Positions 1 to 64,000 of a DNA stretch of 64,000 nucleotides are shown piece after piece. The translations under genes and the position numbers were made by a program. Location of the stretch: the NCBI GenBank assembly GCA_964016885.1, contig OZ024752.1, positions 23,064,001 through 23,128,000 of the forward strand. The letters are read 5' to 3'. This DNA is from Eledone cirrhosa. Its lineage: Eukaryota. The notes under the pieces are model-generated. The model saw nothing but the letters and a program-made list of their open reading frames with translations, was not told the origin of the DNA and did no database searches. Within the stretch, counting starts at the first letter, position 1. Each line of letters begins with the position of its first letter.

Positions 1-3000
1 CTTCACAACACCTCACCACACCGCACCACCCTGCACCACACCACACCACACCACCCCACACCACACCAACCACTGCACACCACACCAAAATACACCACAC
101 TACACTACACCGCACCACACCACTCCACACCACACTACACAACACCACACTACACCACACCACACCACATCAGACCACACGCCACTGCACCACAATACAC
201 TACACTACACTACACTACACTACACTACACTACACTACACCACACCACACTACACCACAGCACACTGCACCACAGCACACCACACCAAACCACATCACAC
301 AACACCACACCACACCACAGCACACCACACTACACCACACCAACCACACCACACCAACCACACCACACCACACCACACCACACTACCACATCACCACTAC
401 ACCACACAACTCAAGAAGAACACTACACCACACCACATCGCACACCACACCACACTACACCACACCACACAAACACCACACTACACCACACCACACCACA
501 ACACACCACACTACACCACACCACACTACACCACACCACACTACACTACACTACACCACACTACACTGCACTACACTACACCACACTACACTACACCACA
601 CTACAATACACCACACCACACCACCCCGCACCACACTACACTACACCATACCACACAATATTACACCACATCACACCACACTACACTACACCACACTACA
701 CTACACAACACTACACCACATTACACCACACTACATCACACTAGACTACAGCACACCAGACCACACCACACCACACCACACCACACTGGACCACTCGACA
801 CTACACCACACCACACAACACCGCATCACACTACACCACACCACACCACATCACAGCACATCACAGCACACTACACTACACCACACTACACTACACTACA
901 CTACAGCACACCACACCACACCATACTACACTACACCACACCTCACCACACCACACCACACTACACCACACCACAACACAGCACACTACACCACAGCACA
1001 CCACAGCACACCACAACACAACCCAACACACCGCACTACACCACACTACACCACACCAAACCACACCACACCACACCACACCACAACACACCACAACACA
1101 CCACACCACGCTACACCACAGCACACCACACTACACCAACCACACTACACCACACTACACCACACGAAACTACACCACACCACACCACACTACAGCACAC
1201 TACACCACACCACATCACATCACAGCACATCACAACACACTACACTACACCACACTACACTACACTACACTACAGCACACCACACCTCACCACACCACAA
1301 CACTACAACCACACCACACTACACCACACCACACCACACTACACCACAACACACCACACCACACTAAACCTCACAACACCACACTACACCACACCACCCT
1401 GCACCACACCGGACATTACCACCCCATACCACACTACACCCGCCTCTATACAACACTACACCACACTACACCACACTACACCACACCACACTACACTACA
1501 CCACACCACACTACACCACACTACCCTACACGACACTACACCACACCCCACCACACTACACCACAACACACTACACCACACTACACCGTACCACACTACA
1601 CCACAGCACAGCACAGCACACCACACGACACCACACGACACCACACGACACCACACGTACTACACATACAGCACATAACACCACACCATACCTCACCCCA
1701 TCGCATTACACCGCACTACACCACATCACACCAAACTACACCAACCACACCACGCCACACTACATCACACCACACCACACTAGACCACACCACACCACAC
1801 GACACTACACCACACCACACCATACCACACCACCCCATACTACACTACACCACACCACACCACACTACACCACACCACACCACACTACAGCACACTACAG
1901 CACACCACACCACATAACAGCACATCACAGCACACTACACCACACCACACCACACTACACTACAGCACACCACACAACACCACACTACACTACACCACAC
2001 CGCACCATACTTCACCACACTACACTACACCACACTACACCATAGCACACCACACTACATCACACCACACTATACCACCCAACGCTACACTACACCACAC
2101 TACACCACACCACACTACAAAACAACACACCAGAACACACCACAACACACCACACCATTCCACACTGCACCACAGCACACCACAACACACTACAACACAC
2201 CACAAAACAACACAACACACCACACCACATTACACCACACCACAGTACACTACACCACAGCACAGCACGGCACACCACACGACACGACACCACACATACC
2301 ACACATACAGCACATTACACCTCACCATACCACACCCCATCGCATTACACCACGCTACAACAAAAAACACCACACTACACCAACCACACTACACCACACT
2401 ACACCAAACTACACCACACCACACCACACTACAGCACACTACACCACACCATATCACATCACAGCACATCACAGCACACTACACTACACCACACCACACT
2501 ACACTACACTACACTACACTACACTACAGCACACTATACTACACTACACTACACTACACTACAGCACACCACACTACACCACACCACACTACACTACACT
2601 ACACTACACTACAACACACCACCTCTCACCACACCACCACACTACAACCACACCACACTACACCACACTACACTACACCACACCACACTACACCACACCA
2701 GATCACACCACACTAAACCTCACAACACCACACTACACCACACCACACCACACCCCACCACATTACACCACAACACACCACAGCACGCCACACCACCCCA
2801 ACCACACCACACTACACCACACTACCCCACACAACACTACACCACAGCACACCACACCCCACCACACTACACCACAACACAACACACCACAGCATGCCAC
2901 ACCACCCCAACCACACCACGTAACACCACACTATACCAAACTCTACACCACACTACATGACACCACACTACACCACACTACACCACACCACACCACACCA

Positions 3001-6000
3001 CACTACACCACACCACAACACACCACAACACACCACACAACACTACACCGTACCACACTACACCACAGCACAGCACAGCACACCACACGACACCACACGT
3101 ACCACACATACAGCACATAACACCTCAGCATATCACACCCCATCGCACTACACCACATCACACCACACTACACCAACCACACCACGCCACACTACATTAC
3201 ACCACACTACACTACACCACACCACACCACACCACACCACACCACCCCATACCACACTACACCACACCACACCACACTACACCACACCACACCACACTAC
3301 AGCACACTACACCACACCACACCACACCACATCACAGCACATCACAGCACACTACACTACACCACACCACACCACACCACACTACAGCACACTACACCAC
3401 ACCACACCACACCACATCACAGCACATCACAGCACACTACACTACACCACACCACACTACACTACACTACAGCACACCACACCACACCACACCACACTAC
3501 ACTACACCACACCGCACCATACTTCACCACACTACACTACACCACACTACACCATAGCACACCACACTACACCACACCACACTATACCACCCAACGCTAC
3601 ACTACAGCACACTACACCACACCACACCACACCACATCACAGCACATCACAGCACACTACACTACACTACAGCACACCACACCACACCACACTACACTAC
3701 ACCACACCGCACCATACTTCACCACACCTCACCACACCACAACACCACAACCACACCACACTACACCACACAACACTACACCATACCACATCATAAAATA
3801 CCTCACCATACCACACCACACTATACCACACCGTACCACACCACACTACACCACACCTTACAACACTTCACTACACCACACTACACCACACCACACTTCA
3901 CCACACTACACCATACCACACTACACTACACCACACCGCACCACACCACACTACACCACACCACACCACACTACATTACACTACACTACACTGCACCATA
4001 CAACACGACACAACACTATACTACACCACACTACACCGCACTACACCACACCACACTACACCACACTACACCACACTACATCACACTACAACACAGCATG
4101 CCACACCACACTACACCACAACACATCACAGCACACTCCACTAAACCACACCATACTATTTTACACCACACACACACCACACCACACCACACTACACAAC
4201 ACCACACCACACCACACCACACTACACCACACCACATCACATCAGACCACACCACATTACACCACACACTACACCACACCCCACACCACACCACAATACA
4301 CTACACTACACCACACTACTCTACACCAAACTACACGATACCACACGACACCACACTACACCACACCACACCACACCACACCACACCACACCACACCATA
4401 CCACACTACACTACACTAAACCACACGACACAACACCACACTACACCACAACACACTACAACACACTACAACACACTACACCACACTACACCACACCACA
4501 CAACCTCACACTACACCACACTACACCACACTACAGCACACTACTGTACACTACACCACACTACACTACACCCCATACACCACACTACACTACACCACAC
4601 TACACTACACCACACCACACTACTCTACACAACACCACACTACACTACAGCCCACTACACCACACTACACTACACCACACTACACAACACCACACTACAC
4701 CACAACACACTACAACACACTACAACAGACTACACCACACTACACCACACACACACAACATCACACTACACTACACTACACTACACCACACTACACCACA
4801 CTACAGCACACTACTCTACACTACACCCCATACACCACACTACACTACACCACAATACACTACACCACACCACACCACACTACTCTACACAACACCACAC
4901 TACACTACAGCCCACTACACCACACTACACTACACCACACTACATCGCACTACACAACACTACACTACACCATATCACACCACACCACACTACAACACCC
5001 TGCACCACACCATGCTACACTACAACACACTACAGCACACTACACTGCACTACAATAGACTACACCACACCGCACAACACCACACCACACAACTCCATAC
5101 TACACCACACTACACCACACTACACTACACCACACTACACTACACTACACTACACCACACTACACTACACCACACTACAGCTCACTACACTACACCACAC
5201 TACACCACACTACACCACACCACACTACACCAAACTACACCACACCACACCACACTATACTAAACCACACCACACCACACCACTCACCACCACACCATTC
5301 TACTCCACACCACACTACACCATACGACACACACTACACCATACCACACCACACCACTCTATACCATATGACACAACACCACACCACACTACAGTAAACC
5401 ACACCACACCACACTACACCACATTACACCACACTACACGACAGCACATTACACCACACCACACTACACGACATCACACCACACTACACCACACCACACT
5501 ACACTACACTGCACGACATTACACCATACCACACCACACGACACGACACTACACCACAATACACCACACTAGACCACACCACACTATACCACACTACACC
5601 AAACTACAGTACACTACACCATACTACACCACACCACACCACACTATACCACTCTACACCACATCACAATACACCACACCACACTACACCACACCACACC
5701 ACACTACACCACACCACAGTACACTACACCACAGCACAGCACGGCACACCACACGACACGACACCACACATACCACACATACAGCACATTACACCTCACC
5801 ATACCACACCCCATCGCATTACACCACGCTACACCACATCACACCACACTACACCAACCACACTACACCACACTACACCACACCAAACTACACCACACCA
5901 CACCACACTACAGCACACTACACCACACCATATCACATCACAGCACATCACAGCACACTACACTACACCACACCACACTACACTACACTACACTACACTA

Positions 6001-9000
6001 CACTACAGCACACTATACTACACTACACTACAGCACACCACACTACACCACACCACACTACACTACACTACACTACACTACAACACACCACCTCTCACCA
6101 CACCACCACACTACAACCACACCACACTACACCACGCTACACTACACCACACCACACTACACCACACCAGATCACACCACACTAAACCTCACAACACCAC
6201 ACTACACCACACCACACCACACCCCACCACATTACACCACAACACACCACAGCACGCCACACCACCCCAACCACACCACACTACACCACACTACCCCACA
6301 CAACACTACACCACAGCACACCACACCCCACCACACTACACCACAACACAACACACCACAGCACGCCACACCACCCCAACCACACCACGTAACACCACAC
6401 TATACCAAACTCTACACCACACTACATGACACCACACTACACCACACTACACCACACCAGACCACACCACACTACACCACACCACAACACACCACAACAC
6501 ACCACACAACACTACACCGTACCACACTACACCACAGCACAGCACAGCACACCACACGACACCACACGTACCACACATACAGCACATAACACCTCAGCAT
6601 ATCACACCCCATCGCACTACACCACATCACACCACACTACACCAACCACACCACGATCACACCACACCACACTACACCACACCACACCACACCACACCAC
6701 CCCATACCACACTACACCACACCACACCACACTACACCACACCACACCACACTACAGCACACTACACCACACCACACCACACCACATCACAGCACATCAC
6801 AGCACACTACACTACACCACACCACACCACACCACACTACAGCACACTACACCACACCACACCACACCACATCACAGCACATCACAGCACACTACACTAC
6901 ACTACACCACACTACACTACACTACAGCACACCACACCACACCACACCACACCACATCACAGCACATCACAGCACACTACACTACACCACACCACACCAC
7001 ACCACACTACAGCACACTACACCACACCACACCACACCACATCACAGCACATCACAGCACACTACACTACACCACACCACACTACACTACACTACAGCAC
7101 ACCACACCACACCACACCACACTACACTACACCACACCGCACCATACTTCACCACACTACACTACACCACACTACACCATAGCACACCACACTACACCAC
7201 ACCACACTATACCACCCAACGCTACACTACAGCACACTACACCACACCACACCACACCACATCACTGCACACTACACTACACCACACCACACTTCACTAC
7301 ACTACACTACAGCACACCACACCACACCACACTACACTACACCACACCGCACCATACTTCACCACACCTCACCACACCACAACACCACAACCACACCACA
7401 CTACACCACACAACACTACACCATACCACATCATAAAATACCTCACCATACCACACCACACTATACCACACCGTACCACACCACACTACACCACACCTTA
7501 CAACACTTCACTACACCACACTACACCACACCACACTTCACCACACTACACCATACCACACTACACTACACAACACCGCACCACACCACACTACACCACA
7601 CCACACCACACTACATTACACTACACTACACTGCACCATACAACACGACACAACACTATACTACACCACACTACACCGCACTACACCACACCACACTACA
7701 CCACACTACACCACACTACATCACACTACAACACAGCATGCCACACCACACTACACCACAACACATCACAGCACACTCCACTAAACCACACCATACTATT
7801 TTACACCACACACACACCACACCACACCACACTACACAACACCACACCACACCACACCACACTACACCACACCACATCACATCAGACCACACCACATTAC
7901 ACCACACACTACACCACACCCCACACCACACCACAATACACTACACTACACCACACTACTCTACACCAAACTACACGATACCACACGACACCACACTACA
8001 CCACACCACACCACACCACACCACACTACACCATACCACACTACACTACACTAAACCACACGACACAACACCACACTACACCACAACACACTACAACACA
8101 CTACAACACACTACACCACACTACACCACACCACACAACCTCACACTACACCACACTACACCACACTACAGCACACTACTGTACACTACACCACACTACA
8201 CTACACCCCATACACCACACTACACTACACCACACCACACCACACCACACCACACTACTCTACACAACACCACACTACACTACAGCCCACTACACCACAC
8301 TACACTACACCACACTACACAACACCACACTACACCACAACACACTATAACACACTACAACAGACTACACCACACTACACCACACACACACAACATCACA
8401 CTACACCACACTACACTACACCACACTACACCACACTACAGCACACTACTCTACACTACACCACACTACACTACACCCCATACACCACACTACACTACAC
8501 CACAATACACTACACCACACCACACCACACCACACTACTCTACACAACACCACACTACACTACAGCCCACTACACCACACTACACTACACCACACTACAT
8601 CGCACTACACAACACTACACTACACCATATCACACCACACCACACTACAACACCCTGCACCACACCATGCTACACTACAACACACTACAGCACACTACAC
8701 TGCACTACAATAGACTACACCACACCGCACAACACCACACCACACAACTCCATACTACACCACACTACACCACACTACACTACACCACACTACACTACAC
8801 TACACTACACCACACTACACTACACCACACTACAGCTCACTACACTACACCACACTACACCACACTACACCACACCACACTACACCAAACTACACCACAC
8901 CACACCACACTATACTAAACCACACCACACCACACCACTCACCACCACACCATTCTACTCCACACCACACTACACCATACGACACACACTACACCATACC

Positions 9001-9424
9001 ACACCACACCACTCTATACCATATGACACAACACCACACCACACTACAGTAAACCACACCACACCACACTACACCACATTACACCACACTACACGACAGC
9101 ACATTACACCACACCACACTACACGACATCACACCACACTACACCACACCACACTACACTACACTGCACGACATTACACCATACCACACCACACGACACG
9201 ACACTACACCACAATACACCACACTAGACCACACCACACTATACCACACTACACCAAACTACAGTACACTACACCATACTACACCACACCACACCACACT
9301 ATACCACTCTACACCACATCACAATACACCACACCACACTACACCACACCACACCACACTACACCACACTACACCACACCAGACCACACTAAACCTCACC
9401 ACACAACACTACACCACACCACAC
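1..9424. repeat. Degenerate pentanucleotide satellite (ACCAC/ACTAC)n, extends beyond the left window edge
   Basis: Continuous 5-bp periodicity of CCACA/CTACA units with variants (GCACA, TCACA, ACACA). Almost no G on the + strand. Ends abruptly at ...acactattag (~9424). Confidence 0.97.
2235..9365. repeat. Tandem higher-order duplication (~3.5-3.65 kb unit, 2 copies) inside the pentamer array
   Basis: Rare markers recur in the same order: catgacaccac at ~2956/6425, tcataaaatacctc at 3791/7431, catgctacac at 5011/8667. ORF track pairs 2957/6426, 4098/7738 and 5012/8667. Confidence 0.9.
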
Positions 9425-10020
9425 TATTAGTAGATGATTGTTAGATGAAATAAGAAGAATAATTGATTTACTTTATACATAAAAAGGTTTACTTCACTTC
9501 AGTAAAAAAGAACAATAAACAAGTTACCACGAGTCGCGAAAGTTGACGATGTTATTTTGTTGATGATTCATGAGGCTGGTGTAGTCCGAGACCAGGAGAG
9601 AGAGAGAGAGTAATGGCCTGTGGTTGATTGCCTCGAGGGATCGCTGACGCATGAACCGTCCACGCCGGAAAGGATGGTGAACTAGAATTTGACTTTTAGG
9701 TGTTAACTCAATCATGGCATTATTGTTTTCATCAAAAGACCCATCAAGAATACAACCTGTCAGCTATACTATGATTGTTGCAAAGTATAAATCGAACAGG
9801 CCTAAGATTTAATACATTCTACTCATACCCATCTCATTTTTTATTTGTTGTCTAGGACTACATTATTTAATGTATTTTTGGCCTTTCTAAGACTAATTTT
9901 TATGGAGAATGCAGCTGCCATTTCTAGCAGGTCAACTGAGGATATAGAGGCTCCCTCGGTGATTGACGTCGGTTTTCTTGTCAGTCTGGACCAGCATAAC
10001 TCGTAGTATCGTAACCATGT

Positions 10021-10240
10021 TTAATGTCTCGTATCTGATAGATTTAGTGCGGGTTTTAAATTATATATTTTCAGTTTTCTTGTAGAAGTCTTCTCATGTT
10101 GCCAATCGATAGAGATACCTGTATGTGATACTGGTATATGTATGTCAGGGGTGGTTAAAGCTTTTCTGAATGGGGGAGCAGCACATTTGGCCAATTTAGT
10201 TGTAGTGATTAGTTTAGCAGTTATTATCAAATATCAATCA
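10021..10240 (-). mobile_element. Possible decayed Penelope-like GIY-YIG C-terminal remnant
   Basis: Minus strand has aac-taa-att-ggc-caa (N*IGQ, like YIGQT), then HIPVSH and ...IYNLKPALN, resembling the 'P.LN' end of PLE endonucleases. Heavily degraded. Confidence 0.3.
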
Positions 10241-10525
10241 AGATATAAAAAACTTTGATATGCGATAAACACTGTTCAAGGCGTGGTCAAATCTCGCTAC
10301 ACGTTTATCATCATTGTCTTTGGTGGCAACTTCCAATAATGGTTTGTCCCAGAGGCGAGAAAACTCAGATTTGGTTTCGAATCTTCGCCAGTAAAACATA
10401 ATAGTATTCCGTTATAATAGCATGTTAACGAACCATTTTGCTCGGGTCTACTGCTGGGTCTCCTGTCGAATGGTTTTGTCTGTAAAATCTGCCCAGCGAT
10501 TCATTCCTGAGACATTGAGCTCGAT

Positions 10526-10647
10526 GGATCTCGCTTGGAGATCCAGCTGGATCAACTGGAAACTGTTGCTTCTGACAGGACCAGCTGGAAGGAGTGTTTG
10601 AGGAGTCCGCCTCCACGACTTTCTCAAGAATAAGTGGCGAAGAAGAA
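10526..10647 (+). mobile_element. RTE-clade LINE 3' end fragment
   Basis: Frame reads GSRLEIQLDQLETVASDRTSWKECLRSPPPRLSQE* (stop 10631-10633). It resembles the C-terminus of Expander/Rex3-type RTE ORFs (W.RLGI....L..VA..R..W...L..LPPR) and is followed by a short (GAA)n tail. Confidence 0.65.
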
Positions 10648-11366
10648 CAATCTTAGGCCTGTTCGATTTATACTAAACAACAACAAACAAACAACAACAA
10701 CAACCAAGATATCAATTAAAAGACAAAATGAAAATCGATCCTTCGAAAATATTCCAAGTACAAGAATGATAATGACAAGGTCATCGATAATAATTAGTAC
10801 ATTGAAGACGATTAAAATCTAACACGAACAAACAGACAGTATAATGAAGTCTCAGAGACGTTACATAACACTTAACATCTAAGTCAACGGGGCATAGCGG
10901 ACATTATATGCAAACCATATTCAATTCGATAACCCAATTCACACGTTATTTTCTCTACATAATGTTATAAAAGCTTTCGTAATAAACAAAAGTAACAAGA
11001 AACCAACGTCAAAAACAAAACAATCCCAACCACAGTAGACTAGATGCAACATGAATATTCATCCTCCCCCACTCCCTTCCTCTTTCTCCCTCTCTCTCTC
11101 TCTCTCTCTTTCTCCCTCTCTCATTTCTTACCCCTCTTTCTCCCCCTCTTACTTTCTCCCTATCTCATTTCTTACATCTCTTTCTTCCCCTGCCTCTCCC
11201 TCTTTCTTTCTCCCTCTCTCTCTCTCTTCCTCCCCCCTCACCCTTCCTCCGTCTCCAAAACAGTAATATTACCACACACACCACAAGGTGATACAGGTGT
11301 CTCTAGCGATGCAACCATACCACTCTACACTAGCAATGAAATATCAATGAAAACATAAAATCACAC

Positions 11367-11563
11367 TATCGGTAGAGAATCCTACACCATAGAGTTATGG
11401 TCCTTTGCGTTTTGAGTTCAAATCCCGCCAAGGTTATCTTTGCCTTTCATCCTTACATGGTCGATAAAATAAAGTACCAGTAATGTACAAGGGTCGATAT
11501 AATCGACTTTTCCTTTCCCTTCAAATTGCTGGCCTTGTGTCAAATGTAGATATAATTACTATT
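11367..11563 (+). mobile_element. tRNA-derived SINE copy A
   Basis: B-box-like GAGTTCAAATCC, then the conserved body ctttgcctttcatcc..ggtcgataaaataaagtaccagt and tail aattgctggccttgtg, shared with neighbouring copies. Confidence 0.8.
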
Positions 11564-11574
11564 TGTAACATATT

Positions 11575-11712
11575 AAGGTGGTGGTTTGGCAGAACCATTA
11601 GGCCACCAGATTAAAAGAGTTCTGAGTTTAAATGACGCCCAGGTCAACTTTGCTTATCATCCTTCTGCGGTCGATGAAATCATTTGCCAATAAAGTAGTG
11701 GGTCGATATTAT
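11575..11712 (+). mobile_element. tRNA-derived SINE copy B
   Basis: ggtggtggtttggcagaacc head, ttctgagtttaaat B-box, aggtcaactttgcttatcatcc..ggtcgatgaaat body. Confidence 0.75.
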
Positions 11713-11718
11713 TAACAT

Positions 11719-11902
11719 TTGGCAGTATCGGTAGAGGGTCGGACGCCATGCTTTGACGCATTGAGTTACGGCCCTTGCCATTCTGAGTTCAAATCCCGCC
11801 GAGGTTAACTTTGCATTTCATCCTTACGGGGTCGATAAAATGAAGTAGCAGTAATACACTGAGGTAATTGCTGGCCTTGTGCCAAAATTAGAAACAATTA
11901 TT
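11719..11902 (+). mobile_element. tRNA-derived SINE copy C
   Basis: tggcagtatcggtagagggtcggac head (A-box-like), ttctgagttcaaatcccgccgaggtt B-box, same body and tail as copy A. Confidence 0.8.
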
Positions 11903-12108
11903 AACATTCCTCTACATTTCTACTGGCCAAACCTTCAGCAACCTCTTCAGTTACCACTTGGAACCTAGATACCTACGTCTTGTCACTGCTCTATTTACCA
12001 CCCTGTCAGCCAGCGGATTACCCACAGACCTTGAATATTTGGATATATATATATATATATATGTAAAAGAAACCAAAGAACGCTTACATACTCAAACAGT
12101 TTTTATTT

Positions 12109-12153
12109 GCTTACAATGTTTCATCCATACCGTTGGGTAGGAATTATCAGAGC
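12109..12153 (-). ncRNA. Degenerate type I hammerhead-like motif
   Basis: Minus strand: GCT-CTGATAA-t-tcctacc-caac-ggtatgga-t-GAAA-cattg-TA-AGC. Stem I GCT/AGC and stems II and III are present. G8 is changed to A. Confidence 0.5.
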
Positions 12154-12442
12154 TTAATAAACATAGTGCTGAGTATAAGCTCTACCAAGCTTAGTCACAC
12201 GAACAATCGGAATACAATAGAGGGCAAATATGGGGAGTTCGGATATGGCGAGTAAGGAGAGAGTACATGCTGGTGTTGTTAAGCACCACAGCTAAATGCT
12301 AGGGCTCAAGCAGATCTCACAAGATGCAAATACAATTGATGGCACACATAATAAAAAAATACAAACAATGGTTAAAACATAATAAAAAAGCAAAAGGAAG
12401 ATAATATAAAGAGATAAAAAGTGAATAAAAACACAGCGTCTG

Positions 12443-12444
<2 letters not shown>

Positions 12445-12523
<79 letters not shown>

Positions 12524-12530
12524 CTCTCTC
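12445..12530. repeat. (CT)n/(TCTA)n microsatellite
   Basis: Direct reading of the sequence. Confidence 0.95.
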
Positions 12531-12699
12531 CCGCTATCCCCCTCTTTTAGTCTGTCTGTTTCTTTCACTCTCACTCTTTCTTTTTCATTTTTACAGATAT
12601 AGAGATTTTTTCTGTGCAAAGTCGTACCTATAGTCAGTTTTATCGATTTTTTACCTGGACAAAGAGGGAGTCGATCACGCAATGTCGTGCCTACTTGCC

Positions 12700-12799
12700 C
12701 TGATAAATTTGTGGTTGATTACAAGTAAAATGTTGAAAATCGGTCTTGCGGATCAAATGTTGCTGCGGAACAGACACACACACACAGACAGATATTTTC

Positions 12800-12868
<69 letters not shown>
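12700..12868 (-). mobile_element. Helitron-like non-autonomous element end followed by (TA)n
   Basis: Minus strand reads tatataaaaatgaaaatatctgtctgtgtgtgtgtgtctgttcc..accgattttcaacatttt, the TATA..(CTGT)n..CCGATTTT layout typical of non-autonomous Helitron-type repeats. (TA)n at ~12805-12868. Confidence 0.45.
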
Positions 12869-12869
<1 letters not shown>

Positions 12870-12947
12870 CGGCGATGAATTAGTTTTGCGAGGTTTTTGA
12901 TATGAAATCGTGTGTCGAAACAAATATTGTTATACTTGGGAAGGGTT

Positions 12948-13160
12948 TATTAACTTAATATGTGTGTAAAGTTTCATCAGGATCGGATCACTGGTTTAGA
13001 CGCCAACTGGTTACACACAGACAGACAGAAATTGCCATTTATATATATATATATAATATATATATATAAATGGCAATTTCTGTCTGTCTGTGTGTAACCA
13101 GTTGGCGTCTAAGCCAGTGATTCGATCCTGATGAAACTTTACACATATGTTAAGTTAATA
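12948..13160. mobile_element. 93-bp inverted repeat pair (two Helitron-like ends head-to-head) around (TA)n
   Basis: Arms 12948-13040 and 13068-13160 are reverse complements with 4 mismatches. Each reads aaatggcaatttctgtctgtctgtgtgt..gatcctgatgaaactttacac outward from the TA spacer. Confidence 0.85.
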
Positions 13161-13317
13161 TTCAGAAACAGGACTAGCTAATTGGATTTCAATAAAAATC
13201 AACAATGGAACCCCTGGGGACATTAAACCCTCCCTCCCACTACTCCCCTTCCTCCTCCCATACCTCAGTCCTCCAAAACGAGGCAACAACTTATTTGTTT
13301 TTTGTTCTTCATTCTGT

Positions 13318-13323
<6 letters not shown>

Positions 13324-13389
<66 letters not shown>
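13324..13389. repeat. (GA)n microsatellite
   Basis: Direct reading of the sequence. Confidence 0.95.
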
Positions 13390-13393
<4 letters not shown>

Positions 13394-14659
13394 TGAGAGA
13401 GAGGATAACCGAGAGAGAGGGTGGATGAGAGAGAGAAAGAGAGCCAAAGCAAGAGAGAGAGAGAGGGGGGATTAGGGAGGAGAGAGAAAGAAAACAGAAA
13501 AATGATATCATAGTTCGATAACTAACTTTTATTTATTCATTAAACGCTTCTTAACTCACTCCTTTCTTAACGTTACTTCTCTTTCTCTCTCTCTTTCACA
13601 AAAGTCCTAATGAGACTGTGTGTGTATATGAGCGTGTGTGTGTGTGTGTACGTGCGTGCGTGTGCGTCTCGGAGTTCTTAAATTAGAGACAAGTGTGTGT
13701 GTGTGAGTGTGTTTATCATCGTACTTAAGTTAGAGACATATATCCCAGTCTACTGTCTCATGTATGTATATATATATGAAGCAAAAAGGAAAGGTTGTAT
13801 GTGACACCTCTATCTACTAGAAATATTAGCAAAATCCATTTCAAATCACAGCGAACAGTCTTACACACACAAACACACACACATACACGTGTGCTTATCT
13901 ATGTCACGGAAGCCACTATAACTGTTGGTGTACTTAAAAGAAATAGAAAACAAATCTCCCTCAAACAAGATCCTACTGCCATAGAGATAAAAGTTGGTGA
14001 AAGCTACAGTGTAAAAAATTTAATTAACCCAGGCTCTGCCAAGGAGCTTAAACTCTCCAAATATTAGTCACTCTCCGACAGGTTTGTTGTTGAGCCCATA
14101 GCAACTCACTACCATCGGCACAGAGTTGGCTACCCGCAGGGGTGAGCCTCGCAAGCCGGAATAGATTTTCCAGCGCGCCTCTCTCACCATCCTCTATTCC
14201 GACCGCCGGGGCTGTTGGGCGGCCAGCGCTGGGCCCCCATTTGCTCATAATAGTGAGTGATGGGGAGATTGGGATAGATGGAGATGGAGCTTGGTTCCTG
14301 GTGTATATGTATATATTTACCACACTTACACACATTTAAATAAACTTTCCTGAATTACAGAAATGGGTAAGTAAATTCTTCATTCATTCATAAACCAATG
14401 GCAAATTTATTATTTTATTTTGTTTTATTTATGCTTTTTAAAATAGCCTTCACACTTTGTTTGAATTTCAGACGTTCTGATTGTGCAAAAAAAAAAAAAA
14501 AGAAGGATAAATAAAATCTAAATTTATTTTTTTGGTTATCCCCTTTTCATTGACAACATACCTAATGATTCTTCCAAGTGCGAAGTATTATATACGCTGA
14601 TTGTAATAGGGAACAGTATTTAAAAAATCAGCACTGGACAAAACTAACAATATTTTTTA

Positions 14660-16000
14660 TCAAAATAGAATGCAGACCCAGCAACTGGGAGACAAATCTG
14701 CAAATAGCTTGCGTAAGCTCATGCAGCGCTCACGTAATGGAGAGATTGCATGCTTTCCAACAGACAAATCTGGCAGAATGTCGGTTGACAGTCTGTCAAA
14801 CTACACCCAGGCAATGCAACCCACATCACTAACACAAGAGAAGTAACACCACAAGAGCATGATGATAGGGTGAAAACCCTCAATGCCCATATGATGATGT
14901 GGACAAACATAATGCAGCCCAATAAAAGGACTGCCAACAACTTCCATACCCATCCATTGACGTGGATTTTGCTGTGGAGAAATGCGTAGAAATGATCAGT
15001 GAGAGCAATGTTGAATTCCGTGGGATTGATACCAGTGAGCTGGAACTCCTACTTAAACTTACTTATAATAATGATTATCTAGATACGTATGACCTTAGCA
15101 ACCTCTGCTCCACAAGGCCAGCAAGAGGCAGACCACCTACCATTACCTCAATTGCCAAGAAAACCCACACAGAAAGATGGAACTGGTGGACCAGAGCCAT
15201 GCGGACCCCCGAAAACCATGATGAACTAAAGAAAATGATTGCACATGCAGTGGGGGCCAGTATAAAACTAACCCTTAAGGAACATATGTTCAAATTTAAT
15301 GGAAAAACATATGTAAAGACAATGTAAAGATAAGAATATAGTGTACATAGGTGAGACAGCTCGTAGTATAGGCGAACCATTAAATGAACACTAGCGAGAG
15401 CTTCAAGATAGAAAAGAATCATCTGTACTCCACCAACATGCTGAAATAGAACATAAGGGCAAATTAGAGAACATAGAAATAAAAATAAAATCTACACACC
15501 GAAAAGACGCAATGTTTAGACAAATCACAGATTCAATAAACATAAATGAACTCCAACCAAAATTAAATAGAAAACATGAATGGAATAGCAACATCACAAC
15601 TTACAATTAAGGACAAAATGAAAACACACACATAGAACAAACAACCAACTAGTAACATGTAAATAAACAAATAAATAAACAAATAAAAGCACACACGGAC
15701 ACTCGGATGTAACACATGCGCAAACTAAGCACACAACACACGCAAAAACAAGATGGCGTAGGACAGAACAAAGGAGAGGCACAAAACAAAGAAAAGAATC
15801 CCCAGTCACTGAAGAAGTCACAGAATGTGTGACGAAAGAACTTTGACAATATATGAACAACCGTCCGGTTGTGGAACCAACCAACCAACCGGAAATTTAC
15901 AAATTTCTTAAATTTATAAATTTAATTTATAATAAATTGGAATGAAAGCAACTGGTGCGTGTGTTTCTTATTGGCAACATGACCCTCCCAAAGTATAACA
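14660..16000 (+). mobile_element. Internally deleted, frameshifted Penelope-like retroelement (RT + GIY-YIG endonuclease + 3' terminal region)
   Basis: Motifs in order: ..EIACFPTDKSGRMSVDS (DKG/DKS motif, ~14760); YPSIDVDFAVEK (RT 'LYPSI', ~14947); LKEHMFKFNGKTY (RT 'NYF.FNG..Y'); VYIGETARSIGEPLNEH (GIY-YIG, ~15341); SVLHQHAEIEH; FRQITDSININELQPKLNRKHEW. Then a hammerhead motif, and the element ends at (TA)n from ~16001. The RT YxDD region is missing. Confidence 0.85.
15805..15847 (+). ncRNA. Minimal type I hammerhead ribozyme in the PLE 3' region
   Basis: GTCA-CTGAAGA-A-GTCACA-gaatg-TGTGAC-GAAA-G-aa-C-T-T-TGAC. Stem I GTCA/TGAC, 6-bp stem II, very short stem III, canonical core. Confidence 0.75.
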
Positions 16001-16827
16001 ATATATATATATATATATATATATGAGTGTGTGTGTGTGATTGTAGACGCCTGACCATTTTTGTAGACCTCACCATTGTTTGCTTGGAATAAATAAACCT
16101 TAAAAATCAGGCGTGCCTCTCAGTGTAAGTTTCTCTACCGAAACTTAGCTTGAATTTTTTTCTGCCTTTGTTACTCTAATTATAGTTTTTAAAGAATTCT
16201 CTTTTCTTTAAATCCATCAACCAATGACCTCCACCCATCACAATCAACGCCCTCTCCTACCACCAGAAAAGGTATAAATACCTCCATACTACTTTGACAG
16301 TCGGTTTCCTAATGTTTTCTCCCGAATGAAACAGTTCTAGTCCTGTAGAAGCCATTTCTATATTAAATATTTGTACTCTGCTTTGTATTGAGTACCTTAC
16401 TGTGGTTACCCCCGATTGAACCCGGGATAAACTTATCTCTCTCTCTCTATATATATATATAAGAATTGTCCATATAAGAATTGGTCTATAGAATTCAGTG
16501 ACTGCTTGGTAACATTCTATATGGCAAATGCTTAATAAGGGGATTTTAGAACTGTGCAAATATTTGAGGTAGTGGCCCTGATCTAGTGTTTGATATTCTT
16601 TCAGTCAGGGAAGCATTTTCAATAGCTATTTTGCGAACGTTTTAAGTCTTTTAACCATCATTTACGGTGTAGTACTGTGTTAAATCAGATTTAGAATTAC
16701 ACAAGTAGAGATCAGCTATACATTAAAATAATCACTGGTCTATCGTATGTAAAACTTTACGTCTAACATCCCAAAAGAGAAACAGTTCATTCGATGTGGA
16801 AGCACATTACCCGTCTTTAACGTCTTT

Positions 16828-16935
16828 GGTCAATCTGAGGCTTTAGTAAGAGACACTTGTACATGGCGCACAGTGAGATCAAACCTAGAACCACGTGATC
16901 ATAAACGCTTTAAAATGCACGGCTATGCGTGCACC
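16828..16935 (-). mobile_element. SINE family 2 fragment
   Basis: Reverse complement contains gtggttctaggtttgatctcactgtgcgccatgtacaagtgtctcttactaaagcctc, similar to cttgggcaagtgtctttaccatagcctc at ~17281. Confidence 0.55.
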
Positions 16936-16966
16936 TGAAACAATATTTATTCTCTCTATTTGTTTT

Positions 16967-17100
16967 AAGGCAGTGAATTGTTAGTCTTTACAACGATAGA
17001 ATGTTTTGCGGCATTCGCCTCGACTCTCTGAGTTCAGATCACACCGAGGTCAACTTTATCTTTCATCCATTCGAGGTCGATTAAAAAAAATACTTGGGTC
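16967..17100 (+). mobile_element. tRNA-derived SINE copy D
   Basis: ctctgagttcagatcacaccgaggtcaactttatctttcatcc..ggtcgattaaaa matches copies A-C. Confidence 0.7.
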
Positions 17101-17264
17101 GGTTCTTCCTCTATATCTCTTTCTCACTTCCATTCTCTCAGTCTCTCTGTCCTTCACTTGAAGAAATCTGCTGTATTCAGACCTGGAGAGGATTGAGCGC
17201 CGCCAGGTTTATATATGCCCGAACAACACCATATATCAATACGGCCCCCGTCACTCCCCCAAGA

Positions 17265-17525
17265 GGCCACTGAGTACCATCTTGGGCAAGTGTCTTTACC
17301 ATAGCCTCGGATGAAACCAAGCCGTGTGAGTGAAATTTGATAGACAGAAACTGTGTGGAAGCCCGTCGGAAGAATTGTGTTTGTAATGCAGGGGTTCAAC
17401 CGTGTCACATATTTTGTCAGGCCGATTCGAACTTTGGAATTATGATGAGGGTCCACATTTCTGTAGAATACTCCTTCGACATTCAGTTGATCGAACAATG
17501 GAACACTCATCGCCGCAATCGACGG
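17265..17525 (+). mobile_element. SINE family 2 body
   Basis: cttgggcaagtgtc..gtgagtgaaatttgatagacagaaactgtgtggaagccc. The downstream part recurs, diverged, at ~20925-21035. Confidence 0.6.
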
Positions 17526-17689
17526 AGAATACATTACTTTGAAAGGCATTATGTATTTTTATACCTGTATTTCATTTATGTGACTACTATTGAAGTCTTT
17601 GTTTTAGTTTGTTGTCTAACCGATATTCGGTCAGGGCGTCTAGCTGTCGAAACAGCCGGAGCTCAGCCGTCGGGGTCCTGACTCTTTTC

Positions 17690-17723
<34 letters not shown>

Positions 17724-17845
17724 GTAGTTCCACAACAGTTAGTTGACCATACCGAGAACAAATGTTTTATCTTATACGGACTTACTTGTTTGGAGAGCAG
17801 ATTTAAGTCAACTCCGAACGATCTTTTAAGTCCCTCAGGGATACC

Positions 17846-17883
17846 TCCTTGATAATGGGCTTTTAAACCCGAAAATATTTGGG
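17846..17883 (+). ncRNA. Hammerhead-like motif with U3-A8 core variant
   Basis: TCC-TTGATAA-t-GGGcttttaaaCCC-GAAA-ATAT-T-T-GGG. Palindromic stem III (AATATT). C3-G8 is replaced by U3-A8. Stem I is only 3 bp. Confidence 0.45.
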
Positions 17884-18057
17884 ATTATCAAATTTACTAA
17901 GGTTAGATTCTTTGTTATCTTAGCAATCTTGATTTTTCTTTCTTATGCATTGCATGGTTTTCAAAATTATTTGTGTTTCATATACATATATATATGTATG
18001 TATTCCTAGATTGTATATCTCCTCATTAGTGTCTCTTATTTAATACGTGCGTATATT

Positions 18058-18062
<5 letters not shown>

Positions 18063-18120
<58 letters not shown>

Positions 18121-18273
18121 GTATGTATGTATATATATGTAGTATATATATGTATATATAATTATTTATGTATATGTATAATATATATATGTATGTATGT
18201 ATATATATATGTAGTATATATATGTATATATAATTATTTATGTATATGTATAATATATATATACATATATATA

Positions 18274-18337
<64 letters not shown>

Positions 18338-18459
18338 ATAGATATGTATGTATGTATAAATATATTCATATGTATATGTATATATATATATATATATATA
18401 TGCATATGCATACATATATATATGCATATTGCATACATATATATATATATATATATACA

Positions 18460-18498
<39 letters not shown>

Positions 18499-18620
18499 CA
18501 TATGTATGTATAAATATATTCATATGTATATGTATATATATATATATATATATGCATATTGCATACATATATGTATATATATAGTATATATATATATACA
18601 TATATATATACATATACATA
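18063..18620. repeat. Compound (TA)n-rich microsatellite with short internal duplications
   Basis: Direct reading; e.g. tataaatatattcatatgtatatg occurs twice. Confidence 0.95.
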
Positions 18621-18951
18621 CACTTTTATGTTGCACATCTCATTAGTGTGTCTATTGTTTAGTATGTGTATACAGACGTTCACCTTCTCTGCAGTGAAAG
18701 GCAACATAATAACAACGACAGAAAGTAGTCAGCCTTAGATGTTATCGATCTAGTGATACCTGTTGAACAAGTTCTTCTCTTCATCCTGTCATTATTGATT
18801 TATTTATCAATGTAAATGATTTAATAAAAGACGACACTTCGATGAATCATCTACGCTTTTTGGAAACTATTTGTATTTATTTATGTTTGTGTATAATTTC
18901 TTCATTGTTTGTGTGTATATATACTATATATATTATATATATTATATATAT

Positions 18952-19096
18952 TAGATGATTAATTGGTAGAGTCGATAGAGCGTCGGATTAAATAAATGTT
19001 CTGGTCTACTCTGTTCTCATTTCAAATCACGTCGAGGTTAACGTTGCGTTCTATAGTTTCGGGGACGATAAATAGAATCAAGTAATGAGGTCGATT
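18952..19096 (+). mobile_element. tRNA-derived SINE copy E (diverged)
   Basis: ggtagagtcgatagagcgtcggat head, ttcaaatcacgtcgaggttaacgttgc..ttcggggacgataaat body. Confidence 0.65.
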
Positions 19097-19234
19097 CTCT
19101 CTCACTCTCTGTTGTTGAGGAAGCAACAACAAATATCAGCCTGGGGCATATCAATGATTCGAAACAACAGGAGTAATCTTTATTACTTCTTCATGTTTTT
19201 CTGGGGTGGGGGGTGGGGTTGTGTTCAACTTGTA

Positions 19235-19294
19235 GCTGTCTGATGAGGTTTTAACTCTTTCATAAATGGTTATCACCGAAATGTATATAACAGC
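19235..19294 (+). ncRNA. Type I hammerhead ribozyme
   Basis: GCTGT-CTGATGA-GGT..taac..gtta..ACC-GAAA-TGTATA-T-A-ACAGC. 5-bp stem I GCTGT/ACAGC, canonical core, near-palindromic stem III, AUA cleavage triplet. Confidence 0.8.
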
Positions 19295-19421
19295 GATTAT
19301 AGTTTAGTTTTCAACTAGCAATAAGCACACCTCGGATACTCCTCATTGGCTATGGTACCGCCTCTGCGGTAAAGTTATGAATAAATTAAGTAAATTATAA
19401 GTTGTTGACTTGTACTTCATG

Positions 19422-19485
<64 letters not shown>

Positions 19486-19491
<6 letters not shown>

Positions 19492-19531
19492 ACTTTAGGA
19501 GGGTCATGCTGCCAATAAAAACACGCGCACC
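19486..19531 (-). mobile_element. Second copy of the PLE 3' terminus
   Basis: Reverse complement ggtgcgcgtgtttttattggcagcatgaccctcctaaagtataaca vs 15954-16000 ggtgcgtgtgtttcttattggcaacatgaccctcccaaagtataaca. It also runs into a microsatellite. Confidence 0.8.
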
Positions 19532-19600
19532 CTACACAATCTTGTTTTCTGTTTCAACACACTTTTTCAGGTAAGAAATCTTGCAAAACAAATTCAAAAA

Positions 19601-19633
<33 letters not shown>

Positions 19634-19636
<3 letters not shown>

Positions 19637-19725
19637 AAATAGGATTTCGCTTCAAGCATTTTTGGAGATACGAAATATTTATACATATTGTATAAAGCTA
19701 TGCTTGAAGCGAAATCCTATTTCTT
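19634..19725. repeat. Perfect 26-bp inverted repeat with 40-bp spacer
   Basis: aagaaataggatttcgcttcaagcat (19634-19659) and atgcttgaagcgaaatcctatttctt (19700-19725). Confidence 0.9.
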
Positions 19726-19975
19726 TTCTATTATAAGTTGAGCCAACTTATGCAGCTTCATATGCAAATAAGATTAATCACCTCATTTACACAGACGAGA
19801 AAACTATGTATTCTCGCCTGTCTTCTAGTCGAGCAGTCGCAAGCGGTGGGAGGGACCGTCCTGACCATGGCCAGTTAAGCCTGAAATGTCCCCCTTTCTT
19901 CTGCTGGACATCACCAGAGGGCGTTGCATAGCTACGGCTTCCTAAAACCGTATTTCTTTGGAGATACGAAATATT

Positions 19976-20062
<87 letters not shown>

Positions 20063-20069
<7 letters not shown>

Positions 20070-20918
20070 ATACATTAACAGAGAAAGCTTTAAGCTATAC
20101 TCTGACTGGCTTCCATCTCACTCAACAAACATTAGGATATACCTTAGTATAATCCCAATTTTACGTTTGGGGTGCTAACTATATGTATTTTGCGGATAGC
20201 CAGTTGTATTATTTTATATGAGACATAATTAAAATATATCTCCCTTTCCAAACAATTGTTTCATTATAAGTTTTCTACAAGTTGGGAAAAATGTGTCCCG
20301 GTTATGTAGAAGCCTGCACATATTCAGTAGGAATATATGCAGGTGGGCACTTATAAATCATCAGTGGATGCCCGTCAAACATCGATATAAAAAAAAACTT
20401 TCTTACCGATATCCAATCCAATGTTAGCGATGATCCCTCTCCGTATCAGAATGACCGCCAAATTTGAAATTCCAGCAGTCTCATAATGAGAAATTTCACA
20501 CTGTCATCAAGCGGAAAGGGGAGGTCATCGCGAAACATAAGAAAGTAAAATAATATACACGCGGGTCAATTAATTTTTTCAACAATTTTAACCTTGCGTG
20601 TGAAGAACTCAATTAGATTTTAAAAAAATAAATATATGCATGTATTATTTATACACGCATATAGGTATTTTCTTAGGCTGAAAACAGAGATATGATACCA
20701 GAATAACAATCAATATTTCATAGTAATAATAAATACGGAAAGTTACACTTAAAAGGTATCTGGAAATATTCATCTCTGGCCAAATCAAGAGTATAATATT
20801 TAATACATTAACAGAGAAAGCTTTAAGCTATACTCTGACTGGCTTCCATCTCACTCAACAAACATTAGGATATACCTTAGTATAATCCCAATTTTACGTT
20901 TGGGGTGCTAACTATATG
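20063..20918 (-). mobile_element. Non-coding hammerhead-containing element with identical 123-bp direct repeats (retrozyme/PLE pLTR-like, 733-bp period)
   Basis: 20063-20185 is identical to 20796-20918 by inspection. Internal minus-strand hammerhead, no substantial internal ORF, 3' end abuts (TA)n/(CA)n. Confidence 0.7.
20247..20368 (-). ncRNA. Type I hammerhead ribozyme with branched, extended stem II
   Basis: Minus strand: TCCA-CTGATGA-t-TTATAAG-[two hairpins: cctgcatatattc/gaatatgtgcagg and ttctaca/tgtagaa]-CTTATAA-t-GAAA-CAATTG-T-T-TGGA. Palindromic stem III ACAATTGT, GUU cleavage triplet. Confidence 0.75.
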
Positions 20919-21051
20919 CATAGTTTGGATAAACAGAAACTGTGTAGAAGCTCAGTGAATGGACGGTGCATATTTTGTTACATGCTGATTCTACTTGAAG
21001 ACTACGTTAAACGTAGACATTGCTTTTGGAATACATATACTCTAACGCTAT

Positions 21052-21298
21052 AAGTTGTATCTGTATAAATACAGAGTGTGTAACTGAAACTGCAATAATG
21101 TGTATATAAATATACACATTTTTAATATGTAGATATGTTAGCATACCAAAAATACAAATTTTTCTATAAATATATTTCAATTTACAGGGAAATTCGTATT
21201 TTCTGGCGTGTTTGCATGTCTACATATTAAAAATGTGTATATTTTTATACAGATTATTGGAGACTTGGTTACACACTGTATTTATACAGATATAACTT
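21052..21298. mobile_element. ~250-bp imperfect fold-back (MITE-like palindrome)
   Basis: The left arm aagttgtatctgtataaatacag..gtgtgtaac..aatatacacatttttaatatgtaga pairs with the right arm tctacatattaaaaatgtgtatatt..gttacacac-tgtatttatacagatataactt. Confidence 0.75.
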
Positions 21299-21510
21299 GA
21301 TCATACACTTCAGCTAGCGCACTTCTTAATAATATAACTAAAGCTGTGATACAAGATGCACCGTTCTTGTAATTTGAAATGCCATCATTGTAACGCATTC
21401 TGAATTCCCCTGTGTTTAGTTTCACTAAGGACTATATTAAATGAACCGGTGCCTTTGAAATACACAGCTCATACTGATTCTTACATATCTGGTACTGTTT
21501 GTGAGTATAT

Positions 21511-21686
<176 letters not shown>

Positions 21687-22272
21687 ACCCAATACTATAA
21701 TTCAATGGATATTTAGTTTAGTTCATCGAATTACTTGAATACTCGTCGCCGACATTGACGAATGATCATTTTATACTTTCATTGATTTAACTTAGGAATG
21801 TCTGAGACTAGAGATGACAAGGTAAGGCGAGGCTAATGTATGAAAGATAAGGAGGAAAAGGAGTGGTATAGATGTGAGAGATGACGCAACACTGAGTCAG
21901 TTCCAAATATGATAGTATATTTAACAGATGTTAATATATCGTATCGCCGTGAAACGATAAATTAGACCAACATCTAAAGATATGTATATCAGTGTCAGTA
22001 TGTCACGGTACATTATTAAATAAGAAAGTAAAACAATACTAATGTTATGTGTAGGTTGCTATTTATGTTATTTCATTCGAAGTGAGCTTCCCATCCTCCA
22101 CATGATAAAATTAAAGGTGTTCCAGCTATGACCATCCCTTAAGTAGAGTGTATCTTACAAACTACATTATATGTATGTATGAACCCGTAACTCCGAAGAG
22201 TCGTAGGAGCGCCATATTGTCACATGTTTCTAGAGCATTGTAAGACCAGGTGGAGCCCATTTATTTCATTCT

Positions 22273-22530
22273 GTGCTAGATGTACGTGTTAAGAGAGGGA
22301 CCGAGCTGTCAACTGATCACCATCTAATTATCTGCAACATGAGGCTACCTAAAGCCAAAGAAGCCCACAAGACTGGCAGATCCAGAGCGACCTGCAAGAT
22401 AAAGTGGGAAGCATTGATGGATAAGAGTGTCAGGATTAAGTATATGGATACTATGGCATCCAAATTCAGAGAACTCCCTGAGCAAACTAAGGACGTTGTT
22501 CAGCACAGTAGTTACTGTTTCAGATGAAGA
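22273..22530 (+). mobile_element. RTE-clade LINE fragment (AP-endonuclease C-terminus and linker)
   Basis: VLDVRVKRGTELSTDHHLIICNMR..IKWEAL resembles the 'VLDTRVKRGAELSTDHHLVV' motif (SDH-type catalytic His) of Expander/Rex3-type RTE elements. Confidence 0.8.
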
Positions 22531-22680
22531 AAGTAGAGAAAAAAGAAAAGAAAGAGGAAAGTAAAGAAAGAAGGAGACCATCTCTTCTCCAGGTTTAAAT
22601 ACAGCAGATTTCTTCCAGAGAAAGATAGAGAGTGAGGGCGAAGGCAGAGAGAAAGAGATGTTGAGGAAGAATCGGCCACA

Positions 22681-22734
22681 GTACTAGACTGGTACTTTTT
22701 TATGGACCTCAAATGGATGAAAGGCAAAGTTGAC
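22681..22734 (-). mobile_element. Truncated tRNA-SINE body at the satellite boundary
   Basis: Reverse complement gtcaactttgcctttcatccatttgaggtccataaaaaagtaccagtctagtac matches the body of SINE copies A-E. Confidence 0.85.
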
Positions 22735-25700
22735 GTTCTAACGAATGTCATTCGATCTGACGTTCTAACGACTGTCATTTTAGCTGACGTTCTAGCGACT
22801 GTCATTCTATCTGATGTTATAACGACTGTCATTTTCTCTGACGTTCTAGTGACTGTCATTCTATCTGACGTTCTAACCACTGTCATTCTATCTGACGTTC
22901 TTACGACTGTCATTCTATCTGAAGTTCTAGCGACTGTCAATCTATCTGACGTTCTAGCAATTGTCATTCTATCTGACGTTCTAACGACTGTCATTTTATC
23001 AGACGTTCTAACGGCTGTCATTCTATCTGGTGTTCTAACAACTGTCATTCTATCTGACGTTCTAGCGACTGTCATTCTATCTGACGTTCTTACAACTGTC
23101 ATTCTATCTGACGTTCTAGCGACTGTCATTCTATCTGACATTCTTACGACTGTCATTCTATCTGACGTTCTAGCGACTGTCATTCTATCTGATGTTATAA
23201 CGACTGTCATTTTCTCTGACGTTCTAGTGACTGTCATTCTATCTGACGTTCTAACCACTGTCATTCTGTCTGACGTTCTTACGACTGTCATTCTATCTGA
23301 AGTTCTAGCGACTGTCAATCTATCTGACGTTCTAGCAATTGTCATTCTATCTGACGTTCTAACGACTGTCATTTTATCAGACGTTCTAACGGCTGTCATT
23401 CTATCTGGTGTTCTAACAACTGTCATTCTATCTGACCTTCTAGCAACTGTCATTCTATCTGACGTTCTAACGACTGTCATTCTATCTGACGTTCTAACCA
23501 CTGTCATTCTATATGACGTTCTAACGACTGTCATTCTATATGACGTTCTAACGACTGTCATTCTATCTGACATTCTAGCGACTGTCATTCTATCTGACGT
23601 TCTAACGACAGCCATTCTATCTGACGTTCTAACTACTCATTCTATCTGACGTTCTAACGACTGTCATTCTATTTGCCGATCTAAAGACTGTCATTCTATC
23701 TGACGTTCTAACAACTGTCATTCTATCTGACGTTCTATCGGCTGTCATTCTATGTGACCTTCTAACGACTGTCATTCTATCTGATGTTCTAGCGACTGTC
23801 ATTCTATCTGACGTTCCAGCGACTGTCATTCTATCTGACGTTCTAACCACTGTCATTCTATCTGACGTTCTAGCGACTGTCATTCTATCTGACGTTCTAA
23901 CGACTATAATTCTATCTGACGTTCTAACGACTGTAATTTTATCTGACATTCTAACGACTGTCATTCTATCTTACGTTCTAGCGAATGTCATTCTATCTGA
24001 CGTTCTAACGACTGTCATTCTATATGACGTTCTAGCGAATGTCATTCTATTTCCCGTTCTAACGACTGTCATTCTATCTGACATTCTAGCGATTGTCATT
24101 CTATCTGACGTTCTAATAACTGTCATTCTATTTGACGTTCTAATGACTGTCATTCTATCTGACATTCTAGAAACTGTAATTGTATCTGAAGTTCTAACGA
24201 CTGTTATTCTATCTGTCGTTCTAACGACTGTCGTTCTATCTGACGTTCTAGCGAGTGTCATTCTATCTGACGTTCTAACGACTGCATTTATATCTGACGT
24301 TCTAGCGACTGTCATTCCATCTGACGTTCTAGCGACTGTCATTCTATCTGACGTTCTAACGACTGTCATGCTATCTGACGTTCTAACGACTGTCCTTCTA
24401 TCTGACGTTCTAGCGACTGTCATTCTATCTGACGTTCTAACGACTTCCATTCTAACTGATGTTCTAACCAGTCATTCTATCTGACGTTCTAGCGACTGTC
24501 ATTCCATCTGACGTTTTAACGACTGTCATTCTCTCTGCCGTTTTAGAGACTGTCATTCTATCTTACGTTCTAACAACTGTCAGTCTATCTGACGTTCTAA
24601 CGACTGTTATTCTATCTGATGTTCTAACGACTGTCATTCTATCTGACGTTCTAGCGACTGTCATTCTATCTGACGTTCTAATGACTGTCATTCTATCTGA
24701 CGTTCTAACGACTGTCATTCTATCTTACGTTCTAACCAATGTCATTCTATCTGACGTTCTAACGACTGTTATTCTATCTGATGTTCTAACGACTGTCATT
24801 CTATCTGACGTTCTAGCGACTGTCATTCTATCTGACGTTCTAATGACTGTCATTCTATCTGACGTTCTAACGACTGTCATTCTATCTTACGTTCTAACCA
24901 ATGTCATTCTATCTGACGTTCTAACCAATGTCATTCTATCTGAGGTTCTAACGTCTGTCATTTGATCTGACGTTCTAACGACTGTCATTCTATCTGACGT
25001 TCTAACGACTGTCATTCTATCTGACGTTCTAACGACTGTTATTCTATCTGATGTTCTAACGACTGTCATTCTATCTGACGTTCTAGCGACTGTCATTCTA
25101 TCTGACGTTCTAATGACTGTCATTCTATCTGACGTTCTAATGACTGTCATTCTATCTGACGTTCTAACGACTGTTATTCTATCTGACGTTCTAAGGACTG
25201 TCATTCTATCTTACGTTCTAACCAATGTCTTTCTATCTGACGTTCTAACCAATGTTATTCTATCTGAGGTTCTAACGTCTGTCATTTGATCTGATGTTCT
25301 AACGACTGGCATTCTATCTGACGTTCTAACGACTGTTATTCTATCTGACGTTCTAGCGTCTGTCAATCTATCTGAGTTCTAACGACTGTCATTCTATCTG
25401 ACGTCCTAGCGACTGTCATTCTATCTGACATTCTAACCACTGTCATTCTGACGTTCTAGCGACTGTCATTTTCTCTAACGTTCTAGTGACTGTCATTCTA
25501 TCTGACGTTCTAACGACTGTCATTCTATCTGACATTCTAGCGACTGCCATTCTATCTGACGTTCTTATGACTGTCATTCTATCTGACGTTCTAACGCCTG
25601 TCATTCTATCTGAAGTTCTAACCACTGTCATTCTATCTGACGTTCTTATGACTGTCATTCTATCTGACGTTCTAACGCCTGTCATTCTATCTGACGTTCT

Positions 25701-28700
25701 AACCACTGTCATTCTATCTGACGTTCTTATGACTGTCATTCTATCTGACGTTCTAACAACTGTCATTCTATCTGACGTTCTATCGGCTGTCATTCTATGT
25801 GACCTTCTAACGACTGTCATTCTATCTGACGTTCTAACCACTGTCATTCTATCTGAAGTTCTAGCGACTGTCATTCTATTTCATGTTCTAACGACTGTCA
25901 TTCTATCTGTCGTTCTAACGACTGTCCTTCTATCTTACGTTCTAACGACTGCCATTCTATCTGATGTTCTAACCAGTCATTCTATCTGACGTTCTAGCGA
26001 CTGCTATTCCATCTGACGTTCTAACGACTGTCATTCTATCTGACGTTCTAGCGACTGTCATTCTACATCACGTTCTAACCACTGTCATTCTATCTGACGT
26101 TCTAGTGACTGTCATTCTATCTGAATTTCTAACGTCTGTCATTTGATCTGATGTTCTAACGACTGTCATTCTATCTGACAGTCTAACGACTGCCATTCTA
26201 TCTGATGTTCTAACCAGTCATTCTTTCTGACGTTCTAGCGACTGCCATTCCATCTGACGTTCTAACGACTGTCATTCTATCTGACGTTCTAGCGACTGTC
26301 ATTCTATCTCACGTTCTAACCACTGTCATTCTATATGACGTTCTAGTGACTGTCATTCTATCTGAATTTCTAATGTCTGTCATTTGATCTGATGTTCTAA
26401 CGACTGTCATTCTATCTGACGTTCTAACGACTGTCATTCTATTTGCTGTTCTAGAGACTGTCATTCTATCTGACGTTCTAACAACTGTCATTCTATCTGA
26501 CGTTCTATCGGCTGTCATTCTATGTGACCTTCTAACGACTGTCATTCTATCTGACGTTCTAACCACTGTCATTCTATCTGAAGTTCTAGCGACTGTCATT
26601 CTATTTGATGTTCTAACGACTGTCATTCTATCTGACGTTCTAACGACTGCCATTCTATCTGATGTTCTAACCAGTCATTCCATCTGACGTTCTAGCGACT
26701 GCCATTCCATCTGACGTTCTAACGACTGTCATTCTATCTGCCGTTTTAGAGACTGTCGTTCTATCTTACGTTCTAACAACTGTCATTCTATCTGATGTTC
26801 TAACGACTGTCATACTATCTGACGTTCTAGCGACTGTCATTCTATCTGACTTTCTAACCACTGTCATTCTATCTGACGTTCTAGTGACTGTCATTCTATC
26901 TGAATTTCTAACGACTGTCATTCTATCTGACGTTCTAACGTCTGTCATTTGATCTGATGTTCTAACGACTGTCATTCTATCTGACGTTCTAACGACTGTT
27001 ATTCTATCTGACGTTCTAGCGTCTGTCATTCTATCTGAGTTCTAACGAGTGTCATTCTATCTGACGTCCTAGCGACAGTCATTCTATCTGTCGTTCTAAC
27101 CACTGTCATTCTGACGTTCTAGCGACTGTCATTTTCTCTAACGTTCTAGTGACTGTCATTCTATCTGACTTTCTAACGACTGTCATTCTATCTGACATTC
27201 TAGCGACTGTCATTCTATCTGACGTTCTCATGACTGTCATTCTATCTGACGTTCTAGAAACTGTCAATCTCTCTAACGTTCTAGCGATTGTCATTCTATC
27301 TGACGTTCTAACGACTATCATTCTATCTGACATTCTAGCGACTGTCATTCTATCTGACGTTCTAACGACTGCCATTCTATCTGACATTCTAACGACTGTC
27401 GTTCTATCTGACGTTCTAGCGACTGTCATTCTATCTGACGTTCTAACGACTGCCATTCTATCTGACGTTCTAACCAGTCATTCTATCTGACCTTCTAGCG
27501 ACTGTCATTCCATCTGACGTTCTAGCGACTGTCATTCTATCTGATTTTCTAACCACTGTCATTCTATCTGACGTTCTAGCGACTGTCATTCTATCTGCCG
27601 TTCTAGAGACTGTCATTCTATCTGACGTTCTAACAACTGTCATTCTATCTGACGTTCTATCGGCTGTCATTCTATGTGACCTTCTAACGACTGTCATTCT
27701 ATCTGACGTTCTAGCGACTGTCAATCTATCTGATGTTCTAGCGACTGTCATTCTATCTGACGTTCTAACCACTGTCATTCTATCTGACGTTCTAGCGACT
27801 GTCATTCTATCTAACGTTCTAACGACTGTAATTCTATCTGACTTTCTAACGACTGTCATTCTATCTTACGTTCAAACCCATGTCATTCTATCTGACGTTC
27901 TAACGACTGTCATTCTAACTGAAGTTCTAGCGACTGTCATTCTATTTCACGTTCTAACGACTGTCATTCTATCTGACATTCTAGCGATTGTCATTCTATC
28001 TGACGTTCTAACAACTGTCATTCTATCTGACGTTCTAATGACTGTCATTCTATCTGACATTCTAGCAACTGACATTCTATCTGAAGTTCTAACGACTGTC
28101 ATTCTATCTGACGTTCTGGCAAATGTCATTTTATCTGATGTTCTAGCGACCGTCATTCTATCTGCCGTTCTAAGGACTGTCGTTCTATCTAACGTTCTAG
28201 CTATTGTCATTCTATCTGACATTCTAACGACTGTCATTTTATCAGACGTTCTAACGGCTGTCATTCTATCTGACGTTCTAACGACTGTCATTCTATCTGA
28301 CCTTCTAGCAAATGTCATTCTATCTGACGTTCTAACGACTGTCATTGTATCTGACGTTCTGGCGACTGTCATTCTATCTGACGTTCTAACGCATGTCATT
28401 CTATTTGACGTTCTGACGACTGCCATTCTACCTGACGTTCTAACCACTGTCATTCTATCTGACATTCTAGCGACTGTCATTCTATCTGAGGTTCTAACGA
28501 CTGCCATTCTATCTGACGTTCTAACGCCTGTCATTCTATCTGACGTTCTAGCGACTGTCATTCTATCTTACGTTCTATCGACTGTCATTCTATCTGATGT
28601 TCTAGCGACTGTCATTCTATCTGACGTTCTAACCACTGTCATTCTATCTGACGTTCTAGCGACTGTCATTCTATCTGACGTTCTAACGACTGTCATTCTA

Positions 28701-31700
28701 TCTGACATTCTAGCGATTGTCATTCTATCTGACGTTCTAACAACTGTCATTCTATCTGACGTTCTAATGACTGTCATTCTATCTGACATTCTAGCAACTG
28801 TCATTCTATCTGAAGTTCTAACGATTGTCATTCTATCTGACGTTCTGGCGACTGTCATTCTATCTGACGTTTTAACCAGTCATTCTATCTGACGTTCTTA
28901 TGACTGTCATTCTATCTGACGTTCTAGCGACTGTCAATCTATCTAACGTTCTAGCGATTGTCATTCTATCTGACGTTCTAACGACTGTCATTTTATCAGA
29001 CGTTCTAACGGCTGTCATTCTATCTGACGTTCTAACGACTGTCATTCTATTTGACCTTCTAGCAACTCTCATTCTATCTGACGTTCTAACGACTGTCATT
29101 CTATCTGACGTTCTGGCAACTGTCATTCTATCTGACGTTCAAGCGACTGTCATTCTATCTGACGTTCTAACGACTGTCATTCTATCTGCCGTTCTAGAGA
29201 CTGTCATTCTATCTGACGTTCTAACAACTGTCATTCTATCTGACGTTCTATCGGCTGTCATTCTATGTGACCTTCTAACGACTGTCATTCTATCTGACGT
29301 TCTAGCGACTGTCATTCTATCTGATGTTCTAGCGACTGTCATTCTATCTGACGTTCTAACCACTGTCATTCTATCTGACGTTCTAGCAACTGTCATTCTA
29401 TCTAAAGTTCTAACGACTGTAATTCTATCTGACTTTCTAACGACTGTCATTCTATCTTACGTTCTAACCAATGTCATTCTATCTGACGTTCTAACGACTG
29501 TCATTCTAACTGAAGTTCTAGCGACTGTCATTCTATTTCACGTTCTAACGACTGTCATTCTATCTGACATTCTAGCGATTGTCATTCTATCTGACGTTCT
29601 AGCTATTGTCATTCTATCTGAGGTTCTAATGACTGTCATTCTATCTGACATTCTAGCAACTGACATTCTATCTGAAGTTCTAACGACTGTCATTCTATCT
29701 GACGTTCTGGCAACTCTCATTTTATCTGACGTTCTAACCACTGTCATTCTATCTGACGTTCTAGCGACCGTCATTATATTTGATGTTCTAACGACTGTCA
29801 TTCTATCTGCCGTTCTAAGGACTGTCGTTCTATCTAACGTTCTAGCAACTGTCATTCTATCTGACGTTCTGGCGACTGTCATTTTATCTGACGATCTAAC
29901 GCCTGTCATTCTATTTGACGTTCTAACGACTGTCATTGTATCTGACGTTCTAACCACTGTCATTCTATCTGACGTTCTAACGACTGTCATTCTATCTGAC
30001 ATTCTAGCGACTGTCATTCTATCTGACGTTCTAACGACTGCCATTCTATCTGACGTTCTAACCAGTCATTCTATCTGGCGTTCTAGCGACTGTCATTCTG
30101 TTTGCTGTTCTAGAGACTGTCATTCTATCTGACGTTCTAACAACTGTCATTCTATCTGACGTTCTATCGGCTGTCATTCTATGTGACCTTCTAACGACTG
30201 TCATTCTATCTGACGTTCTAACCACTGTCATTCTATCTGAAGTTCTAGCGACTGTCATTCTATTTGATGTTCTAACGACTGTCATTCTATCTGTCGTTCT
30301 AACGACTGTCCTTCTATCTTACGTTCTAACGACTGCCATTCTATCTGATGTTCTAACCAGTCATTCTATCTGACGTTCTAGCGACTGCTATTCCATCTGA
30401 CGTTCTAACGACTGTCATTCTATCTGACGTTCTAACGACTGCCATTCTATCTGACGTTCTAACCAGTCATTCTATCTGACCTTCTAGCGACTGTCATTCC
30501 ATCTGACGTTCTAGCGACTGTCATTCTATCTGATTTTCTAACCACTGTCATTCTATCTGACGTTCTAACGACTATCATTCTATCTGACATTCTAGCGACT
30601 GTCATTCTATCTGACGTTCTAACGACTGCCATTCTATCTGACATTCTAACGCCTGTCATTCTATCTGACGTTCTAGCGACTGTCATTCTATCTGACGTTC
30701 TAACGACTGCCATTCTATCTGACGTTCTATCGGCTGTCATTCTATGTGACCTTTTAACGACTGTCATTCTATCTGCCGTTCTAACGACTGTCGTTCTATC
30801 TGACGTTCTAGCGACTGTCATTCTATCTGACGTTCTAACGACTGCCATTCTATCTGACGTTCTAACCAGTCATTCTATCTGACCTTCTAGCGACTGTCAT
30901 TCCATCTGACGTTCTAGCGACTGTCATTCTATCTGATTTTCTAACCACTGTCATTCTATCTGACGTTCTAGCGACTGTCATTCTATCTGCCGTTCTAGAG
31001 ACTGTCATTCTATCTGACGTTCTAACAACTGTCATTCTATCTGACGTTCTATCGGCTGTCATTCTATGTGACCTTCTAACGACTGTCATTCTATCTGACG
31101 TTCTAGCGACTGTCAATCTATCTGATGTTCTAGCGACTGTCATTCTATCTGACGTTCTAACCACTGTCATTCTATCTGACGTTCTAGCGACTGTCATTCT
31201 ATCTAACGTTCTAACGACTGTAATTCTATCTGACTTTCTAACGACTGTCATTCTATCTGACGTTCAAACCCATGTCATTCTATCTGACGTTCTAACGACT
31301 GTCATTCTAACTGAAGTTCTAGCGACTGTCATTCTATTTCACGTTCTAACGACTGTCATTCTATCTGACATTCTAGCGATTGTCATTCTATCTGACGTTC
31401 TAACAACTGTCATTCTATCTGACGTTCTAATGACTGTCATTCTATCTGACATTCTAGCAACTGACATTCTATCTGAAGTTCTAACGACTGTCATTCTATC
31501 TGACGTTCTGGCAAATGTCATTTTATCTGATGTTCTAGCGACCGTCATTCTATCTGCCGTTCTAAGGACTGTCGTTCTATCTAACGTTCTAGCTATTGTC
31601 ATTCTATCTGACATTCTAACGACTGTCATTTTATCAGACGTTCTAACGGCTGTCATTCTATCTGACGTTCTAACGACTGTCATTCTATCTGACCTTCTAG

Positions 31701-34700
31701 CAAATGTCATTCTATCTGACGTTCTAACGACTGTCATTGTATCTGACGTTCTGGCGACTGTCATTCTATCTGACGTTCTAACGCATGTCATTCTATTTGA
31801 CGTTCTGACGACTGCCATTCTACCTGACGTTCTAACCACTGTCATTCTATCTGACATTCTAGCGACTGTCATTCTATCTGAGGTTCTAACGACTGCCATT
31901 CTATCTGACGTTCTAACGCCTGTCATTCTATCTGACGTTCTAGCGACTGTCATTCTATCTTACGTTCTATCGACTGTCATTCTATCTGATGTTCTAGCGA
32001 CTGTCATTCTATCTGACGTTCTAACCACTGTCATTCTATCTGACGTTCTAGCGACTGTCATTCTATCTGACGTTCTAACGACTGTCATTCTATCTGACAT
32101 TCTAGCGATTGTCATTCTATCTGACGTTCTAACAACTGTCATTCTATCTGACGTTCTAATGACTGTCATTCTATCTGACATTCTAGCAACTGTCATTCTA
32201 TCTGAAGTTCTAACGATTGTCATTCTATCTGACGTTCTGGCGACTGTCATTCTATCTGACGTTTTAACCAGTCATTCTATCTGACGTTCTTATGACTGTC
32301 ATTCTATCTGACGTTCTAGCGACTGTCAATCTATCTAACGTTCTAGCGATTGTCATTCTATCTGACGTTCTAACGACTGTCATTTTATCAGACGTTCTAA
32401 CGGCTGTCATTCTATCTGACGTTCTAACGACTGTCATTCTATTTGACCTTCTAGCAACTCTCATTCTATCTGACGTTCTAACGACTGTCATTCTATCTGA
32501 CGTTCTGGCAACTGTCATTCTATCTGACGTTCAAGCGACTGTCATTCTATCTGACGTTCTAACGACTGTCATTCTATCTGCCGTTCTAGAGACTGTCATT
32601 CAATCTGACGTTCTAACAACTGTCATTCTATCTGACGTTCTATCGGCTGTCATTCTATGTGACCTTCTAACGACTGTCATTCTATCTGACGTTCTAGCGA
32701 CTGTCATTCTATCTGATGTTCTAGCGACTGTCATTCTATCTGACGTTCTAACCACTGTCATTCTATCTGACGTTCTAGCAACTGTCATTCTATCTAAAGT
32801 TCTAACGACTGTAATTCTATCTGACTTTCTAACGACTGTCATTCTATCTTACGTTCTAACCAATGTCATTCTATCTGACGTTCTAACGACTGTCATTCTA
32901 ACTGAAGTTCTAGCGACTGTCATTCTATTTCACGTTCTAACGACTGTCATTCTATCTGACATTCTAGCGATTGTCATTCTATCTGACGTTCTAGCTATTG
33001 TCATTCTATCTGAGGTTCTAATGACTGTCATTCTATCTGACATTCTAGCAACTGACATTCTATCTGAAGTTCTAACGACTGTCATTCTATCTGACGTTCT
33101 GGCAACTCTCATTTTATCTGACGTTCTAACCACTGTCATTCTATCTGACGTTCTAGCGACCGTCATTATATTTGATGTTCTAACGACTGACATTCTATCT
33201 GCCGTTCTAAGGACTGTCGTTCTATCTAACGTTCTAGCAACTGTCATTCTATCTGACGATCTAACGCCTGTCATTCTATTTGACGTTCTAACGACTGTCA
33301 TTGTATCTGACGTTCTAACCACTGTCATTCTATCTGACGTTCTAACGACTGTCATTCTACCTGACATTCTAGCGACTGTCATTCTATCTGACGTTCTAAC
33401 GACTGCCATTCTATCTGACGTTCTAACCAGTCATTCTATCTGGCGTTCTAGCGACTGTCATTCTGTTTGCTGTTCTAGAGACTGTCATTCTATCTGACGT
33501 TCTAACAACTGTCATTCTATCTGACGTTCTATCGGCTGTCATTCTATGTGACCTTCTAACGACTGTCATTCTATCTGACGTTCTAACCACTGTCATTCTA
33601 TCTGAAGTTCTAGCGACTGTCATTCTATTTGATGTTCTAACGACTGTCATTCTATCTGTCGTTCTAACGACTGTCCTTCTATCTTACGTTCTAACGACTG
33701 CCATTCTATCTGATGTTCTAACCAGTCATTCTATCTGACGTTCTAGCGACTGCTATTCCATCTGACGTTCTAACGACTGTCATTCTATCTGACGTTCTAA
33801 CGACTGCCATTCTATCTGACGTTCTAACCAGTCATTCTATCTGACCTTCTAGCGACTGTCATTCCATCTGACGTTCTAGCGACTGTCATTCTATCTGATT
33901 TTCTAACCACTGTCATTCTATCTGACGTTCTAACGACTGTCATTCTATCTGCCGTTCTAGAGACTGTCATTCTATCTGACGTTCTAACAACTGTCATTCT
34001 ATCTGACGTTCTATCGGCTGTCATTCTATGTGACCTTCTAACGACTGTCATTCTATCTGACGTTCTAGCGACTGTCAATCTATCTGATGTTCTAGCGACT
34101 GTCATTCTATCTGACGTTCTAACCACTGTCATTCTATCTGACGTTCTAGCGACTGTCATTCTATCTAACGTTCTAACGACTGTAATTCTATCTGACTTTC
34201 TAACGACTGTCATTCTATCTTACGTTCAAACCCATGTCATTCTATCTGACGTTCTAACGACTGTCATTCTAACTGAAGTTCTAGCGACTGTCATTCTATT
34301 TCACGTTCTAACGACTGTCATTCTATCTGACATTCTAGCGATTGTCATTCTATCTGACGTTCTAACAACTGTCATTCTATCTGACGTTCTAATGACTGTC
34401 ATTCTATCTGACATTCTAGCAACTGACATTCTATCTGAAGTTCTAACGACTGTCATTCTATCTGACGTTCTGGCAAATGTCATTTTATCTGATGTTCTAG
34501 CGACCGTCATTCTATCTGCCGTTCTAAGGACTGTCGTTCTATCTAACGTTCTAGCTATTGTCATTCTATCTGACGTTCTAACGACTGTCATTTTATCAGA
34601 CGTTCTAACGGCTGTCATTCTATCTGACGTTCTAACGACTGTCATTCTATCTGACCTTCTAGCAAATGTCATTCTATCTGACGTTCTAACGACTGTCATT

Positions 34701-37700
34701 GTATCTGACGTTCTAGCGACTGTCATTCTATCTGACGTTCTAACGCATGTCATTCTATTTGACGTTCTGACGACTGCCATTCTACCTGACGTTCTAACCA
34801 CTGTCATTCTATCTGACGTTCTAACGACTGTCATTCTATCTGACATTCTAGCGACTGTCATTCTATCTGAGGTTCTAACGACTGCCATTCTATCTGACGT
34901 TCTAACGCCTGTCATTCTATCTGACGTTCTAGCGACTGTCATTCTATCTTACGTTCTATCGACTGTCATTCTATCTGATGTTCTAGCGACTGTCATTCTA
35001 TCTGACGTTCTAACCACTGTCATTCTATCTGACGTTCTAGCGACTGTCATTCTATCTGACGTTCTAACGACTGTTTATTCTATCTGACATTCTAGCGATT
35101 GTCATTCTATCTGACGTTCTAACAACTGTCATTCTATCTGACGTTCTAATGACTGTCATTCTATCTGACATTCTAGCAACTGTCATTCTATCTGAAGTTC
35201 TAACGACTGTCATTTTATCTGACGTTCTGGCGACTGTCATTCTATCTGACGTTTTAACCAGTCATTCTATCTGACGTTCTTATGACTGTCATTCTATCTG
35301 ACGTTCTAGCGACTGTCAATCTATCTAACGTTCTAGCGATTGTCATTCTATCTGACGTTCTAACGACTGTCATTTTATCAGACGTTCTAACGGCTGTCAT
35401 TCTATCTGACGTTCTAACGACTGTCATTCTATTTGACCTTCTAGCAACTCTCATTCTATCTGACGTTCTAACGACTGTCATTCTATCTGACGTTCTGGCG
35501 ACTGTCATTCTATTTGACATTCTAGCGACTGTCATTCTATCTGACGTTCTAACGACTGCCATTTTATCTGACGTTCTGACGCCTGTCATTCTATCTGACG
35601 TTCTAACCACTGTCATTCTATCTGAAGTTCTAGCGACTGTCATTCTATTTGATGTTCTAACGACTGTCATTCTATCTGTCGTTCTAACGACTGTCCTTCT
35701 ATCTTACGTTCTAACGACTGCCATTCTATCTGATGTTCTAACCAGTCATTCTATCTGACGTTCTAGCGACTGCTATTCCATCTGACGTTCTAACGACTGT
35801 CATTCTATCTGACGTTCTAACGACTGCCATTCTATCTGACGTTCTAACCAGTCATTCTATCTGACCTTCTAGCGACTGTCATTCCATCTGACGTTCTAGC
35901 GACTGTCATTCTATCTGATTTTCTAACCACTGTCATTCTATCTGACGTTCTAACGACTGTCATTCTATCTGCCGTTCTAGAGACTGTCATTCTATCTGAC
36001 GTTCTAACAACTGTCATTCTATCTGACGTTCTATCGGCTGTCATTCTATGTGACCTTCTAACGACTGTCATTCTATCTGACGTTCTAGCGACTGTCAATC
36101 TATCTGATGTTCTAGCGACTGTCATTCTATCTGACGTTCTAACCACTGTCATTCTATCTGACGTTCTAGCGACTGTCATTCTATCTAACGTTCTAACGAC
36201 TGTAATTCTATCTGACTTTCTAACGACTGTCATTCTATCTTACGTTCAAACCCATGTCATTCTATCTGACGTTCTAACGACTGTCATTCTAACTGAAGTT
36301 CTAGCGACTGTCATTCTATTTCACGTTCTAACGACTGTCATTCTATCTGACATTCTAGCGATTGTCATTCTATCTGACGTTCTAACAACTGTCATTCTAT
36401 CTGACGTTCTAATGACTGTCATTCTATCTGACATTCTAGCAACTGACATTCTATCTGAAGTTCTAACGACTGTCATTCTATCTGACGTTCTGGCAAATGT
36501 CATTTTATCTGATGTTCTAGCGACCGTCATTCTATCTGCCGTTCTAAGGACTGTCGTTCTATCTAACGTTCTAGCTATTGTCATTCTATCTGACGTTCTA
36601 ACGACTGTCATTTTATCAGACGTTCTAACGGCTGTCATTCTATCTGACGTTCTAACGACTGTCATTCTATCTGACCTTCTAGCAAATGTCATTCTATCTG
36701 ACGTTCTAACGACTGTCATTGTATCTGACGTTCTAGCGACTGTCATTCTATCTGACGTTCTAACGCATGTCATTCTATTTGACGTTCTGACGACTGCCAT
36801 TCTACCTGACGTTCTAACCACTGTCATTCTATCTGACGTTCTAACGACTGTCATTCTATCTGACATTCTAGCGACTGTCATTCTATCTGAGGTTCTAACG
36901 ACTGCCATTCTATCTGACGTTCTAACGCCTGTCATTCTATCTGACGTTCTAGCGACTGTCATTCTATCTTACGTTCTATCGACTGTCATTCTATCTGATG
37001 TTCTAGCGACTGTCATTCTATCTGACGTTCTAACCACTGTCATTCTATCTGACGTTCTAGCGACTGTCATTCTATCTGACGTTCTAACGACTGTTTATTC
37101 TATCTGACATTCTAGCGATTGTCATTCTATCTGACGTTCTAACAACTGTCATTCTATCTGACGTTCTAATGACTGTCATTCTATCTGACATTCTAGCAAC
37201 TGTCATTCTATCTGAAGTTCTAACGACTGTCATTTTATCTGACGTTCTGGCGACTGTCATTCTATCTGACGTTTTAACCAGTCATTCTATCTGACGTTCT
37301 TATGACTGTCATTCTATCTGACGTTCTAGCGACTGTCAATCTATCTAACGTTCTAGCGATTGTCATTCTATCTGACGTTCTAACGACTGTCATTTTATCA
37401 GACGTTCTAACGGCTGTCATTCTATCTGACGTTCTAACGACTGTCATTCTATTTGACCTTCTAGCAACTCTCATTCTATCTGACGTTCTAACGACTGTCA
37501 TTCTATCTGACGTTCTGGCGACTGTCATTCTATTTGACATTCTAGCGACTGTCATTCTATCTGACGTTCTAACGACTGCCATTTTATCTGACGTTCTGAC
37601 GCCTGTCATTCTATCTGACGTTCAAGCGACTGTCATTCTATCTGACGTTCTAACGACTGTCATTCTATCTGCCGTTCTAGAGACTGTCATTCTATCTGAC

Positions 37701-40700
37701 GTTCTAACAACTGTCATTCTATCTGACGTTCTATCGGCTGTCATTCTATGTGACCTTCTAACGACTGTCATTCTATCTGACGTTCTAGCGACTGTCATTC
37801 TATCTGATGTTCTAGCGACTGTCATTCTATCTGACGTTCTAACCACTGTCATTCTATCTGACGTTCTAGCAACTGTCATTCTATCTAACGTTCTAACGAC
37901 TGTAATTCTATCTGACTTTCTAACGACTGTCATTCTATCTTACGTTCTAACCAATGTCATTCTATCTGACGTTCTAACGACTGTCATTCTAACTGAAGTT
38001 CTAGCGACTGTCATTCTATTTCACGTTCTAACGACTGTCATTCTATCTGACATTCTAGCGATTGTCATTCTATCTGACGTTCTAGCTATTGTCATTCTAT
38101 CTGAGGTTCTAATGACTGTCATTCTATCTGACATTCTAGCAACTGACATTCTATCTGAAGTTCTAACGACTGTCATTCTATCTGACGTTCTGGCAACTCT
38201 CATTTTATCTGACGTTCTAACCACTGTCATTCTATCTGACGTTCTAGCGACCGTCATTATATTTGATGTTCTAACGACTGTCATTCTATCTGCCGTTCTA
38301 AGGACTGTCGTTCTATCTAACGTTCTAGCAACTGTCATTCTATCTGACGTTCTGGCGACTGTCATTTTATCTGACGATCTAACGCCTGTCATTCTATTTG
38401 ACGTTCTAACGACTGTCATTGTATCTGACGTTCTAACCACTGTCATTCTATCTGACGTTCTAACGACTGTCATTCTATCTGACATTCTAGCGACTGTCAT
38501 TCTATCTGACGTTCTAACGACTGCCATTCTATCTGACGTTCTAACCAGTCATTATATCTGGCGTTCTAGCGACTGTCATTCTATCTGACGTTCTAACGAC
38601 TGTCATTCTGTTTGCTGTTCTAGAGACTGTCATTCTATCTGACGTTCTAACAACTGTCATTCTATCTGACGTTCTATCGGCTGTCATTCTATGTGACCTT
38701 CTAACGACTGTCATTCTATCTGACGTTCTAACCACTGTCATTCTATCTGAAGTTCTAGCGACTGTCATTCTATTTGATGTTCTAACGACTGTCATTCTAT
38801 CTGTCGTTCTAACGACTGTCCTTCTATCTTACGTTCTAACGACTGCCATTCTATCTGATGTTCTAACCAGTCATTCTATCTGACGTTCTAGCGACTGCTA
38901 TTCCATCTGACGTTCTAACGACTGTCATTCTATCTGACGTTCTAGCGACTGTCATTCTATCTCACGTTCTAACCACTGTCATTCTATCTGACGTTCTAGT
39001 GACTGTCATTCTATCTGAATTTCTAACGTCTGTCATTTGATCTGATGTTCTAACGACTGTCATTCTATCTGACAGTCTAACGACTGCCATTCTATCTGAT
39101 GTTCTAACCAGTCATTCTTTCTGACGTTCTAGAGACTGCCATTCCATCTGACGTTCTAACGACTGTCATTCTATCTGACGTTCTAGCGACTGTCATTCTA
39201 TCTCACGTTCTAACCACTGTCATTCTATATGACGTTCTAGTGACTGTCATTTTATCTGAATTTCTAATGTCTGTCATTTGATCCGATGTTCTAACGACTG
39301 TCATTCTATCTGACGTTCTAACGACTGTCATTCTATTTGCTGTTCTAGAGACTGTCATTCTATCTGACGTTCTAACAACTGTCATTCTATCTGACGTTCT
39401 ATCGGCTGTCATTCTATGTGACCTTCTAACGACTGTCATTCTATCTGACGTTCTAACCACTGTCATTCTATCTGAAGTTCTAGCGACTGTCATTCTATTT
39501 GATGTTCTAACGACTGTCATTCTATCTGACGTTCTAACGACTGCCATTCTATCTGATGTTCTAACCAGTCATTCCATCTGACGTTCTAGCGACTGCCATT
39601 CCATCTGACGTTCTAACGACTGTCATTCTATCTGCCGTTTTAGAGACTGTCGTTCTATCTTACGTTCTAACAACTGTCATTCTATCTGATGTTCTAACGA
39701 CTGTCATACTATCTGACGTTCTAGCGACTGTCATTCTATCTGACTTTCTAACCACTGTCATTCTATCTGACGTTCTAGTGACTGTCATTCTATCTGAATT
39801 TCTAACGACTGTCATTCTATCTGACGTTCTAACGTCTGTCATTTGATCTGATGTTCTAACGACTGTCATTCTATCTGACGTTCTAACGACTGTTATTCTA
39901 TCTGACGTTCTAGCGTCTGTCATTCTATCTGAGTTCTAACGAGTGTCATTCTATCTGACGTCCTAGCGACAGTCATTCTATCTGTCGTTCTAACCACTGT
40001 CATTCTGACGTTCTAGCGACTGTCATTTTCTCTAACGTTCTAGTGACTGTCATTCTATCTGACTTTCTAACGACTGTCATTCTATCTGACATTCTAGCGA
40101 CTGTCATTCTATCTGACGTTCTCATGACTGTCATTCTATCTGACGTTCTAGAAACTGTCAATCTCTCTAACGTTCTAGCGATTGTCATTCTATCTGACGT
40201 TCTAACGACTATCATTCTATCTGACATTCTAGCGACTGTCATTCTATCTGACGTTCTAACGACTGCCATTCTATCTGACATTCTAACGCCTGTCATTCTA
40301 TCTGACGTTCTAGCGACTGTCATTCTATCTGACGTTCTAACGACTGCCATTCTATCTGACGTTCTATCGGCTGTCATTCTATGTGACCTTTTAACGACTG
40401 TCATTCTATCTGCCGTTCTAACGACTGTCGTTCTATCTGACGTTCTAGCGACTGTCATTCTATCTGACGTTCTAACGACTGCCATTCTATCTGACGTTCT
40501 AACCAGTCATTCTATCTGAACTTCTAGCGACTGTCATTACATCTGACGTTCTAGCGACTGTCATTCTATCTGATTTTCTAACCACTGTCATTCTATCTGA
40601 CGTTCTAGCGACTGTCATTCTATCTGCCGTTCTAGAGACTGTCATTTTATCTGACGTTCTAACAACTGTCATTCTATCTGACGTTCTATCGGCTGTCATT

Positions 40701-43700
40701 CTATGTGACCTTCTAACGACTGTCATTCTATCTGACGTTCTAGCGACTGTCAATCTATCTGATGTTCTAGCGACTGTCATTCTATCTGACGTTCTAACCA
40801 CTGTCATTCTATCTGACGTTCTAGCGACTGTCATTCTATCTAACGTTCTAACGACTGTAATTCTATCTGACTTTCTAACGACTGTCATTCTATCTGACAT
40901 TCTAGCAACTGACATTCTATCTGAAGTTCTAACGACTGTCATTCTATCTGACGTTCTGGCAAATGTCATTTTATCTGATGTTCTAGCGACCGTCATTCTA
41001 TCTGCCGTTCTAAGGACTGTCGTTCTATCTAACGTTCTAGCTATTGTCATTCTATCTGACGTTCTAACGACTGTCATTTTATCAGACGTTCTAACGGCTG
41101 TCATTCTATCTGACGTTCTAACGACTGTCATTCTATCTGACCTTCTAGCAAATGTCATTCTATCTGACGTTCTAACGACTGTCATTGTATCTGACGTTCT
41201 GGCGACTGTCATTCTATCTGACGTTCTAACGCATGTCATTCTATTTGACGTTCTGACGACTGCCATTCTACCTGACGTTCTAACCACTGTCATTCTATCT
41301 GACGTTCTAATGACTGTCATTCTATCTGACATTCTAGCGACTGTCATTCTATCTGAGGTTCTAACGACTGCCATTCTATCTGACGTTCTAACGCCTGTCA
41401 TTCTATCTGACGTTCTAGCGACTGTCATTCTATCTTACGTTCTATCGACTGTCATTCTATCTGATGTTCTAGCGACTGTCATTCTATCTGACGTTCTAAC
41501 CACTGTCATTCTATCTGACGTTCTAGCGACTGTCATTCTATCTGACGTTCTAACGACTGTCATTCTATCTGACATTCTAGCGATTGTCATTCTATCTGAC
41601 GTTCTAACAACTGTCATTCTATCTGACGTTCTAATGACTGTCATTCTATCTGACATTCTAGCAACTGTCATTCTATCTGAAGTTCTAACGACTGTCATTC
41701 TATCTGACGTTCTGGCGACTGTCATTCTATCTGACGTTTTAACCAGTCATTCTATCTGACGTTCTTATGACTGTCATTCTATCTGACGTTCTAGCGACTG
41801 TCAATCTATCTAACGTTCTAGCGATTGTCATTCTATCTGACGTTCTAACGACTGTCATTTTATCAGACGTTCTAACGGCTGTCATTCTATCTGACGTTCT
41901 AACGACTGTCATTCTATTTGACCTTCTAGCAACTCTCATTCTATCTGACGTTCTAACGACTGTCATTCTATCTGACGTTCTGGCGACTGTCATTCTATTT
42001 GACGTTCTAGCGACTGTCATTCTATCTGACGTTCTAACGACTGCCATTTTATCTGACGTTCTGACGCCTGTCATTCTATCTGACGTTCAAGCGACTGTCA
42101 TTCTATCTGACGTTCTAACGACTGTCATTCTATCTGCCGTTCTAGAGACTGTCATTCTATCTGACGTTCTAACAACTGTCATTCTATCTGACGTTCTATC
42201 GGCTGTCATTCTATGTGACCTTCTAACGACTGTCATTCTATCTGACGTTCTAGCGACTGTCATTCTATCTGATGTTCTAGCGACTGTCATTCTATCTGAC
42301 GTTCTAACCACTGTCATTCTATCTGACGTTCTAGCAACTGTCATTCTATCTAACGTTCTAACGACTGTAATTCTATCTGACTTTCTAACGACTGTCATTC
42401 TATCTTACGTTCTAACCAATGTCATTCTATCTGACGTTCTAACGACTGTCATTCTAACTGAAGTTCTAGCGACTGTCATTCTATTTCACGTTCTAACGAC
42501 TGTCATTCTATCTGACATTCTAGCGATTGTCATTCTATCTGACGTTCTAGCTATTGTCATTCTATCTGAGGTTCTAATGACTGTCATTCTATCTGACATT
42601 CTAGCAACTGACATTCTATCTGAAGTTCTAACGACTGTCATTCTATCTGACGTTCTGGCAACTCTCATTTTATCTGACGTTCTAACCACTGTCATTCTAT
42701 CTGACGTTCTAGCGACCGTCATTATATTTGATGTTCTAACGACTGTCATTCTATCTGCCGTTCTAAGGACTGTCGTTCTATCTAACGTTCTAGCAACTGT
42801 CATTCTATCTGACGTTCTGGCGACTGTCATTTTATCTGACGATCTAACGCCTGTCATTCTATTTGACGTTCTAACGACTGTCATTGTATCTGACGTTCTA
42901 ACCACTGTCATTCTATCTGACGTTCTAACGACTGTCATTCTATCTGACATTCTAGCGACTGTCATTCTATCTGACGTTCTAACGACTGCCATTTTATCTG
43001 ACGTTCTAACCAGTCATTCTATCTGGCGTTCTAGCGACTGTCATTCTATCTGACGTTCTAACGACTGTCATTCTGTTTGCTGTTCTAGAGACTGTCATTC
43101 TATCTGACGTTCTAACAACTGTCATTCTATCTGACGTTCTATCGGCTGTCATTTTATATGACCTTCTAACGACTGTCATTCTATCTGACGTTCTAACCAC
43201 TGTCATTCTATCTGAAGTTCTAGCGACTGTCATTCTATTTGATGTTCTAACGACTGTCATTCTATCTGTCGTTCTAACAACTGTCCTTCTATCTTACGTT
43301 CTAACGACTGCCATTCTATCTGATCTTCTAACCAGTCATTCTATCTGACGTTCTAGCGACTGCTATTCCATCTGACGTTCTAACGACTGTCATTCTATCT
43401 GACGTTCTAGCGACTGTCATTCTATCTCACGTTCTAACCACTGTCATTCTATCTGACGTTCTAGTGACTGTCATTCTATCTGAATTTCTAACGTCTGTCA
43501 TTTGATCTGATGTTCCAACGATTGTCATTCTATCTGACAGTCTAACGACTGACATTCTATCTGATGTTCTAACCAGTCATTCTATCTGACGTTCTAGCGA
43601 CTGCCATTCCATCTGACGTTCTAACGACTGTCATTCTATCTGACGTTCTAGCGACTGTCATTCTATCTCACGTTCTAACCACTGTCATTCTATATGACGT

Positions 43701-46700
43701 TCTAGTGACTGTCATTCTATCTGAATTTCTAACGTCTGTCATTTGATCTGATGTTCTAACGACTGTCATTCTATCTGACGTTCTAACGACTGTCATTCTA
43801 TTTGCTGTTCTAGAGACTGTCATTCTATCTGACGTTCTAACAACTGTCATTCTATCTGACGTTCTATCTGCTGTCATTCTATGTGACCTTCTAACGACTG
43901 TCATTCTATCTGACGTTCTAACCACTGTCATTCTATCTGAAGTTCTAGCGACTGTCATTCTATTTGATGTTCTAACGACTGTCATTCTATCTGACGTTCT
44001 AACGACTGCCATTCTATCTGATGTTCTAACCAGTCATTCCATCTGACGTTCTAACGACTGTCATTCTATCTGACGTTTTAGAGACTGTCGTTCTATCTTA
44101 CGTTCTAACAACTGTCATTCTATCTGATGTATAACGACTGTCATTCTATCTGACGTTCTAGCGACTGTCATTCTATCTGACTTTCTAACCACTGTCATTC
44201 TATCTGACGTTCTAGTGACTGTCATTCTATCTGAATTTCTAACGACTGTCATTCTATCTGACGTTCTAACGTCTGTCATTTGATCTGATGTTCTAACGAC
44301 TGTCATTCTATCTGACGTTCTAACGACTGTTATTCTATCTGACGTTCTAGCGTCTGTCATTCTATCTGAGTTCTAACGAGTGTCATTCTATCTGACGTCC
44401 TAGCGACAGTCATTCTATCTGTCGTTCTAACCACTGTCATTCTGACGTTCTAGCGACTGTCATTTTCTCAAACGTTCTAGTGACTGTCATTCTATCTGAC
44501 TTTCTAACGACTGTCATTCTATCTGACATTCTAGCGACTGTCATTCTATCGGACGTTCTCATGACTGTCATTCTATCTGACGTTCTAGCAACTGTCAATC
44601 TCTCTAACGTTCTAGCGATTGTCATTCTATCTGACGTTCTAACGACTATCATTCTATCTGACATTCTAGCGACTGTCATTCTATCTGACGTTCTAACGAC
44701 TGCCATTCTATCTGACATTCTAACGCCTGTCATTCTATCTGACGTTCTAGCGACTGTCATTCTATCTGACGTTCTAACGACTGCCATTCTATCTGACGTT
44801 TTATCGGCTGTCATTCTATGTGACCTTTTAACGACTGTCATTCTATCTGCCGTTCTAACGACTGTCGTTCTATCTGACGTTCTAGCGACTGTCATCCTAT
44901 CTGACGTTCTAACGACTGCCATTCTATCTGACGTTCTAACCAGTCATTCTATCTGACCTTCTAGCGACTGTCATTCCATCTGACGTTCTAGCGACTGTCA
45001 TTCTATCTGATTTTCTAACCACTGTCATTCTATCTGACGTTCTAGCGACTGTCATTCTATTTGATGTTCTATGGATTGTCATTCTATCTGCCGTTTTAGA
45101 GACAGTCATTCTATCTGACGTTCTAACGACTGTCATTCTATCTGCCGTTCTAGAGACTGTCATTCTAGCTGACGTTCTAACAACTGTCATTCTATCTGAC
45201 GTTCTATCGGCTGTCATTCTATGTGACCTTCTAACGACTGTCATTCTATCTGACGTTCTAGCGACTGTCAATCTATCTGATGTTCTAGCGACTGTCATTC
45301 TATCTGACGTTCTAACCACTGTCATTCTATGTGACGTTCTAGCAACTGTCATTCTATCTAACGTTCTAACGACTGTATTTCTATCTGACTTTCTAACGAC
45401 TGTCATTCTATCTTACGTTCAAACCCATGTCATTCTATCTGACGTTCTAACGACTGTCATTCTATTTCACGTTCTAACGACTGTCATTCTATCTGACATT
45501 CTAGCGATTGTCATTCTATCTGACGTTCTAACAACTGTCATTCTATCTGACGTTCTAATGACTGTCATTCTATCTGACATTCTAGCAACTGACATTCTAT
45601 CTGAAGTTCTAACGACTGTCATTCTATCTGACGTTCTGGCAACTGTCATTTTATCTGATGTTCTAGCGACCGTCATTCTATCTGCCGTTCTAAGGACTGT
45701 CGTTCTATCTAACGTTCTAGCTATTGTCATTCTATCTGACGTTCTAACGACTGTCATTTTATCAGACGTTCTAACGACTGTCATTCTCTCTGACCTTCTA
45801 GCAACTGTCATTCTATCTGACGTTCTGGCGACTGTCATTTTATCTGACTATCTAACGCCTGTCATTCTATTTGACGTTCTAACGACTGTCATTCTATCTG
45901 ACATTCTAGCGACTGTCATTCTATCTGACGTTCTAACGACTGCCATTCTATCTGACGTTCTAACCAGTCATTCTATCTGGCGTTCTAGCGACTGTCATTC
46001 TATCTGACGTTCTAACGACTGTCATTCTGTTTGCTGTTCTAGTTATTGTCATTCTATCTGACGTTCTAAAAACTGTCATTCTATCTGACGTTCTATCGGC
46101 TGTCATTCTATATGACCTTCTAACGACTGTCATTCTATCTGACGATCTAACCACTCTCATTCTATCTGAAGTTCTAGCGACTGTCATTCTATCTGACGTT
46201 CTAACGACTGTCCTTCTATCTGACGTTCTAACGACTGCCATTCTATCTGATGTTCTAACCAGTCATTCTATCTGACGTTCTAGCGACTGCTATTCCATCT
46301 GACGTTCTAACGACTGTCATTCTATCTGACGTTCTAGCGACTGTCATTCTATCTCACGTTCTAACCACTGTCATTCTATCTGACGTTCTAGTGACTGTCA
46401 TTCTATCTGAATTTCTAACGTCTGTCATTTGATCTGATGTTCTAACGACTGTCATTCTATCTGACGTTCTAGCGACTGCCATTCCATCTGACTTTCTAAC
46501 GACTGTCATTCTATCTGCCGTTTTAGAGACTGTCGCTCTATCTTACGTTCTAACAACTGTCATTCTATCTGAATTTCTAACGTCTGTCATTTGATCTGAT
46601 GTTCTAACGACTGTCATTCTATCAGACATTCTAACGACTGCCATTCTATCTGATGTTCTAACCAGTCATTCTATCTGACGTTCTAGCGACTGCCATTCCA

Positions 46701-49700
46701 TCTGACGTTCTAACGACTGTCATTCTATCTGACGTTCTAGCGACTGTCATTCTATCTCACGTTCTAACCACTGTCATTCTATATGACGTTCTAGTGACTG
46801 TCATTCTATCTGAATTTCTAACGTCTGTCATTTGATCTGATGTTCTAACGACTGTCATTCTATCTGACGTTCTATCGGTTGTCATTCTATGTGACCTTCT
46901 AACGACTGTCATTCTATCTGACGTTCTAACCACTGTCATTCTATCTGAAGTTCTAGCGACTGTCATTCTATTTGATATTCTAACGACTGTCATTCTATCT
47001 GACGTTCTAACGACTGCCATTCTATCTGATGTTCTAACCAGTCATTCTATCTGACGTTCTAGCGACTGCCATTCCATCTGACGTTCTAACGACTGTCATT
47101 CTATCTGCCGTTTTAGAGACTGTCGTTCTATCTTACGTTCTAACAACTGTCATTCTATCTGATGTTCTAACGACTGTCATTCTATGTGACGTACTAGCGA
47201 CTGTCATTCTATCTGACGTTCTAACCACTGTCATTCTATCTGACGTTCTAGTGACTGTCATTCTATCTGAATTTCTAACGACTGTCATTCTATCTGACGT
47301 TCTAGCGTCTGTCATTCTATCTGAGTTCTAACCACTGTCATTCTGACGTTCTAGCGACTGTCATTTTCTCTAACGTTCTAGTGACTGTCATTCTATCTGA
47401 CGTTCTAGCAACTGTCAATCTATCTAACGTTCTAGCGATTGTCATTCTATGTGACCTTTTAACGACTGTCATTCTATCTGCCGTTCTAACGACTGTCGTT
47501 CTATCTGACGTTCTAGCGACTGTCATTCTATCTGACGTTCTAACGACTGCCATTCTATTTGACGTTCTAACCAGTCATTCTATCTGACCTTCTAGCGACT
47601 GTCATTCCATCTGACGTTCTAGCGACTGTCATTCTATCTGACTTTCTAACCACTGTCATTGTATCTGACGTTCTAGCGACTGTCATTCCATCTGACGTTC
47701 TAGCGATTGTCATTCTATTTGATGTTCTAACGACTGTCATTCTATCTGCCGTTTTAGAGACTGTCATTCTATCTTACGTTCTAACAACTGTCAGTCTATC
47801 TAACGTTCTAACGACTGTCATTCTATCTGATGTTCTAACGACTGTCATTCTATCTGACGTTCTAGTGACTGTCATTCTATCTGAATTTCTAACGACTGTC
47901 ATTCTATCTGACGTTCTAACGTCTGTCATTTGATCTGATGTTCTAACGACTGTCATTCTATCTGACGTTCTAACGACTGTCATTCTATCTGACGTTCTAG
48001 TGACTGTCATTCTATCTGAATTTCTAACGACTGTCAGACTATCTGACGTTCTAGCGACTGTCATTCTATCTGAGTTCTAACGACTGTCATTCTATCTGAC
48101 GTTCTATCGGCTGTCATTCTATGTGACCTTCTAACGACTGTCATTCTATCTGACGTTCTAGCGACTGTCATTCTATCTGATGTTCTAGCGACTGTCATTC
48201 TATCTAACGTTCTAACGACTGTCATTCTATCTTACGTTCTAACCAATGTCATTCTATCTGACGTTCTAACGACTGTCATTCGAACTGAAGTTCTAGCGAC
48301 TGTCATTCTATTTCACGTTCTAACGACTGTCATTCTATCTGACATTATAGCGATTGTCATTCTATCTGACGTTCTAACAACTGTCATTCTATCTGACGTT
48401 CTAATAACTGTCATTCTATCTGACATTCTAGCAACTGACATTCTATCTGAAGTTCTAACGACTGTCATTCTATCTGACGTTCTGGCAACTGTCATTTTAT
48501 CTGACGTTCTAACCACTGTCATTCTATCTGACGTTCTAGCGACTGTCATTTTATCAGACGTTCTAACGGCTGTCATTCTATCTGACGTTCTAACGACTGT
48601 CATTTTATCAGACGTTCTAACGGCTGTCATTCTATCTGACGTTCTAACGACTGTCATTCTATCTGACCTTCTAGCAAATGTCATTCTACCTGACGTTCTA
48701 ACCACTGTCATTCTATCTGACGTTCTAACGACTGTCATTCTATCTGAAGTTCTAGCGACTGTCATTCTATCTGACGTTCTAACGACTGTCCTTCTATCTG
48801 ACGTTCTAACGACTGCCATTCTATCTGATGTTCTAACCAGTCATTCTATCTGACGTTCTAGCGACTGCTATTCCATCTGACGTTCTAACGACTGTCATTC
48901 TATCTGACGTTCTAGCGACTGTCATTCTATCTCACGTTCTAACCACTGTCATTCTATCTGACGTTCTAGTGACTGTCATTCTATCTGAATTTCTAACGTC
49001 TGTCATTTGATCTGATGTTCTAACGACTGTCATTCTATCTGACATTCTAACGACTGCCATTCTATCTGATGTTCTAACCAGTCATTCTATCTGACGTTCT
49101 AGCGACTGCCATTCCATCTGACGTTCTAACGACTGTCATTCTACCTGACTTTCTAGCGGCTGTCATTCTATCTCACGTTCTAACCACTGTCATTCTATAT
49201 GACGTTCTAGTGACTGTCATTCTATCTGAATTTCTAACGTCTGTCATTTGATCTGATGTTCTAACGACTGTCATTCTATCTGACGCTCTAACGACTGTCA
49301 TTCTATTTGCGGTTCTAGAGACTGTCATTCTATGTGACCTTCTAACGACTGTCATTCTATCTGACGTTCTAACCACTGTCATTGTATCTGCAGTTCTAGC
49401 GACTGTCATTCTATTTGATATTCTAACGACTGTCATTCTATCTGACGTTCTAACGACTGCCATTCTATCTGATGTTCTAACCAGTCATTCTATCTGACGT
49501 TCTAGCGACTGCCATTCCATCTGCCGTTCTAACAACTGTCATTCTATCTCCCGTTTTAGAGACTGTCGTTCTATCTGACGTTCTAACGACTGTCATTCTA
49601 TCTGACGTTCTAACGTCTGTCATTTGATCTGATGTTCTAACGCCTGTCATTCTATCTGACGTTCTAACGCCTGTTATTCTATCTGACGTTCTAGCGTCTG

Positions 49701-52700
49701 TCATTCTATCTGAGTTCTAACGACTGTCATTCTATCTCACGTCCTAGCGATAGTCATTCTATCTGTCGTTCTAACCAGTCATTCTATCTGGCGTTCTAGC
49801 GACTGCCATTCTGTTTGCTGTTCTAGAGACTGTCATTCTATCTGACGTTCTAACAACTGTCATTCTATCTGACGTTCTATCGGCTGTCATTCTATATGAC
49901 CTTCTAACGACTGTCATTCTATCTGAAGTTCTAACCACTGTCATTCTATCTGAAGTTCTAGCGACTGTCATTCTATCTGACGTTCTAACGACTGTCCTCC
50001 TATCTGACGTTCTAACGACTGCCATTCTATCTGATGTTCTAACCAGTCATTCTATCTGACGTTCTAGCGACTGCTATTTCATCTGACGTTCTAACGACTG
50101 TCATTCTATCTGACGTTCTAGCGACTGTCATTCTATCTCACGTTCTAACCACTGTCATTCTATCTGACGTTCTAGTGACTGTCATTCTATCTGAATTTCT
50201 AACGTCTGTCATTTGATCTGATGTTCTAACGACTGTCATTCTATCTGACATTCTAACGACTGCCATTCTATCTGATGTTCTAACCAGTCATTCTATCTGA
50301 CGTTCTAGCGACTGCCATTCCATCTGACGTTGTAACGACTGTCATTCTACCTGACGTTCTAGCGGCTGTCATTCTATCTCACGTTCTAACCACTGTCATT
50401 CTATATGACGTTCTAGTGACTGTCATTCTATCTGAATTTCTAACGTCTGTCATTTGATCTGATGTTCTAACGACTGTCATTCTATCTGACGCTCTAACGA
50501 CTGTCATTCTATTTGCGGTTCTAGAGACGGTCATTCTATGTGACCTTCTAACGACTGTCATTCTATCTGAAGTTCTAGCGACTGTCATTCTATTTGATAT
50601 TCTAACGACTGTCATTCTATCTGACGTTCTAACGACTGTCATTCTATCTGACATTCTAGCGACTGTCATTCTATCTGACGTTCTCATGACTGTCATTCTA
50701 TCTGACGTTCTAGCAACTGTCAATCTATCTAACGTTCTAGCGATTGTCATTCTATGTGACCTTTTATCGACTGTTATTCTATCTGCCGTTCTAACGACTG
50801 TCGTTCTATCTGACGTTCTAGCGACTGTCATTCTATCTGACGTTCTAACGACTGCCATTCTATTTGACGTTCTAACCAGTCATTCTATCTGACCTTCTAG
50901 CGACTGTCATTCCATCTGACGTTCTAGCGACTGTCATTCTATCTGACTTTCTAACCACTGTCATTCTATCTGTAGTTGTAGTGACTGTCATTCCATCTGA
51001 CGTTCTAGCGATTGTCATTCTATTTGATGTTCTAACGACTGTCATTCTATCTGCCGTTTTAGAGACTGTCATTCTATCTTACGTTCTAACAACTGTCAGT
51101 CTATCTAACGTTCTAACGACTGTCATTCTATCTGATGTTCTAACGACTGTCATTCTATCTGACGTTCTAGTGACTGTCATTCTATCTGAATTTCTAACGA
51201 CTGTCATTCTATCTGACGTTCTAACGTCTGTCATTTGATCTGATGTTCTAACGACTGTCATTCCATCTGACGTTCTAACGACTGTCATTATATATGACGT
51301 TCTAGTGACTGTCATTCTATCTGAATTTCTAACGACGGTCAGTCTATCTGACGTTCTAGCGACTATCATTCTAAATGAGTTCTAACGACTGTCATTCTAT
51401 CTGACGTCCTAGCGACTGTCATTTTCTCTGACGTTCTAGTGACTGTCATTCTATCTGACGTTCTAACGACTGTCATTTTATCAGACGTTCTAACGGCTGT
51501 CATTCTATCTGACGTTCTAACAGCTGTCATTCTATCTGACCTTCTAGTAAATGTCATTCTACCTGACGTTCTAACCACTGTCATTCTATCTGACGTTCTA
51601 ACGACTGTCATTCTATCTGAAGTTCTAGCGACTGTCATTCTATCTGACGTTCTAACGACTGTTATTCTATCTGACGTTCTAGCGTCTGTTATTCTATCTG
51701 AGTTCTGACGACTGTCATTCTATCTGACGTCTTAGCGATAGTCATTCTATCTGTCGTTCTAACCAGTCATTCTATCTGGCGTTCTAGCGACTGTCATTCT
51801 GTTTGCTGTTCTAGAGACTGTCATTCTATCTGACGTTCTAACAACTGTCATTCTATCTGACGTTCTATCGGCTGTCATTCTATATGACCTTCTAACGACT
51901 GTCATTCTATCTGACGTTCTAACCACTGTCATTCTATCTGAGGTTCTAGCGACTGTCATTCTATCTGACATTCTAGCGACTGTCATTCTATCTGACGTTC
52001 TAACCACTGTCATTCTATCTGACGTTCTAACGACTGTCATTCTATCTGACATTCTAGCGACTGTCATTCTATCTTACGTTCTAGCGACTGTCATTCTATC
52101 TGATGTTCTAGCGACTGTCATTCTATCTGACGTTCTAGCGACTGTCATTCTATCTGACGTTCTAACGACTGTAATTCTATCTGACGTTCTAACGACTGTC
52201 ATTCTTACTGATATTCTAGCGACTGTCATTCTATCTGACGTTTTAACGAATGTCATTCTATCTGACATTCTAGCGATTGTCATTCTATCTGACGTTTTAA
52301 GCACTGTCATTCTATCTGACGTTCTTATGACTGTCATTCTTTATGACGTTCTAGCGACTGTCAATCTATCTAACGTTCTAGCGATTATCATTCTATCTGA
52401 CTTTCTAACCACTGTCATTTTATCAGACGTTCTAACGGCTGTCATTCTATCTGACGTTCTAACGACTGTCATTCTATTTGACCTTCTAGCAACTGTCATT
52501 CTATCTGACGTTCTAACGACTGTCATTCTATCTGACGTTATGGCGACTGTCATTCTATCTGACGTTCTAACACCTGTCATTCTATTTGACGTTCTGACGA
52601 CTGTCATTATATCTGACGTTCTAACGACTGTCATTCTATCTGACGTTCTAACGACTGTCATTCTATTTGACATTCTAGCGACTGTCATTCTATCTTACGT

Positions 52701-55700
52701 TCTAACGACTGCCATTCTATCTGACGTTCTAACGCCTGTCATTCTATCTGACGTTCAAGCGACTGTCATTCTATCTGACGTATTAACGACAGTCATTCTA
52801 TCTGCCGTTCTAGAGACTGTCATTCTATCTGACGTTCTAACAACTGTCATTCTATCTGACGTTCTATCGGCTGTCATTCTATGTGACCTTCTAACGACTG
52901 TCATTCTATCTGACGTTCTAGCGACTGTCATTCTATCTGAGGTTCTAGCACTGTCATTCTATCTGACGTTCTAATCACTGTCATTCTATCTCACGTTCTA
53001 GCGACTGTCATTCTATCTGACGTTCTAACGACTGTAATTCTATCTGACGTTCTAACGACTGTCATTCTATCTTACGTTCTAACCAATGTCATTCTATCTG
53101 ACGTTCTAACGGCTGTCATTCTATCTGAAGTTCTAGCGACGGTCATTCTATTTCACGCTCTAACGACTGTCATTCTATCTGACATTCTAGCGATTGTCAT
53201 TCTATCTGACGTTCTAACAACTGTCATTCTATCTGACATTCTAGCAACTGACATTCTACCTGAAGTTCTAACGACTGTCATTCTATCTGACGTTCTGGCG
53301 ACTTTCATTTTATCTGACGTTCTAACCACTGTCATTCTATTTGACGTTCTAGCGACCGTCATTCTATTTGATGTTCTAACGACTGTCATTCTATCTGCCG
53401 TTCTAAGGACTGTCGTTCTATCTAACGTTCTAGAGATTGTCATACTATCTGACGTTCTAACGACTGTCATTTTATCTGACGATCTAACGCCTGTCATTCT
53501 ATTTGACGTTCTAACGACTGTCATTATATCTGACGTTCTAACCACTGTCATTCTATCTGACGTTCTAACGACTGTCATTCCATCTGACATTCTAGCGACT
53601 GTTATTCTATCTGACGTTCTAACGACTGCCATTCTATCTGACGTTCTAACCAGTCATTCTATCTGACGTTCTAACGACTGCCATTCTATCTGACGTTCTA
53701 ACCAGTCATTATATCTAACGTTCTAATGACTGTCATTCTATCTGAATTTCTAACGACTGTCATTCTATCTGACGTTCTAACGTCTGTCATTTGATCTGAT
53801 GTTCTAACGACTGTCATTCTATCTGACGTTCTATCGACGGTCATTCTATCTGACGTTCTAGTGACTGTCATTCTATCTGAATTTCTAACGACTGTCAGTC
53901 TATCTGACGTTCTAGCGACTGTCATTCTATCTGAGTTCTAACGACTGTCATTCTATCTGACGTCCTAGCGACTGTCATTTTCTCTGACGTTCTAGTGACT
54001 GTCATTCTATCTGACTTTCTAACGACTTTCATTTTATCAGACGTTCTAACGGCTGTCATTCTATCTGACGTTCTAACGACTGTCATTCTATCTGACATTC
54101 TAGCGACTGTCATTCTATCTGACGTTCTAACGACTGCCATTCTATCTGACGTTCTGAAGCCTGTCATTCTATCTGACGTTCTAACCACTGTCATTCTATC
54201 TGACGTTCTAGCGACTGTCATTCTATCTGACGTTCTAACGACTGTAATTCTATCTGACGTTCTAACGACTGTTATTCTTACTGATATTCTAGCGACTGTC
54301 ATTCTATCTGACGTTTTAACGACTGTCATTCTATCTGACATTCTAGCGATTGTCATTCTATCTGACGTTTTAAGCACTGTCATTCTATCTGACGTTCTTA
54401 TGACTGTCATTCTATATGACGTTCTAGCGACTTTCAATCTATCTAACGTTCTAGCGATTGTCATTCTATCTGACTTTCTAACGACTGTCATTTTATCAGA
54501 CGTTCTAACGGCTGTCATTCTATCTGACGTTCTAACGACTGTCATTCTATTTGACCTACTAGCAACTGTCATTCTATCTGACGTTCTAACGACTGTCATT
54601 CTATCTGACGTTATGGCGACTGATATTCTATCTGACGTTCTAATACCTGTCATTCTATTTGACGTTCTGACGACTGTCATTATATCTGACGTTCTGACCA
54701 CTGTCATTCTATCTGACGTTCTAACGACTGTCATTCTATTTGACATTCTAGTGACTGTCATTCTATCTGACGTTCTAACAACTGTCATTCTATCTGACGT
54801 TCTATCGGCTGTCATTCTATGTGACCTTCTAACGACTGTCATTCTATCTGACGTTCTAGCGACTGTCATTCTATCTGAGGTTCTAGCACTGTCATTCTAT
54901 CTGACGTTCTAACCACTGTCATTCTATCTCACGTTCTAGCGACTGTCATTCTATCTGACGTTCTAACGACTGTAATTCTATCTGACGTTCTAACGACTGT
55001 CATTCTATCTTACGTTCTAACCAATGTCATTCTATCTGACGTTCTAACGGCTGTCATTCTATCTGAAGTTCTAGCGACGGTCATTCTATTTCACGCTCTA
55101 ACGACTGTCATTCTATCTGACATTCTAGCGATTGTCATTCTATCTGACGTTCTAACAACTGTCATTCTATCTGACATTCTAGCAACTGACATTCTACCTG
55201 AAGTTCTAACGACTGTCATTCTATCTGACGTTCTGGCGACTTTCATTTTATCTGACGTTCTAACCACTGTCATTCTATTTGATGTTCTAACGACTGTCAT
55301 TCTATCTGCCGTTCTAAGGACTGTCGTTCTATCTAACGTTCTAGCGATTGTCATACTATCTGACGTTCTAACGACTGTCATTTTATCTGACGATCTAACG
55401 CCTGTCATTCTATTTGACGTTCTAACGACTGTCATTATATCTGACGTTCTAACCACTGTCATTCTATCTGACGTTCTAACGACTGTCATTCCATCTGACA
55501 TTCTAGCGACTGTTATTCTATCTGACGTTCTAACGACTGCCATTCTATCTGACGTTCTAACCAGTCATTCTATCTGACGTTCTAACGACTGCCATTCTAT
55601 CTGACGTTCTAACCAGTCATTATATCTAACGTTCTAATGACTGTCATTCTATCTGAATTTCTAACGACTGTCATTCTATCTGACGTTCTAACGTCTGTCA

Positions 55701-58700
55701 TTTGATCTGATGTTCTAACGACTGTCATTCTATCTGACGTTCTAACGACTGTCATTCTATCTGACGTTCTAGTGACTGTCATTCTATCTGAATTTCTAAC
55801 GACTGTCAGTCTATCTGACGTTCTAGCGACTGTCATTCTATCTGAGTTCTAACGACTGTCATTCTATCTGACGTCCTAGCGACTGTCATTTTCTCTGACG
55901 TTCTAGTGACTGTCATTCTATCTGACTTTCTAACGACTGTCATTTTATCAGACGTTCTAACGGCTGTCATTCTATCTGACGTTCTAACGACTGTCATTCT
56001 ATCTGACATTCTAGCGACTGTCATTCTATCTGACGTTCTAACGACTGCCATTCTATCTGACGTTCTGAAGCCTGTCATTCTATCTGACGTTCTAACCACT
56101 GTCATTCTATCTGACGTTCTAGCGACTGTCATTCTATCTGACGTTCTAACGACTGTAATTCTATCTGACGTTCTAACGACTGTTATTCTTACTGATATTC
56201 TAGCGACTGTCATTCTATCTGACGTTTTAACGACTGTCATTCTATCTGACATTCTAGCGATTGTCATTCTATCTGACGTTTTAAGCACTGTCATTCTATC
56301 TGACGTTCTTATGACTGTCATTCTATATGACGTTCTAGCGACTGTCAATCTATCTAACGTTCTAGCGATTGTCATTCTATCTGACTTTCTAACGACTGTC
56401 ATTTTATCAGACGTTCTAACGGCTGTCATTCTATCTGACGTTCTAACGACTGTCATTCTATTTGACCTACTAGCAACTGTCATTCTATCTGACGTTCTAA
56501 CGACTGTCATTCTATCTGACGTTATGGCGACTGATATTCTATCTGACGTTCTAATACCTGTCATTCTATTTGACGTTCTGACGACTGTCATTATATCTGA
56601 CGTTCTGACCACTGTCATTCTATCTGACGTTCTAACGACTGTCATTCTATTTGACATTCTAGTGACTGTCATTCTATCTGACGTTCTAACAACTGTCATT
56701 CTATCTGACGTTCTATCGGCTGTCATTCTATGTGACCTTCTAACGACTGTCATTCTATCTGACGTTCTAGCGACTGTCATTCTATCTGAGGTTCTAGCAC
56801 TGTCATTCTATCTGACGTTCTAACCACTGTCATTCTATCTCACGTTCTAGCGACTGTCATTCTATCTGACGTTCTAACGACTGTAATTCTATCTGACGTT
56901 CTAACGACTGTCATTCTATCTTACGTTCTAACCAATGTCATTCTATCTGACGTTCTAACGGCTGTCATTCTATCTGAAGTTCTAGCGACGGTCATTCTAT
57001 TTCACGCTCTAACGACTGTCATTCTATCTGACATTCTAGCGATTGTCATTCTATCTGACGTTCTAACAACTGTCATTCTATCTGACATTCTAGCAACTGA
57101 CATTCTACCTGAAGTTCTAACGACTGTCATTCTATCTGACGTTCTGGCGACTTTCATTTTATCTGACGTTCTAACCACTGTCATTCTATTTGATGTTCTA
57201 ACGACTGTCATTCTATCTGCCGTTCTAAGGACTGTCGTTCTATCTAACGTTCTAGCGATTGTCATACTATCTGACGTTCTAACGACTGTCATTTTATCTG
57301 ACGATCTAACGCCTGTCATTCTATTTGACGTTCTAACGACTGTCATTATATCTGACGTTCTAACCACTGTCATTCTATCTGACGTTCTAACGACTGTCAT
57401 TCCATCTGACATTCTAGCGACTGTTATTCTATCTGACGTTCTAACGACTGCCATTCTATCTGACGTTCTAACCAGTCATTCTATCTGACGTTCTAACGAC
57501 TGCCATTCTATCTGACGTTCTAACCAGTCATTATATCTAACGTTCTAATGACTGTCATTCTATCTGAATTTCTAACGACTGTCATTCTATCTGACGTTCT
57601 AACGTCTGTCATTTGATCTGATGTTCTAACGACTGTCATTCTATCTGACGTTCTAACGACTGTCATTCTATCTGACGTTCTAGTGACTGTCATTCTATCT
57701 GAATTTCTAACGACTGTCAGTCTATCTGACGTTCTAGCGACTGTCATTCTATCTGAGTTCTAACGACTGTCATTCTATCTGACGTCCTAGCGACTGTCAT
57801 TTTCTCTGACGTTCTAGTGACTGTCATTCTATCTGACTTTCTAACGACTGTCATTTTATCAGACGTTCTAACGGCTGTCATTCTATCTGACGTTCTAACG
57901 ACTGTCATTCTATCTGACATTCTAGCGACTGTCATTCTATCTGACGTTCTAACGACTGCCATTCTATCTGACGTTCTGAAGCCTGTCATTCTATCTGACG
58001 TTCTAACCACTGTCATTCTATCTGACGTTCTAGCGACTGTCATTCTATCTGACGTTCTAACGACTGTAATTCTATCTGACGTTCTAACGACTGTTATTCT
58101 TACTGATATTCTAGCGACTGTCATTCTATCTGACGTTTTAACGACTGTCATTCTATCTGACATTCTAGCGATTGTCATTCTATCTGACGTTTTAAGCACT
58201 GTCATTCTATCTGACGTTCTTATGACTGTCATTCTATATGACGTTCTAGCGACTGTCAATCTATCTAACGTTCTAGCGATTGTCATTCTATCTGACTTTC
58301 TAACGACTGTCATTTTATCAGACGTTCTAACGGCTGTCATTCTATCTGACGTTCTAACGACTGTCATTCTATTTGACCTACTAGCAACTGTCATTCTATC
58401 TGACGTTCTAACGACTGTCATTCTATCTGACGTTATGGCGACTGATATTCTATCTGACGTTCTAATACCTGTCATTCTATTTGACGTTCTGACGACTGTC
58501 ATTATATCTGACGTTCTGACCACTGTCATTCTATCTGACGTTCTAACGACTGTCATTCTATTTGACATTCTAGTGACTGTCATTCTATCTGACGTTCTAA
58601 CAACTGTCATTCTATCTGACGTTCTATCGGCTGTCATTCTATGTGACCTTCTAACGACTGTCATTCTATCTGACGTTCTAGCGACTGTCATTCTATCTGA

Positions 58701-61700
58701 GGTTCTAGCACTGTCATTCTATCTGACGTTCTAACCACTGTCATTCTATCTCACGTTCTAGCGACTGTCATTCTATCTGACGTTCTAACGACTGTAATTC
58801 TATCTGACGTTCTAACGACTGTCATTCTATCTTACGTTCTAACCAATGTCATTCTATCTGACGTTCTAACGGCTGTCATTCTATCTGAAGTTCTAGCGAC
58901 GGTCATTCTATTTCACGCTCTAACGACTGTCATTCTATCTGACATTCTAGCGATTGTCATTCTATCTGACGTTCTAACAACTGTCATTCTATCTGACATT
59001 CTAGCAACTGACATTCTACCTGAAGTTCTAACGACTGTCATTCTATCTGACGTTCTGGCGACTTTCATTTTATCTGACGTTCTAACCACTGTCATTCTAT
59101 TTGACGTTCTAGCGACCGTCATTCTATTTGATGTTCTAACGACTGTCATTCTATCTGCCGTTCTAAGGACTGTCGTTCTATCTAACGTTCTAGCGATTGT
59201 CATACTATCTGACGTTCTAACGACTGTCATTTTATCTGACGATCTAACGCCTGTCATTCTATTTGACGTTCTAACGACTGTCATTATATCTGACGTTCTA
59301 ACCACTGTCATTCTATCTGACGTTCTAACGACTGTCATTCCATCTGACATTCTAGCGACTGTTATTCTATCTGACGTTCTAACGACTGCCATTCTATCTG
59401 ACGTTCTAACCAGTCATTCTATCTGACGTTCTAACGACTGCCATTCTATCTGACGTTCTAACCAGTCATTCTATCTAACGTTCTAATGACTGTCATTCTA
59501 TCTGAATTTCTAACGACTGTCATTCTATCTGACGTTCTAACGTCTGTCATTTGATCTGATGTTCTAACGACTGTCATTCTATCTGACGTTCTAACGACTG
59601 TCATTCTATCTGACGCTCTAGTGACTGTCATTCTATCTGAATTTCTAACGACTGTCAGTCTATCTGACGTTCTAGCGACTGTCATTCTATCTGAGTTCTA
59701 ACGACTGTCATTCTATATGACGTCCTAGCGACTGTCATTTTCTCTGACGTTCTAGTGACTGTCATTCTATCTGACTTTCTAACGACTGTCATTTTATCAG
59801 ACGTTCTAACGGCTGTCATTCTATCTGACGTTCTAACGACTGTCATTCTATCTGACATTCTAGCGACTGTCATTCTATCTGACGTTCTAACGACTGCCAT
59901 TCTATCTGACGTTCTGAAGCCTGTCATTCTATCTGACGTTCTAACCACTGTCATTCTATCTGACGTTCTAGCGACTGTCATTCTATCTGACGTTCTAACG
60001 ACTGTAATTCTATCTGACGTTCTAACGACTGTTATTCTTACTGATATTCTAGCGACTGTCATTCTATCTGACGTTTTAACGACTGTCATTCCATCTGACA
60101 TTCTAGCGATTGTCATTCTATCTGACGTTTTAAGCACTGTCATTCTATCTGACGTTCTTATGACTGTCATTCTATATGACGTTCTAGCGACTGTCAATCT
60201 ATCTAACGTTCTAGCGATTGTCATTCTATCTGACTTTCTAACGACTGTCATTTTATCAGACGTTCTAACGGCTGTCATTCTATCTGACGTTCTAACGACT
60301 GTCATTCTATTTGACCTACTAGCAACTGTCATTCTATCTGACGTTCTAACGACTGTCATTCTATCTGACGTTATGGCGACTGATATTCTATCTGACGTTC
60401 TAATACCTGTCATTCTATTTGACGTTCTGACGACTGTCATTATATCTGACGTTCTGACCACTGTCATTCTATCTGACGTTCTAACGACTGTCATTCTATT
60501 TGACATTCTAGTGACTGTCATTCTATCTGACGTTCTAACAACTGTCATTCTATCTGACGTTCTATCGGCTGTCATTCTATGTGACCTTCTAACGACTGTC
60601 ATTCTATCTGACGTTCTAGCGACTGTCATTCTATCTGAGGTTCTAGCACTGTCATTCTATCTGACGTTCTAACCACTGTCATTCTATCTCACGTTCTAGC
60701 GACTGTCATTCTATCTGACGTTCTAACGACTGTAATTCTATCTGACGTTCTAACGACTGTCATTCTATCTTACGTTCTAACCAATGTCATTCTATCTGAC
60801 GTTCTAACGGCTGTCATTCTATCTGAAGTTCTAGCGACGGTCATTCTATTTCACGCTCTAACGACTGTCATTCTATCTGACATTCTAGCGATTGTCATTC
60901 TATCTGACGTTCTAACAACTGTCATTCTATCTGACATTCTAGCAACTGACATTCTACCTGAAGTTCTAACGACTGTCATTCTATCTGACGTTCTGGCGAC
61001 TTTCATTTTATCTGACGTTCTAACCACTGTCATTCTATTTGATGTTCTAACGACTGTCATTCTATCTGCCGTTCTAAGGACTGTCGTTCTATCTAACGTT
61101 CTAGCGATTGTCATACTATCTGACGTTCTAACGACTGTCATTTTATCTGACGATCTAACGCCTGTCATTCTATTTGACGTTCTAACGACTGTCATTATAT
61201 CTGACGTTCTAACCACTGTCATTCTATCTGACGTTCTAACGACTGTCATTCCATCTGACATTCTAGCGACTGTTATTCTATCTGACGTTCTAACGACTGC
61301 CATTCTATCTGACGTTCTAACCAGTCATTCTATCTGACGTTCTAACGACTGCCATTCTATCTGACGTTCTAACCAGTCATTATATCTAACGTTCTAATGA
61401 CTGTCATTCTATCTGAATTTCTAACGACTGTCATTCTATCTGACGTTCTAACGTCTGTCATTTGATCTGATGTTCTAACGACTGTCATTCTATCTGACGT
61501 TCTAACGACTGTCATTCTATCTGACGTTCTAGTGACTGTCATTCTATCTGAATTTCTAACGACTGTCAGTCTATCTGACGTTCTAGCGACTGTCATTCTA
61601 TCTGAGTTCTAACGACTGTCATTCTATCTGACGTCCTAGCGACTGTCATTTTCTCTGACGTTCTAGTGACTGTCATTCTATCTGACTTTCTAACGACTGT

Positions 61701-64000
61701 CATTTTATCAGACGTTCTAACGGCTGTCATTCTATCTGACGTTCTAACGACTGTCATTCTATCTGACATTCTAGCGACTGTCATTCTATCTGACGTTCTA
61801 ACGACTGCCATTCTATCTGACGTTCTGAAGCCTGTCATTCTATCTGACGTTCTAACCACTGTCATTCTATCTGACGTTCTAGCGACTGTCATTCTATCTG
61901 ACGTTCTAACGACTGTAATTCTATCTGACGTTCTAACGACTGTTATTCTTACTGATATTCTAGCGACTGTCATTCTATCTGACGTTTTAACGACTGTCAT
62001 TCTATCTGACATTCTAGCGATTGTCATTCTATCTGACGTTTTAAGCACTGTCATTCTATCTGACGTTCTTATGACTGTCATTCTATATGACGTTCTAGCG
62101 ACTGTCAATCTATCTAACGTTCTAGCGATTGTCATTCTATCTGACTTTCTAACGACTGTCATTTTATCAGACGTTCTAACGGCTGTCATTCTATCTGACG
62201 TTCTAACGACTGTCATTCTATTTGACCTACTAGCAACTGTCATTCTATCTGACGTTCTAACGACTGTCATTCTATCTGACGTTATGGCGACTGATATTCT
62301 ATCTGACGTTCTAATACCTGTCATTCTATTTGACGTTCTGACGACTGTCATTATATCTGACGTTCTGACCACTGTCATTCTATCTGACGTTCTAACGACT
62401 GTCATTCTATTTGACATTCTAGTGACTGTCATTCTATCTGACGTTCTAACAACTGTCATTCTATCTGACGTTCTATCGGCTGTCATTCTATGTGACCTTC
62501 TAACGACTGTCATTCTATCTGACGTTCTAGCGACTGTCATTCTATCTGAGGTTCTAGCACTGTCATTCTATCTGACGTTCTAACCACTGTCATTCTATCT
62601 CACGTTCTAGCGACTGTCATTCTATCTGACGTTCTAACGACTGTAATTCTATCTGACGTTCTAACGACTGTCATTCTATCTTACGTTCTAACCAATGTCA
62701 TTCTATCTGACGTTCTAACGGCTGTCATTCTATCTGAAGTTCTAGCGACGGTCATTCTATTTCACGCTCTAACGACTGTCATTCTATCTGACATTCTAGC
62801 GATTGTCATTCTATCTGACGTTCTAACAACTGTCATTCTATCTGACATTCTAGCAACTGACATTCTACCTGAAGTTCTAACGACTGTCATTCTATCTGAC
62901 GTTCTGGCGACTTTCATTTTATCTGACGTTCTAACCACTGTCATTCTATTTGACGTTCTAGCGACCGTCATTCTATTTGATGTTCTAACGACTGTCATTC
63001 TATCTGCCGTTCTAAGGACTGTCGTTCTATCTAACGTTCTAGCGATTGTCATACTATCTGACGTTCTAACGACTGTCATTTTATCTGACAATCTAACGCC
63101 TGTCATTCTATTTGACGTTCTAACGACTGTCATTATATCTGACGTTCTAACCACTGTCATTCTATCTGACGTTCTAACGACTGTCATTCCATCTGACATT
63201 CTAGCGACTGTTATTCTATCTGACGTTCTAACGACTGCCATTCTATCTGACGTTCTAACCAGTCATTCTATCTGACGTTCTAACGACTGCCATTCTATCT
63301 GACGTTCTAACCAGTCATTCTATCTAACGTTCTAATGACTGTCATTCTATCTGAATTTCTAACGACTGTCATTCTATCTGACGTTCTAACGTCTGTCATT
63401 TGATCTGATGTTCTAACGACTGTCATTCTATCTGACGTTCTAACGACTGTCATTCTATCTGACGCTCTAGTGACTGTCATTCTATCTGAATTTCTAACGA
63501 CTGTCAGTCTATCTGACGTTTTAGCGACTGTCATTCTATCTGAGTTCTAACGACTGTCATTCTATATGACGTCCTAGCGACTGTCATTTTCTCTGACGTT
63601 CTAGTGACTGTCATTCTATCTGACTTTCTAACGACTGTCATTTTATCAGACGTTCTAACGGCTGTCATTCTATCTGACGTTCTAACGACTGTCATTCTAT
63701 CTGACATTCTAGCGACTGTCATTCTATCTGACGTTCTAACGACTGCCATTCTATCTGACGTTCTGAAGCCTGTCATTCTATCTGACGTTCTAACCACTGT
63801 CATTCTATCTGACGTTCTAGCGACTGTCATTCTATCTGACGTTCTAACGACTGTAATTCTATCTGACGTTCTAACGACTGTTATTCTTACTGATATTCTA
63901 GCGACTGTCATTCTATCTGACGTTTTAACGACTGTCATTCCATCTGACATTCTAGCGATTGTCATTCTATCTGACGTTTTAAGCACTGTCATTCTATCTG
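22731..64000. repeat. 27-bp satellite array, consensus TGACGTTCTA(A/G)CGACTGTCATTCTATC, ~1500 monomers, extends beyond the right window edge
   Basis: Uninterrupted 27-bp periodicity with recurrent substitution variants and 25/26/28-bp indel monomers. No spacers or insertions seen. Confidence 0.98.
52850..64000. repeat. Homogeneous higher-order repeat of 1911/1938 bp (71/72 monomers), ~6 copies
   Basis: ORF-track landmarks at 53153, 55091, 57002, 58913, 60851 and 62762 (offsets 1938, 1911, 1911, 1938, 1911). 1911 = 71x27 - 6, matching two 25-mers and two 26-mers per unit. Confidence 0.93.

Follow-up and report, generated by a model that had tools for sequence, protein, structure and literature searches.

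The DNA analysed here, a 64,000-nt window of the Eledone cirrhosa genome (contig OZ024752.1, positions 23,064,001 to 23,128,000), contains short pieces of apparently unique sequence between microsatellites, and the question it raises is what these pieces are and why several hammerhead-like motifs within them lie beside (TA)n tracts. A first-pass annotation had described five such motifs within ~8 kb, each of type I topology, with stems unrelated to one another. All five were recovered as type I hammerheads (Table 1), and none of the five window families matched another at E<0.01. The count was nevertheless incomplete, as at least 4 further decayed or half hammerheads had been overlooked in the same interval.

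The type I minimal core (CUGANGA or its U3-A8 variant, GAAA and UH, with stems I and II and a short stem III) is found in all five motifs, in the case of motif 1 at the level of the family rather than of the window copy, which reads CUGAUAA (G8A). The UUGAUAA of motif 3 is a U3-A8 covariant maintained throughout its family, F3, and not decay. Stem III is palindromic in families F3, F4 and F5 and non-palindromic in F1 and F2, and motif 2 has an additional base between A9 and stem II. The short stems, the relaxed core needed for motifs 1 and 3 and the failure of all five motifs to score at E<=5 against Rfam hammerhead models in a scan of the window might suggest chance matches in AT-rich DNA. 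However, in positions 9425-22730, a strict-core descriptor yielded 3 matches versus 0.01 in 300 dinucleotide shuffles, and a relaxed-core descriptor yielded 6 versus 0.23 (maximum 3), the sixth, at 20678(+), being likely a chance match. A 1 Mb systematic genome sample gave the same picture, with 91 motifs versus 2-6 in shuffles, or ~87 per Mb above background. Extrapolated to the genome, this corresponds to ~2.6e5 motifs, or ~2e5 with tandem arrays collapsed. Furthermore, the canonical core is restored in family copies (CUGANGA in 26 of 29 other F1 copies), and 18 families with at least 2 members combine a common core with differing stems. The shuffles thus refute the chance reading, to which we attach practically no credence, and, judging from sequence, each of the five motifs represents a hammerhead at the 3' end of a high-copy repeat family of its own. 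Rfam miRNA matches in the window proved to be TA hairpin artefacts.

Table 1. Hammerhead-family remnants and related features in the studied interval (window coordinates).
Feature	Position	Strand	Evidence and remarks
F1, 5'-truncated 3' end of a Hydra-clade PLE (by motifs)	12063-12444	-	ORF link via L131, L151; stops at start site 1 (UUUUAC-AUAUA) against (AT)n 12043-12062
Motif 1, type I hammerhead, G8A-decayed	12109-12153	-	descriptor and family copies
Hammerhead-less 3' tail of an F2-related family	12869-12946	-	adjoins (TA)n 12805-12868
F2, internally deleted PLE	14640-16000	+	RT remnant ~14640-15313, GIY-YIG remnant ~15315-15610, then 3' UTR; site-1 end (ACA-AUAU) against (AT)n 16001-16024
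Motif 2, minimal type I hammerhead	15805-15847	+	descriptor
F7, abundant extra family, overlooked by the first-pass annotation	16191-16435	+	ends at (TC)n(TA)n 16436-16462
F7 hammerhead, decayed	about 16304-16352	+	CUGAUGA intact in other copies
Probable additional hammerhead family, 3' half (GAAAC, stem III, stem I strand)	17640-17692	+	adjoins (TA)n 17693-17720; full hammerhead core in only 1 of 71 matches
Additional hammerhead family, 3' half	17721-17775	-	opposite side of (TA)n 17693-17720; full motif in L201, L189, L265
F3, PLE 3' end	17805-17985	+	RT and GIY-YIG remnants in longer copies; imperfect TA tract ~17980-17995
Motif 3, U3-A8 core	17846-17883	+	palindromic AAUAUU stem III
F4, short non-coding element	19110-19423	+	ends at (TA)n 19424-19450
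Motif 4	19235-19294	+	palindromic stem III
U4 snRNA retrocopy, 3'-truncated, within F4	19301-19374	-	TTAT duplication on flanks
Inverted pair of F2-like 3' ends, no hammerhead	19489-19602	.	site-1 arm at (TG)n; site-2 arm at (TA)n 19603-19634
Further family, decayed hammerhead ~19856-19889	19635-19978	+	inverted arm 19635-19725
F5, non-coding ~730-bp tandem unit	20067-20921	-	ends at (AT)n 20033-20066; 1.17 units (20067-20197 repeated at 20791-20921)
Motif 5, long branched stem II	20247-20368	-	palindromic AACAAUUGUU stem III

Linking the families to autonomous Penelope-like elements (PLEs), as had been proposed, succeeded in part: F1, F2 and F3 are joined to PLE coding sequence, whereas no ORF was found upstream of F4 or F5. 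F1 initially gave the impression of a non-coding family, which was overturned by two loci, one in which its motif and tail continue straight into an ORF (L131) and another with a 93%-identical ORF and an endonuclease remnant upstream of the motif (L151). F1 and the genome-wide family F6, which have a common 3' sequence (75-79% identity), match the defining characters of the Hydra clade (RWK, DKT in place of DKG, no CCHH, CxxC and CxH around E and N). The Hydra-type residues are RWR and DNT in L131 and RWR and DKT in L291, and the L151 endonuclease carries CNLC and CIH; the CxCX5C linker is decayed in L151, and an intact one occurs only in L141, an ORF that is related but not linked. By these motifs, F1 is assigned to the Hydra clade.

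In F2, Pfam recognized RVT_1 (24.2 bits, under the cut-off) and GIY-YIG (22.7 bits, at the cut-off), and in F3, RT and GIY-YIG remnants are collinear with the motif in two loci (L067 and L071). An RT followed by a C-terminal GIY-YIG domain is thus found in F2 by Pfam and in F1 and F3 through translated broken copies. F2 and F3 also have a CX2-5CxxC linker upstream of a GIY-YIG domain with CCHH (CIDKKCIIC in L158; CTLANCPI/CPIC in L071 and L067), and their motifs place them in the Neptune/Nematis type, a designation in which the two clades are not told apart. All three coding families display the hallmarks of PLEs, namely, a hammerhead within a pseudo-LTR, 5' truncation, inverted 5' arms and an optional tail at one end.

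The F5 unit spans 729-734 bp, with a longest ATG ORF of 61 aa and one type I hammerhead, and 16 of 29 copies among the best BLAST matches exceed one unit. Because this size falls outside the 150-450 bp range of non-LTR retrozymes, we denote F5 retrozyme-like rather than class it as a member. No direct sequence link was found from F4 to an autonomous PLE; a sister family with an identical stem III runs into a Hydra-type ORF (L137). F4 and F5 are likely to be non-coding families mobilised by PLEs. The window copy of F4 includes an antisense U4 snRNA fragment (74 bp; Rfam RF00015, 72.5 bits) that is missing from other F4 copies and accounts for the longer spacer downstream of motif 4. The U4 junction is spanned without differences by contigs of runs X2 and X3, possibly from the same sample as the assembly.

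A (TA)n tract had been noted ~50-200 bp downstream of each motif, and the distances from cleavage site to tract are indeed 49, 157, 99, 134 and 184 nt for motifs 1-5, respectively. In the 1 Mb sample, 59 of 86 hammerheads had a (TA)n tract within 250 nt downstream, compared with 23.5 at random positions (maximum 35 in 200 draws), so that the directional enrichment persists when local tract density is controlled for. The association held at 29 of 30 loci of a family detected by its ribozyme alone. Among the best 30 BLAST matches of each family, with F1-F5 queries that ended at the junction of the window copy and with that copy counted except in F3, TA was found at the 3' versus the 5' boundary in 18 versus 2 of 30 loci for F1, 25 versus 4 of 26 for F2, 16 versus 6 of 27 for F3, 8 versus 3 of 22 for F4, the ends of which are scattered, 27 versus 19 of 29 for F5 and 29 versus 6 of 30 for F6. 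Conversely, 132 of 1008 tract flanks matched a hammerhead-family end in sense, versus 43 of 1008 control 45-mers; an initial count of 273 of 1499 was swollen by low-complexity matches and is superseded. Together with the ORF links, the directional enrichment supports the earlier suggestion that PLE or retrozyme families target or prime on (TA)n.

Could the association nonetheless be passive, with tracts dense everywhere or seeded after insertion by AT-rich element ends? There are 2039 TA tracts per Mb (about 2 per kb), a quarter or so of random positions have one within reach, as the 23.5 of 86 above indicate, and seeding of microsatellites by retroelement ends is known (PMC3812793). However, the downstream count far exceeds the random maximum, family ends match tract flanks in sense about three times as often as controls, and tracts begin at base-exact, family-specific positions, which for F6 are +44 or about +146 at most of the 30 loci; a passive origin is accordingly very improbable. 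The converse proposal, that the element makes the (TA)n itself, the RT repeatedly copying a short AU stretch of its own RNA in telomerase-like fashion before the element, would account for the excess of TA at 3' boundaries, the AU runs at start sites, the (AC)n between F1 ends and (AT)n and short reiterations such as (AAAT)1-4 at F1 site 2. Against it, many non-inverted insertions have TA outside both of their ends (21 of 29 F5 loci and 10 of 17 non-inverted F1 loci; 18 of 28 F1 loci overall among the best BLAST matches), and F3 and F6 have TA flanks despite lacking a usable AU template. Moreover, an F3 copy in a non-microsatellite site added no TA (L073), the flanks of L045 surround TA tracts already in empty copies of the site, and different families adjoin the tract at 17693-17720 from both sides. 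We thus regard element-made (TA)n as improbable, if somewhat less so than a passive association. The search for empty sites left no more than two loci that could be used and brought to light no convincing target-site duplication; contigs of runs X1-X3 fell short of the length needed to reveal empty alleles.

Understanding of PLE insertion is still poor overall, and the exact ends of these copies are informative in this respect. Copies terminate 50-190 nt beyond the cleavage site, where one or two fixed positions are used: among the best BLAST matches, 22 of 29 F1 copies end at one site, 25 of 28 F5 copies at one ATAT and 17 of 28 F2 copies at one ATAT, the remaining F2 copies ending at the tail end, and the ends of comparable AT runs fall at only 1-6% of tail positions. 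Of 60 inverted insertions that could be classified, 56 have arms that use two different sites (p = 9e-13 versus 50:50). The 3' ends thus appear to be set by fixed sites further downstream and not by ribozyme cleavage. If instead self-cleavage generated the RNA end that starts reverse transcription, the motifs would mark independent retrozyme-type RNAs rather than PLE ends, as could be imagined for F5 and for two tandem families of the genome sample (units of 310 and about 476 bp), all of which lack an ORF and contain a single hammerhead in each unit. But copies extend 49-184 nt beyond the cleavage site with intact motifs inside, F1, F2 and F3 are joined to PLE ORFs, and the ribozyme is dispensable for insertion of the element PAc (PMC11167929), which renders this explanation extremely unlikely.

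We consider it likely that the five hammerhead families, three of PLEs and two likely PLE-mobilised and non-coding, enter pre-existing (TA)n by target-primed reverse transcription (TPRT) from one or two fixed internal RNA sites, and copies would mostly end at TA microsatellites because the RT starts at these sites from cut TA repeats. In this scheme, the GIY-YIG endonuclease would cut a TA tract on both strands, and of the two DNA ends thus formed, one would prime at the near and the other at the far ('tail') site; early stops of synthesis would leave short 5'-truncated and inverted pieces. The start sites of F1, F2 and F5 contain 4-5 nt of AU matching the target, with which the cut TA end may pair at the near site, whereas microhomology is not clearly present at the ends of F3 and is limited to 2 nt in F6. 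Alternatively, the AT of a start site might be left over from an ancestral junction, and because the PAc RT start site is not homologous to the cut DNA (PMC11167929), primer pairing is not general. The ribozyme at the copied end would remain uncleaved in the template; its putative activity would probably cut tandem transcripts, which in F5 may release unit-length, possibly circular RNA.

PLE RT and telomerase share a common ancestor, and one junction type bears on what such RTs might do. At 22 of 73 exact F1 ends, (AC)5 or more is present, continuing into (AT)n in 20 of the 22, versus a background of 149 of 597; among 17 far flanks of such (AC)-bearing ends, 12 consist of TA and 1 of AC. PLE RTs of Eledone cirrhosa may stutter at initiation, building microsatellite DNA by telomerase-like repeat addition: a TA primer at the F1 site (RNA UUUU-ACAUAUA) would copy AC, slip back two bases by G-U wobble and repeat, yielding (AC)5-63 between the element and its (AT)n target. 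We put this forward tentatively, as a possibility on the unlikely side; slippage of DNA polymerase at a later time, or cutting within compound tracts that already had AT/AC borders, might also account for the (AC)n. Copies with AC and AT junctions did not differ in age in a test of low power (91.05 versus 91.23% identity, p = 0.81). AC prevails over GT before AT tracts (20 versus 5), a polarity that fits RT stutter and DNA slippage alike and is therefore left out as evidence. If stutter does occur, these elements, with some 200,000 or more ends that bear a hammerhead, would contribute greatly to the formation of compound microsatellites.

In line with the earlier proposal for the interval, a large share of the short, seemingly 'unique' sequence that separates microsatellites in Eledone cirrhosa is debris of PLEs, with at least 18 hammerhead-bearing families: in 12044-20368, ~49% of non-microsatellite bases (3446 of 7048, on segments drawn by hand) are hammerhead-family remnants. 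Base-exact ends provide testable rules: each RNA would have two start sites, one for each DNA end, a few nucleotides of AU would pair with the target in some families, and the RT may add repeats. Earlier publications already cover hammerheads in PLEs, the targeting of (TA)n and 'tails' defined by two sites; what we describe is a known kind of element at unusual density, with newly testable junction details. In a literature search, we found no report of AT microhomology at PLE start sites, nor of (AC)n wedged between ends of the motif-1 type and (AT)n.

The PLE pseudo-LTR hammerheads of Cervera & de la Pena (2014, PMC4209133) resemble those found here in their type I topology, tiny and often palindromic stem III, additional base between A9 and stem II and U3-A8 covariant core, and likewise comprise many unrelated families per genome, mainly as single motifs in truncated copies. 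The part of that report consulted names no cephalopod and does not discuss (TA)n flanks, and the 80-nt branched insert in stem II distinguishes F5. Hydra, Neptune and Naiad PLEs are biased to (TA)n (Craig et al. 2021, PMC8557442). Hydra-clade elements match F1/F6 in the RWR and DKT-type motifs, in canonical hammerheads, in an endonuclease that lacks CCHH and in insertion at (TA)n; they are described as measuring <3 kb overall, whereas F1 has an apparent non-coding 3' region of ~3 kb, and the part of that study consulted does not mention junction (AC)n. Neptune/Nematis elements there match F2/F3 in the RT, CX4CxxC linker, GIY-YIG with CCHH and microsatellite bias.

F5 shares with metazoan non-LTR retrozymes (PMC7229834; bioRxiv 10.64898/2026.07.22.740005) tandem units that lack coding capacity and each carry a single type I hammerhead, copies exceeding one unit and PLE-like ends, but differs in its larger unit, in comprising mostly 0.8-1.5 units rather than long arrays and in its base-exact 3' end at (TA)n. 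In PAc, a Poseidon element of Anolis, two internal RT starts equal the tail, both strands are cut and extended, and the ribozyme is dispensable in vitro (Frangieh et al. 2024, PMC11167929). The families described here resemble PAc in the two start sites downstream of the hammerhead that define an optional tail and in the proposed cutting and extension of both strands on an uncleaved RNA template. PAc, however, has ATT in AT-rich DNA as its cut site, and its cDNA synthesis begins without homology; the targets here are (TA)n, F1, F2 and F5 carry matching AU, and tails reach up to about 100 nt.

All five type I hammerhead motifs claimed near (TA)n tracts at 12044..20368 were recovered by a descriptor scan (5/5), and each represents its own family (F1-F5, numbered as the motifs), with 997-2782 first-look candidates per family, of which 40 were scored and the best 30 fetched. 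In the non-satellite part of the window, a strict-core descriptor gave 3 matches, against an average of 0.01 over 300 dinucleotide shuffles, and a relaxed-core one gave 6 versus 0.23 (maximum 3; 300 shuffles). Because these descriptors were composed after the motifs were known, a systematic sample of the 3.0-Gb genome (100 stretches of 10 kb, 35/100 drawn from the smaller, under-sampled chromosomes) served as the independent test; it contained 91 hammerhead matches, versus 2, 6 and 3 in three shuffles. Alignments showed that CUGAUAA in motif 1 reflects decay (CUGANGA in 26/29 other copies), that UUGAUAA in motif 3 is common to the whole family, corresponding to the U3-A8 variant described by Cervera & de la Pena (PMC4209133), and that F3, F4 and F5 have a palindromic stem III. 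A broader scan of the fetched loci, excluding the window's own five, yielded 270 motifs in 18 families with at least 2 members and 21 singletons. Separately, head-to-tail arrays with one hammerhead per unit (see table) look like conventional retrozyme arrays.

The proposed origin from Penelope-like elements (PLEs) and retrozymes holds, with F1-F3 tied to coding sequence, F5 as a tandem unit and F4 through a sister family only. Remnants of reverse transcriptase (RT) and GIY-YIG domains occur in the window copy and other copies of F2 (Pfam), and two F3 loci (L067, L071) show the same RT-then-GIY-YIG order. The F2 linker is CX4CxxC, a type that marks the Neptune and Nematis clades (Craig et al., PMC8557442); by linker, F2 and F3 would fall within these two clades, taken here together. 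The F1 hammerhead and tail continue directly into an ORF at L131, and at L151 an ORF 93% identical to it, with an endonuclease remnant, lies 3 kb upstream of an F1 hammerhead. Each F5 unit, 729-734 bp and non-coding, carries a single hammerhead, and 16/29 copies are longer than one unit. F4 is short and non-coding, and only its sister family joins a Hydra-type ORF. Copies of F6, a Hydra-type family from outside the window recovered with RF00163 alone, share more than 1.4 kb of non-coding upstream DNA.

The predicted directional association with (TA)n was borne out. Tracts of at least 5 TA units lay within 250 nt downstream of 59/86 sampled motifs with room on both sides, versus 23.5 for random positions (maximum 35, 200 draws), and upstream of 30/86, a count that is low partly because the element body occupies that side. 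With tandem arrays collapsed, the (TA)n counts were 52 versus 23 of 64; within 100 nt downstream there was no excess (16/88 versus 12.7). TA boundaries, 3' versus 5', numbered 18 and 2 of 30 for F1, 25 and 4 of 26 for F2, 16 and 6 of 27 for F3, 8 and 3 of 22 for F4, and 27 and 19 of 29 for F5, some 5' boundaries of F1 and long F6 not being true ends. These counts include the window's own copy for F1, F2, F4 and F5. They leave out 7 matches to U4 only, 5 rows that repeated another row or fell at its locus, 3 F2 rows running up to the edge of a locus and 1 F3 row that was unmapped. F6 has TA at the 3' boundary in 29/30 loci, mostly at +44 or ~+146. Conversely, at least 122/757 sampled TA tracts carry a hammerhead-family end on one or both sides, and complex tract flanks match such ends in sense in 132/1008 cases and antisense in 74 (controls, 43 and 28). 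The suggestion that DNA between microsatellites is element debris also stands: hand-drawn remnant segments, including four extra decayed or half hammerheads, cover 3446/7048 non-microsatellite bases of the 12044-20368 interval.

Copies end 49-184 nt beyond the hammerhead cleavage site, so the copied template was uncut there, as it is in PAc, the Poseidon element of Anolis (PMC11167929). The ends concentrate at one or two sites per family: at one ATAT in 17/28 F2 copies (11/28 near the tail end) and 25/28 F5 copies, and at ACATATA in 22/29 F1 copies (6/29 at the tail end). AT runs of the kind found at the near site (site 1) end at 1-6% of tail positions. A general pairing rule is opposed by F3, whose ends lack a clear match to the target, by F6, whose ends match it over two bases, and by the scatter of F4 ends. 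Inverted insertions use both site 1 and the far, tail site (site 2), each for one arm, in 14/16 F1, 17/17 F6, 15/16 F2 and 10/11 F3 pairs, omitting those classed as 'other'. The (TA)n target likely pre-exists insertion, judging from TA on the outer left side (21/29 F5 and 18/28 bounded F1 loci) and two empty sites: empty copies of the L045 site contain TA, and the L073 insertion, at plain AAAT, did not make TA.

Exact genome counts after F1 site 1 gave direct (AT)n in 41 cases, a short AC run in 10 and at least 5 AC units in 22. Such long AC is found at 22/73 F1 junctions versus 20/179 comparable junctions (p 0.0006), and at none in F2 (0/29), F5 (0/29) or F6 (0/30). It runs on into (AT)n in 20/22 cases versus 149/597 sampled AC tracts, and the far flank of these copies has TA in 12/17 bounded cases and AC in 1/17. 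RT stutter through G-U wobble is a conceivable but rather unlikely source of these runs. They could also stem from later slippage, microsatellite birth at retroelement ends being known (PMC3812793). Compound AT-AC-AT tracts are common (85/168), and AC-junction and straight-AT copies do not differ in age.

The window's F4 copy contains an antisense U4 snRNA fragment (see table). This and five other U4 retrocopies (L007, L013, L015, L026, L030) share a stop at …GAAAACU, ~nt 67; 2/7 retrocopies continue into (TA)n, 4/7 carry a short repeat of the final bases (AAAC/AAACT) at the junction, and the L029 copy looks full length. The common stop and junction repeats suggest that some RT primed internally and realigned. 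Human truncated U4 pseudogenes are similar.

Coordinates of features in the window and at fetched loci
Location	Feature	Details
4-9424	degenerate (CACCA)n array	9.4 kb; extreme strand skew
9425-22730	sole non-satellite part of window	
11355-11923, 16944-17244	SINE copies	very abundant, up to 150 matches per Mb; presumably resembling octopus SINEs, hence a putatively octopus-like genome
12968-13140	near-perfect inverted repeat enclosing TA tract	no second copy among fetched loci
19301-19374	antisense U4 fragment	
21081-21270	inverted-repeat element, perhaps a MITE	numerous copies in sequencing runs X1-X3
22731-64000	27-bp satellite	~1534 copies; higher-order period ~1.9 kb near 54-62 kb
L151:4960-8150	apparent non-coding 3' region	~3 kb, Hydra-type endonuclease to F1 hammerhead
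L260:7013-9803; also L248, L195	hammerhead arrays	310-bp unit
L224:21-3381	hammerhead array	~476-bp unit

Both the observation and the interpretation of the first-pass annotation hold, and the window families are of an already known element kind; their value lies in how densely the motifs occur, in the rule by which sites pair and in a possible stutter. The giant squid genome has 235 Rfam hammerheads (PMC6962438), and a paper on O. vulgaris repeats (PMC13282606) contains the word 'ribozyme' 0 times. Outside subscription journals and Repbase, we found no paper on octopus PLE hammerheads, PLE junction microhomology or repeat addition by a PLE RT; supplements of PMC8557442 list Hydra and Naiad families, possibly including octopus ones. 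The pairing of arms at sites 1 and 2 puts numbers on the known 'tail at one end' of PLEs (PMC8557442) and fits the two RT starts, cutting of two strands and predicted dimer described for PAc (PMC11167929).

Follow-up and report, generated by a model that had tools for sequence, protein, structure and literature searches.

A dispersed non-coding repeat of Eledone cirrhosa with a covarying hammerhead fold and the insertion pattern of a Penelope-like element

Introduction

In a 64,000-nucleotide stretch of Eledone cirrhosa DNA, which we call the window, a sequence with a 733-nt period stands beside a (TA)n tract and holds a predicted hammerhead ribozyme. This raises the question of what kind of element it is, by which machinery it was inserted, and whether its ribozyme takes part in that process. 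In endonuclease-bearing Penelope-like elements, the role of the hammerhead has been termed unclear (PMC8557442).

The insertion in the window

The first-pass annotation, made from the letters of the window, had described a retrozyme-like element with a 733-bp period, identical 123-bp direct repeats, no substantial open reading frame and a 3' end joined to (TA)n. Each of these features was recovered: the two repeats are exact (Table 1), the longest stop-to-stop frame in a doubled unit reaches 64 aa, and the tract lies at the 3' end. The unit has a GC content of 33%, and the whole insertion amounts to 1.17 units. The window copy is relatively young, in line with the recent insertion that had been proposed: its repeats show 0/123 differences, where 31 partial tandems average 3.3%, and it departs from the column-majority letters at 7/724 positions, though 123 bp make a weak clock. 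Because the 123-bp repeat excludes the hammerhead, the window copy has only one, and it could not alone release unit-length RNA; it is probably a dead end unless read-through transcription occurs.

Table 1 Features of the insertion, in positions of the 64,000-nt window.
Feature	Position	Strand	Remarks
Full 733-nt unit, subfamily A	20063..20795	-	unit position 1 = 20795, 733 = 20063
Upstream partial copy, 5'-truncated	20796..20918	-	last 123 nt of unit; identical to 20063-20185
(TA)n target at fixed 3' end	20033..20066	.	last bases of unit ambiguous with tract
19-nt block common to subfamilies	20117..20135	-	7,126 exact genome matches
Type I hammerhead	20247..20368	-	stem I 20368-20365 with 20250-20247; CUGAUGA 20364-20358; GAAA 20262-20259
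Hammerhead stem II	20357-20349 with 20271-20263	-	U.U at base
Loop II insert, hairpin 1	20313..20343	-	two-sided change in 6/11 pairs
Loop II insert, hairpin 2	20273..20311	-	outer stem nearly invariant; two-sided change in one inner pair
Palindromic stem III / loop III, predicted dimer helix	20252..20259	-	self-complementary, or close to it, in every subfamily
Predicted cleavage site after GUU	20250..20251	-	188 nt upstream of fixed 3' end
Predicted pseudoknot or competing hairpin	20345..20373	-	GGGC 20373-20370 with GCCC 20348-20345
ATATAT, commonest 5' junction of family copies	20234..20239	-	+12 after cut

Other repeats surround the insertion. Their inverted-repeat and duplicated pieces flank it (window 19635-19725, 19920-19981 and 21061-21289), and pieces of 19635-19981 were found again in another locus (L386). 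A U4 snRNA match of 72.5 bits lies at 19247-19375 (-), next to (TA)(TG) tracts, and is degenerate in its 3' part. Most of the window (22731-64000 and 4-9424) is a 27-bp satellite of ~1,534 copies together with a degenerate 5-bp (CACCA) array.

The hammerhead fold

A descriptor scan of both strands of the entire window, strict enough to miss a minimal hammerhead near 15805-15848, gave a single match: the complete type I hammerhead on the minus strand, 20368-20247, that the first-pass annotation had drawn. Its stem I has 4 bp and its stem II 8 bp, the latter above a U.U pair; the triplet is GUU, stem III is the palindrome ACAAUUGU, and 95 nt separate CUGAUGA from GAAA. The U.U pair and the two hairpins in loop II are present as described, the insertion previously put at ~80 nt measures 77 nt, and both analyses place the predicted cut between 20251 and 20250. 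A further pairing, absent from the earlier description, joins the strand upstream of stem I to the top of stem II (GGGC with GCCC). It is paired in 95/96 cells, with zero two-sided change and no covariation; because of this lack of two-sided change, we grade it as a predicted pseudoknot or inhibitory hairpin.

The hammerhead region folds with z = -4.44, and 0/200 shuffles fold as well. The minimum-energy monomer fold differs from the hammerhead, at -41.1 kcal/mol against -26.5 kcal/mol for the active fold without the pseudoknot. The covariation alignment comprised 24 of 28 rows from six subfamily groups, four C copies with a long stem III being left out as misaligned. Standard pairs fill 93.7% of its 984 cells, a count inflated by related copies, compared with 87.0% in shuffles and 33-49% in slid controls. 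Among these 24 copies 12 of the 41 pairs change on both sides, the changes stemming from few subfamily events, and taken alone this count is no higher than shuffles can give, 56/500 of them reaching it. Covariation across copies, which the first-pass annotation had proposed as a check, was seen in stem I (U-A to C-G), stem II (A-U to G-C and A-U to U-A), both loop II hairpins and the stem III palindrome (A-U to G-C); the base of stem II varies among U.U, A-U and G-C.

Across the family, the stem III palindrome is kept through sequence change. Perfect palindromes (ACAATTGT, ACGATCGT and ACGGCCGT) occur in 109 of 188 distinct contexts, most of the remaining ones being near-palindromes, and five tested variants self-pair at -6.4 to -14.7 kcal/mol. 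This fits action as dimers, the mode that has been described for type I hammerheads of metazoans (PMC4209133). An NUH triplet is present in 188/188 contexts, as the search pattern demanded, and the cleavage triplet alternates by subfamily between GUU, GUC and GUA. The catalytic boxes and the H at the cut are retained across subfamilies that are 63-86% identical, and among young copies the core positions are not clearly more conserved (5/484 versus 2.0%). The U.U pair at the base of stem II, found in 119/188 contexts, tells against the reading, set out below, of an element whose RNA the ribozyme cuts.

The Rfam hammerhead families gave no match at the gathering score, nor did they appear among 43 matches at E up to 10. 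A search of published main texts found no natural hammerhead with a comparably branched loop II. The core descriptor of PMC8557442 permits 17 nt where the window hammerhead has 95, a spacer also longer than the 35-50 nt of the 'half core' cases given there. Since a covarying 77-nt loop II insert escapes both Rfam and published descriptors, ribozyme counts in animal genomes may be too low.

A dispersed family of at least six subfamilies

The window element has many dispersed relatives, with which it makes up a superfamily of non-coding repeats whose hammerhead fold covaries. Searching the source assembly (3.0 Gb) gave 3,473 first-look candidates, 40 of which were scored, and the unit is thus multi-copy as had been expected. 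Neither a single-copy unit nor a core and stems unconserved among copies, the sequence-level outcomes that would have refuted the first-pass reading, was seen. The window copy belongs to subfamily A (~733 nt); subfamily B has units of ~743 nt, some of 990-1,030 nt with an internal duplication, and subfamily C units of ~700 nt. Divergent neighbours led to further subfamilies (E, F and G) and variants, at least six subfamilies in all. Whole-unit identity is 86% for A-B, 66% for A-C and 63% for B-C, and the divergence spans the entire unit.

Exact matches in the genome number 219 for the hammerhead 3' half, 486 for the A/B 3' end and 616 for the C 3' end; for each pattern, including the 19-mer common to the subfamilies (Table 1), the reversed-pattern control gave 0 matches, and tandem copies are counted twice. 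Among 50 loci sampled for the 19-mer, 43 map to family members and 7 had been sampled earlier. We infer that this block is a candidate protein-recognition signal. Two metagenome matches to it were treated as chance, their flanks being without similarity.

All 30 top fetched loci, a set biased to long copies by the query, have one full unit after a partial unit that starts at unit position 121 to 688. Copies of the family share a fixed 3' end at (TA)n, with (TA)3 following it in 61/64 A/B and 56/63 C elements, show variable 5' truncation and often form partial tandems. The partial tandems and microsatellite ends anticipated by the first-pass annotation were therefore found elsewhere in the genome, but circular permutation was not, the 3' ends being fixed instead. 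In the same way, its terminal redundancy stands as an exact repeat and falls as an LTR-like fixed feature, the repeat length marking one among many 5' truncation points. Two intact hammerheads occur in 7/169 sampled elements (one counted in two samples), and inverted 5' copies in 2/147. In the published main texts searched, no description of the 733-nt family was found, and the main text of a mollusc repeat annotation (PMC13282606) makes no mention of hammerhead, ribozyme or retrozyme; the family may already stand in some repeat library.

Comparison with known elements and search for a partner

The closest likeness is with animal non-LTR retrozymes, which are also non-coding, low in GC and built of tandem units each with a type I hammerhead (PMC7229834; 10.64898/2026.07.22.740005). 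The family shows the features by which they are recognised in sequence, namely a type I hammerhead with intact core, no coding capacity, low GC and no fixed LTR, and the axolotl HHR_Amex2 shares the U.U at the stem II base. For animal non-LTR retrozymes, with units of up to 972 bp, an origin as non-autonomous derivatives of Penelope-like elements has been proposed, and 733 nt falls within the 51-972 bp range of Li et al. (10.64898/2026.07.22.740005). The present units, at ~690-1,030 nt, are nevertheless longer than the classical 150-450 and mostly occur as 0.2-2 units, with no long arrays seen; the 77-nt two-hairpin insert and the predicted pseudoknot take the place of the usual loop-loop contact. 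Pseudoknotted hammerheads described by Perreault et al. 2011 (PMC3088659) likewise pair the strand that precedes stem I on its 5' side with the top of stem II, over four base pairs. Unlike the cases given there, the pairing here belongs to a junction of several branches, has no pair that changes on both sides and might instead act as an inhibitory hairpin.

Penelope-like elements have been described as keeping the same 3' end while losing sequence at the 5' end, as forming partial tandems and as inserting at (TA)n (PMC8557442), and their reverse transcriptase begins at fixed internal sites (PMC11167929). The family shares the fixed 3' end, 5' truncation, pseudo-LTR and (TA)n with these elements, with non-autonomous derivatives such as Chlamydomonas MRC1 and with the TA-targeting Hydra, Neptune and Naiad clades (PMC8557442, PMC4209133, PMC11167929), as well as a hammerhead placed close to the 3' end, in which stem I is short, stem II long and stem III palindromic. 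It departs from the published accounts in that the unit has no ORF, inverted 5' copies, a common if optional trait of Penelope-like elements, are rare, no regular 30-40-bp tail was noticed, and no autonomous element with the same 3' end appeared among the fetched loci. Plant LTR retrozymes resemble it in a size near 700 nt, in being non-autonomous and in bearing a hammerhead; they have type III hammerheads in fixed LTRs, a primer binding site, a polypurine tract, 4-bp duplications and GC above 55%, in contrast to the type I hammerhead, variable repeat length and 33% GC found here. With one type I hammerhead lying outside the repeat, this identity was ruled out. Judged on its sequence, the family would behave like an animal non-LTR retrozyme or non-autonomous Penelope-like element, a variant within a known class.

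We consider it likely, with a probability of about two in three, that the family is a non-autonomous retroelement moved by a reverse transcriptase-endonuclease which it borrows from some TA-targeting Penelope-like element, and whose RNA the ribozyme is predicted to cut. Intact TA-ending Penelope-like elements are present in the genome. One of them, the autonomous PLE-A, has intact frames of 1,240 aa and 24,502 exact 3'-end matches; a 5'-truncated, internally deleted remnant of it, with a (TA)n end and the minimal hammerhead mentioned above, lies in the window at 14926-16003 (+). Pfam gave no family for three window fragments or for a 1,045-aa PLE-A frame, and because of this the labels Penelope-like and Hydra-like are ones we presume from motifs read by eye against PMC8557442.

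As a sequence partner PLE-A was rejected, having no sequence in common with the unit, and it is an unlikely partner also because it inverts 38/59 of its 5' ends, compared with 2/147 in the family. No ORF-contiguous copies of the unit were found in the loci inspected. Among 30 distinct Penelope-like 3' regions, drawn from 80 endonuclease matches in fetched loci of types other than those with an N-terminal endonuclease (Naiad), none resembles the unit, the one high score coming from a separate neighbouring copy. Since the Penelope-like elements examined have no sequence in common with the unit, mobilisation by such an element is deduced from the insertion pattern. In PLE-A itself, 6/59 5' ends, all of them flagged inverted, coincide with a short palindrome that surrounds stem I, 34-41 nt upstream of the hammerhead cut.

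Template of the insertions

If the family borrows its enzyme in this way, RNA would come from the rare copies with two hammerheads and would be cut, the ribozymes probably acting as dimers held together by the palindromic stem III, and ligation might close some monomers into circles. The enzyme would nick (TA)n and prime internally, at a constant position 188 nt downstream of where the RNA is cut. On an uncut or circular template it would read through the hammerhead and yield more than one unit, as in the window copy.

The partial tandems bear on which template was used. In 31 tandems of subfamily A, the two copies agree at 239/246 comparisons of common polymorphic sites, of which the unit has 39, where 97 differences would be expected if they were independent. 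In 31/31 the two copies differ less from one another than from an average copy elsewhere, and 23 rare variants in 11 elements are common to both copies, compared with ~1 by chance. The agreement at 239/246 comparisons implies that some step regularly re-copies one monomer. For retrozymes, a circle is the known re-copying route (PMC7229834); the agreement is consistent with it, and template jumping or conversion would do as well.

It is quite possible, if not what we would expect, that no circle is formed, and that linear read-through transcripts of tandem masters are copied while template jumping or gene conversion keeps the copies alike. The class of inserts with one unit plus 180 nt would fit a partly cut linear dimer, and the divergence between the two copies, 3.3%, is not below the 2.5% that separates a copy from its nearest relative elsewhere, although overlapping duplicates may have entered that minimum. 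Against this, a new mutation in a linear master hits one copy, yet the common-site comparisons agree almost throughout.

5' ends of the copies

Where the template had been cut, the borrowed enzyme would run off at the cut and the cDNA would join the target through ATATAT 10-12 bases inside, giving inserts of 170-195 nt or of a unit plus 180 nt. We located 5' ends in elements that had been sampled in genome order by way of their 3' ends. Over three samples, 41 of 168 ends, about a quarter, lie just after the predicted cut: 18/63 in the A/B sample (one near-duplicate of 64 dropped), where they fall in an 18-nt window for which the flanking density predicts <2; 17/62 in the C sample (one duplicate dropped), three of them placeable only between +10 and +19; and 6/43 in the all-subfamily sample. 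The pile-up spans +1 to +20. Most of its junctions are at ATATAT 10-12 bases past the cut; the other ATATAT sites in unit A hold 0-1 5' ends each. Roughly half of the copies read through the hammerhead. PLE-A has ATATA after its minimal hammerhead too, with 1/59 5' ends there (0/21 among non-inverted copies); the difference from 41/168 in the family has a Fisher p of 2e-5, in groups that differ in length and 5' habit.

The simplest reading of this pile-up would be run-off at a 5' end made by the predicted cleavage, and the pile-up may be a mark left in the genome by a ribozyme active in the living animal. With the same carrier and the same element, however, the ribozyme could rarely or never cut in vivo, the enzyme stalling at the 3' edge of a large, protein-binding fold and joining at the nearest ATATAT. 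Stalling predicts an identical 5'-end position; most junctions are at ATATAT and not at +1, and about half of the copies pass through the hammerhead. It also has a parallel in the one reconstituted system, from the anole, where cleavage of a Penelope-like element was dispensable in vitro and no reads ended at the cut (PMC11167929). We regard it as unlikely. One junction coincides with the cut and two more are no further than two bases from it (L059, L138 and L145), none of the three samples has an end in the 15-25 nt that precede the cut, and the catalytic boxes, the H at the cut and the palindrome persist through the change between subfamilies noted above. Like the anole result, it tells against a working ribozyme that 8/9 Xenopus retrozyme dimers did not cleave (10.64898/2026.07.22.740005).

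Within the borrowed-enzyme reading, we tentatively propose, while thinking it somewhat improbable as a whole, that large multi-branched pseudoknotted hammerheads form a subclass missed by standard searches, which cuts RNA in vivo and sets the 5' boundary of the commonest insert, a conserved ATATAT ten bases inside docking the cDNA on (TA)n. If true, this would be genomic evidence for hammerhead function in a Penelope-like cycle, and some clades thought to be 'hammerhead-less' may hide long-insert ribozymes. The class of element is already known; what goes further is the ribozyme architecture and a testable 5'-end footprint. With thousands of dated insertions whose 5' boundary is sharp at the predicted cut, the question of the hammerhead's role becomes testable.

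Independent mobility of the unit

The unit might instead be a detached pseudo-LTR or 3' UTR of an unseen autonomous element, not mobile on its own. Xenopus retrozymes match pseudo-LTRs (10.64898/2026.07.22.740005), and Hydra-like elements in this genome have long T-rich 3' UTRs and hammerheads with extended loop II. We nevertheless hold this to be very unlikely, the unit end joining its own unit start in every tandem seen, the subfamilies having diverged over the whole unit and the inspected copies never continuing into an ORF. One locus (L134) with a 5.2-kb spacing of the 3' motif proved to be a local duplication, not an autonomous element. An ordinary satellite or chance fold spread by DNA-level duplication, which a few local duplicates would suit (L134, L172/L173 and L265/L266), can hardly account for dispersed copies with unique flanks and a fixed 3' end, and is contradicted by the polar truncation and the covariation.

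Further hammerheads in the genome

Several other long-loop hammerheads occur in the same genome. A second family, D, is a TA-ending unit of ~854 nt whose hammerhead differs in sequence and has a similar predicted topology (L169:60-330 (-); L207-L226; L220), with an 84-nt spacer, two hairpins, the palindrome ACTCGAGT, a GUC site and ~185 nt from cut to 3' end. It gave 3,095 first-look candidates, and no upstream Penelope-like frame was noticed in 20 loci. A Hydra-like element with a 1.3-kb 3' UTR carries a hammerhead with a U3-A8 core variant and a long loop II (L205:1650-3000 (+); L380), and hammerheads with 50-55-nt spacers were seen in other repeats (L089, L094, L114 and L197). In the 3' UTR past a Hydra-like endonuclease fragment (L102, minus strand), a small hammerhead has the stem III ACAATTGT and a GUU site; as these match the stem III and site of subfamilies A/B, mixed dimers are conceivable.
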